Shown one piece after another: positions 1 through 64,000 of a stretch of DNA of 64,000 bases. This stretch comes from Cenococcum geophilum (Eukaryota), in NCBI GenBank assembly GCA_050273025.1, contig CP158635.1, forward strand, positions 3,410,001 through 3,474,000. The letters run 5' to 3'. The notes under the pieces are model-generated. The model did not search any database. It was given only the letters and a program-made list of their open reading frames with translations, and was not told where the DNA came from. Each line of letters begins with the position of its first letter. The stretch's first letter is position 1. The translations under genes were made by a program, and so were the position numbers.

Positions 1-1310
1 TGAAGTTGCGAGGAGAATTTGAAGCATTTATACCATCGATTGATCCATCTGCCCTGCCTCGTAACGGATATGGCGGGATTATGTCATAGTGGTATCGCCT
101 GCAGGTTTGCCCCATGGCCCTCAAAATAATTCAAGGGTTATAGAGTGCAATGCTAGGGTGGAACCCAATGATGAGTATACGATCACCACATTCGGCACCA
201 CGACAGGTATTGACCCTGAAGACAATATCTTGGTGACCAGCGAGAGGTTTGTTGTTGCGCATGCAGTGATATTACCAGACTACCGCAACCAGTAGATTGA
301 AACGGAAATTATTAATACGCACGAGAGGAGTGCTGACAGAATAACTTTGTAACGCTATAGGATCTTAGTAATAGACGGAAGGTGGAGGGGCTCCTCTTCG
401 ATGCAATGCCTTGCATTTTGCATCGGACCCGAGGCCTAGCGGAAAAATGTCGTTGCCTCGCAAAAATGTCGCAAAACCCAGTCCCAATACAAATTTATAT
501 AAGAGGTAGGTTTAGCCATCACTATATAAATATAATTAATTACGGTTATAAAAATAAAGCTTTAACGATATGTATAAATTAATTTTAGGTATAAATTAAT
601 GTTATTTTAGCTCTTACTACTGCACTTAAAAGGCCCTCTCTACTTCTATATTACTATATTTGCTTTAATATATTAAAAGTAATATAATCATATTCTACCT
701 TAATTGAATACTGTAGTTCTTAAGGTATATTATAAATCTAATTCTATTTAGTCCTCTATTTAATTATATACCAAAGATTCTCTATAATAGAGAAATTAGA
801 AACTAAAGTAACTAAATATAATAAGGGATTTTAATCTCTCTTTATACTCGGTTTGTATTTTATACAACTTATTATTACTATTCTTAAAAGAAATAGTATA
901 TTTTACCTTTAATACTCCCTCTAATATAGCCTTTTTTTTTTTTTTTATATTTATTAAACTAGGCCTATTATATAAGGTTTTTGCTACTACTTTTACGGCG
1001 ACGCTTTTATAGTTGCCCCTACCTTTTTTAAAAGTCTTAAGAGCCTTATTTCCTCTTTTTATCGTTTGAAATTATAAAAGAATTAAGCTTATTAATATAT
1101 CTCTATTCTTTTTAATATATCTCTATTCTTTTTAATAGATTTAAATAGCCTTTTATATTAGGCACTCCTTTAAGGGTATAGTAGGATACTTCCCTTTATC
1201 CTTTAGTTTTATAGGAATATCCTCTATATTATAAAATATAAGGAAGCTTTTATAATTCTACTATAATACTATACTCTATATATATTAGAAAGCTACGACA
1301 CCTTTATACC

Positions 1311-1485
1311 TATTGGGAATATAGGCAAGTTGCCATTACGTGCGGCAAGTTGCCGTCACGTGTCGCCGCGGCACTAGTGTGGCGAGGAGCCTTAAGCTCC
1401 TCGCCCCCCCCTAAAGAATAAAGAACAACAATTATCATACTATCTACGAACCGTAGCTACGTAATATCCCCTTGTGTAACCAACA
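1311..1485 (+). repeat. Copia 5' LTR (175 bp)
   Basis: TA(TG)..CA termini; near-identical to 15148-15345; contains hairpin GGCGAGGAGC-CTTAA-GCTCCTCGCC. Confidence 0.93.
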
Positions 1486-1782
1486 CTAATTAGTAGTTAA
1501 CTTTATAGTTATACTATAGAACAGCTAGGTATTACCAAGAAGAGACAAGCTACTATACTAGTGCTACTTGTGCTAAAGGAAGCTATCTTTTAAGGTTAGA
1601 ACTGGTCCTAAACCTTAAATAGAACTCTTCCACAAATCTAAGGATCTAAAGGCTAGAACTAGTCCTAAGCCTTTTTAAAATTATGGATTCTTGCGTCTAT
1701 TACGCAGAATAATATACTTTATAAGTCTTCGCGATTTAAGGCCAGAACTGGTCCTAAGCCCTATAACCGCAAATATACGTTA

Positions 1783-1905
1783 TAAACGCGTACTAAACAA
1801 TAAACGCGTACTAAACAATAAACGCGTACTAAATAATAAACGCGTACTAAATAATAAACGCGTACTAAATAATAAATATATATTACAAACGCGTACTAAA
1901 CAATA
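1783..1905. repeat. 18-bp tandem repeat (TAAACGCGTACTAAAYAA)n in the Copia 5' UTR
   Basis: ACGCGT at 1786, 1804, 1822, 1840, 1858 and 1889, plus one degenerate unit. Confidence 0.95.
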
Positions 1906-4900
1906 ATCCCTACACTAATAATACTTCCCTCCCTCCAAAAACATGGCTACGCCTACTTTAAATAACTAGAAAGACTCCTTACTACTAGGGGTAGCTAAGT
2001 ACGCGAAACTTATTAATAAAGATTGGGATAAATTCGCCTTTAATATAACAACTTATACCGCAAAATAAGTTAACGGCTTTCTCCTACACTATATTATATT
2101 CTACTAAAATAGATGCTATACCAATTTATAACTATGGGAGTATTTTAGAGAGGATTTTATAGAATAGACTGCTAATACCTAGGCACTTAGCAACGTTAAT
2201 ATTATTCGGGATTTTTAAGACTTCCTCTGTAGAAATAGGGTATATATTACTAAAAATAGTAACCTAATTGCTAGTAATATTTAGGCCGTTATTACTAGTA
2301 TAGAAGAACTAATATGGACGGAAGCTAAAATTATATATTAACTATAGAAACCTAAAAACAACCTATATTCTTTAGAAGGTAACTTTAATTTATATTAAAA
2401 CCCCTAGAACGCTAACCCCCTACCTAAAGCTGCTCTCCCACCTAAAGGTGCTCTCCTACTTAGAGTTGCTCCGCCTTTACCTCCTCTACTTTAGCTAACT
2501 AGTAAGCCTTTATTATAAGAAGTTACGAATCTAATAAAGGTATATTTAGACGAAGAGAAGAAGTTTAGAGGAGAACTATATAATATGCTCGGAGTAAAAC
2601 TATAGGTCTTTTATAACTGTTATAATAAGGTTAGAATTTAACGCCACTAGTACTATTACGCTTTCTCTATTATATTAAAAGGATAGGCCGTAATATTCTA
2701 TTATAACTATATTATGGGTAAAAACTATAACTTTAATATAATGCTTTAGCTTACTAGAGCCTACTTTAAAACTAATAAGAATCGCTAACTTTATATATCT
2801 AAATGGCGGGAGACTATATTTTAGAGAGTTATTACTTCTAACCTAATAAAGACTTGTTTAGAGTACCTTTAACTACTCTTTAATAAACTCTAGAAAATCT
2901 AATATGGCCTTACTAAAACTTACCAAAATAAGAATAGTCTAAGGGATTAGGTTATCTTAGTATGCCGTGGCGTTCCTAAGTATAACTTAGCGCTATATAA
3001 ACCTATAGATACGTTTAAAGGAGTATATACTAAGCTACGCTCTGCTATAGGTACTGCGATATAAATATAAGAATCTTAACAGTTCTATACCAAAAACTCT
3101 ACTTAACTAAGTATTCCTAACTAACATAATTATAACTAGACTAATTAAATATATAGCGGCCGTAGTAGGGAATACAAAAGAGGGTATAATTAACGTTAAC
3201 TATAAGGTAATTATAGAGGTCCTTATGGAGGTTTATTTCAAAGTAATTGCTAGAAAAAGTGCTACGTTTGTAAGAAGCCAAATTACTAATTAATTAGACA
3301 CTCCCTTAATAAGCGAAAAGAGGTATATAATAAGTTCCGTTAGAGTATAAAAAACGTTAGAAATTATAAGGTTACTATAGCCTACTTTTAAAGCTTTCTA
3401 GTTTAATATAAAGGCGTAGAAGATCTTAAGGGTAAGGTTAATAAAACTAAATAGCTCCTTATAGATATAGAAATTGAGAACTACTTACCTAACTAATACT
3501 TTACTAAGTATGGTAAGATAAATAGTATACAAACCGTTGCTATTCTTAATAACTAATCTACGCTCCATTCTATTACAAAGTTAAATATCTTTAATAAGCC
3601 AAAGGAGAGCTTCGCGTTTTCCTTTAATAATAGATACTTAGTAAATGTCTTCTATAGTATTATACCGGATACTAAAGCTATAGGAGTATCTATAGTAGGA
3701 GAACCTTAAGTGCGAGCCCTTTAGTAGCTTAATAGCTTTATTTAGATTAACTATTTAACGGCAGGCTAATATACAATTCGTTTTAGCAAGGGTACTATAA
3801 TTTCTCTTAGTATAATTAGGGTCCAAACCCCCTTAGGGTGTATTACTTTCTATATTATTCCCATAAATACCCTATTTTTATTTTATATTAGAGATATAAA
3901 CAAATTAGGCGTTAAGCTTAATAACCTTAAGAATATACTTATACAGGGAGATAATCGGGTGCCTATTGTACGCAAGTAGGATTACCTTTAGCTACTCCTT
4001 TAATAACTAGAAAAGAGTGTTGCTTAGAGCTATTTAACTAAGTTAGAGTTACGCCAACTACACCGTTGTTTTAGTCACCTATTAGTTTACTAATTACTTA
4101 GGGTTCTTTAATAAGTAGGCTATAAAGTTAAGGTTAAGGCAATTAAGCATCTTATAAAATACTATTACTACTACTAAATAAACTAGAGGTCCCCTAGCCG
4201 ATTTAAGTTCACCCTTAAAGATAACTATAACTTTAACTTCTATATTATTGTTAACGTTATATATCTTAGCGGCAAGCTAGTACTCTAAGTTATTAACTTC
4301 TTAACCTCCTTCTAAGCCATATAATTTTTAAAGGATATATTAGCTAGGAACGCATAGGATACCCTTTAGTTATACTAGATTAATGTCTACCTAAAACCCC
4401 CTAATTAAATCGTCTATAACGTAGGAAAGAACTTCTTATCTATAGAGTTCCGATAATAAATAAAGGCAATAGCAATTAAGGTTAAGAAAGTCCCTATTAA
4501 GGCATATAATAGTATTAAAAAAGTAAAGTAATATTACGCGCTATTACGCCGCGTATATAAGATTATCTCTTTAGAACTAAAGGACGCTAGTAAAGAACTT
4601 ACCTTATAAATAGCTGTTAAAGCTATTAACGATTCTGCTAGCCTAGATAGACTTATACCTATATTACTAGTCTTTAGCGCCTACCTATAAATAACTAATA
4701 ATTCTTTACTATCTCCCTCTATTATATAATGAGCTAAGGCGATTTATAAGGTAATAAAGGAGGTATAACGCCTTTATACTATACGCTAGGTTAATAACGC
4801 ACTAGGAATAAGAAATGGCCTAAATACCTCAACTATAATTAATCTGCCACTTTAGTCTAAGGTACGCGTATAGCGTAAAAAGGGAGGATAGTTAGGCCCA

Positions 4901-5912
4901 TATTAACTTATTATAATTAATAGTTAAACTTATACTATTTAGATGCCTTACAGACCTACTTAATTCTATTTAACTATTATTAAGCCTTACTATAAAGATA
5001 ACAATTCCGAGCCTTTATAGGATGCCCTAAAAGATGCCCTAAAAGAGAACTATAATTAATATGCTCTAGAAGGCGACTATAATTCTAATATAATTATAGT
5101 AGATGCGCTATAACTATAACGCGGTAGAGGTCGCCTAAAGGGATTACGAAATTGCTAATATCTTACTAATTTTAAAGAACAATTTATTGCCGCCATTAAG
5201 AATAAAGTTAAGTTATTAATGGCCTTTATAACAGCTAAAGAAAAGGCTAACTTTAAGCTCGCAAAATAGCTCTAAAAGGAAGATTATATTATAACCCCAG
5301 GAGCTCCTTTCTAAGCATCCGACAAGTAGGAGATCAACGGTCTTATTATAAGAGGAGTCTTTAAATTTAAAAAGTATAACCTTACTAAGTTTAATAAAGT
5401 TCGCATCTTTAAGTTAAGGATAGTTAATAAGATTAAGGACAAGACTACTAACGCCCTATTTAAGAAATTAAGGCTTATTATCTAAGGTTATAATAATAAT
5501 AGCAAAGAGATAATTCTTATATAATCTCCTATAATTTAATAAGCTAGTTAGCGTGTCATTATTATATTAGCTCCCTCTTTAATAAAAAATGGAATAGCGG
5601 TTTATTTATAAAATATTACTTAAGCCTATACCCAATTAGAGACGCACCTTTAGCGCTTAATATTAGCATACCTTTTAGAGCAAATTCGCCACTAGTATTC
5701 TAAAGATACAATTATAGTTATACTTAAGCCATTATATAGAATCGCAGAGGTAAAAACTTATTGGTGGGTTACCTATAGTAAGCACTATAAAGAGAAGCTT
5801 TTAATAACTACTTCTATATTTGATTCCTGCTTCCTTATTATAACTATAGGAACCCTATTTAAAATTGTTGGTATATAAACTAATAATATAATTATCTTAG
5901 AAGACGACCAAT

Positions 5913-8900
5913 TGTTACGGACGCTTTAAGTACAATATTACGACTACTTGGAGAGGAGTCGGAAGAAGCTAGTTGGTTAATATAAGCACGGTCTAGGATG
6001 GAACCCATAGAACTATGTGACGAGGAATGGTAAGCAGAGTCATGTGGTATGATCTATATAATCTATATAATCTATAAGATCTGTTATAGAGCGAACAGAG
6101 TAGACAGAGTAGATAGAGTAATAACTTTCTTAGAAGTACGGTTGTGTATTTAAGGACCCTTAATCCCTACCTAGATAGTTCCTTCCTTGTAGTAATTCTT
6201 AGAATATAATTAGAGTTAATCTGTTAGGCAACCACTCCACTAGTTATTATTACGTTGTTAACTTTTGTACTTACATTTCCTATACACCTAGCCTAATAAC
6301 GAGCCCACCGTAGTTCTTGCTATAAGGTTCCGTTATATAATCACTATCTAGTTATAGTATTAATATAAGAAGTTAAATAACATACTACTAAAAGCAGCCA
6401 CTATAATACCATCGATGGCAGCAACTACTTTAGGGATAGGAGGTGATACTAGTATAGCGGATACTAACTTACAGCAACCTATAACGGTCGGATAGCTATA
6501 GGAAATAGTTAACTAGTTAACAGCTAATAATATAGTATTAGAAGAAAGACTTAACGGGATAGGAGCAGTAAAGATTAAGCTACTATTAATTGAGAGATTT
6601 ACAGGAGAGAGGTTAAAGCTTAAAGGATTCCTTATATAGATGCACTTTAAGGTCTTATAGGAGGGAGTAAAGTTACCTATACCCGTGGATCGGATAGCCT
6701 ATATAGGACTATTCTTATTAGGAAAAGCACTTAAGTGGTTTAAACCTTACCTTATAAAGATATAGGTAAACGGAATAACAACCACTAACTAAAACGTGCG
6801 ATTTATATTCTTAAGTTAGGAAGAATTCGCAGAGCAACTCACGCAGATATTTAGAGACCTAGAAGAAATAACTATAGCGGAAAGAAAACTCTAGAACCTC
6901 GTGCAACGAACTTTAGTAATTAAGTATATAATATAGTTCCAGACACTAGCAATATAAGTAAAGTAGAATAATAGGGCGCTTATAGTATAGTATAAACAGG
7001 GACTTAAGGCTAAAGTCTAGGACGTAATTATCTTAATAGAAGATACGGACACCCTAAGGGATCTAATAGATTAGGCGATTAAGATTAACAATTAGATCTA
7101 CTAAAGGGAATAGGTTAAGAGAGGCTAGGATAGAGTTCTATAGTTATATAAGGTGTAGAGTACGTAATAATAAAAGCTAAGTTAGAAAATATGGTATGGC
7201 GCAGAGCTAATGGACCTAAGTGGTACTAAAGAAGCCTATAAGAGATGGAGCAAACTATAAAAACCTAGAGGATAAGGATTAAGTAATTAAAAGTCTAAGG
7301 AGCAGAGGCCAAATTAGGGATCTTAATAGTAGAAGACATTTAGGCGGACTCTATAACAAGAGAAATAGTTTAAAGAAGGAGCTTATATAAATTGCGGAAA
7401 ATAGGGTTATTACGTTAGAGACTGTAGAAGTAGGTAGAGTTACTATATAGTAAAAGGTATAAGACTAGTAGACGATATATACATATAAAGGGATAATAAT
7501 ATACTGCGAGGAATAAAAGAATGTTTAATTAAAAGTTTTGCGTTTTATTATAATAACGTATACCGAATTCATAAGGACGCTAAGTACGGCGTAAGCTACT
7601 GGCTATAAGAGCCAGCACCTGTAGGATGTAGAAGAACTAACAAACTAGTTCGCAAATTGGACATTAAGGACAATAAATTCAACCTAGGCGAAATATTCCG
7701 TGACGATAAGGTAATAAGGGCCGCTTACTGGGAGTAAGTAGACCTTAGAGATATTATACTAGAGGTAGAGGATAATTTCACTATAGAATAGGGAACATTA
7801 GTAGGGATCGAAACCCCACTAGATATAATGTCTATCGCTTTACGAGATGTAAGAGAAGTAGGACAGCAAACCACTTCGGCACTTAATAAAGGTAAAAGGC
7901 TAAAGGCTTAAGATTCTTAAGATAAGATAAGAGATAACTAAGATTCTTAAGACGAGATAAGGTAAGCTTAAGGACCTATAACGGATAATAACCAATGGAG
8001 TAGAGCAGTAGCTTAGTTTAAAACTATATAAATGAGCTTAGAATAGAAGTTCCTATAGGCATAAGATTCTTAAGACAAGATGAGTGAGATTTAAAACTCT
8101 TAAGATGAGATAAGAACACTAAGTAAGCCTAGTTAGACTAAGGTAGGAGCTAAGCTTAAGTTAGAAGCAAGCTTAGGATTAAAGAATCTAAGAGGTTAAG
8201 AATTTAGAGTATAAATTAGGACACCCACAGACAAGAGGCAAGGAGCTTCTTTATAAATTAGAGAATCTGCGATATAAATAGCGATTAGACTGGGAGACAG
8301 ATATATAGACCTAGAAGACTTACTAAGGGAATATAGTGTTTAGCCTAAAGATTGAAAAGTTAATACCAAGATTAAGAAGTATAAAGACTTTAAGGATCTA
8401 CTTATAAGACGTAATATAAAAGAAACTATAGAGGAGTTTAGGGCAAGAATTACCTTATAGTAAGAGCAGAAACTAGATAAAAGATCTAGCATATTAGGAC
8501 ATATAAAGGACAGAGCACTAGTATAAAGAATCACTAATAGGCTGAGAGTAGGCACACTAAGAGCTAAGTAGCTTATTAAACTGGAAGATAAAGAGGATCT
8601 AGGGATTCTAACTAGGTTTGAGGAATGATATATAAAGGGTTGTCACAATGCAGTAATAAGAAAATACTTCCTTACGGATAAACTGTATATACTCTAGCAG
8701 CTGTACTAAAAGTGGTATAGGTAAAGGCACAATAATAAGTGGGAAGATTTCTATATATAGTTGGATGAAAAAGTTATTTAGGACTACCTAATTATAGAGA
8801 AGGCCATAACATATATTAAAGGAGCCTTAATTATAACGTTAAAGGATCTAGAGGAACGTTTAGAGGACTAAAGAAGTAAGAGATATATCTTAGTACCTGC

Positions 8901-11900
8901 AAATAAAGTTATAATGTTTAGATTAGTATAATAAAGGTTTAAACTTAAGGATGAAGACAAGCTAAGAGTTAACCTAAAGCACCTAGCATATTACACGTTA
9001 TTATAGATTACGTGCGTAGACGATATATACGAAATACATAAGAATCTAAAGGAAAAGAATCGGAAATACCCTATAAGGATATACTAGATAATGGATAAGC
9101 AATAGTACAGGAATGCTAAATATATATATAGATGGCATCTAGCAGAGGTCTAAGAGGAAGGGAGTTTAGTACTTTAACTAGGAAGATTCCTTATAGAAGA
9201 ATGCTTAGACGGACAATAGTAGTAGAAATGCCTAGAAAACACGTGTCTATGGTATATTAAAGATAAAAAGTGAACTAGGCATTAGCTAAAGAGCGAGCTA
9301 AGTATACTAGGATTAAGCAGCTAATAGTTAGGAAAAGTAGAGGCCTATAGGACTAAAGGGAGCTAGTAGTAGAGCCTTAGACCCTTAAAGGAATTTAAGG
9401 ATAACACCTAAATTTATGGATTAATTGGTAAGATTAGCAGTTTAAAGCGCTAATAGATAGTAAAGCAACGCGAAACTATATCTTATTAGTAGTAGTTAAG
9501 AGAATAGGGCTACCTTATAGATAAAAGGAGCAATTTTACCTATTAGTTACAATTTTAGGAGATCTAATAACCTATAGAGGAGGGATTATTAATCTTAAAA
9601 CAGGACCTATTTAGATAACTATTAAAGGGAGATAAATTAAGATGTCTTTTAATATCCTACTATTAGGACGGGATAAGGCAGTATTAGGCATGCCTTAGTT
9701 ATAGGAATATAATTTAAGAATTAATTAGATTATAGGTTAAGTTAATATTAGAAATACTTAACGCCGCAAGATATAATAATAAGCTAAGTTGGTATAGTAC
9801 TAAGTAGGAGTAACCTACGAAGAAATAGAAAAAGGACTAAGTTATATACTAAAGAGATACTATAAGTACGGCAAGAAACTATAGTCACTAGAAAGTGAAA
9901 AGCTGTTAAAGTATATAGTATAGGACTATAAGATAGAGTTGGAACTAGAAACAAGTCTAAAGTTTTTTCTAATTTATAAGCTTATTAAAGAAGAAGGTAG
10001 AGCGTTAAAAGAGTTTATCTAGGAAAATCTATAAAAGGGATATATTAGACTATCGTAGTTATCAGCAGGTTATCCAGTACTATTCGTACTAAAGAAAAAT
10101 GGTAAACTAAGGCTGTGTATTAACTATAGACAGTTAAATAGCATTACTAGGAAGGATAGGTATCCTTTACCCTTAATTAGCGAAATCTAAGATAGGATAG
10201 GCAATGCGTAAATCTTTATAAAGATAGATCTAAGATAGGCGTACTATTAGATTAGGATTAAGGAAGGCAATAAATGGAAGGCAGCCTTTAGGTTAAAGGA
10301 AGGACTATATAAACTATTAGTTATACAATTTAGGCTTATAAACGCACTAGTAACGTTCTAGAAGCGTATTAATAACGTATTAGGGGAATACTTGGATGAA
10401 TTTATTATGGTATATTTTGATAATATTATTATCTATTTAATGACTAAGGAAGAATATGGGGAACACGTTAAATAGGTCTTAAAGAGACTATAAGAAGAAC
10501 AGATGCCAGTAGTAATTAAAAAATGCGAGTTCTTTACTAGGAAGACCGATTTTATTAGATTTATTATTAAATTAGGCTAACTTAGTATAGATCTAAAAAA
10601 GATTAAGGCTATAGTAAATTAGTAGGAACTAGAGAACATTATATAGTTAAGATTGTTTCTAGGGTTTTGCAATTACTATAGAAGGTTTATAGCGCAGTAG
10701 TTAAAGGATATTAAGCTATTTACGTAGTTAATAAAGAAAGAAGAACTATAGGTATAGGGAGAGGAGTAAAGAGAACTCTTTAAAAAAGTTAAAGAGTTAT
10801 TTACCTAGGAGCCAGTTCTTAAGATCTATTAACTAGGACTAGAGACGGTTATAGAAATAGATACATTAAACTATATACTAGGGGCATGCTTTATATAAAG
10901 GCATTAAGATAGATAGCACCTAGTGGTATACTATAGTTGGAAGATAATACTACCGGAGTTAAACTATAACATCTATAACAAGGAGTTATTAGGTATAGTT
11001 ATAGTATTAAAGGAATAGAGAGTATTCTTGTAAGGTATAGAGAAACTATTTATAGTTAAGACGGATTATAAAAACCTAATAGGATTCCTAATAACGAAGA
11101 AACTTAACTAAAGATAGGTTAGATGGGTAGAGATGCTTACGGAATACTATTTTAAAATTTAGTATACTAAAGGTACAGATAATACGCGGGCAGATACTCT
11201 AAGCCGTAAAGCTAAACTATAAAATGAGGAAAAGCCATTAGGGGCTTTATTGCGAAAAGATATAGACGGATTAATTAGGTACAATTATCCGAAAATTGTA
11301 GCAACTTAAGAAGATAATAAACTAGAGAAAGTCTATAAGACACCAGAAAGCTTTTAAGCATAAAGAATTCTAGAAGCATAGCTAGAAGATTTATAGACGG
11401 ATATATATAAAAATTGAGAAGTAAAGTATATCCTAAGAAGTATAGTAGAGCAGTTTATAAAGGACTTCTATAAGGGACTAACCTAAGGACACAATAGAGC
11501 TATAGGCTTAGTGTTAAGACTCTAGGAGGAGTATATTATTAATAGAATCTAAAGGATAGCTAAAAGGGTTATAAAGGAATGTCTAGATTGCTAAAGGAAT
11601 AAACTAACGAGGTATAAGCTATATAGAGGGCTACAACCTATTAAAATACTAGAGAGACTATAGGAGGTTATATTATGGGACTTTATTATTAAGTTGCTAA
11701 AATTAAGAGATCCTATTACCGGACAAGATTATAATGCGATCTTAGTGATAGTAAATAAGCTTACGAAGTGGGGATACTTTATAGCATATATAGAAGAAAT
11801 CTTAGCGAAAGATGTCGCTAGAATTTACGTTAAAGAAGTGTTTATAAGATATAGAGCACTAAGCAAGATTATATTAGATAGAGATTTAAGATTCGTAACA

Positions 11901-13863
11901 GTATTCTGGGAAGTGTTCTTAGCGGAGTAAGGAGTTTAAGTAGCAACTTCCACCGTATATTATTTATAGACAGACGGTTAAACGGAAAGATTAAATTAGA
12001 CGCTAGAGCAGTACCTAAGGCATTATGTTAATTATGTATAGAATAATTAGGTATTACTGTTACTAGTTATATAGTTTGCATATAATATAACACCTTAAAA
12101 AGGAATAGGCATATTACTATTTAAGGCAAATTACGGATATAAGCCGAAAACATCGTTATTACTATAGTAAGCGAAGAAAACGAGTAATACAGCTAAAGAG
12201 AGAATGAAGATATTAATAAATCTTTATATAGATCTTACGGAATTAGCAAAGAAAGTATAAGAGAAAATAAAAAAGTACTATAATGCTAAGAGATCTAAGG
12301 GACCAGATCTTAAGGAGGGAGATAAAGTATAGCTACTATACAAAAATTTCAAGAGTTGACGACTAAGTAAGAAGTTAGACTATATTAGACTAGGACCTTT
12401 CAAAATTATATAAAGGATTTTACCGGTTATGTTTAAGTTAAACCTACTAGCTAAAATAAAGATTTACCCTATATAGTATATTGTAATGCTAGAGCTAGTA
12501 TATAGGAATGTTAAGCCACCGGTTTATAAAGCAGATATGTATAGAGGATAAGAAGAAGACAAATGGTAAGTATTGAAGATTATTAATTATAAGGATATTA
12601 ACGACAAAATATGGTACAAGGTTAAGTAGATAGGCTATACTAAGACTACCTAGAAGCTACTAAAGAATTTAAAGAACGCTATAGGAAAGGTACAGGAGTA
12701 TTAGAAGAGATTAGGTTAGGCAGTATTAATAAAGAAGGATTGCTAAAGAATGAGTTACCTAAGGGGGACCTAAGAAAAGCAGTTGCTGAACTACTCGGAT
12801 CTATTTCCTTCTCTATTAGAAGAGAATCCGTTCTTTTATTACCTAGTTCCTACAGACCTTACTCTATAAGTTTCTACTCCTTAGAGCAAACCTTCTTATA
12901 AACGCGTTAAAGACGCTAAACTTGTATAAAAGCAGATTGCTAAGCCTTAAGGGCATAAGCAGATTCTTTAGATCGACGATAAGCTTCCGCCAGCGCTGCG
13001 GCAAGATTACCCTTAAGTTTTTCTGCCTTAGATTAAATATAAAACCCTAAGATAAATTAATTAGGGAACTAGACGACTATTAAGAGTAATAAGTCGCGTA
13101 TATTTAATATTAGAGATAGAGCGAATATTATAGGATAACTAAATATTCGCTTTAGTGCACTCTAAATAAGAGGAAGGTTGCTAGGACAAAGGACTCGCCA
13201 ATGTAATATAAACTAGTCCCTCTTTTACACAATAAGAATATAGAAAAGGTATTATCTCGCTAAGAGATAATATTATAGTAATAGTACGAGACCGACGGGC
13301 TATAAAGGAAGAAGAAGGTACTTTAGGCATTATAAGTAATAATATTAACTAAATTAATTAGATGGATATTATACCTCTAGTAAACAACCTAGAGATACTA
13401 GGTATCTTTAAGGACAAAGATAGAGAGGAGGGAGATAGTATTACGGACGCTTTAAGTATAATGTTATAACTACTTAGAGAGGAGTTAGAAGAAGCTAGTT
13501 AGTTAATATAAGCACGGTCTAGGATGGAACCCGTAGAACTATATGACGAGGAATAGTAAGTAGAGTCACGTAGTATAATCTGTATAATCTATATAATCTA
13601 TAAGATCTATTATAGAGCGAATAGAGTAGACAGAGCAGATAGAGCAATAACTTTCTTAGGAGTACGGTTGTGTATTTAAGGACCCTTAGTCCCTACCTAG
13701 ATAGTTCCTTCCTTATAGTGATTCTTAGAATATAATTAGAGTTAATTTATTAGGCAACTACTCCACCAGTTGTTATTACGTTGTTGACTTTTGTACTTGT
13801 ATTTCCTATATACCTAGCCCAATAACAAGCCCACCGTAGTTCTTGCTACAAGGTTCCGTTATA
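5913..13863 (+). mobile_element. Ty3/Gypsy chromovirus LTR retrotransposon, family A copy 1 (full-length, RIP-inactivated)
   Basis: 425-bp LTRs 5913-6337 and 13439-13863; TSD CCAAT (5908-5912 / 13864-13868); PPT AGAGAGGAGGGAGATAG before the 3' LTR. gag from ~6400, PR (ALIDSGA ~9447), RT (~10070-10600), RNase H, IN (ORF 11694-11930), chromodomain (W..YKVKW.GY..TTWEP, ~12555-12700). Confidence 0.96.
12690..13330 (-). pseudogene. Antisense accessory ORF of Gypsy family A: Zn2Cys6-like N-terminus plus predicted helical/coiled-coil C-terminus (RIP-damaged)
   Basis: ATG at 13330(-) MPKVPSSSFIARRSR..; RIP-reverted C-x2-C-x6-C-x13-C-x2-C-x8-C; homologue at 48764-49400(+); 3' end approximate. Confidence 0.6.
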
Positions 13864-15147
13864 CCAATTCTTAGCTCTTAAAGAGGATAAGCTAGTAAAG
13901 GCAAATCTTATAGCAAAGCTAAAGAAAAAGCTTAATTTAATAATACTATTACTCTTTAATAAATATATCCTTTCCCTAAATAAGGATTCCATTGCTTTGC
14001 GCCAGAAGGGTTAAGGTAAAAAGATTAACGTTATTAATGTTAATTCCCTAAAGTAAGAATATGTGGAGTAACGCGCTTATAGAGCTTATATTACTTTTAT
14101 CTATTAACCTAAGGCTTTATTTAATCTCTCTATTACCACCTAATACTAAAAACTAACTAAGGATAATATTCTTGCCTTAAATAAACGTCTTTTTTAGTAA
14201 ATAAACCATCTTAATCGGGGACTACTCTATGTGCTTATTAATCTTCCTACCACTAAGCTCTTTATATTTATTAATAGATCGTTTATAAATAATAAAGATT
14301 TTAGCTCCTAGTTAGGATATAAGATTATTATTACAAATGAATTTACTAGAGAGAATAACTTTATAATTTATAGCAATCTTATCTATTAGAGCTTAATTAA
14401 AAGTAAGCGCATTACCTAAAGTGTTTTAGCGTTAGAGATATATAGAATAGTTAGCGGAGTTAATATAGCAATTGTAATTAGAACTACCCTAAAGATAATT
14501 ATAGATTAACTTAAACTTCTTATTATCCCTATAATTGTATACACCGACTTATATTCCTTTTATAAGTATTTAGTTAAGCTTAGTACTATAAAGGAGAAGC
14601 GCCTTATAATTAATATTATAGCACTTTAGCAATTCTATAAGTGTTAAGAACTCTTTAAGATTTAATAAATTAATGGCTAAGATAACCTAGTAGATATAAT
14701 AATAAAGGCGAACCTAAATAAGGTACTAGAGACGTTTATTAATATAAATACTCTATATATATAAGTTAAAGGTTAGGTTAAAAGGGAGTCCCTAGAAATT
14801 TCTTAGTTATATAAGGTCTTAAGATATTTAGGAACTTTAACTACCGGTTAAAGTTATCTAATTAGTTAGATTCTGTAGACCCTAACTTAATTTAGCTAAT
14901 TAGGATTTTCTATCCCTAGAATAGAAAATTGTTATTAGCTCGCTTACTACTAGCGCCTTAGCGGCCCTCTAAATAAGATATTTACCTATAACTCCTAAGT
15001 AAGAAAGCACCACGTGCTAAGAGGCAAACTTTTAAAATAGCAAGACTTATATTATAATAGCAATAGTAAGTAAAAAGGATTAATATTTATTATGCTAGTC
15101 GAGCGGTATATATATATAGATGGCAACCGTAAAAGAAGAGTTGCTAG

Positions 15148-15345
15148 TGTTAGGAATATAGGCAAGTTGCTATTACATACGGCAAGTTGCCGTTACGTGC
15201 GGTAAGTTGCCGTCACGTGTCGCCGCGGCACTAGTGTGGCGAGGAGCTTTAAGCTCCTCGCCCCCCCCCCCTAAAGAATAAAGAATAATAATTATTATAC
15301 TATCTACGAACCGTAGCTACGTAATATCCCCTTATGTAACCAATA
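15148..15345 (+). repeat. Copia 3' LTR (198 bp)
   Basis: TGTTAGGAAT start; one extra 20-bp GGCAAGTTGCC-type unit and a longer C-run than the 5' LTR; followed by TSD ATACC. Confidence 0.93.
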
Positions 15346-15610
15346 ATACCTATATTATATAATATTTAAATAATAGTATTTCTTATTATTTTTAATTACC
15401 TATTAAAATAGAAATATACTTTATTAGTAAAATATATTTACTTTTAATTAGCTTTAAACTAAAATTAACCTTTTATAAACAGGTTTTTTTAATAGACTTT
15501 ATACTTATAATAGCCTACTATATTAAGTAAAACTTTATAATATTAGTACTATAAAATAATTTAAATTTAACTTAATACTAATCTATTTAATTATTATATC
15601 ATTTTTAAAG

Positions 15611-17350
15611 CAAGCTCGGACCCCCGGAACTCGGTTACCCCTAGAACTTGATTACCCCACCAAAATTAATTGCAACACTTTAGAAGCTATCTACACCCAA
15701 CCAAATTAAATTGACTATTTACCCCTATATGCTATTTAATATATTGACTTCGCTCTTTCTAGCTAACTCTATTTAAGGCTTTAATTTTAGCTCCTTTGCC
15801 CTTATTTTAGTCCTTTTCTCCTCTACCTCCTCTATAGCTTCCTTAATTCTATCTTTATATTTAAAGTCTATATTTAGATCTACAGGTACTTACCTATAAA
15901 TTTTTTGGCTTTTAAGGTCTTTAAGTTATAATTGCAGGATATATATTTAAAGGTCTATATATATAGCCTTTATAATAAGCTGCTAAAGTTATTAACTTAC
16001 TTTTTATAAAAGTAACTAAATCTTTAATTTAGTGCATATCTACTATAAAGGCCTTAATCTATATAATATATATTATAGGGCATCTTTAGGGTAACTATAA
16101 TGTTAACCTAATTATTATTAGCCTGTTTAAAGCTTTATTTTTAACCTATAAAAAATTTAAGCCATTATATGGATTTTATAGATAATTACTAAAGATATAC
16201 TACCTAAATTTAATTATTTTTGCTATAAGACTTTGCCCTTAGGTCTTGCAGTAATACTTAGTAAAGTAGTACTTCTTAATTAAAGCTATATTATTAAGAA
16301 ATATAGGCTTTATAATCTACTTCTAATATTTTAATTTAATAAAGGAGAAATATAATAGATTTAAAGGTTACTATATTAAATAAAGTAGTAAAAAAATAAG
16401 TTATATATTAATTAATTAATATTTTAATAAAAACTTAATTATATAATAGCTTATATAGCTATTAAGTTAAAAAAAAGGCTTTATTACTAAATAATTCGGT
16501 TTTAAGTTAAAAATAATAATAATATAATCGGTTATTTCATTTTTTTTTCTTAAGCCTATATATATTTAATAAGGCATTTAGGCTTAGTATAACTACATTA
16601 ATAATAAATAATTAATTAATTAACTAGGGGCAAATATTACCCTTATAATAGATATATATTTATATCTATTTAGTAACTATATAAAAGTCTCCTTTTTATA
16701 GGGACCTCTTATAGTTATTAAGTTTATATATATATATATATAATATTACTCTAAATTTATCTATATTCTAGGTATTTTTGGCCTATATATTAACCCTCCT
16801 TTCTACCCCTTTTATAAAGATTTTAAAACGTTTAAATTTGCTTTAATTATACCCTATTAGTCTATCTAGTTTCTATTAAGTATATAATTTAATATTTAAT
16901 ATTAAAATTTTGGTAAAAATAGCTAATTACCTATATTATACTAAAGGGCTCAGTTTTGCCATTTTAACTAAATATTTGAGCTACTATTTTGTAACAATTA
17001 TAAATATAAAGGAGTAAATCTTTATAGGTCCTGTTTAAGTACCCAATTAATAAGCAAGACCTCCTATACAGGAGTCAATTACAGCTTGTGTTGGTGTATA
17101 AATTGGTTTAATAGCTTGCTATTTAATTAATCGCTTAAAATCGACAAAAGGACACCATATACAAGCACAGCTTTTCGCGCAGACATATGAACACCAGATT
17201 CGGAATCTACAATAGCCATTTGTAAGTTCTGCTTATTTTGGTCCATATTGATCGACTCGTTGTGGAGAAAATAGGTTGATAAATCGGTGAGTTGATTTTG
17301 GTGTGGTGACCGAGTTCAGGAGGCGACTGAGTTCCGGGGGCCCGAGCTTA
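15611..17350 (-). mobile_element. Fot1/pogo-like (DDE_1) DNA transposon, RIP-degraded
   Basis: ~60-bp TIRs: CAAGCTCGGACCCCCGGAACTCGG..CACCAAAAT vs revcomp TAAGCTCGGGCCCCCGGAACTCAG..CACCAAAAT; 1.74 kb; minus-strand remnants LLINWVL (~17037-17058) and a YLPL.. segment (~16620). TSD not resolved, so the family call is tentative. Confidence 0.7.
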
Positions 17351-19117
17351 ATTATAGTTTTTCTTTAATCTTCTCTTATAATAATAAAGGCTTTTAGCCT
17401 ATATAACTTTTACCTATACGTCTATCTAAACTAAAGGCAAGAATATGGCGCATAATTCAAGGGAGAACAGAGTTAAACTTAAATAAATCGTTGACCAAAA
17501 GGTTACCTGTTGCGATCGCGTATTTGCGCCAAGCCATATATGCGCGCACGTTCAGGAGTACTGTATTCTTTTCCGGGGGCATAAATTTCTTTATTTGGAT
17601 CATTAGTAGGTGTAGAATATCTTATTTGGCTATGCATTGTATGTGGTTTTAAAAAAGGAGTGTATTGTTTTGATTTTGGCGAGGCAACGACTTTTTCCAC
17701 CGGGCCTCGGCCCGATTAAAGGCCCTGATTACATTCGAAAAGTAATCGTCTAGGGTGCCGCCCCGCCCCTTCGTACGATGCGCGGAGCCGAACTACGCTA
17801 CTGTAGAAGGTATCCACCAATCAGCAAATTGGTGTGTGCAATATACGCAGGCCAACAACACCGAGGACCCGATTGTTGGCCACACAAAAACATACGAAAA
17901 ACTCTGGGGCACCCTCGCCAAGGTTCAGATGAGATGTCGAATTTTCGAATAAACCACCAAAGAAGTTTTTAGTAATGATGTTTCTATTACCCACCCTCTC
18001 CCATAACCGTTGCCGTCGAAGAGTTTCTGGACACAGCCGGTTCGGAGTTATGCATCGAGCTAGTGAGCGTCCTTGAAGGGGACCTAGAGACTCTTCCAAG
18101 GTGAATATTGCCCGGCAATCATTGAATAAGCTACCATTTCGTCCCCTCTGCTAAGGCAAATCGAAGCACATCCTAGACCGAACTGTACCCACCTCAAGCC
18201 AGACGGCCAAGAGAGACGACCCGCCCTTCAGACAACGTTGCCTAAAAGCCACCGCTACCCGTCAGAGTCCGCAAAAGAATGTATATAGAGGTCCGTGTAT
18301 CATCATCTTCTGGTGGATCGGGGCTCGACGCCCGGATCGAAAAGTCGGGATGCACGAAAACCGGAGTGATGGACATGTGGACGCCATTCCGTTGAGACAC
18401 GGAAGGTATGCTCTGATATGAAACTGAAGTTGAAGCTAAATTTAGACCGATGCTGACATGGGTTTTAGATTTATAAGGACTTCGATAGTATAGGTCGTGA
18501 GAAGATCCCCTGACCACTTAGGGCAATGACCAGAAAGGAAAATGAAGTATAACCATGGCAAAACCTACCACGGGCGGTTGAAGAGATAAATCAAACATTC
18601 GGGCGGAGTGGGATTTATTTGAACACTTTAACACAAGAGTAAACGGGGAAAAAGAGCGAAGCACACGAATTCTTCAGTCTGACCATTGTGGAAATAGTTC
18701 TATTGCGAAAAGCATTGGACTGGAGAGAGTTGGAGACCTTTATAAGGTAGGAAAGAGATGTCCTCTTCTTAGTGATGCCCTGAAGAAGGCTAATGCACAA
18801 TAAATTTGGTTGTATAACGAAAGAAAATTAGGATTTAGGGTTTGGCTAGATATAACAGGTACAGGAATGTAAATAGAAACCTGTCTAATGGGATCTGACA
18901 TGGAGAAGTTGAATTTAGCAAAGAGTATTTATCAAAATTCTATTCTTGGAATATTTTGCTTTTCCTATAGATTCAAGGCCTCCAGTTGAATAGTCATACG
19001 TTGGTAAGAACAAGACCACCTCTTTTGCGCAGAAAGGAGGTCCGTTTCATATCTTCGGGTTCTCTTTCTCATTCCAGGTTGAACTCCCCATGGGTATCTC
19101 GCCATACATGCTGGAAC

Positions 19118-22100
19118 TTACCATTGGATTGGCTTTTTGTCCTGCTAGAACAAACCACTACGATCGTTGAGATCTTCTAATGCAAGCGTAACCGGTGTCT
19201 AGGTTCCTTGATCTGGTGTTTTTGATCCACCACCTGGTCACATCTGTCTTTACATATCCCGGACAGCAGGAATTAATTGGAACCTTACTACCTTTTTCCT
19301 TCTCAGCTGTCCCAATAGCTTTTGTCATGCCAACAACTCCTGCTTTGGAGACAGCATAACCAGCACTGGGCCAGCCCTGCTTTTTTTTTCCCCGCCGCAT
19401 CGACGGCGGACTGGAATCGTTCCACCGACTTTGTGATATCCAGGACGGTCTTAAAGGCAAGGAACTGGTCTCGTATCGTGTCTGAATATTTATTAAGCTT
19501 CCCACTCATACTCGCGAAATTGATGACGCGGCCTTTGTTCTTCATCAGTGGGAGAAAATGCTCAGTCGCTTCGAGGGTTCGTAGTAATTGCAACGAAGAG
19601 TTATTTTTACAACATTGGAGTCTATCAAGTGCAAGGGGATTAGCAGCTGCCTAGGTATTTCTCAGATTGACCAAAGTCTAAGGGTATGAAAGGCGATCGC
19701 TCTCATCGAAGCCTTGAATAGCGATGCCAGCGTTGTTGATGTCAAAATCGATCCCCTCCTCATGCGACCTCTTCAGATACTCGGCGAAGTCCTTGATGCT
19801 CCTCGTATCAGCAATGTCTAGCTCATGGACAGAGTTGCTGATAAGCAATTCAGATTATTCGGATTGCTTGCTTGATTGTATTATACAATCAATCTTTAAT
19901 TCAATCTGGAGGGTTTAATTTGGGCAATCAATCTATTAAGGAAGGCTTAGATTAATTGATTAATTGTATATTTTATATATAAATTATATAAGATCTTGGT
20001 AATAGGCTTTTGGTCGGAGGTTTGAGTGTATAGGCGCTAAGCCTGATATAGCAGTTGCTAGGCCTAATTGAATTATTTTTCTGGGCCGAAATTGTATACT
20101 AGGGTCCTCGAATTTGCACTATTCCTAATTTAAACCTTAACACTAGCGTTAAATAATTATTATTTGATACTACTATAATGGCAGAGGAACTGTTATAGGC
20201 TAATATTAACGCGCTAAATGCAGGAAATAGGATTAACGCTGACCTTACCCTCTCCGAAGCTGTTGCTCCCACTGAAACCTTTATTAAGATTAACAGCGAC
20301 TCTAAAGATAACGGGATTAATTGATATAATAGTATTAACTAGAAACGACTACCTAACCTTATAAAGCCTTATTATAGCCTACTATAGACGCCTAGCTAGA
20401 TATATAAGTATAGATATTAGTTATAAAGTAGGGTTAACAATAAGCAAATTATCTTTATTTGTAAGTACTGCTATATTTATAAAATTATTGACTGCGGAGG
20501 CTAAGGCCGGTATAATATTATATAAGCAACTAGTGCTGCTACTGCCCATCTTAGGCAGAATAAGAAGGGCTATGGAGTTAATAAGTACGGTAAGATTATA
20601 CTAGCTATAGAGGCTGGGCAGAGTACTCTTTTAGAGTAAGTTATAAGGAGTGGCTACTATATCTTTTAAGTAGTTACTAACGCTTTAATTGGTGGCTTTA
20701 ATATAGAAGCTTTTAAATAGTTGGCTGTTAATTGGATTATAGAGAATAATTACCCTTTACGCGAATTTAAGACGCCTGCCTTCCGTAAGATGTTATAACT
20801 TACGAATCCTGAGGCTGAGCGGGTTCTATGGAAGAACTATTAAGCCGTTATAGATTTCGTTACAATAGAGTTTAAAGCCTATATTCCATCCGTAAAGGAG
20901 TTCCTCTCTACTATATAGTTACAAATCCACGTATCTTTTAATGGCTGGTTAATACTAAATAGTAGATACGCTCTTACGGGTATATAGGTTTATTACCTTA
21001 ACTATAAAGGCAAGATTCGCGACTATATAATAGCCCTACTAGCCCAACTTGGCCATTACTTTAGAGAGAATTATATGGAGGTTATTAGAAGCGTTCTTAA
21101 TATATTTAATATTATAAAAGAGCGGCTAGGCTATTTTGTTATGGATAATAAATCTAATAATAATACCGTAGTAGAAGGCTTGGCTATTAAGTTTAACTTT
21201 ATTACGGCTTACTATTACGGCCAGTACGCCTATTATATACTTAATCTTATAGCCTAGTAAATTATGTGGTTAAAGGATAAGGACTTATTTAAGAATAATA
21301 AGAATATTCCTGTAAGTAGCCTTAGCCTATTCTTTTACTGCTACTAATTTAGGCTAGGAAGAAGAGAAGTTTCTTATAGAGTGGCGAAAGGAAGGTGCTC
21401 TTGGAGCCCTCTATAATCTTATTATTTTTATTAATATAGCTTAATAGATTAAGCTTTTTAAGTCCTTCTAAATTACACAAAATATTCCTCCTAATTTAAA
21501 CTTTAAGGTTAAGTAACTAGTTAAGCCCGTTAAGACGCGTTAGAATAGTTACTTTAACGCCTTTAAGAGAGCTATAGAACTATAGCCTGCCCTTAATGTA
21601 TATTAAACCTTTAAGATTAATAAGTTTAAGAAGAAGAAGGTAGCGTTTTAATCCTTTATAAGAAGCCGAGGTTAAGAGCTACCGGAAATAAAGGCACGCC
21701 TCTATATTAAAGTTGGCGGAATTACTATATATAATTAGCAAGTCGTAAATAACTACCTTAATATTCTTCGCCCTTTTTATAAGGCTATAAGTATGCTTAA
21801 GGGTAAAGGGAAGGTAGGCTTAAATAGTGCTATTTGGGAGGTTATTTCTACATTTAATTGGCTACTTATAGTTCTTAAAGAATAGAAGGATTGAGTTGCT
21901 AAAGCTATAGAGGAGGACTATCCCGATTAGGAGGCTATAGAAGATTATATTAAGATTAACATTAACGCGGCCTGGTTAAAGTTAAATAAGTATTTTAAAA
22001 AGCTTAACAAGACGCCTATCTACTACGCGGTAGTAATTCTACATCCTTATACTAAGCTCTTCTACGAGAACGCTTAAAAGGATAGGCTAAATTGGCTTAA

Positions 22101-23461
22101 AACGAACGACGCTAATTTTTAAGCTCTGTAGGTAAAATATAAAGCTCTTTTAAATAAGGCTTTAGGCGAAGCTTTAGATAAGCCTACGTTATTAGCTGTT
22201 AAGCCGCCATAAAGAGGCCACGTCTTTATATAGCCCGTGACTTATACGTTAAAGCTAATACTAGTATAGCAGAGGGCCGAGCTAGCGACGATAATGAATA
22301 TAAGACTTAAAAGAAGATTAAGCCACTTAATAAAGACTACCCTCTAGCGTAGGATCCTATTAAGTATTGGTGGTAGCTTTAAACTGAGTATCTACGACTT
22401 AGCCGCATGGCTTTTAATATACTAACTATTCTAGCGGTAAGCACTGACTGCGAGCGAGGATTTAGTGAGTGTGGCGATTTATTAGAAAAGCGTTGATCTA
22501 GGTTACTGCCTGCAATAATTGCTGCTCTTTCATGCAATTGATCTTGGAAGAAGATAGGCTTTAAGAAGGCTGTAGCTGTTCCTACTATACCTGGAGGCTT
22601 AATATTACGCCAAGATCCGAATATATAAGCTCTATAGGCTACTACTAATATATAAGCTAGCGCATAGGTAACTATAGAAGCCGCTTTATAGGCTACTTGC
22701 GCCTTATGAGCTCGTACTATATTATAAGCTCGTGCTTTATCGCGAGCTGCATCGCAGGCTTCCTCTTATAGCTTTTAAGCTGTATTATAAAACTCCTTAT
22801 AAGCCTTATTGCGAGGATTATCACGAATTATACCGGTAACACTATAATCTTCCGGGTAAAACGGACGGTTAGGAGGACGGTTAGCATTACGTTGAAGGAT
22901 ATAATGGATAAACAGTGAAGGAGTGAAGGATTTTGGGCGAATTCGAGGCTATTGGAAGGCAAATTTTAACGCTGCGGCGAAGCGCTGCCAAAAATTTGAT
23001 AAGTCTATATATTAATTAATCAATCTTTAATTAAGCCTCTAAAAAAGCTAACCAATTAATCCTTAATTAAGTCGTGAGTATTGATTTATATAATTAATCA
23101 ATTTCAAGACCTTAAGATTGATTGCTTGCTTATTAGCAACTCTGCTCATAGAACCTGATCCCGGCCAATCCACCATGATGGACAAGGGCCTTGGCCTTCT
23201 GGAGCTGAACATCTTTTTCTAGGTTTTGCAATGCTGCTTCGCCCCTGCCTCTGTCGCGAGCGGTAAGGTATATCAACGGACAGCCGTCATTGGGTGGTGA
23301 CTTTGGGTACTGAAGAGCGAGATTCCGCACTGTGAGAGATTAGAGATTAGAGATGTTAGGGAGAATGCGATGAATCTCATGGCGAGTGGACAAGAGGTAC
23401 CTATGGCCAAGCCAATGCGTTTATTTGCCCCGGCAACAACGCCGACTCTGGAATAGGACAT
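19118..23461 (-). pseudogene. Carbonyl reductase-like short-chain dehydrogenase/reductase (SDR), disrupted
   Basis: MSYSRVGVVAGANKRIGLAI (Rossmann motif), IYLTARDRGRG, INNAGI, GRVINFAS, YAVSK (YxxxK), CCPGYVKTD. Split by hAT 19830-23144; frameshifts (poly-T at ~19381, ~19235) and two TAG stops before the native TAA at 19118-19120. Confidence 0.9.
19830..23144 (+). mobile_element. hAT-superfamily DNA transposon (Restless-like termini), RIP-inactivated
   Basis: TIR CAGAGTTGCTGATAAGCAA / TTGCTTATTAGCAACTCTG; 8-bp TSD CTCATGGA (19822-19829) / CTCATAGA (23145-23152); BED-like FICKYC (~20455), KTR.NS (~21532), hATC motif YWW..EY.RLSRMAF..L.I.A.S.DCERGFS (~22365-22466). Confidence 0.95.
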
Positions 23462-23639
23462 GTCGTTGGAGAAAGCTGGGATGGGAGGAAGCGGCGGGTG
23501 CGCAAGGGAACATGATTTCAGCGCGTGGTGGTGGAGCATTTATTAGGGAAGGGTAATGAAGTCATAAAATCTATGACCGTGGAGCGGCCATGCTGCGCGC
23601 CTGCCACACCCTGCCCATCTCAATGTGCAATGTACTGTA

Positions 23640-23772
23640 CACCCTCTCGTCAACTCCGGTGGTTAACGTGTTTTATTTAACTTTCCCTTAAACAGCAAAA
23701 ATACCAAAACTTCCCCTACAAAAAGGCCGTGCAGACGTGGCTGCGCTAACCACCGGAATTGATAAGAGGGTG
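23640..23772. mobile_element. MITE, Tc1/mariner-type (133 bp)
   Basis: 29-bp TIR CACCCTCTCGTCAACTCCGGTGGTTAACG vs CACCCTCTTATCAATTCCGGTGGTTAGCG; TA on both flanks. Confidence 0.9.
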
Positions 23773-24625
23773 TACACCACCTTGGCGCATCCGGTTGAAA
23801 GCGCGTGTTGATCTTGGTGATCAAACGGCAGAGTTTATACCTTTAAAGTAATGCGCACGGCCATTTAAACATATTTTTACCTTTTTTTTAAGTATAATCT
23901 ACGCATTTTGATTAGCGTGATCACACGCGCTTTCAACCAGATGCGCCAGGGTGGTGTAAGCTTTTTGTTACTGTAATGAAGCTCGGACCCATCTCACAGT
24001 GCAGGCCTGGGACCTGCAGCACAGCACACCTCCCAGGCACGCGGCGGGGTAGCCCCACCTTGAGGTACACACTTCGGACCCGCTGCTGCATACGGTCGAG
24101 AATGCCATTCCTAAGGCCACCGCAAGTCTTAGCCCCGGCGCAATGACCTTCGAAAGGCGGTGCTGCCTGTTTCACCAATTCTGCCTGCAGACTTCGTATG
24201 AATCTAAGAACATTCACTCCTGTATTTTTGGCGCAGTCGTTGCTATTTCGTGTTTCTTTCATTTCTCTTCTGCTACTACGATGCCGAGTGCCTTCAACCG
24301 CCCCGATTCGACTCAAGAAACTGTCTCATATCCGGACATCTAAGCATACGTCGTCTTCCGTTTATTCATTTGGTAGAACATCGAGGGGTCCGGGCGGGCA
24401 AAAGCGGGCAGTAATAACGTAAGTTTAGGGTGGAAAAAAAAAGTTAACCTTAATTTATACTTCATCCCCATGACCACATTCACTGCGAATATTCCTTGTA
24501 AATGGTAGCTGACTTAAATCCAGCCCCACTGCATATTCTGCCTACCATCCACTTCCACCCTGCTTTGACTGGTGACATCCTCTTTACGCCTTCTTTCCAG
24601 TAGCTTTCGATATTCTTCCGCCAAG

Positions 24626-26100
24626 ATGACAACCTGTGTGATCTGCGGCGATGATGAGAAGGAGAATGCTCCATTACGACAAACAGCTTGTAGAGACCAC
24701 TATATGTGTGATTCCTGTCTCGAGCAGACATTTTCTCTTGCCTTGCGCGATGAGTCGCATTACCCCCCTCGATGCTGCGGCGATGAGACCGCCATACTTT
24801 TGGTGGATGATTACATGGAATACCTGCCTGGTAGTTTGGTTTGGGATTATCAGATAAAGGAAATGGAATACAGCACCCATAACAAGTTAGTACATGCACT
24901 GTACCTCGGCCATTGACGAGCATATTAAGAGACGATGATTGCTGATCCAAATGCTCTATAGGTTCCGCATCTACTGCGGCAATCCCTCATGCGCCAGCTT
25001 CATCCACCCAAACAACTACCAAAGTGGCCCGCCGATCACGGCTCCCTGTGACTCCTGCGTCTCCTTGACATGTGTGAGCTGCAAGGCGCTCATTGACTCC
25101 GATGCCGCCGCACATGAATGCATAGTACCAGAAGCAGATATTAAATTCGAGCTTGTCGTCCGTGAGAAGAACTACCAACGCTGCTTTAATTGCGGAGCCA
25201 CCATCGAGCTTTCCGATGCTTGTAACCATATCAGGTACGAAGGCTTTCCATATTTCTGTAGACGCCACCTAATTTAGAGGCATGAGAGGGAGGAATTCGT
25301 CCTGACGGCCTGCTGACTCATGAAACAGCTGTGACTGCGGCACCGAATTCTGTTACATCTGCGGCAGAGAATGGGAAGGTCCCCATGGGTGTCCGTATTA
25401 CTGTCAGCCGGTCTATGACAAGGACGGGTATAACCAAGATGGGTTCCATCGCGAGACGGGGCTAAATCGCGAAGGGAACGGTCGGTTCGACGAGGACGGT
25501 TTCGATGATGAAGGATTCGACAGGGATGGATTCGATCAGGACGGTCGGAATGAAGAAGGTTACGATCGGCAGGGGTTTGGTGAAGATGGGTATGACAGGC
25601 AAGGGTATGATGCTGAGCGCCTTGATAGGGAAGGGATGCCAAGAATGAACGATGACGATAGGGAGATGGCGAGGATTCTGCAACAAATTCAGGATGCTGA
25701 GACTGGGTGGTCACCACCAACAGATGACGAAGGAAGTGAAGAGGATGGAGAAGATGATGAGGAGGATGACGAAGACGATGAAGAAGAAGACGACGAGAGA
25801 GAGGACCGGGAGGAGGATCGGGAAGACGGCGGAGAAGGAGATGACGACAAAGAGCAAGGAAGTAGTAGAGTTGAAGTGGAGCAGGGCAACGAAGGGAATC
25901 AAAGGGAAGGTGATGGTCGAACTACCACGATCGAAAGGATTGATGATACAAAAGCCGGGGTTGATGTTAACATTGTGCGAAACGAATCCATCGTCGAAGA
26001 TGAGAGCCTAAGCTACAACCAACATGACCACATCACTGCTACGGAAGATTCTAGCATTCTACCTAAGGATAGAGATCAGGATGCAATGGAAATCGACTAA
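24626..26100 (+). CDS. RBR (RING-IBR-RING, ariadne-like) E3 ubiquitin ligase with DxDG[YF] repeats and acidic tail; exons 24626-24885, 24962-25234, 25329-26100 (434 aa)
   Basis: RING1 CVIC..C.DHYMCDSC..YPPRCC; IBR RIYCGNPSCASFI..C..C...TCVSCK..HEC; RING2 QRCFNCGATIELSDACNHISCDCGTEFCYICGREW; GT-AG introns join the exons in frame (1305 nt). Confidence 0.92.
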
Positions 26101-26627
26101 GTTGCCATCGCCTAGATCGTAAGGGAAGAAGGAGCTTTCTTCACCAACCTAGCGGGTAGATGCTCTCAAGAATAGCACCCACGTGAAGTTTATTGAGACT
26201 GAGCGGTCTTCATATTTAGACTTTTAGCCTTAGATTGACTACGATCTGGTCGCGGTAATCTAGCATTTTATCAGCTCATGGGGGAAGCTTTTGACACTCA
26301 GGCGCAGTTGGGGCGCAGTTCTTTCGGAGTTTTGGGCTTCTAAGTATTATGTGCGTGAAACTCAATGTCAGTGAAGTGCAAGCAGGCATTTTCTCTTGTT
26401 TAACAGAAGAGTTAGTAATCAAACATGACTTTCTGACAGTGATTTCATTATATTATGCCAAAACACAGTTAGTTCAGAAGACTGGGTCACTATCTCTGAA
26501 GAAGGAATTGTAGGAACCTATAACACATCATTTAGACCATAATCGAACCTCAGTAAACTCAGGTCCCCAATGAGCTCTGATCCCCCTTGGAAAAAAGACC
26601 GTAAGGCAATTTGGGCATATTAGCTAT

Positions 26628-26880
26628 TGTAGCCGACTACCGGTACCAAAGCGTGCACCACCTTATGACTCACCACCCTATTTCTTGACATCATATGTCT
26701 CACTACTTATTTCCATTACCTATTTCCATTACCTATTACCGACTGAGTGACGTTGTCTACAGTGGCAATTATGGATCATCGTCGTCATCTTCTTACTGCC
26801 TACCTCGTGTATATATAGACTTTAGAGCTATATTTACAATTAAGTTGCTCGTTTAATTCCCATACACTGCAAAGTTTACA
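26628..26880. mobile_element. Candidate solo LTR (253 bp), little RIP
   Basis: TGTA...TACA ends; flanks GCTAT / GTTAT (5-bp TSD with one transition); internal TATATATA. Confidence 0.55.
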
Positions 26881-27019
26881 GTTATGGACAAGTGACTTCT
26901 GCAATTGCTCTTGGCCCATCCAACCTCATTAAGGCATCACCCTTGGCTAACTCTACGGCATATTATACCCTAGAGCTAATATATATAGTACAGCCAGAAG
27001 GCCTACGTAACCTAGGGGG

Positions 27020-29424
27020 CAGGGTGGTAAAAAATAAGCGAATAAGGAACAAATAAATAATGCGTTATCTTATCTGATTTTATTTTATTTATTAGTTCCA
27101 ATAAATAGAGCCTCCCGGATCGGAAAAAAACCCCCCAGTAGAATTACACCCCTAAACCTTTCCTATTCCTCTTTAGAAACCTCTTCCTTTAAGACCCTAG
27201 TCTTATTCTAGCTCTTTAAGCATTCCGTTTACTTAACGCTTTTTATTCTAAGATTTATTCTCTCCTATAATATTATATAACGCCTTCCTAAAAAGACTTT
27301 TTCTGGTTTATCGCTTATTACTAGAATTAATAGAATTTTAATTGCAAACTTTAAAAGCCGCGGTTAGCGCTTTTATTGCTATACCTACATCTACCATTTA
27401 AGTAGAGAAACTCCTATATCGTACGGTGCTTTAGCACAGTAACTCTTATACTTATCCTGGCTTGCTAGTTAAGTAATCTTCTTATTAAACTTATTAAGAT
27501 TTTCCTTAGACTTAGTTATAGACTCTTACTTATATAATAAAGGAATAGAAGAGTTCTTATCTTAGTACCTCGTCTAGAGCTCCTTTACCCTTAACAGTGC
27601 AGCTTTTTACCACTTCTTCTTCTAAACTTTTCTAGTATATACCATACGGCGAAATAGGTGGAGAATAAGTGCTGCAGCATATAAAGGTAAATTATTAGTT
27701 TACTAATAATACTCGTTAAACTTAGCCCAGTAATGCTAAATTTAAGTTTTAAAAACTTTATTACCTAACCTATACTGCTGCTGTTATACAGTATTAGTTT
27801 TAATTAAAAAAAAAAAGGGAAGAAGACAACGTATAAGAGATAAAATTATATACTTAATTAGTATATCTATTATATAAAGCACGCGGTTAAGTATTACTTT
27901 ATCTCCTTACGTTTCTAAAGTTGCTTAGTAAAAAAGGTAGAGAAAATTCTTTATCGTATAAAGGAGTTGCCAGTCTTATAGAGTAAGAGAGTCCTTTTTA
28001 AGTGTATTTAAGTTTACGTCCATATACGCATTAACCTCCGTCTTCTTATTAATCGCAATAGTTAATATCTAATACCAGCTATTCCATCTTATATAATTAT
28101 TAAGTAGAATCCTTTGTCCTATAAGATTTACGAACTACTTTATATAACTAGCTAAGGAGCGGGTATATATAACTATATTATAAAGCTTCCCAAGGACGCC
28201 TATTCCCTAAAACAGCTCCTTCTTCTTCTTCTTCTCCTTTTTACTTAGCTCTTTTCTATTTTCTTCTTAATCTTTATATAACTTAATTTACTAAATATTA
28301 ATTACACTATAAAAGAGAAAAGCCTAAATAGTAAGATTAATAATATAACCCAGATAATGGACCTACTAGTACGTAGGATTCTATCTAACGTCCTCTTTCT
28401 TTAGAAGATATTAACTTATTATATAATAGAGCGTATTATTTATACCAGAGTTATTGGTAATAAGAGCTCCAATTTTTCGCGTAATCTCGTATTCCTATAG
28501 TACTAGAAGTGCTACGTCCTATTAATCTTCTCCGCTATAACTTAAAACCGTATAAAGACTAAGAAGAGCCTTTTATAGCCTCTTTTTACTATTAATAAAG
28601 TAAGCGCAGACTATAAGAAGGAGGTAGTTATTTAGAGAGGTCTAGATATTAATAAAGAGATAAATTCTTATTAACGCAGACTAGAGTTTCTTTTATATAA
28701 TATCTATTTTTAATTAGAATAAATTATTAATTATTCTTGTAATAACCGTATAACTTAAAGTAATAACGCTCCCTAAATGTGGGTTAAGAGCCTTAGAAAA
28801 AATATAGAATTCTCTCTACTTAACAGCCTAAAAAGGAAGATTTTGTACAATAATTAAGTCTATAAGGGCCTTGTTAATAACTTCCTTATTAAAAACCTTC
28901 TTAAGTACGTGGGAATTAATATTGTCTATCCCCGTTTAAGCTAATACTTTATTATATAGTTCCTATAGCTTCGTATTTACTATTACTTTTATATAACTTT
29001 CCTATGGAATATTAATAATTCTATAACTCGACTTTAAGTAATAACGTATATTAGTAGTTAACGTTCTAGCGTATGAGCATTATAGACAGTAGATAAGTAA
29101 GCTACCCTTTTTATTATGTGTTGCTTCTCTAGCGTACGGTTCGTGGGTATACTTATAGATTGGCGCTGTTTTCCTACCACGGTCAGTAGTTTTAGTATTA
29201 ATTAAGCTAACGGTGCTTATAATAAGAGAAGAGTCTACTTCTAAAACCATTACTTATATAATACCTAATTTAGAATAGAGAATTATAGTATAGTTATCCT
29301 AGGGTTAGAGATTTTGGTAGGAGACGCTAAGAGATTATTTAAATTAAGTGAATAAATAAGATAATAATAAATAACGATTATTTATCGGATCTTATCTAAT
29401 AAGATTTTATTTTTAACCACCCTA
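27020..29424 (-). mobile_element. hAT-superfamily DNA transposon (second family), RIP-inactivated
   Basis: TIR CAGGGTGGTAAAAAATAA / TTATTTTTAACCACCCTA; perfect 8-bp TSD CTAGGGGG (27012-27019 / 29425-29432); minus-strand RWNS (~28079-28090) and hATC-like W..PRL.KFAI.IL.I...SD.PEKSF (~27290-27400). Confidence 0.93.
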
Positions 29425-30754
29425 CTAGGGGGGTCGTAGTAGATTTAAAGGATAGTCGCTATATAGAAAATCGCGATACTATAATAAACCTAATAGGAGG
29501 CGACCTAATTATAATAACTAAAGGATGTCGGCTAGAGATAGTAGATACTTATAAACTATCACGGAGTAAGTATAAGCGACGATAATATATAGCAGAGTAG
29601 ATATTATTAAGCTATGTATATAAACTGTGTAATAAGATTAAGACGTTATATAAGAAAAGAAGGTAGGAAAATAGGAAGAAAGGGTACATATTATAGACTT
29701 AGTTGCTTAGTTAATACGTATATAAAGTAGAATAGGATTTAGATAGTAGTCCTGGCAGAACTTAGCAGGATTTAGTAAAACTTAGTAGAACTTAATGGAA
29801 TATAGCAGAATGCGACAGATTACCATTAGATTGCCGTAGATTACTATTAGGTTACTATCTTATAGTTAGTCTCTAGTTACTAAGTTAGTAGAAATAGGTA
29901 GATATATATAAGGTATTATAGGGGTATCCTATAATAGTACTCCTCTTTAAACTTAAGCTCCTATAAGATAGGGCTATAGTAGTTTTAGGTAGAGTTTATA
30001 AAAGTCTTATAGAGTTAACGGGTTCCTATAAGGACTTAGTAAAGCCTCTCTATTTTATAAGATATATATATTAGCGTTTCCGTTTATTATACTTAATATT
30101 ATTAATTCTTTTAATAAAGTACTTATTTTTACTATCTACTTTAACTAATAGGAGATGGTCTTATATTTATTTAGGTAAGGCGTCTAATATAGGGGTAGTA
30201 GGGTAGAGGACTAATATATAAAATATAGTGTGGGTTTTAACTATATTAGGGAGCTTTAGTTAGTAGGTGTAAAAGGAAATAACCTTCTTAACCTTATAAG
30301 GGCTAGTATTCTTTTAATTAAGTTTCTTAGTAAGTTATTTTATATTTAGATTTCTTATATTTAGCTAAATAAAGTTACTAATTTAGTAGGCTAGTGCTAG
30401 GGTTCGTTTTTTATTTACTATGGCTTAATAAATAGATTAGGCCTATATTATTTTATTAGTAAAAAACTATTATAGTTCCTCTATCTTCTTTATAAATTTA
30501 TTTGCTTTTATAACTTATAAAGCGTAATAAGTGGGGTAAGGAATATTACTAAGGGGTTTAAAACCTATTTATAGATGCTAGCCATAATTAGCTAAAAACG
30601 GGAAGGCCTTTATAGTTTCTGAGACAGAATTATTTATAGTAAACTTAGTAAATATAAGCTAGTTAATCTAGTTATCTTATAAATATAACGTGTATATCCG
30701 GATATACTATTCTATTATAGCGTTTATATATTCCATTTAACTATCTATTTCTAG

Positions 30755-32237
30755 CCATTGCGAAGGCATATAAATTAACGCCAACAGCAGTACTGGAGTA
30801 CGAAATGGGGTTTCCGCCACTTCAGATGCACCTTAAAGAGCTAGCTATAGCCTACGCGGAGAGGACACGGGAAGGACCGGCAAGAGAGCATATTAAGAGG
30901 GAGTGCAACAACATACGGGCCACAATAGCCCACTAACTCCGGCCTAGAATAAAGCTACCAATGCGGCCCACTAGATGGGATAAGCTTAAGAGGATAGCGG
31001 CCGCTATCTTAGGGACAGATATACGGCTAATGGACTTATCTAAAGCACAGTATAAGAGAAGTAGAAGGGCTAGGGTATAAGAGGCATTCGAGGAGCGGTG
31101 GAAAAGGGAATAGGAAAAGTATTAGAGCACGCTTACCTACTATACGACGGCCTAGGCCGAGCCATAGAACAAGGAAGTCTTTAAACGCCACGCGAGGCTT
31201 ATAAAGGTAGAGAGTATAATTAATACGCTACTTAGAACTAAGTATATAGGGCTTAACAGATACCTCTACTACTAAAAAGTACTAGGGCACCCAACCCCGG
31301 CCTGCCTATACGGCTATAGCCAACAATTAATAATATATATAGTGGTATTCTACCCTAGACATGCTACTAGCCGGGCGGAAATATATTACTATACTAGAAT
31401 ATCCTTATATAAAGAGCTCCTAACTAAGCTAAAGGCTACTAAGGTAGTTATAGACTGGTTTATATAGACAAACCTCTTACTATACCTTTTATTTGCTAGA
31501 GAGCTAGCTAGGGTAAAAAGAGGAGGCTAGAAAGTGCTTTAAGAGGCGGAGGATAAATACTGTAGGGATAGTAGAATATAGTAGAATTTTGCAGATAGTA
31601 ACCTAGTAGAAGTTAGCAGAACTCTAGCAACCTAGTAGAATTTGGCAGAACTTATTAACCTAGCAGAATTTGGCAGAATTTAGTAACCTAATAGAAGTTA
31701 GTAGAATTTTAACAACCTAATAGAATTTAGCAGAGTTTTAGCAACCTAATAAAATTTAGTAGAATTTCGGCAACTTAGCAGAATCTAATAACCTAATAGA
31801 AGTTGGCAGAACTTTGGCAACCTAGTAGAATTTAATAGAATTTAACAGAATTTAGTAACCTAGCAGAATTTGGCAGAGGTTAATATCCTAATAAAACTTA
31901 ATAAAACTTAGTAAGGTATAGAGCTACGTACGTTAACGCAGATATAAATGACGGAACCTTTTACACTACTACTAGCCTTATAGGCTACTAGCCTACGCCT
32001 TACTTAGACAACTAAAGCAGCCAGGAATAGAACCTAGGCCTTAGCTATACACCCCACCGGATAAACCTAGGAGTACGCATTAAGATAGCTTTTCTATAGC
32101 GCCTTAAAGAGACATCTACTTGTGCTTGGCAGTTACTAATTAGAAGAGAGGCTATATAGGCCGCATAATAAGCCATATAGGCCGTATAACAAGAGAAGGA
32201 GAGGTTTCATCCGGCCCTAGCGGTACGGTTCCCCTCT

Positions 32238-32268
<31 letters not shown>

Positions 32269-32334
32269 ATATAGACCCGCTATATAGACCCTAACGGGAG
32301 CCGCAATAGCGTAATTAAATATTGTAATATAATA
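30755..32334 (+). mobile_element. 5'-truncated Tad1-like LINE (3' part of ORF2 with CCHC finger, 3' UTR, tail)
   Basis: 13-bp TSD TATCTATTTCTAG (30742-30754 / 32335-32347); RIP-reverted CPCG...S..H...FCP at ~31303-31357; AT-rich tail. Confidence 0.85.
31572..31915. repeat. Tandem array of ~28-bp units (AACCTAGCAGAATTTGGCAGAATTTAGC) built from ~10-bp GGCAGAA subunits
   Basis: Directly visible; units diversified mostly by transitions. Confidence 0.9.
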
Positions 32335-34601
32335 TATCTATTTCTAGGTAATATATAGTAAATAGTAGTGCTTTAATATAAAGTTAGGTAGTTAGTTTTT
32401 TCTAAAATATAGAGATAAACTAGCTACCTCTATTAGAGATAATTATTTTAAGGAGTCTATAGAGTTTCTATACATAATCTAGAAATGGTTAGGCAATAAT
32501 AGGCATTAATATATTAGGGTAAGCAATTAAGTACCTTATCTTAGATAGTTAGTCTATAACTACTATAATATTTATATAGCCTTTACTTATAGAGAGGTTA
32601 ATAATAAAGTTAATTAAGATGTCTTTCTATCTTTAGTCTAGAATAGGTAGTAGCTTTAGGAGGCCGTTATATATCTTATATAAAGCTTTAGCTTATTAGC
32701 AAATATAGCAGCTAGAGATATACCTTCGTATTATATTATATATATTTAGCTAATAATACTCCTATTAGAGTAGCTCTAGGGTTTTTCCTTAGCCTAGGTA
32801 GCTGGCGGTAGGTAGGTTATATATATATTTAAGGAGCTTAAGCTAAAGTTCGTTATGGTTAGAGATAACTAGGTAGTTCTAATAATATAAGCGGTTTCCA
32901 TAGGCTTCGTATTTACTTAAAGAAATCCCTTTAAAGCGTCTAACGCTATCTTAAATTAGCTTAAGCGTCTCTTAGATAAACTCGTTAATTAAATATTCGT
33001 TAATTATAATCTATTTAATTAATTAATTAGTTATTTTAAGGACGTACACTATAAGGTCTTTAGTAAAAGGATTAAATAGTTTAGGGCGGAGTAGGGTTTA
33101 ATTTTAGTAAGAGCGCGCTTTTTTTAGTGCTAGCGCATCTTACAAGCGTTAGGTTAAGGTATTAGGCTTTTAACCTTAAACGCCTAGGCGGTATATAATT
33201 AAGAATTAGAAATAAGATAAGTATTCTAATTAGCTGGCCTAACAGTAGCTTAGTTGTTTTATAGTTATAAAGTACTCTAAATTCTCATAGTTGCTAAGGA
33301 CCTTAATTATAAATCTAGCGCCTTCTAGTTTAGGTTACTATTATTTAAAATATTTAATAACAGCTAGCAATTCTTTATTATAAATCTTATAGTTATATTT
33401 AGCTAGGCTTAGTTATTTTAAGAAGTATACTAGAGAATATAATACTCTATCCTTATTATATTAAGATAGAATGCTTCTAGTAACATAGTTAGATAAATTA
33501 GCTTTTATAATACTTATTCGGTTTAGGTTAAAGTATTAGAGTATAGGCGCAGTAGTAAATATAACCTTTAGATAAGTAAAGGCCTTCTTATATTCCTTAT
33601 TAAAGATAAAGGCTTTATCCTTTTAGGTTAAAGCTATAAGGGGTAAAACTAGGGTAGAGAAGTTATTAATAAACTATTAGTAGAAATTGGTAAATCTTAT
33701 AAAGGCTTTTATATCCTTAACGTTTTTAGGTTCTTACTAATTTATAATTACTTTAACTTTCTTTAGGTCTATTTATATGCCGTTTATAGAAATAAGAAGC
33801 CTAAGGTATAGGACTTCTATTTTATAGAATTTGTATTTATCTATATCTAATTATAGACTAGCTCCTTATAGGGCTTATAAAATAAAATAAACGTATTTCT
33901 AGTATTTGGTTAGGTTATTACTATATATTAGGATATCATTAATATAAGCAGTATAGAAGATATCCAGGTAAGGACATAAGGTATTATTTACGTAATATTA
34001 AAATAAGCTTAGAGCGTTTATAAGGCTAAAGGGTATTACTAAGTACTTAAATAATCTATATTAGGTATAAAAAGTAGTAAGCTATTTATCTCCTTTTATA
34101 ATATAGAGGCGGTTAAATATGGAGATAATATTAAGCTTTATATATAAGCGAGCCTTACTTAATTAGTTTAGCGTCTCTTATATTAGTGGGTTTAAATATT
34201 AGTTCTTAATAGTAACGGTATTAAAAGCTTAGTAGTCTACGCAGAAGTGCAAACTGCCACTAGGTTTCTTAATAAATATTAATAATACGGCTATAGGCAA
34301 AGAGCTTACTCTAATAAATTCTTTACTTAGGTTATTATCTAAATACTTTTATAGCACTTAGAGTTTATTTTAGAATATCCTATATAGGGGTTTAAATCTA
34401 GGCTGCTTTCCTTTTTTAAGTACGATTTTATAGTCGTATAATTAGTATTTTAGTAGCTTATCGGCTTCCTTTTATAAGAATACTTTTAGACAATTATAGT
34501 ATTTTACTAGTACCTTTATAGTAGGGTTAGTGTACTTCTTTAGTATTAAGGCTTTCTTAATATCGGCTATTATAACGGCGAAGATTGTAGATTTAGGGTT
34601 C

Positions 34602-34857
34602 TGTAAGGGTTATTTTGGCCCTTACTCGGCTGCATCGCCTAGGGGCTCTTAGGGGTCGCCAAGGCTAGCCTTCGGCTAGCCCTTGGCACCTCCTTATAAG
34701 CACCTCGGGCTTACAGCCCTTCCCTCCTCATTGGTTCGTCTCTGTACTAGGCTATTGCCTACCCTTATTACCATATCGTCTTCTTCTATCAACTCTCCTT
34801 ATGACTTATGCTCGGCTTACCTACTCCCTACTATACACCCTGGAAATGTGCCTTACA
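34602..34857. mobile_element. Solo LTR (256 bp) inserted in Gypsy-B pol
   Basis: TGTAAGG...CCTTACA termini; perfect TSD GGTTC (34597-34601 / 34858-34862); GC-richer than its host; hairpin GCCAAGGCTAGCC-TTC-GGCTAGCCCTTGGC upstream of TATAAG. Confidence 0.9.
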
Positions 34858-37800
34858 GGTTCTTAGCAAATTATGCTAATGAAGTAGCTCTAATTATATA
34901 GATATCTAGGGTGCTAAGCTTGCTTAGATTGTCTATAGTTTCTTATTTAGGTTTAGGTTTAGTATTAGGTACGGAGTTAGTGTTAGATTTAGGTTTAGGT
35001 TCTTTAAGAATCCTTTTTATAGTAGAATACTAGTCCTTCTAATATTTTTATATATTAAGCTTAAGCTTCTACTTAGCTTAGGGCGGTGTAATAGTCGGAA
35101 TTAGTTTATAGGGTTTAGTGGAATTTTTAAATCCTTAATAGATATTAGTAGAGGTCTTATATTAGTAGAATTCGGTAAAATTCCTAGGCTAGTAAAATTA
35201 GGTGGACTTCTTAGGTATAGGGTAGATTTTAGTAGATTTTTTAGATTTCAGTTTTAGGTCTAAGTAGTAAGTTATAAGGCACCTCTACTTATAGTAAAAG
35301 GCGGTAAATAGAAGTTTAAGGTTGTTTTAATTAATAGTTACCTTATATAGCTTTATTTAGGGTTATTTAAAAATTATTAAGTAACTTAGAGTAGTAACAA
35401 AAAGTTTAATTAATTCTTTATAGTTTAGGTATTAGAGTTTTAGGAATACTACGTGGGTAATATAACCTAAAATAGTGCGTTTGCTATTAAATATAAATAT
35501 ATTAATATGCTGGTTAAAGGGTGTTAGGGTAAAACTATTATTTTATATAAAGATCTTATTAATAAATTCTATACTACTAGCTTCTATATTAATTAAGACT
35601 TAAGTATTAACCTATTAATTATTCTGCTAGAGACGGCAGTTAATAGTTATGCTATAATCCTAAAAGTTAGAGTTTGTAATATTTAAAGCGTTTAACGAGA
35701 TCCTAAGGCAGAGCCGTTTTAGAGAGTAACTTAGCTCTAAGATCTTCCTTTTAGAGGCAATTAGGGCGGGGTTTTTATAGCGTATTAGTTATAACTTTAT
35801 CCTTATAAGTAGTACTTATTAGGTATAGGGCTAGAACTAGATAAAAAGGCTATAAGTAATAACTTAAAGTTAGGCGCGGTAGGTAGTTACTAAAATTAGC
35901 CATTTATAAATTGTTTTAGGGTATAGGTAAAGGGATAAAATAGTTTCTTAAGATATAGTCTTTACTTTTATATTTAAAGCAAAAACCTAGCTTAATGCGT
36001 TATTCTTATTTAAAAGACCTTAGTAGAGTATACTCTAGTATTCTAGTATTAATGTCTATAGCGTCTAGGTCTTTATAAGTCTTAGGCGGCTAGGGGGTAA
36101 AGTATTAGGGTATATATTTTAAGATAAGGCGTAGTATATCATTATATAGGCCGTTAATAATATTAGCGTAGGTAGTAAGGATATCTGTAAGCTTAACTCC
36201 TATAAGGGAGGCCTTTAGTCTAGAGTTTAAGGATTTTACTAGGCGATTAATTAAGGCGGGTTCGTTCTATCTAGTCTTTTTAGCGTAGCGGTGGAATTTA
36301 GTAAAGTATAATAAAAAGCTCTTAGAGCTTTATGTTATCTTATTTAGTTTTCTTTATATTATAGTAATTTAGTTAGGGTCGCTATAAGATGCTTTTAGTA
36401 TAGTAACTAGTTTTTCTATAGTGCTCGGCTAAAATAGGTATATAGTTTCTGCGGCATCTTCTATTAAACAACTTATAGCGTAATATAGTTAGCTATTAGG
36501 GGTAAGGTAGCGATTAATATTGCCGTTTAGCTTATTCTTAAGTTAGTTAAAAAAAGTATAGTTTACTCCTTTTACCTAAATAGGCGGGAGGATTAGAGAG
36601 ATATTTAGTTAACTTTTTTCATAGGGGTCCTAGTCGGCGAATTTAGGGTTAAGGAGTCAGTTTTAGATACGTTCTCTTTACTTAGTGTTTATAGGTTAAT
36701 ACTAGTAGGGGCAAGTAGGGGTAACGGTATAGCAGATAGTAGGTTCTAGCAGATCTCTTTAATTTCTTTTTTTTTTAGAGATTTAATTAACTTATAATAT
36801 CGGGCTTCTTAAAGCCTATTATAGAGTCTCTATTTATTTAGTAAATATACTATATAGATCTTTTATAAATATAGGGGCTTCTAGGTTGTTCTATATGCTA
36901 GTTAAGGCGGTATAGGGTATAGGTTTAACGTTATATAGTATTACGAAGTAAGTATAAGCGATAATAATATATAGTAGAGTAGATATTATTAAGCTATATA
37001 TATAAACCATATAATAAGATTAAGATATTACGTAAGAAAAGAAGGTAGGAAAATAGGAAGAAAGGGTATATATTATAGACTTAGTTACTTAGTTAATACG
37101 TATACGGAGTAGAATAGGATTTAGGTATTAGTCCTAGTAAAACTTAGTAGAGCTTAGTAGAATATAGCAGAATGCGGTAGATTGCCGTCAGATTGCCGTA
37201 GATTGCTATTAGGTTACCGTCTTATGGTCGGTCTCTAGTTACTAAGTTAGTGGAAATAGATAAATGTATATAAGGTATTATGGGGGTGTCTCGTAATATA
37301 GACCTCCTAAAAGATATTAAGGAAGATTTAGGAAAGGAGGAAGACAAATACCTATATATAGAGGTAGTGTATATAGTATAATAAGTAAGCTAAATCGCCT
37401 AAAAGCTTTAGATAAAGTATAATAGGAACTAAAACGCAGTAGATAATAGACTTAGTTATATTAAAGATACTATAAAATATAAGGAATACTAACAATATAT
37501 ATACTAAAACTATTATAGGTTAATATTACGGCTAGCGCCTAATTAGTATCCCCCTAGTATATACTTAGCGTAGTACTAGTTAGGACTATAGTTAAGGTTT
37601 AAATACTAAAGATAGTAGGTATAGAGCCAGAATAGATCCTTATATTAATTAAAGCATATATGCTAAAGGTAGTAGTAGTAAAGGTCCTATATAGCAGTAA
37701 TATAAAGTTATACTCTCTAACTAATAGGTAGAGGACTAGGCTATTATTTAGAGAGAAACTCCTAAGTATAAGATCCTCTGCTAAAACTACCTAGTCTAAG

Positions 37801-38144
37801 TAATTAAAGTACCCCTTAATATATAAGTAGAAAGTAGGGAAGGCGCTATAAATATATAGCTTATCTAGAAGATTATAAAGGTTATTAAAAAAAAACTAGA
37901 GTTATATAGCTTTATAAGAAATATATAATATATATAGAAGAATTACTAGAGCTCTAAAGGGTTAAAATACACGGCACCCTAATAATTAGCTTACTTATTA
38001 TAGGGTACCGTTATATAGGGACGTAGGTATATAGTAGTGTAAGGACTCTATAAGGTGGAGTAGTTATAAAGGATAAGAGTATGTAACAAATAATAATTAG
38101 ATAATCTTAGGAGGCTTATATAGATACCCTAGCCACCTCCTACT

Positions 38145-38430
38145 AATAGATACTCCTATAATATCTTATATGCGTCTACCTATTTCTACTAACTTAGTAA
38201 TTAAAGACTAATAATAAGACTATAATCTACCGTCCTCTACCGCAATCTACTATTTCCACTAAGTTCTACTAAGTTTTATTAAGACTGCTACCTAAATCCT
38301 ATTCTGCCCTCTCTATATAGTATAATATCTATTAACCTAGTAATTAAGTAAATAATATATATCCCTTTCTCCTATTTCTACTTTCCCTTCTTATATAATG
38401 TCTTAACTCTATTATATAGCTTATATATTA
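38145..38430 (+). repeat. Diverged, truncated LTR related to Gypsy-B LTRs (opposite orientation)
   Basis: Aligns by eye to the reverse complement of 29557-29936 (CCTATTTCTACTAACTTAGTAA; CTAAATCCTATTCT; CCCTTTC..CCTATTT). Confidence 0.7.
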
Positions 38431-38960
38431 TTAGGATAGTAAGTTCCTACTAAAAGCCTATTAAAGCGATTAAAATAATTAGGAAAATTAAAATCCTACT
38501 AGGACCACTAGGAGGCCTTTAGAAGGCCTTTAGGGTCTTAATACCTTATAAATACTAATATATTATTAGTATAAAGAGAATTAAGGTTAAAGTAATTTGT
38601 AACTAGAAGCCCCCTTATATAGTAAAAGAAATCTAGTTTTTTCTTAGTTTTTATAACTTCTACTATTATCTTATTCGTAACTATAAAGTTATAGTAAAGC
38701 CTTCTATACGATTTACCTAAAATTATATATATTTTATTTTTAATAATAACTATATAAAAGGGGTTAAGAAGTTAAAAAACGGCTTATCTTCTTCCTTTTC
38801 TCCACTACTATGACCTAAACCTTAAATTAGTACTAGAGACCAATACCTCTAACAGAGTTATAGTGGGAATCCTCTTATAGCTATACCTAGATAGTAAATA
38901 GTACTCTATTACCTTTATTATTTATTTATTTTAAAAATCGGCCTAATTAAGTATAACTAT

Positions 38961-39123
38961 CCCTTCCCCTAGCAGCGTTTTACGAAAATTGGACTATATG
39001 CAGAATACTAAAACACTAAAATTATAAGTACGTATTTTTTTTAATATCACAGAGCTTAATTCGATTGCTTCTATTAGCGAGCTCTTATCGATAACCATAG
39101 GGCACATTTTACTGGGCGAAGGG
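38961..39123. mobile_element. MITE with CCC...GGG termini and 2-bp (AT) TSD, possibly CMC/CACTA-derived
   Basis: TIR CCCTTCCCCTAG vs CCCTTCGCCCAG; removing it plus one AT restores the Gypsy RNase H frame (NY-E-VH-DKE-like). Confidence 0.75.
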
Positions 39124-39315
39124 ATAAGGTATATAATAATAAAAATACTAGCGATTATATAACCGTTATCTTAATAGCGAATTAAGCTTAAAAGTGTAAA
39201 ATTTTAAATTAAAATCTATACTAATTATAAGGCCCTAAAGTATTTTGTAATAATAAAATAACTTACTAAATAATAGGCCTAGTAGGCTAAAGTACTCTCT
39301 TAGTTCTTCTTTACG

Positions 39316-42300
39316 GATACCCCCTAAGAGTAACAAAAGGAGCTCTTGCTGCACCCGGCCCAAAAAGACTAAAACTAACCAAAAAAACCCTGCAAAACAC
39401 CCAGAGAATCCCCCTAAGATGCATGCATCGCAGGGAAGGCATACGTTAAACGACGGTAGTTCGCACTCGCGCGCGACCGCCAGAACTACGCCTAATAATA
39501 GCCCTCTATAACAAAGACGGGCAAATGCCACACTATAAAGCGGAAATACCTTTATTAAGAAGGCATCTAATAAAATATAAAGCCTATTAGACGCGTTTAG
39601 TACCCAGAATTGCGGGGAAGTAACCATTAGCTATAACGATCTAACGCAGCTAGCAGAATGGCTCCGCCAGTCTAGCGAACCTTAGGCGCCCCTTTAGTAA
39701 ACCCTTAATTAAATCCTCTAATGGCTAAGTAAAATTAAAAATAAATAAAACCCCCCCTTACTGGCGAACCGCACTTAGGCCGCCGTAGCTGCGCTTCCAT
39801 AGCATAGGGAACTTACCCCCCTTAAAATAATAACTAGGTATATAATTATAATACGATTAAATATAGAAAAAGCAGAGGGGCTTAGGGAATAATTAGAAAT
39901 AGAAATCCTTATAGAAATCCGCAAAGAGGTTTATAACGCTGTTATAGTCTAACACCTTAGGAGCGGAGACATTAGAGTCACCCTAAAGAACCAATAGGTA
40001 AAGGAACGAGCCGTAAGGGTAGGGGATAGGCTAGGAGAACGTATTGGTATAAAAGTACTCCGCGAGAATGTAACGTGGCCCGCCTCCACGTCGCCATACG
40101 GCCAAAAAGACTAAGAGTGCTTGCGAACTTGTCGCAAGCGCGGCGGGACCTAATATATATACTCTTACAATTGCCCTCTCCTCTACGCGCTCGTCCTCAA
40201 GCGCTCGCAGGGATTCCTCTATACGCCCGTTCGCGCCACAGGGATTAAACGCCAAGAGTATCACCATATTAGTTAGTCCCTAGTAACATAAGCGATTAAA
40301 ATCTTTACCGACGCCTTATCGCACGGATATGCGTTAAACTGTACTAGAGCGAAGTAACTAATAGGGATTAAACCCACAATACCTGGCCCTAGTAAGTTCG
40401 CAAGCACAATTGTAACGTGGCCCGCCTCCACGTCGCCATACAGCCAAAAAGACTAAGAGTGCTTACGAACTTGTCGCAAGCGCGGCGGGACCTAATATAT
40501 ATACTCTTACAGAGAATTACCCAGTCAAAGTCCTAGCGGTCCCCATAAGCCTTAGGGTAGAAAAGGGACGCTAGGCGGATAATATAGCAATTATATAGGA
40601 GATAGTAAGATAAACGGAACGCCTTATATTAGGACTTAAGATCACCCGAATCTAATAGCTTTAATAGGAAAATGTAAATTAAGTAAATAACGAGAATAAT
40701 AAGAGGATATAAGGGTCGCTAAAGACCCGCTAGGGAGACGCTAAACGAACACATGGCTCCCTTATCGTTAGCATATATACACCAGGAATGCAAAAACTCC
40801 TTATCTAAAAAGGAATAATTATAAACGGCCTTATATACAACATAAGGCTCTACAACTACAGACTATGCCTAAAACGATGCTATCGCTACGTATAATGGGG
40901 ACATACCTAATCCACATACGCAGCACAGGTGTGCTGCGGCTACTGTGTAGGCCCCTACAATATAAGACACTACTTAAATTAAGACTAAATAAAATACGTA
41001 AACTGCCACCAAAGCATATATAAGGCGTAGGAGAGAGAAGACTGCATTAAATACAGGAGATAGAAGGTAAGGGCTTAACAGCTACGGGAATAACTATACG
41101 CGAGGTTATATAAATAAAAACAACAGGCGATAAGCTAGGGGAGCGCAGGTGCCTTTCTATCGTTTCCTACCTTTAACACTGGGGGGCTAGGCCAGCCATC
41201 CCAAGCCTTAACGGGCCAGAAGCAACGCCGCGTAATATCACTAGACCGTATAGGGATATAAGGATTACAGGGGATACAAGGGAGAGGACGCCCTATAGGA
41301 AGACCCTTATAGACAGCTATAGTAAGCTTAAAACTAGGATAATTAAGAATTAGACTTAACGCGGTAAATATAACATTCGTAGCTAACTCTTAAAGGGCGT
41401 ATAGCTAACTAGTAAGAATAGGGGAAGAACCGGAGATAATAACAGATTTAGATATAAAAGCGCTAGTAGAAATATAAGACACGGGAATAGAAAGCTCTAT
41501 ACAAAATAAGTAGTAACTAGGGTGTAGACATAAGAGATAGAAGTTCTAAATATCCTAGAGAAAGTAGAAATAGAAGAAGTGAGGAATAATAGAGAGGCGA
41601 AGGACCCTTACTAGGGGTCCGCCACCTATTTATTATACAGTATAACTATAGCAACACAAACCACCGTCTTATAAGGCCCCTACTAGACAGCCTAGACCCA
41701 GAGAAATACTATATCCTTGCTATATAAGAGCCATACTATAACACCTACACACAATCGACATACTGCCCCTAAAGATTCTAGCTCCTATATAAACCAAAAG
41801 CAGCCACACGCGTATGCTTTATAATTAGTAAGACTATCAGCCTATCCTTATAGTCATAGCAGGCAGTTAATCTAGATATTATAGTTATAACAATCTAGAC
41901 ATATAGAGGACCGGTATAAATTATTAATATATATAACCCTAGGGTTAAAGGGGTCCTATAAACAGAGAATATTATATTAGTAATAAGCTTACTCAAAACC
42001 AAAGGCATAAAGTCTATCCTATTAGGAGACATAAACCTCCACCACCCGCGGTAAGGGGGTATTTATATCGCTGCTAAACGACAGGCAGAGTGCCTACTAA
42101 AAGCTATAGACACCTGGGGCCTTAAGCTAGCCACCCCCCCTAGAGCAATTATATAGCAATAAGGATCCGCCAAAAGTACAATTAACCTTATATTTATAGA
42201 CGAAGGCCTATACTAGAGACTTAAAAGGTGCAACCCTAAAGAAAAATGGGCACTTACTTTAGACTATATCCCCATCCAGATACAGCTAGATTTGGATATT

Positions 42301-45300
42301 AAGGCGTAACTAAATAGCAAAAGATATGCAATAAGGATGCTTAAGGTAGACAGCTTCCTTAATACAGTTAAACAACAACTCTAAGACCTAGAAGAAATCT
42401 ACCCGATACTAAACAAGCGAGGCTTATTAGCTACCCCTAAGGAAATCGACTAAAGACTAGAAAGGATCTAGGCAGCGATTAAAAACGGGTTAGAAGAGTA
42501 CTGCCCGGTCTTAAAACCGGGCCCCTATACGCAACACGTATAGTCCGCATAATGCGCGGTTTTTATAGCTAGCTAACAATAAGCAAAAAGGAAATACTTA
42601 AGTAGCTACAACCCTAAAAATAAGAGACGATACAAAGACACAAGAAACCAGTTAAAGAATACCCTAAAAAAAGAAGCAAGAAACAACTAGAGACAATTTA
42701 TAAATAAGTATACTTTTAACCTAAGCCTCCCCTATAACAAGGGCCTATAGGCTATAGCAAAATAGGTAAAGAAAAAGGCAGGGCAACTAGCAGAAGACCT
42801 ATACCTACTACCCCTACGAAGAGCAGGGGAATTATAGGCTACTAACAATAATAATAAGAAGGCAAAGATCCTTATAGAAAGGTTCTTCCCCTAACCGGCT
42901 TTAGCAGACCTTAGTAACATCACAGGTAAAACACCAGTAACTCGCCTGCGGGTTAACAGCGACATAACAACAGAGGAAATAGCCAGAACTATTAGCCGCC
43001 TTTTAAATAATATAGTACTAGGACTAAATAGGATTCTAAATAAGGCCCTAAAGACCTATAGACCACTTATAGCACCCTAGCTTACAGATATAGCTAGAGC
43101 ATACTTTACTATAGGCTACTACCCACAACTTAGAAGATCTATAACGATAGTTATCTTATAAAAAGAAGGTAAAGCAGATTACTTAATCCTAGGAAGCTAC
43201 CGCCCTATTGCCTTAGAAAACACCCTAAGCAAGATCTTAGAAAAGGTAATAGCGGACCGTATAGTAGATACGGCTAAGGAACACGCCCTACTACCATAGA
43301 GCTAAATAGGGGCAAGAAAGAACCGCTCAACACTATTAGCACTTACGCTACTCGCTACCACTATCAAATCCGCATAGGCGATACGAAGGGACTTTATAGT
43401 ATTAATGCTTAGCCTAAATATCAGTGGCGCCTATAACAACGTACCCCACAAGCGTCTCCTATATATCCTTAGGGCAAAAGGCTTCCCAGAATAGATTATA
43501 TAATTTATTTAAGGGTTTACAGGTTAGAAAGAAATATTACTAGTTTTTAGCGGATACTAGAGCCCCCCTATTATAGTTATAATAGGAATACCACAAGGAT
43601 CACCCCTCTCGCCTATACTCTTCCTTTTCTTTATAAGCAACCTACTTAACTCCTTTAAAAAAGGGGTAACCTAGGGGATAGGCTTCGTTAATAATATAAA
43701 CCTAATTATATACGGGCTAACAGCCGCAGAGAATTGCAGAATACTAAAGAAAGCTTATAACACCTATATAAAATAGGCAAGACGACATAAAGTCTAATTC
43801 TCACCAGAGAAATACCAGCTAATCTATTTTATAAGAAAACGCAACCAATCTGCAGATCTCTAGTATATAATTCGCATCTAAGGCTTTAGGGGTCAACTAG
43901 TTTAGGGCCTAAGGGTATTAGGAGTATAGGTAGACAGCAAGCTCTAGTAGAGCGCACATACGGCGTAAGCGGCCTATAAGGGCCAAGCATAGTACATCGC
44001 ATTATCTAGGATCGTTAATTCTATATAGGGTCCATGCTTCTAGAGGTCACGCCTACTATATACAGCAGTTGTCTAGCCAACTATAACGTATAGGTCCAGT
44101 ATTTGGGCCATTAGAGAATCTAAGAAAGGCCCCCCTAAGTCGCTCCTTAAACCACTCTAAAAGGTCTAAACAGCCTGCTTCCGGAGTATAATAGGCGCAT
44201 ATAAGCGAACGGCCACAGCACTGCTCGAGAAGGAAGCCAATATTCCCCCCCTACAACTATATATTAAAGCCGCTGTAATATAAAGGGCGCAAAATAAATA
44301 TAACTCTAATGTTATAAAGTATATTAAGACACGCCTAAATAAACTATGGAGGGACCCTAGGGCGCCCTATAGGAGAATAAACTAATAACCCTAAAGTAGG
44401 GAAGATATATTAGAGAAACAAGTAAAGAAAGCAGAAGAAGAATAGTGCTGCTTTAGGGCCTAGGCCTATATAGAGGAGGAAGGGAGACGCACAAGAGGCC
44501 AGTAAAGATAATAGTAAAAGAGAGAAAGAAGCTAAAGCAAAGCACAAAAGAATGCCAGGAAACCATCTACTGTAATATAATACTGGTTGGACTAACGCTA
44601 GAGAGGTATATAGGAGTTAAAGGTATAGAGGCTAACTAAAGCAAGAGGAACCCAAGCCGTAGTATAGTTAACGCTATAGGGGGTAAATACTCTAGGGCTC
44701 CAAGAAGGCCTAATAAAGGCAGAAAATATAATAGCAATACTCTTAAGAATAGGAATAATAGGACTAAAAGACTGGCTCTACTAGGTGGGTGTCCTAGTAG
44801 GTAACCTAAGATGCGAATATGGCTGGCTAAGACAGACACTAAAACACGTAATACTATTATGCCCCTTACGTACTAACTAAGAAGTAATACTCTTAGTAGC
44901 TAGCACAGAGAACTATAATACACTGCTCTTAATATAAAAAGGCCTTAAGGCGGTTACCTAGTGGCTTATTAGCTAAAATATACTAAACTAGTTCTAGGTT
45001 GCTAGGGAAATAGTAATAGAGGGTAGGGGGGGCGAGCAACGGGCGCCCCCTAATAACTCTACAGTAGTAGAGTAAAGTATGCGATACTAGCGCGTCCGTA
45101 GGCTTGTTACGGCAGCAGTAGTTCCTAAGGAGGTTAAAAAGTAAGGTAGTAGGAGCACCACAGGTGACTTATAGGCGCCCCGCAGGCGCCTTATAGGCGA
45201 GTCCTAAAAGGCAGGGAGATAGATTACGGGGTTTTCTCAAATAGAGTTTTCTCCCCACATATATATAAGGAGTAGTCCGCGTGGGCCCAATAGGGATCTA

Positions 45301-45332
45301 AATCGGACGTTAAGCAATAAATAAATAATTAA
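39316..45332 (+). mobile_element. Full-length Tad1-like LINE, family 1 copy a (RIP-inactivated)
   Basis: TSD TTAGTTCTTCTTTACG (39300-39315 / 45333-45348). ORF1 from ~39420 with Cys knuckles at ~40870-41030. ORF2 APE (LQYN ~41634, LAI.EP, GD.NLHHP ~42026), RT (SYRPIALENTLSK ~43195, GIPQGSPLSP ~43584, GFVDD-like ~43681), CCHC (~44812). AATA tail. Confidence 0.95.
40069..40511 (-). mobile_element. TRIM (terminal-repeat retrotransposon in miniature), 443 bp
   Basis: 101-bp LTRs 40069-40169 and 40411-40511 (TGTAA...TTACA); TSD GAGAA; PPT (AGAGGAGAGGGCAAT on minus) next to the left LTR; empty site present in LINE copy b (~59433-59460). Confidence 0.95.
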
Positions 45333-47076
45333 TTAGTTCTTCTTTACGATTATATATTATTCTAGTAAGTAAGACTCTAAGGCTAATGCGTTAGCCCGAA
45401 GGGAATAAGATATAGGACCCTAAGATAAGCTAGCGCCCCGTTACTATTATTAAGGACTTTTATCTAATATAAAACTATTTATTAAAAACTATTACGCTTA
45501 TAGGCGTGTAAATACCCATAGGGATTAAACACCTAAGTAGTTATAACAACTACTAGTCCTAGAACGCCCTTAGTAATATATTATAATAATTTTTAAGTCG
45601 TTTTTAAAGGATATCCACGGCTATAATATAGCCTTTATAGTAGTTAACCGACTAAGTAAATAAATATTACCTCCTTATTTTAAAACTATAACTATAAAGG
45701 ATATAGCCTATATATACGTTAATAATAGTTACTAAAGCTACGGAGCTCCTAAATTAATTATCTCCGACTATAGACCTTAGTTTATATCAAATTTCTAAAA
45801 TAAACTCTACCGTATCCTTAGGATTAAGATTAAACTCTCTACTAGATTCTACCTTTACACTAACGGCTAAACTAAGATTATAGACTACTATTAGAATAAT
45901 TAATTAGAATTACTACCTATAATAGACTACGCGTAGCTTATATTTCTCTATAATAGTATAGGGATATTAATATTTAAACTACTCTATAAATACCTACTAT
46001 AAACGCCCTTTAATTAGGATAGGCCTACTAAATCCATTATAGCACTTAAACGCCTTAGCTTTAAAGAGGCCTAAATAATTATTAAGAGAATATATAAAGC
46101 CTAGGAGACTACTTAAATAATAAAGAATCCAATATAAAGTAGACTTTAAAGTAAGAGGTAAGATATAGGTATTAATAAAGAACTAGAAAACTTAAGGGTC
46201 AAGCTATAAGCTAAACTACTAAATAGTCAGCCTATATAAGATTCTCTAAGAGATAAAATACTCTCTTAGGATTAAGCTACTAGAATTAATAAAGATCTAC
46301 CCTATTTTCTCCTTAGATCGACTATATAAAGCCATAGATAACCTATTACCTAGGCAGTATAACGACTCCCTACTACTAATCTATATTATAAAAGACGGGG
46401 AATAGGAAATTAAAGAAGTCCTAGTAGTTAAAAAGGACTATAATACTTTAAAGTACCGTATAAGCTAGGTAGGCTATAATAAAGACCTAGAATAATATTC
46501 TATATCTAACTTTAAATACTTTCCCTATAAGCTATAAGGTTTCTATTTAGCCTACCTAAACCTTTTTAAATTACTATATAAGTTAGAAAACTAGATTAAA
46601 TACTAGAAAGAGGCGATAGATAATTATAATAATTAAGATAATAATAAAGAGCTTAGAAAACGCCTAAAGATAGGCTTTTTTAGAAGGAAGGGGTAATATA
46701 ACGGCGCTAAGGTATATTACCGCATATTGCCGTATTTGTTATAGCTTATATAAATGCCTTTAAACCAAAGCTTATAGAATGCTATATTACGAAGGTACTA
46801 AGCTAAAGAAAAGGAAAAGGGGTTACTAGAACCGATGTAAACAAATATATAGGGTAAGCCGCTAAGGCGCTAGCTTTAGGCGGGCTAATTATAGGTCGGC
46901 AGAATATAGTAGAATTTAGCAGGTAATATGCGGTAGCGCCGTTATATTACCCTTCTTTAAAAGAAAGCCTACCCTTAGGCTTAGTTAGAAATAGGGTAGT
47001 ACTAGGCTTATAAATATAGGATTATAAAATATAAGATAAGGAGATAAAGGGGATATAAGTATATTTAGATTAAGTA

Positions 47077-48064
47077 GTAGTAGATTCTTTAATTAATGTC
47101 TAATACAGATCCTATCTAGGCCTATATAGACTACTCCATATATAAGGGAAAAGTAATATTAACGGGAAAAAACCCTATGAGCCACCTTAGTAGGATAAAA
47201 AACCCCGTTTTGCTATGCCTGCATATAGCAGCGGCCCTATAGGCCTACAGCTACGTCCTCCTCCTTAGATGTTTTAAACTCCTTAGGAACCACTACTTCC
47301 TTCTCTAGCTTATTTAGAGCTAGGGTTCACTACGTCCTAGCTAGGCCTTGCCGATTAATTGCTGTATATAGTTATATCCCGTATCTTAACCACCCCCTAT
47401 ATACTATCTCTTATTAACCATTACTATATACGCCTTACCTCCCCCCCCCTAAGGCCTATTAAAGGCGTAAGGGGGATTTATCTATTCTACTATCCTAATA
47501 CTAAAAGACAAAAGCGGGATATGTGTGTATATATATCTGGGTATCTTTTATACCTAGGCCCTAGTCACTAGGCCCTCTCTAAGGGCACCACTCCGTTAAG
47601 AGGAGATAGGGAAAACCGTACGGGGTTATCCAGCTGCCTTTTAGTAGTATTACGGTAGTACGGTAAGTGACCGTATGCTCCGCGGGCGATCGCCCTAAGG
47701 GTTAGAAGGGGCCGTATATTTACTTATTCGTTTATTTACACTTATCTATTTATTAATATAAGGTCGTTAATGCTTTCCATTAGGGTTTTTAGGGATGTTA
47801 TTAAAAACTACTTATCTATGTTGGATTGTACAGGTGCCCTAGATAGAATAGTGTAGTAGTTATCGTATTGTAGAGGGCTAATAGTAATGGTTTTTAAGAT
47901 CTCACCATCCGAAAATTTTTTACCACCGCCTTTAACGCTTACAACCACCACCAGGTCCTGTCCGCACGCTATATAACGTCTCTACATTAGCTCTAGATCT
48001 AAACTTTAAAGACTAGGTTTATAGCCGTCACCATATATAGGTGCAGAGTCCGATTTTAACGGCC
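47077..48064 (-). mobile_element. Non-autonomous LINE-dependent retroposon (SINE/SIDE-like, 988 bp) with a 5' HDV-like ribozyme
   Basis: 13-bp TSD TTTAGATTAAGTA (47064-47076 / 48065-48077). Minus-strand 3' end TATATGGAGTAGTCTATATAGGCCTAGATAGGATCTGTATTAGACATTAA resembles the LINE-1a 3' end (TATAAGGAGTAGTCCGCGTGGGCCCAATAGGGATCTAAATCGGACGTTAA). (CTA)n tail; no RT motifs seen. Confidence 0.8.
47980..48064 (-). ncRNA. HDV-like self-cleaving ribozyme (RIP-damaged)
   Basis: P1 GGCCGTT / GACGGCT (G1-U wobble); P2 CTCTGC / GTAGAG; P3 ACC / GGT; L3 TATATAT (RIP of TACACGT); P1.1 AT (RIP of GT); P4 hairpin; J4/2 GCTAAT; G1 is the first base of the insertion. Confidence 0.75.
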
Positions 48065-48230
48065 TTTAGATTAAGTATAAAGGGTAATTATAGGCTAAGT
48101 AGAAGCACTAGGCTAGAAAGAGTAGCTACTAAAAGTCTTAGCACGGATTTAACTAATTAGATAACTTTAACCGGCGGTTAAAGTTCCTAGATATCTGAAA
48201 TTTTATAGTACTAGCAGAAAACGGTAGAAA

Positions 48231-51200
48231 TGTAACGGAACCTTATAGCAAGAACTACAATAGGCTTATTATTAGGCTAGGTATATAGGAAATGCAAGTA
48301 TAAAAGTCGATAACAAATAATAACTGGTGGAGTGGTTGCCTAACAGATTAACTCCAATTATATTCTAAGAATTACTATAAGGAAGGAACTATCTAGGTAG
48401 GGACTAAGGGTCCTTAAATACATAACCGTACTTCTAAGAAATCCTTTTTATACGTAATATACGTGCGCTTTATCTACTCTATCGCGGATTATGTAGATCC
48501 TATAAATTATATAGATTACCTTATATAACCTTAGTTACTATTCCTTATTATATAGTTCTATCGGCTCCATCCTAGACCGTGCTTAAATTAACTAACTAGC
48601 TTCTTCCGACTCCTTTCCTAGTAGTTATAACATCGTACTTAAAGCGTCCGTAATACCATCTCCCTCCTCTCTATCTTTATCCTTAAAGATTTTTAATATC
48701 TCTAAGTTGTTTACTAGAGGTATAATATCCGTCTAATTAATTTGGTTAATATTATTACTTATTATACCTAAAGCAATTTCTTCTTCCTTAACTACTCGTT
48801 ATATTCGCACTATTACTATAATATTATCCCTTAGTGAGATTATGCTGTCTCTATATTCTTATTATTTAAAAGAGGGGTTAGTTTATATTACGTTAGCGAA
48901 CCCATCTTTATAATAACTATTCTCTTACTTAAAGTGCACTAAAGCAAATATTTATTTATTCTGCGACGTTTGCTCTATCTCTAATGCTAAATATACATAA
49001 CCTATTACTTTTAATAGTCGTCTAGTTCCCTAATTAATTTGTCTTAGGGTCTTATATTTAATCTGCTGCTACGCAGCTAGATAATAAACTATCTGTTACT
49101 CTAGCGAAGTTACGCCGTTCTCGTAACGCGGAATAAGAGGCTGCTAAAGCTTAGCAAAAAGCCCTTAACTCCCGTCTTGCGGCGTCCGCTTAGTTAATCC
49201 GTCTTAAAAAGGTTTATAAGAAGGTTTATTTTAAGGAGTAGAAACTTATAGAATAGGGTCTATAGGAACTTAGTAATAAAAGAACAGATTCTCTTTTAAT
49301 AGAAAAGGAAACAGATCTAAGTAGTTCGGCAACTACTCTTCTTAGGTCCCTCTTAGGTGACTCATTCTTTAGCGATCCTTTTTTATTAATACTACCTAAC
49401 CTAATCTCTTCTAATACTCCTATACCTTTCCTATAGCGTTCTTTAAATTTTCTAGTAGCTCCTAGGTAGTCTTAGTGTAGCCTATCCACTTAACCTTATA
49501 CCATATTTTATTGTTAATGTCCTTATAACTAACGATCTTTAAAACTTGCTATTTGTCTTCTTTTTATCCTCTATACATATCTGCTTTATAAACTAGTAGC
49601 TTAATATTCCTGTATACTAGCTCTAGCATTATAATATACTATATAGGGTAGATCTTTATTTTAGCTAGTAGGTTTAACTTAAACGTAACTGGTAAAATCC
49701 TTTATATAATTTTAAAAGGTCCTAGTCTAACATAGTCTAACTTCTTACTTAGTCATTAACTCTTGAAATTTTTGTATAGTAGCTATACTTTATCTCCTTC
49801 CTTAAGATCTAGTCCCTTAGATCTTTTAGCGTTATAGTACCTTTTTATTCTCTCTTATACTTTCCTTATTAATTCTATAAGGTCTATATAAAGATTTATC
49901 AACGTCTTTATTCTTTCTTTAGCTATACTACTCGTTTTTTTTACTTGCCGTAGTAACAACAATGTTCTTAGCTTATATCTATAATTTGCCTTAAATAGTA
50001 ATATACCTATTCCTTCTTAAGGTATTGCATTATATACAAACTATATAACTAGTAATAATAATACCCAATTATTCTATGCGTGATTAATATAGTGTTTTAG
50101 ATACTGCTCTAGTATCTAATTTAATCTTTCTATTTAACTATCTGTCTGCGGATAATATACGGTAGAAGTTGCTACTCTAACTCCTTACTCCGCTAAGAAT
50201 ACCTCCTAGAATGCTGCTATAAATCTTAGATCTCTATCCAATATAATCTTACTTAGTGCTCTATATTTTATAAACACTTCCTTAATATAAATTCTAGCGA
50301 TATTTTCTGCTAATATTTCTTCTATACACGCTATAAAGTATCCCTACTTTATAAGCTTATCTACTATTACTAAGATCGCGTTATAATCTTATCTAGTAAT
50401 AGGATCTCTTAACTTTAGTAACTTAATAATAAAGTCCCATAATATGACCTCCTATAGTCTCCCTAGTATTTTAACAGGTTATAGCCCTCTATATAGCTTA
50501 TACCTTATTAGTTTATTCCTTTAGCAATCTAGATATTCTTTTATAACTTTTTACGCTAGTTCCTAGATTCTATTAATAATATACTCCTTTTAGAGTCTTA
50601 ATACTAAGCCTCTGGCTCTATTATATCCTTAAGTTAATCCCTTATAGAAATCTTCTATAAATTGCTCTACTATGCTTCTTAGGATATACTTTACTTCTCG
50701 ATTTTTATATATATCCGTCTATAGATCTTCTAGCTATGCTTTTAGAATTTTCTATACCTAAAAGCTTCCTAGTATCTCGTAGACTCTGTCTAGTTCTTCT
50801 TAAGTTGCTATAATTTTCGGATAATTATATCTAATTAATCCGTCTATATCTTTTCGTAGTAAAGCCCCTAATGGCTTCTCGTTATTTTATAGTTTAGCTT
50901 TTTAACTTAGAGCGTTTACCCTTATATTATCTGTACCCTTAGTATACTAAATCTTAAAATGGTATTCTATAAGTATTTCTGCCCATCTAACCTATCTTTA
51001 GTTAAGTTCCTTTATTATTAGGAATCCTGTTAGGTTCTTATAATCTATCTTAACTATAAATAGTTTCTCTATACCTTGTAAGAATGCTCTCTATTCCTTT
51101 AATGCTATAACTATACCTAATAACTCCTTATTGTAAATGTTATAGTTTAACTCTAGTAGTGTTATTTTCCGACTATAATATACTACTGGATGCTATCTAT

Positions 51201-54200
51201 CTAGATGCTTTTATATAAAGTATACTCCTAGTATATAGTTTAATATATCTATCTCTATAACCGTCTCTAGTCCTAGTTAATAGATCTTAAGAACTGGCTC
51301 CTAGGTAAATAACTCTTTAACTTTCTTAAAGAGTTCCCTTTATTCCTCTCCCTATACCTATAGTTCTTCTTTATTTATTAATTGCGTAAATAGTTTAATA
51401 TCCTTTAACCACTGCGCTATAAACCTTCTATAGTAATTGCAAAACCCTAGAAACGATCTTAACTATATAATATTTTCTAGTTCCTGCTAATTTACTATAG
51501 CCTCAATCTTCTTTAGATCTATGTTAAGTTGGCCTAGTTTAATAATAAATTTAATAAAATCGGTCTTCCTAGTAAAGAACTCGTATTTTTTAATTGCTAC
51601 TAGCATCTGTTCTTCCTATAGTCTCTTTAAAACCTATTTAATATATTCTCCGTGTTCCTCTTTACTTATTAAGTAGATAATAATATCGTTAAGGTATACT
51701 ATAATAAATTTATCTAAGTATTCTTCTAATATATTGTTAATACGCTTCTAGAATATTACTAGTGTGTTTATAAGCCTAAATTGTATAACTAATAGTTTAT
51801 ATAGTCCTTCCTTTAACCTAAAGGCTGCCTTCTATTCGTTGCCTTCCTTAATTCTAATCTAATAGTACGCCCATCTTAAATCCATCCTTGTAAAGATTTA
51901 TACGTTGCCTATCCTATCTTAGATTTCGCTAATTAAGGGTAAAGGATACCTATCCTTCCTAGTAATGCTGTTTAACTATCTATAGTTGATATATAGCCTT
52001 AATTTGCCGTTCTTCTTTAGTATAAATAGTACTAGATAACCCGCTAATAACTACGATGGTCTAATATATCCCTTTTATAGGTTTTCCTAGACAAACTCTT
52101 TTAATACTCTACCTTCTTCTTCGGTAAGCTTATAGATTAAAAAGAACTTTAGACTTATTCCTAGTTCCAATTCTATCTTATAATCCTATACTATATACTC
52201 CGACAGCTTTTCACTTTCTAGTAACTATAGTTTTTTACCATACTTATAGTATCTCTTTAGTATATGACTTAAGCCTTACTTAGTCTCCTTATATATCGCT
52301 CCGACTTAGTACCATACTAACTTAGTTTATTATTGTATCTTACGGCGTTAAGTATTCCTAATATTAACCTAACCTATAACCTAATTAATCTTTAGATTAT
52401 ATTCCTATAACTAAGGTATTCCTAGTACTACCTTATTATTTCCTAATAGTAATATGTCGAAAGACATCTCAATTTATCTCCCTTTAATAGTTAACTAAAT
52501 AGGTCCTATTTTAAGATTAATAATACCTCCTCTATAGGCTATTAGATCTCCTAAAATCGTTACTAATAGGTAAAGTTCCTCCTTTTGTCTGTAAGGTAAT
52601 CCTATCCTTTTAACTGCTACTAGCGAGATATAGTTCCTTATTACTCCACTATCTATTAATGCCTTAAACTGTTAATCTTGCCACTTAACTCGTAAATTTA
52701 GGTGTTATTTTTAAATTCCTTTAAGGGTCTAAGGCTCTACTACTAGTTCCCTCTAGTCCCGTAGGCCTCTACTTTTCCTAACTATTAGCTGCTTAATCCT
52801 GCCTATACTTAGTCCAACTTAGGCCAATACTTAGTTCGCTTTTTATTTTTAATATACTATAGATATATATTCTCTGGGCATTCCCACTACTATTATCTAT
52901 TTAGGCATTCTTCCGTAAGAAATCTTCCTAGTTAAAGTATTAAGTCTCCTAACTCCTAAACTTCTACTAGATACCAGCTATATATATATTTAGCGTTTTA
53001 ATACCTCTATTCTTCTGCTAACTAATATATTCTTATAGGGTATTTCCAATGCTTATCCTTTAGTGCTCTGTATATGTTATATATATCGTCTACGCATGCA
53101 ATCCACGTCAATATATAATATGCTAGGTGCTTTAGGTTAACTCTTAGCTCATCTTCGTCCTTAAGTTTAAACCTTTCTCTTATTAATCTAAACGTTACGA
53201 CTTTATTCGCAGGTACTAAGATATATTACTTACTTCTTTAGTCCTCTAAACGTTCCTCTAAATCCTTTAATATTATAATTAAGGCTCCCTTAATATAACT
53301 TATTGCTTTTTCCGTAATTAGGTGGTCCTAAATAACTTTCTCGTCTAACTATATATAGAAATCTTCCCACTCATCATTGTGCCTTTGCCTATATTACTTT
53401 TAGTATAGCTGCTGGAGTATATACAGCTTGTCTATAAGGAAGTATCTTCTTATTACTGCGTTATAACAGCCCTTTATATATCGTTCCTTGAACCTAGTTA
53501 GAATCCCTAAATCCTCTTTATTTTCTAGTTTAGTAAGCCACTTAGCTCTTAATATGCCTACCCTAGGCCTATTAGTAATTCTTTATACTAGCGCTCTATC
53601 CCTTATACGTCCCAATGTGCTAGATCTCTTATCTAGTTTCTATTCTTACTATACAATAATTCTTCATCTAAATTCTTCTATGGTTTCTTTTAGTTTGCGT
53701 CTTACGCTTAGATCTTTAAAGTTATCTTACTTCTTAATCTTAGTATCGGTCTTCCGATCTTTAGGCTGAATACTATATTCCCCTAGTAAGTCCTTTAGGT
53801 CTATATACCTATCTCCTAGTCTAGTTGCTATTTATGCCGTAGATTCTCTAATCTATTTAAGGGTCCTTATTTATATCTCAAAGTCTTAGTTCCATAGGAT
53901 TCTTAATCCTAAGCTTGCTTCTAACTTAAGCTTTACTCCTACCTTAGTCTAACTAGGCTTACTTAGTGTTCTTATCTTATCTTAAGAGTCTTATGCCTAT
54001 AGAAAACTCTATCCCAAGCTTATTCGTATATCTTTAAACTAAGCTACTGCTCTACTCTATCGGTTTTTGTCTATTATAGGTCCTTAAGCTTACCTCATCT
54101 TATCTTAAGAATCTTGGTCGTCTCTTATCTCACTATAAGAATCTTAAGCCTTTAGCTTCTTGCCTTTATTAAATGCCGAAGTAGTTCGCTATCCTACTTC

Positions 54201-56146
54201 TCTTACATCTCGCAAAGCGATAAATATCGTGTCTAGTGGGGTCTTAATCCCTACTAATGTTCCTTATTCTATAGTAGAATCATCCTCTGCCTCTATTATA
54301 ACATCTTAGAGGTCCGTATACTCCTAATAAGCTGCTCTTATTACCTTATTATTATAAAATGTTTCGCCTACATTAAAATTATTATCCTTAATATCCGATC
54401 TGCGAACTAGTTTATTAGTTCCTCTACACTCTATAGATTTTAGCTCCTATAGCCAATAGCTTACGCCATACTTAGCGTCCTTATAAATTCGGCATACATT
54501 ATTATAACAAAATGCAAAACTTCTAATTAAATATTCCTTTGTTCCTCGCAGTATACTATTATCCCTCTATACGTATATATCTTCTACTATTAGTCTAGTT
54601 CCCTTTATTACATAGTAACTCTAACTATCTTTATAATCCCTTACGAAGTGACTTTGTTTTCCATAATTTATATAAGCTCTATCTCTAAACTATTAACTTT
54701 ACTATAGAGTCCGCCTAAACATCTTCTACTGCTAAGATCCCTAGTTTAGCCTCTACTCCTTAGTCCTATAATTACTAGATCCTTAACCTCTAGGTTTTTA
54801 CGGTTTTTTGCTCTATCTCTTATAGGCTTCTTTAGTACTACTTAGGTCTATTAGCTCTATGCTATACCATAGTTTCTAACTTAGCTTTAGTTATTACGTA
54901 CTCTACGCCTTATATAACTATAGAACTCTATCCTAACCTCTTTTAGTCTATTCCCTTTAGTAGATCTAATTATTGATCTTAATTACTTAATCTATTAGTT
55001 CCCTTAGGGTATCCGCATCTTCCATTAGGATAATCACGTCCTAGACTTTAGCCTTAAGTCCTTACTTATACTATACTATAAGCGCCCTATTGTTCTACTC
55101 TACTTATATTGCTAATATTTAAAATTATATTATATACTTAATTGCTAAAGTTTATTACGTAATATCTTAGAGTTTTCTTTCCGCTATAGTTATTAATTCT
55201 AAGTCTCCAAATATCTATATAAGTCGCTCTGCAAATCCTTCCTAGCTTAAGAACATAAGTTACACGTCCTAATTAGTGGTTATTATTCCGTTTAACTATA
55301 TCTCCGTAAAATAAGGTTTAAACCACTCTAGTACTCTTCCTAATAAGAATAGTCCTACATAGGCTATTCGATCCATAGGTGTTAGTAGCTTTGCCCCTTT
55401 TTATAAAACCTTAAAGTGCATTTACGTAAGAAATCCCTTAAGCTTTAATCTTTCTCCTGAGAATCTCTTAATAGATAGTAACTTAACCTTTACTGCTTTA
55501 ATCCCGTTAACCCTTTCTTCTAACGCTATATTATTAGCTATTAACTAGTTAATTACCTCTTATAATTGTCTGACCGTTATAGGTTACTATAAGTTAGTAT
55601 CTGCCATACTAGTGTCACCTAACCTTGAAGTAGTTGCCGCCGTTAATGGCGTTATAGTGGCTGCTTTTGGTGGCATATTGTCTGACTTTCTATATTTAAT
55701 ACCGTAACTAAGTAGTAATTATATAACGGAACCTTATAGCAAGAACTACAATAGGCTCGTTATTAGGCTAGGTGTGTAGGAAATGCAAGTATAAAAGTCA
55801 ACAATGAATAATAACTGGTGGAGTGGTTGCCTAATAGATTAACTCTAATTATATTCTAAGAATCACTATAAGGAAGGAACTATCTAGGTAGGGACTAAGG
55901 GTCCTTAAATATATAACCGTACTCCTAAGAAATCCTTCTTATACGTAATATACTTGCGCTCTATCTGCTCTGTCGCGGATTATATAGATCCTACAGATTA
56001 TACAGATTACCTTACGTAACCTCGGTTACTATTCCTCGTCACATAGTTTTATTGGCTCTATCCTAGACCGTGCTTAAATTAACTAACTAGCTTCTTCCGA
56101 CTCCTCTCCTAGTAGTCGTAACATCGTACTTAAAGCGTCCATAATA
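48231..56146 (-). mobile_element. Ty3/Gypsy chromovirus, family A copy 2 (full-length, RIP-inactivated)
   Basis: 425-bp LTRs 48231-48655 and 55722-56146; TSD AGAAA (48226-48230 / 56147-56151); colinear with the reverse complement of 5913-13863. Confidence 0.96.
48764..49400 (+). pseudogene. Antisense accessory ORF of Gypsy family A (second copy)
   Basis: Homologous to 12690-13330(-); retains Cys5 and Cys6 as TGC; start ATG appears as ATA; end approximate. Confidence 0.55.
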
Positions 56147-57617
56147 AGAAACCGGTAGAAAACGGCAGACAGCTATATTAGGGCTTTGGGGCGTTTTTGT
56201 CCCTATATTCTTCCGGTAACTTATTATCTTTATTTTACTAGTATTTTATTTATTTATCTAGGTATTCTAGGGGTTTAGGTATATTAGGGTATTAGTTATA
56301 AAACTCTTTAAGCTTCTAGAGGTAGCCTATAAAGTTCTATATAGGGTACTAGATTAGGTTAAAATTATAGCCCTTTTATTAGATACGGTATTTTAGCGTT
56401 CCCCATACTATTTTATAGGCTAGTATTTTATTAACCTCCTATTTATCGTCACCGTTTACTTAAACTAGTAGGAAAGGCTTATTCTTTTATCTAGGCAATA
56501 GGTTATTTATAGCTTTCTGTAACTTATCTAGTAAAAAAATAAGGTAAATCCTAATTAAATCTAGGAGCTTTATCTTATATAAGTTGCCTACCTTCTTAAG
56601 AACCTTATACGGTCCTACTATCTAGTAGTTTAGCTTATAGCTAGGTTATTTAGTCTTTTAATTTTTTATTATAACCTAGACTATATTACCAGGGGCAAAG
56701 TTAAGCTCTTAACGGTGTTTATTTGCCTACTATTTTATTAACCTTTAAGCTTTTTCTAGGTTCTCGCGGGCTACCATCTAAGCTTCCTTTAATCATTTAG
56801 CGTACTATTAGGCCTTAGTATAAAATAGCTTCTCTTATATAGTCTAGGGTTCTTTTAGCCTCTTTTAGTTAAAGCTTATATAGGGTAAGTATCCTATTTC
56901 TAGCTAAATTAGGGTAAACCCTATAGAGTTATAGGGTAGGGTTGCTTGCGCGTAGTTTATTAAGGGTAATAGTTCTAACCAGTTGTTCTAGAAATAGTTA
57001 ATAAAAGGCCTAAGCCTTTAGTCTAGGTACTAATTTATAATCTCCGTCTAACTGTCTATCTAGGGGTAATAAGCCGTAAAAAGCTTTAGCTTAATACCTA
57101 GGATCCGGGTAAACTTATTCTAAAAGGCTAATATAAACTATAGCCTATAATTAGATATAATAGTATCTAGTAATCTATAGATTTAGTAGACGTAATAGAT
57201 ATATAGCTAGGCTACCTCTTTAGCATTAATATTCTTATAATAGGGAATTAAGAACGGGCGTTTACTAAAGCGGTTAACTATAACTATAACTATATTATAT
57301 CCGTTATAGTCCCTAAGTAGTTTATAAAAGTCTATAGAGATATACTACTAAGGGCGCTCTAGTATTAAGAGTGGCTTAAGTAGTCCTAGGGTCTTATCCC
57401 GTAGGATTATAGCTCTCTAGCAATCTTTACAGTTCTATATATATTAATTAATATCTATAACCATTCTTAGCTAATAGTAGTAGTTAATAATTTTATAGGT
57501 TTTATTCTTATTAGGGTAGACTATAGAGACTTAGTAATAAGCTTCGCAGATTAATTTAGTCTATAGATTATTAACGTTAGGGACTATAAGCCGCTCTTAG
57601 TATAGGAGCAATCCTTC

Positions 57618-57745
57618 TGTAAGAGTATATATATTAGGTCCCGCCGCGCTTGCGACAAGTTCGCAAGCGCTGCGGGACCTAATATATATACTCTTACAAT
57701 TTGCTTGTCGCAAGCGCGGCGGGACCTAATATATATACTCTTACA
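57618..57745. mobile_element. Fold-back miniature element made of three TRIM-LTR half copies (128 bp)
   Basis: Both ends are the same LTR terminus (TGTAAGAGTATATATATTAGGTCCCGC...) in inverted orientation; perfect TSD CCTTC (57613-57617 / 57746-57750). Confidence 0.9.
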
Positions 57746-58719
57746 CCTTCCTCTATCTTAAAATTAGGGTTTTCTTTTATAGCTTATTTACGGAGGGCCC
57801 TTAGGGTATTAGCCGTGCGGTTTATAGTTAGGAGGCGGTTAATTAGCCCTATTAGCTTATCTAAGGACTCCTCTATTAGTACTAGCTTATTTTACTAAGA
57901 GTTTAGCTCTTTAAGAATTTGTAGGTTAAGCTATTCTAGATAGAGGAGGGCGCGTATCCAATATTAGGTCTTTAGCTTATCTTAGGGTCCTATATCTTAT
58001 TCTCTTTAGGTTAGGGTATTAGCCTTAAAGTTTTACTTACTAAAACGATATATAATTATAAAGAAGAATTAGGAGAGTATTTTAGCCTACTAGGCTTATT
58101 ATTTAGTAAGCTGCTTTATAGTTATAAAGTACTTTAGGGCTTTATAATCTATATATATCTTAATCTAGAAGTTTATACCTTTAAGCTCTACGCGCTATTA
58201 AGAGAGTAATTAAATAATAGCTAGTATTTCTTTATTGTGTACTTTATAGTTATACTTAGCCGGGTTTATTATCTTTAAGAAGAAAGCTATAAGGTACTAT
58301 TCGCCGTTTAAATATAACTGTAATAGGATTCCCGCTATAACCCTATTAGAGGCATCTATTTTTAGCATTAATTTAAGGTCTAGGTTATAGTAATAATAAA
58401 TTAGAAAAGAGATAATCTAATCCTTTATCTCTTTAAAGGCTTTTATATAGCTATTATTAAAAATAAAAGGCGTGTTCTTCCTAGTTAGTTATATAAGAGG
58501 TTTTACTATAATTCCGTAGTTACGGATAAACTAATAATAGAAGTTATAAAAGCTAAGGAAGGATTAGATTTCTTTTACTATATAAGGGGGCTTCCAGTTA
58601 CAGATTACCTTTACCTTCTTAAGGTTAACTTTAATTCCTTCCGTAGTTATAATAAACCTAAGGTATTTTATACGTTTTACCCTAAAATACTATTATATAT
58701 ATCTAATACTTATTTAAGG

Positions 58720-61700
58720 AGGAGCTCTTGCTGCACCTAGCCTAAAAAGACTAAAACCAACTAAAAGAACCCTATAAAACACCTAGAGAATCCCCCTAAG
58801 ATGCATACATCGCAGGGGAGGCATACGTCAAACGACGGTGGTTCGTACTCGCGCGCGACCGCCAGAACCACGCCTAGCAATAGCCCTCCACAATAAAGAC
58901 GGGCAAATGCCATACTATAAAGCGGAAATACCTTTATTAAGAAGGCATCTAATAAAATATAAAGCCTATTAGACGTGTTTAGTACCTAGAATTATAGGGG
59001 AGTAACCGTTAGCTATAACAATCTAACGTAGCTAGTAGAATAGCTTCGCTAGTTTAGTAAACCTTAAGCGCCCCTCTAGTAAACCCTTAATTAAATCCTC
59101 TAATAGCTAAGCAAAATTAAAAATAAATAAAATCCCCCCTTACTAGTAAACCGCACCTAGGCCGCCGTAGCTGCGCTTCTATAGTATAGGGAACTTACCC
59201 CCGTTAAGACAATAACTAGGTATATAATTATAATATAACTAAATATAGAAAAAGCAAAGGGGCTTAGGGGATAATTAGAAATAGAAGTCCTTATAAAAAT
59301 CTATAAAGAGGTTTATAACGCTATTATGGTCTAATACCTTAGGAGTAGAGATATTAGAGTCACCCTAAAGGACTAATAGGTAAAGGAACGAGCTGTAAGG
59401 GTAGGGGATAGGCTAGGAGAACGTATTAATATAAAAGTACTCTATAAGGATTACCTAGTTAAAGTCCTAGCGGTCCCTATAAGCCTTAGGGTAAAAAAGG
59501 GACGCTAGGCGGACAATATAGTAATTATATAGAAAATAGTAAGATAAACGGAACGCCTTATACTAGGACTTAAGATCACCCAAATTTAATGGCTTTAATA
59601 GGAAAATGTAAACTAAGTAAATAATAAAAATAATAAGAGGATATAAGGGTTGCTAGAGACTCGCTAGGGAGACGCCGGACGAACGTATAGTTTCCTTATT
59701 GTTAGCATATATATACTAAAAATGCAAAACTCCTTATCTAAAAAGGAATAATTATAAACGGCCTTATATATAATATGAGGCTCTATAACTACAGACTACG
59801 CCTAGAATAATACTATTACTATATATAATAGGGACACACCTAATCCACATGCGCAGTATAGGTGTGCTGCGGCCACTATATAGGCCCCTATAATATAAGA
59901 TACTGCTTAAATTAAGACTAAATAAAATGCGTAAACTGCTACTAAAGCATATATAAGGCGTGGGAGAGAGAAGACTGTATTAAATATAGGAGACGGAAGG
60001 TAAGGGCTTAATAGCTGCGGGAATAACTACACGCGAGGTTATATAAATGGAAACAATAGGTAATAAGCTAGGGGGGCGTAGGTGCCTTTCTAGCGTTTCC
60101 TACCTTTAATATTGGGGGGCTAGGCTAGCCATCCCAAGCCTTAACGGGCTAAAAGCGACGCCGCGTAATATTACTAGACTATATAGGGATATAAGGGTTA
60201 TAGGGGATATAAGGGAGAGGACGCCCTATAGGAAGACCCTTATAGACAGCTATAGTAAGCTTAAAATTAGGACAATTAAGAATTAGACTTAACGCGGTAA
60301 ATATAATATTTATAGCCATCTTTTAAAGGGTGTATAGCTAACTAGTAAGAGTAGGGGAAGAACTAGAGATAATAATAAACTTAGATATAAAAGCGCTAGT
60401 AGAAATATAAGATATAGAAATAGAAAGCTCTATATAAAATAAGTAGTAACTAGGGTATAGATATAAGAGATAGAAGTTCTAAATATTCTAGAGAAAGTAA
60501 AAACAGAAGAAGTAAGGAATAATAGAAAGGTAAAGGACCCTTACTAGGGGTCTGCTACCTATCTATTATATAGTATAACTATAGTAATATAAACCACTAT
60601 CTTATAAGGCCCTTACTAGACAGTCTAGACTTAGAGAAATACTATATCCTTACTATATAAGAGCCGTACTATAATACCTATATATAATTAATATACTGCC
60701 CCTAAGGATTTCAGCTCCTATATAAACTAAAAGCAGCTATATACGTGTGCTTTATAATTAGCAAGACTATTAGCCTATTCTTATAGTTATAGTAGGCAGT
60801 TAATCTAGATATTACAGTTATAATAATCTAGATATATAGAGGACCGGTATAAATTATTAATATATATAACCCTAGGGTTAAAGGGGTCCTATAAATAGAG
60901 AATATTATATTAGTAATAAGCTTACTTAAAACTAAAGGTATAGAGTTTATTCTATTAGGAGACATAAACCTCTACCACCCGCGGTAGGGGAGTATCTATA
61001 TTGCTGCTAAATAATAGGCAGAGTGCCTACTAAAAGCTATAGATACTTAGGGCCTTAAGCTGGCTACCCCCTCTAGAGCAATTATATAGTAATAAGGATC
61101 CGCTAAAAGTATAATTAACCTTATATTTATAGACGAAGGCCTATACTAGAGACTTAAAAGGTATAACCCTAAAGAAGAATAGGTACTTACTTTAGACTAT
61201 ATCCCTATCTAGATATAGCTAGATTTGGATATTAAGGCGTAACTAAATAGCAATAATATGTAATAAGGATACTTAAGGCAGACAGCTTCCTTAATATAGT
61301 TAAATAACAACTCTAAGACCTAGAAGAAATCCACCTAATACTAAATAAGCGAGGCTTATTAGCCACCCCTAAGGAAATTAACTAAAGACTAAAAAGGATT
61401 TAGGCAGCAATTAAAAACGGGTTAAAAGAGTACTACCCGGTCTTAAGACCGGGCCCCTATACGCGATACGTATAGTCCGTATAATGCGCGGTTCTTATAG
61501 CTAGCTAACAATAAGTAAGAAGGAAATACTTAAGTAGCTATAACCCTAAAGATAAGAGACAATATAAAGACATAAGAAACCAGTTAAAGAATACCCTAAA
61601 AAAAGAAGTAAGGAATAATTGGAGATAATTTATAAATAAGTATACTTTTAACCTAAGCCTCCCCTATAATAAGGGCCTGTAGGCTATAGTAAAATAGGTA

Positions 61701-64000
61701 AAGAAAAAGGTAGGGTAACTAGCAAAAGACTTATATTTACTACCCCTATAAAGAGCAGGGGAATTATAGGCCGCTAACAATAATAATAAGAAGGTAAAGA
61801 TCCTTATAAAAAGGTTCTTCCCCTAACCGGCTCTAGTAGACCTTAGTAATATCATAGGTAAAACACCAGCGACTTGCCTATGGGTTAACAGCGATATAAT
61901 AACAGAGGAAATAGCCAGAACTATTAGCCGCCTTTTAAATAATATAATATTAGGACTAGATAGGATTCTAAATAAGGCCCTAAAGACTTATGGACTACTT
62001 ATAGCACCTTAGCTTATAGATATAGCTAGAGCATACTTTACTATAGGCTACTACCTACGATTTAGAAGATCTATAACGACGGTTATCTTATAAAAAGAAG
62101 GTAAAGCAGATTACTTAATCCTAGGAAGCTACCGCCCTATTGCCTTAGAAAACACCCTTAGTAAGATCTTAGAAAAGGTAATAGCGGACCATATAGTAGA
62201 TATGGCTAAGGAACACGCCTTACTACTATAGAGCTAAATAGGGGCAAGAAAGAACCGCTTAATACTATCAGCACTTACGCTGCTTGCTGCCACTATTAAA
62301 TCCGCATAGGTGATATAAAGGGACTTTATAGTATTAATGCTCAGTCTAAATATTAGTAGCGCCTACAATAATGTACCCCATAAGCGTCTCCTATATATTT
62401 TTAGGGCAAAAGGCTTCCCAGAATGAATTATATAATTTATTTAAGGGTTTATAGGTTAGAAAGAAATATTACTAGTCTTTAGCGGATACTAGAGCCCCCT
62501 TATTATAGTTACAACAGGAATACTATAAGGATTACCCCTCTTACCTATACTCTTTCTTTTCTTTATAAGCAACCTGTTTAACTCCTTTAAGGAAGGGGCG
62601 ACCTAGGGGATAGGCTTTATTAACGATATAAACCTAATTATATATAGGCCAACAGCCGCAGAGAATTGTAGAATACTAGAGAAAGCTTATAATACCTATA
62701 TAGAATGGGCAAGACGATATAGAGTCCAATTTTTACCAGAGAAATACTAGCTAATTTACTTTATAAGAAAACGCAACTAATCTATAGATCTCTAGTATAT
62801 AATTTACATTTAAGGCTTTAGGGGTTAACTAGTTTAGGGCCTAAGGGTATTAGGAGTATAGGTAGATAGTAAGCTTTGGTAGAGCGTATATACGGCGTAA
62901 GCGGCCTATAAGGGCTAAGTATAGTATATCGCATTATTTAGGATCGTTAATTCTATATAGGGTCCATACTTCTAGAGGTTACGCCTACTATATATAGTAG
63001 TTGTCCGGCCAACTATAATATATAGGTCCAGTATTTGGGCCATTAGAGAATCTAAGAAAGGCCCCCCTAAGTTACTCCTTAAACCACTCTAAAAGGTCTA
63101 AATAGCCTGCCTCTAGAGTATAATAGGCGTATATAAGCGAACGGCTATAGTACTACTTAAGAAGGAAGCCCCCCCTATAACTATATATTAAAGCCACTAT
63201 AATATAAAGGGCGTAAAATAAACGTAACTTTAATGTTATAAAGTATATTAAGATACGCCTAAATAAACTATAGAGAGACCTTAGGGCGCCCTATAGGAGA
63301 ATAAACTAATAACCCTAAAGTAGGGAAGATATATTAGAGAAATAAGTAAAGAAAGTAGAAGAAGAATGGTGCTGCTTTAGGGCCTAAGCCTATATAGAGG
63401 AGGAAGGGAGACGTATAAGAGGCCAGTAAAGATAATAGTAAGAGAGAAAAAGGAGCTAAAGTAGAGTATAAAAGAACGCTAGGAAACTATTTACCATAAT
63501 ATAATACTGGTTAGACCAACGCTAGAGAGGTATATAGGAGTTAAAGGTATAGAGGCTAACTAAGGTAAGAGGAACCTAAGCCGTAGCATAGTTAACGCTA
63601 TAGGGAGTAAACACTTTAGGTCTCTAAGAAGGCCTAATAAAGGCAGAAAATATAATAGTAATACTCTTAAGAATAGGAATAATAGGACTAAAAGACTGGC
63701 TCTACTGGGTGGGTATTCTAGTAGGTAGCCTAAGATATAAATATAGCTGGCTAAGACAGACACCAAAACACGTAATACTGTTATGCCCCTTACGCACTAA
63801 CTAAGAAGTAATGCTCTTAGTAGCTAGCATAGAGAACTATAATACACTACTCTTAATATAAAAAGGCCTTAAGGCGGTTACCTAGTGGCTTATTAGCTAA
63901 AATATACTAAACTAGTTCTAAGTTATAAGGGAAATAGTAATAGAGGGCGGGGGGGCGAATAACGGGCGCCCCCTAATAACTCTATAGTAGTAGAGTAAAA
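58720..64000 (+). mobile_element. Tad1-like LINE, family 1 copy b (runs off the window end)
   Basis: Colinear with 39338-45075, differing mainly by C>T/G>A; lacks the TRIM; ~22 bp shorter at the 5' end. Confidence 0.95.

Follow-up and report, generated by a model that had tools for sequence, protein, structure and literature searches.

Extra genes in antisense orientation have been described in LTR retrotransposons of plants and of a single fungal family, and most of their products resemble nothing. The fungal case is brtn of Boty, which the consulted sections of three reports describe as an antisense gene of unknown function between pol and the 3' LTR (PMC7264820, PMC8365987, PMC4227169). 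Boty is a fungal chromodomain-bearing gypsy element, as the element analysed here probably is too, and both have an extra antisense gene between pol and the 3' LTR; however, no cysteine cluster or domain is described for brtn in those sections, and the two genes were compared by description only, the supplementary files of PMC8365987 that were searched having returned no brtn text. The two genes may belong to the same family. In plants, antisense ORFs of Ty3/gypsy elements comprise gene23 of Grande, the ORF of RIRE2, the TRP28 ORFs of Retand and ORF2 of PvRetro13, as given in the consulted parts of PMC7264820 and PMC11963269. According to these parts, they share with the present gene the position, the orientation, the presence in most copies and a proposed nuclear regulatory role, but differ in the plant host, in the non-chromovirus nature of Retand, in TRP28 or SMC-like domains and in having no six-cysteine module.

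On the protein side, the fungal GAL4-type factors (Gal4, Ppr1, Leu3, AlcR, Pho7) show the same C-x2-C-x6-C and C-x2-C-x8-C halves, a helix after the cluster and an acidic tail, whereas the present product has about 200 residues, is borne by an element, has a 13-residue spacer, a Pfam match below the cut-off and Glu-Gly at the DNA-contact sites, and lacks Fungal_trans. HBZ of the human retrovirus HTLV-1 is a helical bZIP regulator encoded by a spliced antisense gene read from the 3' LTR side. The present gene would share this arrangement and a helical regulator as its product, and a sequence relation is not expected. The antisense promoter of HTLV lies in the 3' LTR, according to the consulted part of PMC7264820.

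Fungal Boty and plant elements thus carry antisense genes in this position. The search returned no paper in which such a gene encodes a six-cysteine protein, with subscription papers, Repbase and bioRxiv supplements out of its reach. Because the anatomy of the product is readable and an intact natural relative, P0280, exists, experiments can directly address whether it binds zinc and DNA, where it is localised and whether it acts on the LTR. Should the product regulate its own element, simple fungal retrotransposons would be organised like complex retroviruses, and such an element-borne regulator may help to account for bursts, the hundreds of copies in this 178-Mb genome being an example.

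The host element and the place of the antisense gene

The window is a stretch of 64,000 nucleotides from Cenococcum geophilum, whose genome consists of 178 Mb in 7 contigs. Most repeats in the window showed a composite RIP index above 1, as in RIP-laden fungal DNA. Self-BLAST and RIP indices revealed two copies, 84% alike, of a Ty3/gypsy element of 7.9 kb. When stops were read as X, copy 1 returned Pfam matches to Ty3_capsid, RVT_1 (E 1.5e-18), RNase H, Integrase_H2C2 and SH3_Tf2-1, and the PR-RT-RH-IN order, the LTRs, the TSD and the PPT were all present, as in a Ty3/gypsy chromovirus. The end of pol at 12552-12746, which was picked out by eye from its motif, is presumably chromodomain-like; Pfam gave no chromodomain match in the RIP-laden copy 1, and by eye the motif is kept in related loci. 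The gag frame (6418-9399, plus strand) has about 990 codons, and beyond its zinc knuckle about 650 codons contain short repeats and several Cys/His-type motifs with no Pfam match.

Elsewhere in the window, a second large repeat family (39338-45076 and 58720-63999, about 90% alike) is less AT-shifted; near 40069-40511, 342 bp are either duplicated or deleted within it. Two islands, at 17000-20000 and 23000-26000 (GC 41-52%), show no RIP signature and are probably host genes between repeats. Long imperfect palindromes occur at 57618-57745 and 23773-23958.

From the ATG at 13330, the minus-strand frame of copy 1 reads MPKVPSSSFIARRSRTITIILSLSEII... The preliminary description of this DNA had reported the same antisense frame in both copies of the element, and this was borne out (from 13330 on the minus strand in copy 1 and from 48764 on the plus strand in copy 2); in copy 2 the start codon is ATA and exon 2 is 21 nt longer than in copy 1. 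The start had been placed about 110 bp inside the 3' LTR, which is wrong: the ATG lies 109 bp before the LTR edge at 13439, in the internal region. An accessory gene between pol and the 3' LTR had also been described, and its antisense position stands while its location strictly beyond pol does not, as the gene end at 12679 overlaps the last 68 nt or so of pol. Among 70 related loci with at least 900 nt of flank, pol (chromodomain-like end and integrase) was found on the opposite strand, 336-525 nt off, in 69. The gene fits the aORF-3R class of antisense additional ORFs, which comprises frames that are coding, antisense to gag-pol and located between pol and the 3' LTR, that occur in most copies and that are conserved at the codon level. 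A 24-base degenerate pattern at the exon-1/intron border had 528 matches in the genome.

We conclude with high confidence, on sequence evidence, that the antisense gene is real, element-borne and intron-containing, because of its six TGY/TAY sites, its transversion bias, its fixed place opposite pol and the intact, joined P0280. Both window copies of the gene are dead through RIP. The coordinates of all features are collected in Table 1.

Table 1. Coordinates of the two element copies and of the antisense gene in the window
Feature	Position	Strand	Evidence or remark
Ty3/gypsy copy 1, subfamily A, RIP-mutated	5913-13863	+	TSD CCAAT (5 bp), self-BLAST, Pfam
5' LTR, copy 1	5913-6337	+	self-BLAST, element ends
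pol frame: protease, RT, RNase H, integrase, chromodomain-like end; RIP stops break the frame	9402-12746	+	
Exon 2, copy 1: long helix, conserved basic stretch, acidic/aromatic tail; stop 12681-12679	12679-13046	-	
Intron, 55 nt, phase 1 (donor AT, branch-like CTAAT, acceptor TAG)	13047-13101	-	
Exon 1, copy 1: basic N-terminal arm, second Met site near 13252, six Cys/Tyr sites	13102-13330	-	
Donor-like AG/GT at 13374, possible 5' intron upstream of ATG	13369-13376	-	conserved; P0280 jumps from here to exon 1
Polypurine tract, copy 1	13422-13435	+	
3' LTR, copy 1	13439-13863	+	self-BLAST, element ends
Ty3/gypsy copy 2, subfamily B	48231-56146	-	TSD TTTCT
Antisense gene, copy 2: exon 1 48764-48992, intron 48993-49047, exon 2 49048-49436	48764-49436	+	

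Cysteine sites, RIP decay and selection

The codons of the six cysteine sites start at 13240, 13231, 13210, 13168, 13159 and 13132 with a spacing of 2-6-13-2-8, just as the preliminary description had placed them, and its claim that three sites are Cys in at least one window copy was confirmed for sites 2, 5 and 6: Cys is present at sites 2 and 5 in copy 1 and at sites 5 and 6 in copy 2. For a wider comparison, we used a set of 60 copies that includes the two window copies: for each of these, 40 genomic matches were scored and the best 30 taken. All 360 codons (six sites in 60 copies) were TGY or TAY, with TGY in 17, 26, 6, 5, 50 and 21 of the 60 copies at sites 1 to 6 respectively. At 82 polymorphic TG/TA sites nearby, the mean TG retention was 0.29, and the Tyr states are therefore ordinary RIP decay of cysteine codons. 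The start codon was ATG in 17 and ATA in 43 of the 60 copies.

A Tyr consensus or retained stops had been proposed as an argument against the gene. Both were seen, Tyr being commoner at five of the six sites and some stops occurring in all copies, yet this yardstick is too blunt, because pol itself, taken as a control in 53 copies, has 8 codons out of 493 at which a stop is fixed (97% of copies or more). No open gene or intron-less copy was found among the 60 + 1 + 10 + 17 loci inspected in the genome, and genomic matches that seemed to be in frame carried indels and stops.

Over the 60 copies, the exon-1 frame contained 1.7 stops per copy against 5.4-9.4 in the five other frames. The contrast was weak in exon 2 (6.3 against 6.5-11.2 elsewhere), where two stops are common to at least 97% of the copies. 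Since RIP yields transitions only, selection was evaluated on the transversions between subfamilies A and B. Third positions accounted for 9 of 12 transversions in exon 1 (P=0.004) and for 20 of 37 in exon 2 (P=0.007), and the transversion pN/pS was 0.21 and 0.41 respectively, with values of at least 1.3 in shifted frames. By these figures, the antisense frame is conserved at the codon level.

Divergence between the subfamilies is unevenly distributed. Transversions reached 0.25-0.31 per site in the first half of exon 2 (13030-12900) and fell to about 0.00-0.03 over the 600 nt that follow (12900-12310); there were none in the intron and almost none from 12900 into pol, which gives a mosaic, and the net length difference in exon 2 was 21 nt. 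This patchy pattern points to recombination between elements or to a fast-changing helix. Distances of exon 1 and integrase gave a Spearman coefficient of 0.37 over non-independent pairs of 58 loci, a weak co-inheritance.

Relatives, splicing and protein anatomy

In profile searches, matches comprised 192 clusters at E<=0.001 and, at E<=0.01, 1237 proteins; among the best 150 clusters and the best 120 proteins, nearly all matches were RIP-damaged metagenome fragments. The 2-6-13-2-8 pattern of Cys or Tyr is preserved in 235 of 282 retrieved proteins. At the DNA level, a scan confirmed 185 loci, of which 80 were retained; these all come from three metagenome assemblies, which is a limited breadth. 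Exon 2 measured 113-131 codons, and its tail was in frame in 67 of 70 related loci.

The intact relative P0280, from one JGI contig of 1423 nt, is a stop-free protein of 239 residues with all six Cys, which some other relatives also have. It matched exon 1 of the window up to residue 100 (51%, E 2e-19) and exon 2 from about residue 102 (38% and 36%), and the single Trp between the two matches is the codon given by the phase-1 junction 13101/13047. Its N-terminus matched a further antisense frame across the PPT and then jumped into exon 1 at the 13374 site. P0280 looks like the product of an RNA with two introns removed, and in this twice-spliced form translation would bypass the first ATG and begin at the Met that immediately precedes the first Cys. 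The donor-like site at 13374 may possibly begin a 5' intron. Such an intron, from 13374 to 13321 on the minus strand, would remove the first ATG, and its acceptor in the window family would read AAG.

The intron between the two exons ends with TCTTAG and holds the branch-like word CTAAT. A probable intron with a RIP-altered donor and this end had been suggested earlier, and support for it came from the exact junction, which is joined in P0280. The donor was AT in all 60 copies; GT was found in 1 of the 528 genomic pattern matches, in 2 of 17 other genomic copies and in 25 of 79 related loci. In the genome, GT retention at the donor was below that of most RIP sites, and the donor may be a hot spot. 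The intron of 70 related loci was 55 nt long in 57 cases, 130 nt in 7, 61 nt in 3, 127 nt in 2 and 54 nt in 1, the TAG acceptor being there partly by construction as it was sought by pattern. All recurring lengths (55, 61, 127 and 130) leave a remainder of 1 on division by 3, for which the chance is about 1 in 27, and no consistent open frame through the intron was found. Alternative splice sites at 13126, 13097 and 13070 were ruled out, as they do not produce the P0280 junction. Four RNA runs contained no joint across the 55-nt intron at 80% likeness, with a raw-read depth of only about 1 at this place and small contig shares.

P0280 consists of a basic arm, the six-Cys module, a charged helix of 90 residues with a conserved basic stretch, and an acidic tail (8 D/E and 1 K/R in 49 residues). 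The Ala/Arg/Glu-rich helical segment predicted earlier after the intron agrees with the AlphaFold model of a fragment, P0064, in which a helix at residues 47-109 is confident; the structure prediction gave no usable model of the cysteine part (pLDDT about 50). With this model, Foldseek returned 0 matches and VIA-align only generic long helices (Z 6.5-6.8). Some structure neighbours in the Atlas bear the name Zn(2)-C6, with TM values of 0.34-0.44 that stay below the threshold, and Atlas feature searches gave only ascomycete clusters, all under 0.9. Sequence searches of the PDB returned nothing significant (best E 0.062; Ppr1 at E 4.4) and Rfam gave 0 matches.

As in PF00172, six conserved Cys form C-x2-C-x6-C and C-x2-C-x6-8-C halves. 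The central spacer has 13 residues in nearly all matches and falls outside the C-x5-12-C range quoted in the preliminary description. Zinc clusters with longer central spacers exist, e.g. AlcR. The Pfam comparison with Zn_clus (PF00172) remained below the gathering cut-off of 21 bits, with scores of 8.1, 9.4, 13.1 and 13.9 bits in four of eight proteins and none in the other four; three of these four weak matches align to the second half of the profile and not to its DNA-recognition half. Zn_clus was matched in 0 of 26 RIP-laden copies and, in another set, in 1 of 36 sequences at E 0.073.

Lys17 and Lys18 of Gal4 contact DNA and K17E cuts binding about 20-fold, according to the consulted part of PMC3384613; the part consulted of PMC6265462 reports Asn at the Lys18 site of Pho7 and the order cluster, helix and acidic tail in Gal4-type factors. 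At the corresponding sites, the window family has Glu in 51 of 60 and Gly in 59 of 60 copies, which makes a reading of CGG doubtful for this family. P0280 has Lys-Lys, and the retrieved relatives have Lys in 219 of 235 at the Lys17 site and Lys/Arg in 104 and Gly in 121 of 235 at the Lys18 site; some of these Lys may be mutation products of Glu. The description of the gene as Zn2Cys6-like holds for the six conserved Cys; GAL4-type membership is not supported, in view of the Pfam scores of 8-14 bits against 21, the poor model and the Glu-Gly pair. The protein may work like a zinc-cluster regulator, and we do not file it in PF00172.

A putative regulator and the competing explanations

We propose, with a probability of about 0.5, that the product acts in the nucleus and regulates transcription of the element that encodes it; an adaptor to chromatin or against silencing is ranked below this reading, followed by a particle cofactor. 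In this view, a lineage of fungal Ty3/gypsy elements has a conserved third gene on the strand opposite to pol, with a transcript of its own that is likely spliced. For an intron to persist in an LTR element, it must escape splicing from the genomic RNA and so lie on the opposite strand, and for this reason the transcript is placed on that strand, where it would start from the 3' LTR side. In the protein, the six Cys would hold two zinc ions in a Gal4-like cluster, the helix would pair two chains, the basic stretch would lead to nuclear import and the acidic tail would be of the activation type. The product might then bind the element's DNA, probably without the Gal4-type reading of CGG in the window family. 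This regulator is suggested by the cluster-helix-acidic-tail order, which is that of Gal4-type factors, and by weak but repeated Zn_clus matches, whereas the sub-cut-off Pfam scores, the Glu-Gly pair at the Lys17/Lys18 sites, the exon-2 stops, the donor GT in only 1 of 528 matches and the breadth of three assemblies argue against it. In a more elaborate and rather doubtful form, the product might be a chromovirus-borne mini transcription factor made from a spliced antisense RNA, with a non-canonical binuclear zinc cluster, an exchangeable dimerisation helix and an acidic activation tail, i.e., a counterpart of Tat or HBZ that would switch on or de-silence the LTR of its element and whose gene might lie back to back with a second, small nef-like ORF over the PPT into U3.

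The zinc module might instead bind host proteins or chromatin and shield the element from heterochromatin or RNAi, an alternative to which we give a clearly lower, though not negligible, chance. An adaptor of this kind would account for the loss of the Gal4 base-contact residues in the window family while the six Cys were kept, and for the fast divergence and in-frame length changes in the first half of exon 2, as seen in conflict-driven or swapped modules. However, pN/pS there does not reach 1 (0.41), recombination between elements would explain the abrupt borders of the divergent block just as well, and RIP struck every copy examined in the genome, so that no lasting protection against RIP was provided.

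Somewhat less probable again is a cofactor of the particle life cycle, acting in RNA export or packaging, in nuclear entry of the integration complex or as an integrase partner. Analogy with the accessory proteins of retroviruses has led to such roles being suggested for antisense ORFs of plants (PMC7264820, consulted in part), and the basic helical stretch is the best-kept part of exon 2; nevertheless, the order of cluster, helix and acidic tail seems closer to transcription factors than to structural proteins, and searches of Pfam and the PDB showed no likeness to known particle proteins.

That no antisense protein exists, the frame arising as a side effect of a sense frame that overlaps it or of RNA signals and the antisense RNA being what matters, is very improbable: a sense frame that shares third positions with exon 1 does lack a fixed stop and is open across the PPT into U3, and the intron lengths of 55, 61, 127 and 130 all leave a remainder of 1 modulo 3, but the exon-1 antisense frame has fewer stops (1.7 vs 5.4) and a lower pN/pS (0.31 vs 0.51), selection in exon 2 tracks the antisense frame, with the variable positions falling on second positions of the sense frame, and P0280 is open, joined and provided with six Cys.

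The sense frame over the PPT was also considered in its own right. It spans 13332-13559 on the plus strand, extends about 40 codons into U3 and is acidic and protein-like. Its terminal stop is shared by 120 of 122 sequences and no fixed stop precedes it; ahead of this terminal stop, insertions and deletions add up to multiples of three, and beyond it they are free. Its pN/pS was 0.39 against 0.41 in the antisense frame sharing its third positions and 0.66 in a control region, and its third-position bias was not significant (P=0.087). This frame may represent a small ORF of the nef kind or may reflect cis signals, of which it would be a by-product. In the LTR itself, counted without a shuffle control, a CGG-N12/13-CCG word of varying spacing was observed near 13515-13535 in 15 of 30, 9 of 29 and 12 of 61 LTRs.

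Follow-up and report, generated by a model that had tools for sequence, protein, structure and literature searches.

A 988-bp insertion on the minus strand (48064..47077) of the window, that is, of the whole 64,000-nt stretch of Cenococcum geophilum DNA that was analysed, is a mutationally inactivated copy of a 1-kb fungal mobile element that is abundant and transcribed. We consider it probable that this insertion is a RIP-inactivated member of a high-copy, non-coding, LINE-dependent family of ~1.0 kb, in which an HDV-like head, a unique body and a LINE 3′ module are joined. Judged from its sequence, the element would be a ribozyme-headed, LINE-dependent non-autonomous retroposon akin to NARTc and the R2 SIDEs. 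The parts of the element are the following (minus strand throughout; basis in brackets).

47077..48064: whole element, a RIP-mutated member of the ~1.0-kb family of non-autonomous retroposons (sequence)
48065..48077: TSD, 5′ copy, tacttaatctaaa (sequence)
47064..47076: TSD, 3′ copy, tacttaatctaaa (sequence)
47980..48064: candidate HDV-like ribozyme head, element positions 1-85 (parse, descriptor and consensus)
47301..47979: unique non-coding body, about 680 nt (without LINE similarity or conserved ORF)
47077..47300: LINE-derived 3′ module, about 225 nt here and about 250 nt in the consensus (alignment)
47098..47131: 3′ terminal stem-loop, common to the LINE (RIP-degraded in the window copy)
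47077..47083: short (CTA/TAC)n tail (number of TAC units varies among copies)

The insertion and its 13-bp TSD had been proposed in a sequence-only reading of the window, and the two flanking tacttaatctaaa copies are indeed identical (13/13). Compared with the family consensus, the window copy carries 91 C>T/G>A changes as against 11 reverse transitions and 10 transversions. Its (CTA)n tail is (TAC)n read in another register.

A dispersed family with a common 5′ end

Evidence for the family came from one metagenome pattern scan and from one mapping of reads to the window. The scan returned at least 122 loci. Among the matches listed, 119 of the 122 copies reach element position 1-2, 96 of these 119 start with GGCCGTC, and their upstream flanks are of 118 distinct kinds. 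At least 51 copies, of 979-1024 bp, are full length; among the matches listed, 45 of the 51 show exact TSDs of 6 bp or more (range 6-20 bp, mostly 13-15 bp) and the tails consist of (TAC)n or (AAT)n. A shared 5′ boundary combined with TSDs of variable length had been predicted and is what we found; together with the 3′ repeat tail and the dispersal of the copies, these are the traits of a LINE-dependent non-LTR retroposon. A minor subfamily carries the LINE's own ...GACGTTAAGCAATGAAT tail.

All 51 full-length copies among the matches listed are colinear with the window copy, each aligning in one piece from position 1-2 to position 970 or beyond, so that the junction between body and tail is fixed and the whole unit has been amplified. 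The host repeat does not always contain the element: seven paralogous host-repeat contigs (X1) skip it, and copies lie in unrelated contexts. In the soil run X7, read depth was 3,307-46,622 within 47054-48056 and 2.4 and 948 in two flanking bins. A diverged subfamily retains the head more faithfully than what follows: measured in 50-nt bins, its first 100 nt match the main consensus at 92.7-100% identity, with no transversions in five of the six compared copies and three in L092, whereas identity over the next 250 nt is 65-88%, with 0-8 transversions per 50 nt.

Fit of the head to an HDV-like fold

The 85-nt double-pseudoknot parse claimed for the head was found with all its letters in the window copy, G1 (48064) abutting the TSD. 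By this head parse the segments are as listed below (minus strand; the cleavage site is from the fold model).

48058-48064: P1 5′
48049-48057: J1/2
48043-48048: P2 5′
48040-48042: P3 5′
48033-48039: L3
48030-48032: P3 3′
48023-48029: P1 3′
48021-48022: P1.1 3′ strand, pairing with 48037-48038
47992-48020: P4 region
47986-47991: J4/2, putative catalytic C at 47990
47980-47985: P2 3′
Between 48065 and 48064: predicted cleavage site

The head is thus predicted to nest P1, P2, P3, P1.1 and P4 in canonical order, with P1 and P2 crossing. Despite mutation, all helices of the window copy still pair: P1 is GGCCGTT/GACGGCT (7 pairs including 2 wobble), P2 is CTCTGC/GTAGAG (6 pairs including 1 wobble) and P3 is ACC/GGT, with G-C-T-A-A-T as J4/2. 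Its L3 has an A in place of the consensus G31, and on that account the mutated head would be expected to be weak or inactive. In the consensus, P1 becomes GGCCGTC/GACGGCT (7 bp, with a G1.U42 wobble at the first base of the element), P2 CTCTGC/GCAGAG (6 bp) and P3 ACC/GGT (3 bp), P1.1 comprises G27-C44 and U28-A43 (2 bp), J1/2 measures 9 nt and J4/2 reads G-C75-C-A77-A78-C, that is, a C followed by N-A-A. All 18 core pairs are standard, and by its letters the consensus restores the canonical HDV-like double pseudoknot. The expectation that a consensus would repair the pairing was therefore borne out, P1, P1.1, P2 and P3 being perfect. As to the individual letters foreseen, the P2′ strand GCAGAG and the start GGCCGTC were correct, L3 is TGTACGT and not TACACGT (5 of 7 letters right), and the GT proposed as P1.1 after P1 was mistaken, since the consensus has AC there, pairing with G27-U28 of L3.

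Helix and spacer sizes agree with the ranges given for HDV-like ribozymes in the available text of two sources, namely P1 of 6-7 bp, P2 of about 7 bp, P3 of 3 bp, P1.1 of 1-2 bp, a short J1/2 and cleavage at the first nucleotide of P1 (PMC4908430, PMC3185411). P4 occurs in three forms, one of them a hairpin 11 nt shorter, and the helix is kept in each. A G.U wobble at the cleavage site is an HDV-like feature, and G1.U42 is found in 84 of the 91 distinct rows in the alignment of listed copies. The HDV catalytic core contains C75 followed by N-A-A (A77, A78); we take the U at position 1 and the G at position 6 of L3 to correspond to HDV U20 and G25, and the two adenines after the putative catalytic C to A77 and A78.

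A strict HDV-type descriptor matched 59 of 116 copies among the matches listed, compared with none in 1.54 million shuffled-window positions and none in 1.54 million uniform random positions (3.07 million in total). A loose version matched 80 of 116 copies among the matches listed and gave 10 matches in 128,000 positions of the window, one of which starts at G1 (48064), against a background of 131 matches in 1.54 million shuffled-window positions (about 8.5 per 100,000). The 36 failures shown have mainly C>T/G>A changes, with a few others such as a T at position 1 (L007 and L087). Standard pairs made up 95.9% of 2,271 pair cells, as opposed to 29-40% when the partner strand was slid by 1-3 columns.

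Other results qualify this fit. Rfam 15 contains HDV-type families (HDV ribozyme, CPEB3, drz and related); the head of the window copy matched no Rfam family at E≤10, and 10 loci, five of which are the least-mutated full-length copies, gave no HDV-type match. Five weak Rfam matches elsewhere in the loci (E 3.8-9.5) were taken as chance. The nested MFE fold of the consensus head was not stabler than shuffles (z = +0.95; z-scores of +0.95, -0.07, +1.11 and -0.85 overall) and formed, at positions 30-45, a rival hairpin in preference to P1/P3, the MFE being -23.8 kcal/mol and the partial structures P1+P3+P4 and P2+P3+P4 -17.3 and -15.6 kcal/mol; because the fold is a pseudoknot, nested-fold energy is uninformative for this head. 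Covariation was weak, four pairs being changed on both sides versus a shuffle mean of 3.9; divergence is too small, and the double changes observed are of a type that RIP alone can make. Positions 67-89, with the putative catalytic C and P2′, were set by the search pattern, so that invariance there among loci arises by construction and is no evidence. Finally, a register shifted by one base (P1 from G2) was also accepted by the loose descriptor in 86 copies among the matches listed, and the descriptor alone therefore leaves the cleavage site unfixed.

A non-coding body joined to a LINE-like 3′ module

The absence of an RT of its own, which the sequence-only reading had asserted, agrees with the lack of a long ORF in the window copy and of a conserved ORF among eight low-RIP copies. 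The body showed no similarity to the LINE (score 54.5; shuffle maximum 59). In contrast, when the family consensus was aligned locally to the LINE with tolerance for transitions, consensus positions from about 770 to 1025 matched LINE positions 5790-6017 at a score of 108, versus 42.8 ± 3.8 in 30 shuffles, and motifs common to both are visible, in line with the 3′ likeness claimed earlier for the LINE at 39316-45332. The outer stem of the terminal stem-loop reads GUCUG/CAGAC in unmutated element copies and GUCCG/CGGAC in the LINE, the difference being a compensatory U-A to C-G change. By this alignment, the element has a 3′ end homologous to that of an autonomous-type LINE of the same genome and no RT of its own. 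Nor does it carry a classical SINE head: Rfam (window copy and 10 loci) and ARAGORN (0 tRNA genes in 4 loci) were both empty, and no head derived from tRNA, 5S or 7SL was found in them, as had been stated for tRNA and 5S.

The LINE itself has the following features.

39316..45332, plus strand: putative partner LINE, RIP-degraded, tail (AATA)n, without a ribozyme-like head (sequence)
About 41917-42228, plus strand: LINE endonuclease (Pfam)
About 43174-43848, plus strand: LINE RT (Pfam)
39300-39315 and 45333-45348: 16-bp TSD of the LINE (sequence)

A Pfam run on its read-through translation, with stops replaced by X, detected only Exo_endo_phos_2 (E 2.9e-6) and RVT_1 (E 2.3e-19); the LINE may belong to the Tad1 clade, as it had been labelled. 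The earlier remark that the neighbouring LINE is headless holds for the 5′ ends of both the window LINE and the L017 LINE, which lack the head. No autonomous element bearing the head was found, the search covering at least 122 loci and, in all, some 270 kb from this genome or related ones. All 122 head-bearing loci among the matches listed run on into the 1-kb element or a nested insertion. Eight copies align incompletely, five of them entering other sequence (three into repeats found elsewhere) and the remaining three breaking off 20-119 nt before the available sequence ends; in a ninth, L028, the last ~45 nt are replaced by another repeat. A descriptor scan of 414,994 locus positions gave 30 unrelated sites where about 35 were expected, and no second ribozyme-like family.

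RNA confined to the element

RNA reads of a related strain (run X22) were confined to the element and to one strand. Depth reached 4,503 in one mate orientation versus 38 in the other in the same bin, orientation meaning mate orientation here, since the strand convention of the library is not on record; in the dominant orientation, the flanking bins had depths of 10 and 0. At RIP-changed sites the reads show the unmutated letter (e.g. 938/938, 933/938, 910/912 and 908/912). Of 939 molecules, 407 end at 48052 (element position 13, not 1), 12 nt inward of G1; this pile-up would look the same whether the RNA truly ends near G1 or the reads were clipped in alignment or lost their ends in the library. 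Loose ends at the element boundary are absent from the X22 rows shown.

Proposed mechanism and alternatives

We propose that a master copy would be transcribed from its own promoter or within any read-through transcript, and that the head would then cut off the upstream RNA at the bond directly 5′ of G1, leaving an element RNA that begins exactly at G1 with a 5′-OH. LINE machinery might bind the shared 3′ module, its RT presumably recognising the terminal stem-loop and the short repeat tail, nick an A/T-rich target and reverse-transcribe to the 5′ end of the RNA, so that the new copy would begin at G1 and be flanked by duplications of mostly 13-15 bp. Catalysis by the head is suggested by its sequence; the use of read-through transcripts, the independence from a promoter and the identity of the LINE that supplies the enzyme are likewise putative. 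On balance we lean towards an active, high-copy fungal SINE-like parasite that needs no promoter, is excised by a ribozyme absent from its LINE partner and recruits RT through the stem-loop of the LINE.

The common 5′ end might instead mark the start of transcription from an internal promoter, of the classical SINE type or like Pr77 of L1Tc, with the HDV-like fold being a non-catalytic module of structural or protein-binding nature, or a relic. A precise shared 5′ end and abundant, element-confined sense RNA would be equally expected in that case, and the lack of a match to the HDV-type models of Rfam and the unremarkable nested-fold energy are in keeping with it. We nevertheless regard this explanation as unlikely: the head has all the sequence-level features of the catalytic fold, including the cleavage-site G.U and C-N-A-A in J4/2, and the strict descriptor found nothing comparable in 3.07 million control positions; no similarity to tRNA, 5S or 7SL points to a Pol III promoter; and subfamilies that have diverged in the body have conserved the head. 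According to the available text on L1Tc, its promoter start coincides with the ribozyme site (PMC3185411), and promoter and ribozyme are therefore not mutually exclusive.

Repeated formation of chimeras of the MINE (WEIRD-MGL) type, in which the LINE RT jumps to an abundant host non-coding RNA that naturally starts at G1, is very improbable, because independent jumps give variable junctions and LINE parts of variable length, and here 51 of 51 full-length copies among the matches listed are colinear, even though this family too combines non-coding sequence at the 5′ end with LINE sequence at the 3′ end and has abundant RNA. A template jump could have been the first origin of the family. That the HDV-like match arose by chance in a young repeat family is scarcely credible. 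The scant covariation, the ~8.5 loose matches per 100,000 shuffled positions and the 30 unrelated matches in 414,994 locus positions speak for such a coincidence, but the strict descriptor gave no match in the controls, the match begins precisely at the element's first base and 18 of 18 core pairs of the consensus are standard.

Comparison with known systems

According to the available text of the source, the first ~77 nt of NARTc/L1Tc of Trypanosoma cruzi are an HDV-like ribozyme (Pr77/L1TcRz) that cleaves at +1 and has been proposed to free the element from long transcripts (PMC3185411). As far as that description goes, the element resembles NARTc in being a dispersed, non-coding, non-autonomous non-LTR element with an HDV-like head (here a candidate ribozyme), and differs in that the NARTc head is almost identical to that of its partner L1Tc, whereas the partner-like LINE here has none, and also in its RIP-active fungal host, its length of about 1 kb and its 680-nt unique body. 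The R2 SIDEs of Drosophila, in the part of the report at hand, are short non-autonomous elements with a 5′ HDV-like ribozyme and a LINE 3′ end; in R2/R1 hybrids the two come from different LINEs, and the 14-bp TSDs are those of the LINE of the tail, a stringent type that recognises its own 3′ UTR (PMC3414825). To that extent the union of an HDV-like head with a LINE 3′ end is common to both; SIDEs, however, are rare, lie at specific rDNA sites and are co-transcribed with rRNA, while the family here has a high copy number and occupies at least 118 different sites, and no LINE that could have donated the ribozyme was found in the loci searched. A head shared with an autonomous partner, as in internally deleted LINEs of the NARTc or R2-SIDE type, is not a property of this element in the loci searched.

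The MINE of Magnaporthe is described, in the available text, as a highly expressed non-coding RNA of 1.1 kb found only fused to 5′-truncated LINE copies, with direct repeats of 10-20 bp flanking the copies, and Mg-SINE as mimicking the 3′ end of its LINE (PMC2104539). An abundant fungal non-coding RNA of ~1 kb joined to a LINE 3′ end between direct repeats is, on that description, common to MINE (WEIRD-MGL) and the present family; but MINE junctions are variable and ascribed to template switching, and the same text describes no ribozyme (PMC2104539), whereas the present family has one fixed junction and a 5′ end that agrees with an HDV-like fold. With HDV, CPEB3 and drz-type ribozymes, the head would have in common the nested double pseudoknot, the short J1/2 and a core of L3 and J4/2, as these are given in the text available (PMC4908430); it differs in that neither its sequence nor a covariance-model search links it to the Rfam families, and in a P1.1 made of G-C and U-A. 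Classical fungal SINEs, as outlined in the text at hand (PMC5063351), are likewise short, non-coding, LINE-dependent and flanked by TSDs, and the present element departs from them in its length of about 1 kb and in having no tRNA, 5S or 7SL head.

Significance

Ribozyme-headed retroposons occur in insects and other metazoans (R2, RTE, baggins, SIDEs) and in trypanosomes (L1Tc/NARTc), and hammerhead-bearing retroposons in plants and schistosomes. Published accounts place ribozyme-headed retroposons in metazoans, or in plants and metazoans (PMC6765202; PMC13725137). No report of a fungal HDV-like ribozyme or retroposon was found in the literature searched, which lay apart from the surveys by Ruminski 2011, Webb & Luptak 2011 and Webb 2009. 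If the reading is true, this would be the first HDV-like ribozyme linked to retrotransposition in the fungal kingdom, and a fungal family with more than 100 sampled copies and abundant RNA would carry the mechanism into a third eukaryotic kingdom. It would demonstrate that, in a dispersed and successful family, a ribozyme head and the tail of a headless LINE can occur together, and would offer a candidate explanation for other fungal elements made of a non-coding RNA and a LINE tail, such as the Magnaporthe WEIRD/MINE. It would also supply a compact natural HDV-like sequence of 85 nt, with a naturally varying P4, that is easily assayed. The function of RIP-degraded copies can still be read once unmutated relatives are retrieved, and the family would give an annotation marker for a large and otherwise unclassified share of the repeats in a common fungus of soil and roots.

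A dispersed family with a common 5′ end

The sequence-only reading had proposed a 988-bp minus-strand insertion with a 13-bp target-site duplication (TSD), and this insertion is present, with both copies of the duplication identical. Read on the minus strand, with slashes at the boundaries, the element's ends run ...ctttatacttaatctaaa / GGCCGTT...aatctactac / tacttaatctaaatat...

Element and duplication in the window
48064-47077, minus strand: element, 988 bp
48077-48065 and 47076-47064, minus strand: TSD tacttaatctaaa, perfect 13-bp pair flanking the element

The window contains a single copy of the element, whose region holds no ORF of more than 70 codons and whose surroundings are AT-rich (GC 0.29-0.39). 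A GC-richer island lies at 17000-27000 (GC 0.41-0.52) and carries the only window ORFs of at least 150 codons (24480-26100); the rest of the window has a GC content of 0.20-0.40 and resembles RIP-degraded repeats. Compared with the consensus of its family, the copy in the window has undergone C>T changes at 48 places and G>A changes at 43, against reverse transitions at 11 and transversions at 10, which is a RIP-type pattern. Since these C>T/G>A changes hit CpG (40) and CpA/TpG (41) about equally, the mutational process extends beyond CpA, the context in which Neurospora-type RIP typically acts. Sequences aligned to the window copy differ from it overwhelmingly by two changes, A>G (83 places in sequencing run X1) and T>C (74 places), with any transversion at 8 or fewer there; the mutations therefore lie in the window copy.

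Among the Logan runs containing the element, four were aligned to 46700-48450 at ≥80% likeness. On this 1,751-nt stretch, 18,827 contigs of run X1, 8,841 of X5 and 7,647 of X7 aligned, counts that include the repeated flanks. Depth in the soil run X7 was 3,307-46,622 in all bins from 47054 to 48056, whereas the two bins outside had 2.4 and 948. In X1, seven contigs connect 47049-47076 with 48067-48093, omitting 1,006-1,035 nt; they represent paralogous copies of the host repeat that lack the insertion. In X1, X5 and X7, DNA depth was ~3 times higher over the 3′ two-thirds of the element than over its 5′ third, which would fit many 5′-truncated copies, or reads from LINE tails.

Scanning metagenome contigs with a 23-nt pattern (element positions 67-89, Y at C/T sites) yielded at least 122 loci. 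Of the 122 copies listed, 119 begin their alignment with the window element at position 1 or 2; the other three comprise one at a contig end and two whose alignments start at positions 9 and 40. The 30 nt upstream of these 119 copies fall into 118 unrelated groups. A common start at GGCCGTC with TSDs of variable length had been anticipated, and was found: 96 of the 119 begin with GGCCGTC, the rest differing by transitions save two copies of one locus that start with T, and 45 of the 51 full-length copies lie between exact direct repeats that are ≥6 bp long (13-15 bp in most cases, 20 bp at most). These 51 complete copies among the loci listed measure 979-1024 bp, and each is colinear with the window copy in a single alignment. 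In most of them the 3′ terminus is ...GTTAC(TAC)n, and in five it is ...GACGTTAAGCAATGAAT(AAT)n or closely similar. Nine listed copies stop aligning early: four are broken by repeats that also occur elsewhere (including L028, which has lost only its last ~45 nt), two (L015, L060) continue into other sequence, and three end 20-119 nt from the end of the retrieved DNA. The copies make up a large, mobile family with defined boundaries and duplications.

Among the loci listed, the TSDs of the 51 full-length copies mostly begin with TA, directly after the tail ...TAC, and the base preceding G1, the element's first base, is A or T at 103 of 118 distinct sites. Both features fit a putative nicking at an A/T-rich target with microhomology between target and (UAC)n tail. 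At locus L020 the element sits within a copy of the LINE family described below, with LINE positions of about 4135-4161 duplicated around it, and locus L041 carries two element copies in opposite orientation.

The head fits an HDV-like double pseudoknot

The parse of the first 85 nt offered from the sequence is literally present in the window copy, where P1, P2 and P3 all pair, wobbles included. We built a consensus from 120 heads.

Head consensus (element positions)
1-7: P1 5′ strand, GGCCGTC
8-16: J1/2, GAAATCGGA
17-22: P2 5′ strand, CTCTGC
23-25: P3 5′ strand, ACC
26-32: L3, TGTACGT
33-35: P3 3′ strand, GGT
36-42: P1 3′ strand, GACGGCT
43-44: AC dinucleotide after P1
45-73: GAAC, then P4 hairpin
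74-79: J4/2, GCCAAC
80-85: P2 3′ strand, GCAGAG

The consensus fits the fold exactly: all 18 core pairs are standard, with seven in P1 (G1.U42 at the end where the predicted cleavage site lies), six Watson-Crick pairs in P2 and three in P3. The AC at 43-44 forms pairs with L3 at its positions 2 and 3 (G27-U28), which is the geometry of P1.1, and J4/2 carries C75 followed by C-A-A. In HDV itself, L3 has U at position 1 and G at position 6, and A77/A78 follow C75; the head carries the same letters at these places. HDV-like ribozymes are described as nested double pseudoknots cleaving at the first nucleotide of P1, with P1 of 6-7 bp, P2 of about 7 bp, a short J1/2 between them, P3 of 3 bp and P1.1 of 1-2 bp (PMC4908430; PMC3185411), and the predicted helix sizes of the head match this description.

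P4 occurs in three forms, all of which keep the helix: CCTGG-TCT...AGATCCAG, a longer CCTGGGTC...GGATCCAG, and an 11-nt-shorter CCTGGATCTTATCCAG. The last is a natural deletion of the P4 tip in a diverged subfamily (L057, L080, L092; about 70-72% identical to the window copy), where what remains of P4 is a perfect hairpin of 6 bp capped by a 3-nt loop, and the other parts of the head are unchanged. Six copies of the diverged subfamily are 92.7-100% identical to the main consensus in both of the first 50-nt bins, and 65-88% identical over the next 250 nt, with 0-8 transversions per 50 nt. In the first 100 nt, five of them have no transversion, the P4-tip deletion aside, and L092 has three. The head is conserved between subfamilies, a pattern that fits selection on the head in master copies.

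We then compared the head with chance using two descriptors. A loose HDV-type descriptor, written for this analysis, placed G1 (48064) among 10 matches in 128,000 window positions, which is the background rate (131 matches per 1.54 million shuffled-window positions), so that the window copy alone is suggestive only because its match falls on the first base after the duplication. The strict descriptor demanded a P1 with G1.U as its only wobble, six Watson-Crick pairs in P2 and three in P3, P1.1 at L3 positions 2-3 and C-N-R-A before the P2 3′ strand. Among the loci listed, 59 of 116 testable copies passed it, against no match in 1.54 million dinucleotide-shuffled window positions and none in 1.54 million uniform random positions, which makes a chance match to the fold very unlikely. 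The loose descriptor was passed by 80 of the same 116, and its 36 failures are mostly C>T/G>A changes, a few others occurring as well (for instance, L007 and L087 start with T, and L002 has a G>T). In A1, the alignment of heads, 95.9% of 2,271 pair cells were standard, against 29-40% when the 3′ partners were slid by 1-3 columns. A register shifted by one base also passes the loose descriptor in 86 of the copies listed; at window 48063 it pairs G2-G8 with U35-C41 as P1, with CAC/GUG as P3 and a P2 of 5 bp. As the predicted cleavage register, G1 is preferred to G2 on the grounds of where the element begins and of the wobble with U42.

Several results speak against the ribozyme reading, or limit it. 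Rfam 15 includes HDV-type families; at E≤10 the search returned no family of any kind on the window-copy head, and none on the heads of ten further loci, among which are the five full-length copies with the fewest mutations. When folded without pseudoknots, the consensus head gains no stability over shuffles (z = +0.95) and prefers a hairpin at 30-45 that competes with P1 and P3; as nested partial structures, pseudoknot excluded, P1+P3+P4 reach -17.3, P2+P3+P4 -15.6 and the minimum free energy -23.8 kcal/mol. Covariation is essentially absent, with both-side changes in four pairs versus 3.9 in shuffles, and RIP alone can turn G-C into A-U on both sides. As the search pattern fixed positions 67-89, the invariance of C75, A77, A78 and the P2 3′ strand among the loci is by construction.

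The tail is shared with a LINE

Putative partner element and shared structure
39316-45332, plus strand: LINE, 6,017 bp, near-full-length; 16-bp TSD ttagttcttctttacg (39300-45348 including TSDs); (AATA)n tail
47098-47131, minus strand: 3′ stem-loop of the element
45268-45308, plus strand: 3′ stem-loop of the LINE

The LINE shows heavy RIP mutation: frame 1, the frame of endonuclease and reverse transcriptase (RT), holds 166 stops. With X at the stops, this frame matches Exo_endo_phos_2 (E 2.9e-6) and RVT_1 (E 2.3e-19), which makes the LINE APE-type. The LINE-like 3′ end proposed for the element is borne out by alignment of its consensus, from ~770 to the end, with LINE 5790-6017 (score 108, against 42.8 ± 3.8 in 30 shuffles); consensus positions 1-760 have no similarity to the LINE (score 54.5, shuffle maximum 59). 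LINE copies in loci L013 and L027 end ...GACGTTAAG(C/T)AATGAATTA(TTA)n, and the minor subfamily of the element ends nearly alike. The same two-tier stem-loop occupies the last ~40 nt before the tail in both, and is also found at L001, L014, L027, L035 and L049. In the outer stem the element has GUCUG/CAGAC where the LINE has GUCCG/CGGAC, a compensatory exchange of U-A for C-G which suggests that the shared stem-loop is an RT recognition structure.

The sequence-only reading saw no ribozyme at the LINE's 5′ end, and indeed we found neither a descriptor match nor similarity to the head there. L017 contains another copy of the LINE; its start is no more than about 20 nt from that of the window LINE, and its first bases differ. 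No head followed by coding sequence occurs among the loci listed, and a descriptor scan of 414,994 locus positions gave 30 sites outside the element family, with about 35 expected. The least-mutated element copies have no ORF in common; the element lacks coding capacity.

Strand-specific RNA is confined to the element

For expression, raw reads from RNA run X22, which carries species label B, were aligned to the window copy. Depth reached 4,503 (bin 47880-47938) with the first mate on the plus strand and 38 in the other orientation; in one bin each, the plus orientation fell to 10 past the 5′ end and to 0 past the 3′ end. A first mate on the plus strand represents RNA of the element's sense strand in most stranded libraries, and would do so in X22 if that library is of this kind. 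At variable sites the reads carry unmutated letters almost exclusively (938/938 at 48034, 933/938 at 48038, 910/912 at 48020, 908/912 at 48021) and thus derive from intact copies elsewhere. Of the aligned reads, 88% continue into letters unlike the window copy; at the two loose ends compared (47970, 47845), the consensus is the unmutated version of the same element.

At 48052, 12 nt inside G1, 407 of 939 molecules end; an RNA 5′ end at G1 or close to it could produce this accumulation, whether by processing or by initiation, and so could alignment clipping. RNA depth is highest over the 5′ third (up to 4,503), DNA contig depth over the 3′ two-thirds. This opposite bias may reflect 5′-truncated DNA copies, together with stable 5′ RNA fragments or better alignability of the 5′ part.

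Origin of the 5′ end and relation to known retroposons

An internal promoter could set the 5′ end of the RNA, the HDV-like fold being non-catalytic. We consider this improbable, and the promoter and ribozyme readings are not exclusive, since promoter start and ribozyme site are described as coinciding in L1Tc (PMC3185411). The copies might also be repeated template-switch chimeras of the MINE type (PMC2104539), which is argued against by a body/tail junction that is fixed in 51 of 51 full-length copies among the loci listed; a template jump may still lie at the origin of the family.

Retroposons with a ribozyme head are already known: the same design is described for NARTc/L1Tc of T. cruzi, with cleavage shown in vitro (PMC3185411), and for the R2 SIDEs and R2/R1 hybrid SIDEs of Drosophila (PMC3414825). 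The sources PMC6765202 and PMC13725137 place ribozyme-bearing LINEs/SINEs in metazoans, or in plants and metazoans. In the literature searched, which did not take in three primary surveys (Ruminski 2011; Webb 2009; Webb & Luptak 2011), no retroposon of a fungus was described as carrying an HDV-like ribozyme. Unlike NARTc/L1Tc and the SIDEs, the element resides in a fungus with RIP-type mutation, occurs as dispersed copies in high number, is about 1 kb long with a 680-nt body that lacks similarity to the LINE, and carries a head absent from the LINE with which it shares its tail. It also differs from a classical SINE in having no Pol III-type head, and from the HDV-type models of Rfam, which its head does not match.

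Taken together, the best-supported reading is a LINE-dependent retroposon whose RNA 5′ end would be made by a predicted HDV-like ribozyme: the head would cleave itself at G1, releasing the element RNA from read-through transcripts, and the RT of the LINE would recognise the 3′ stem-loop.
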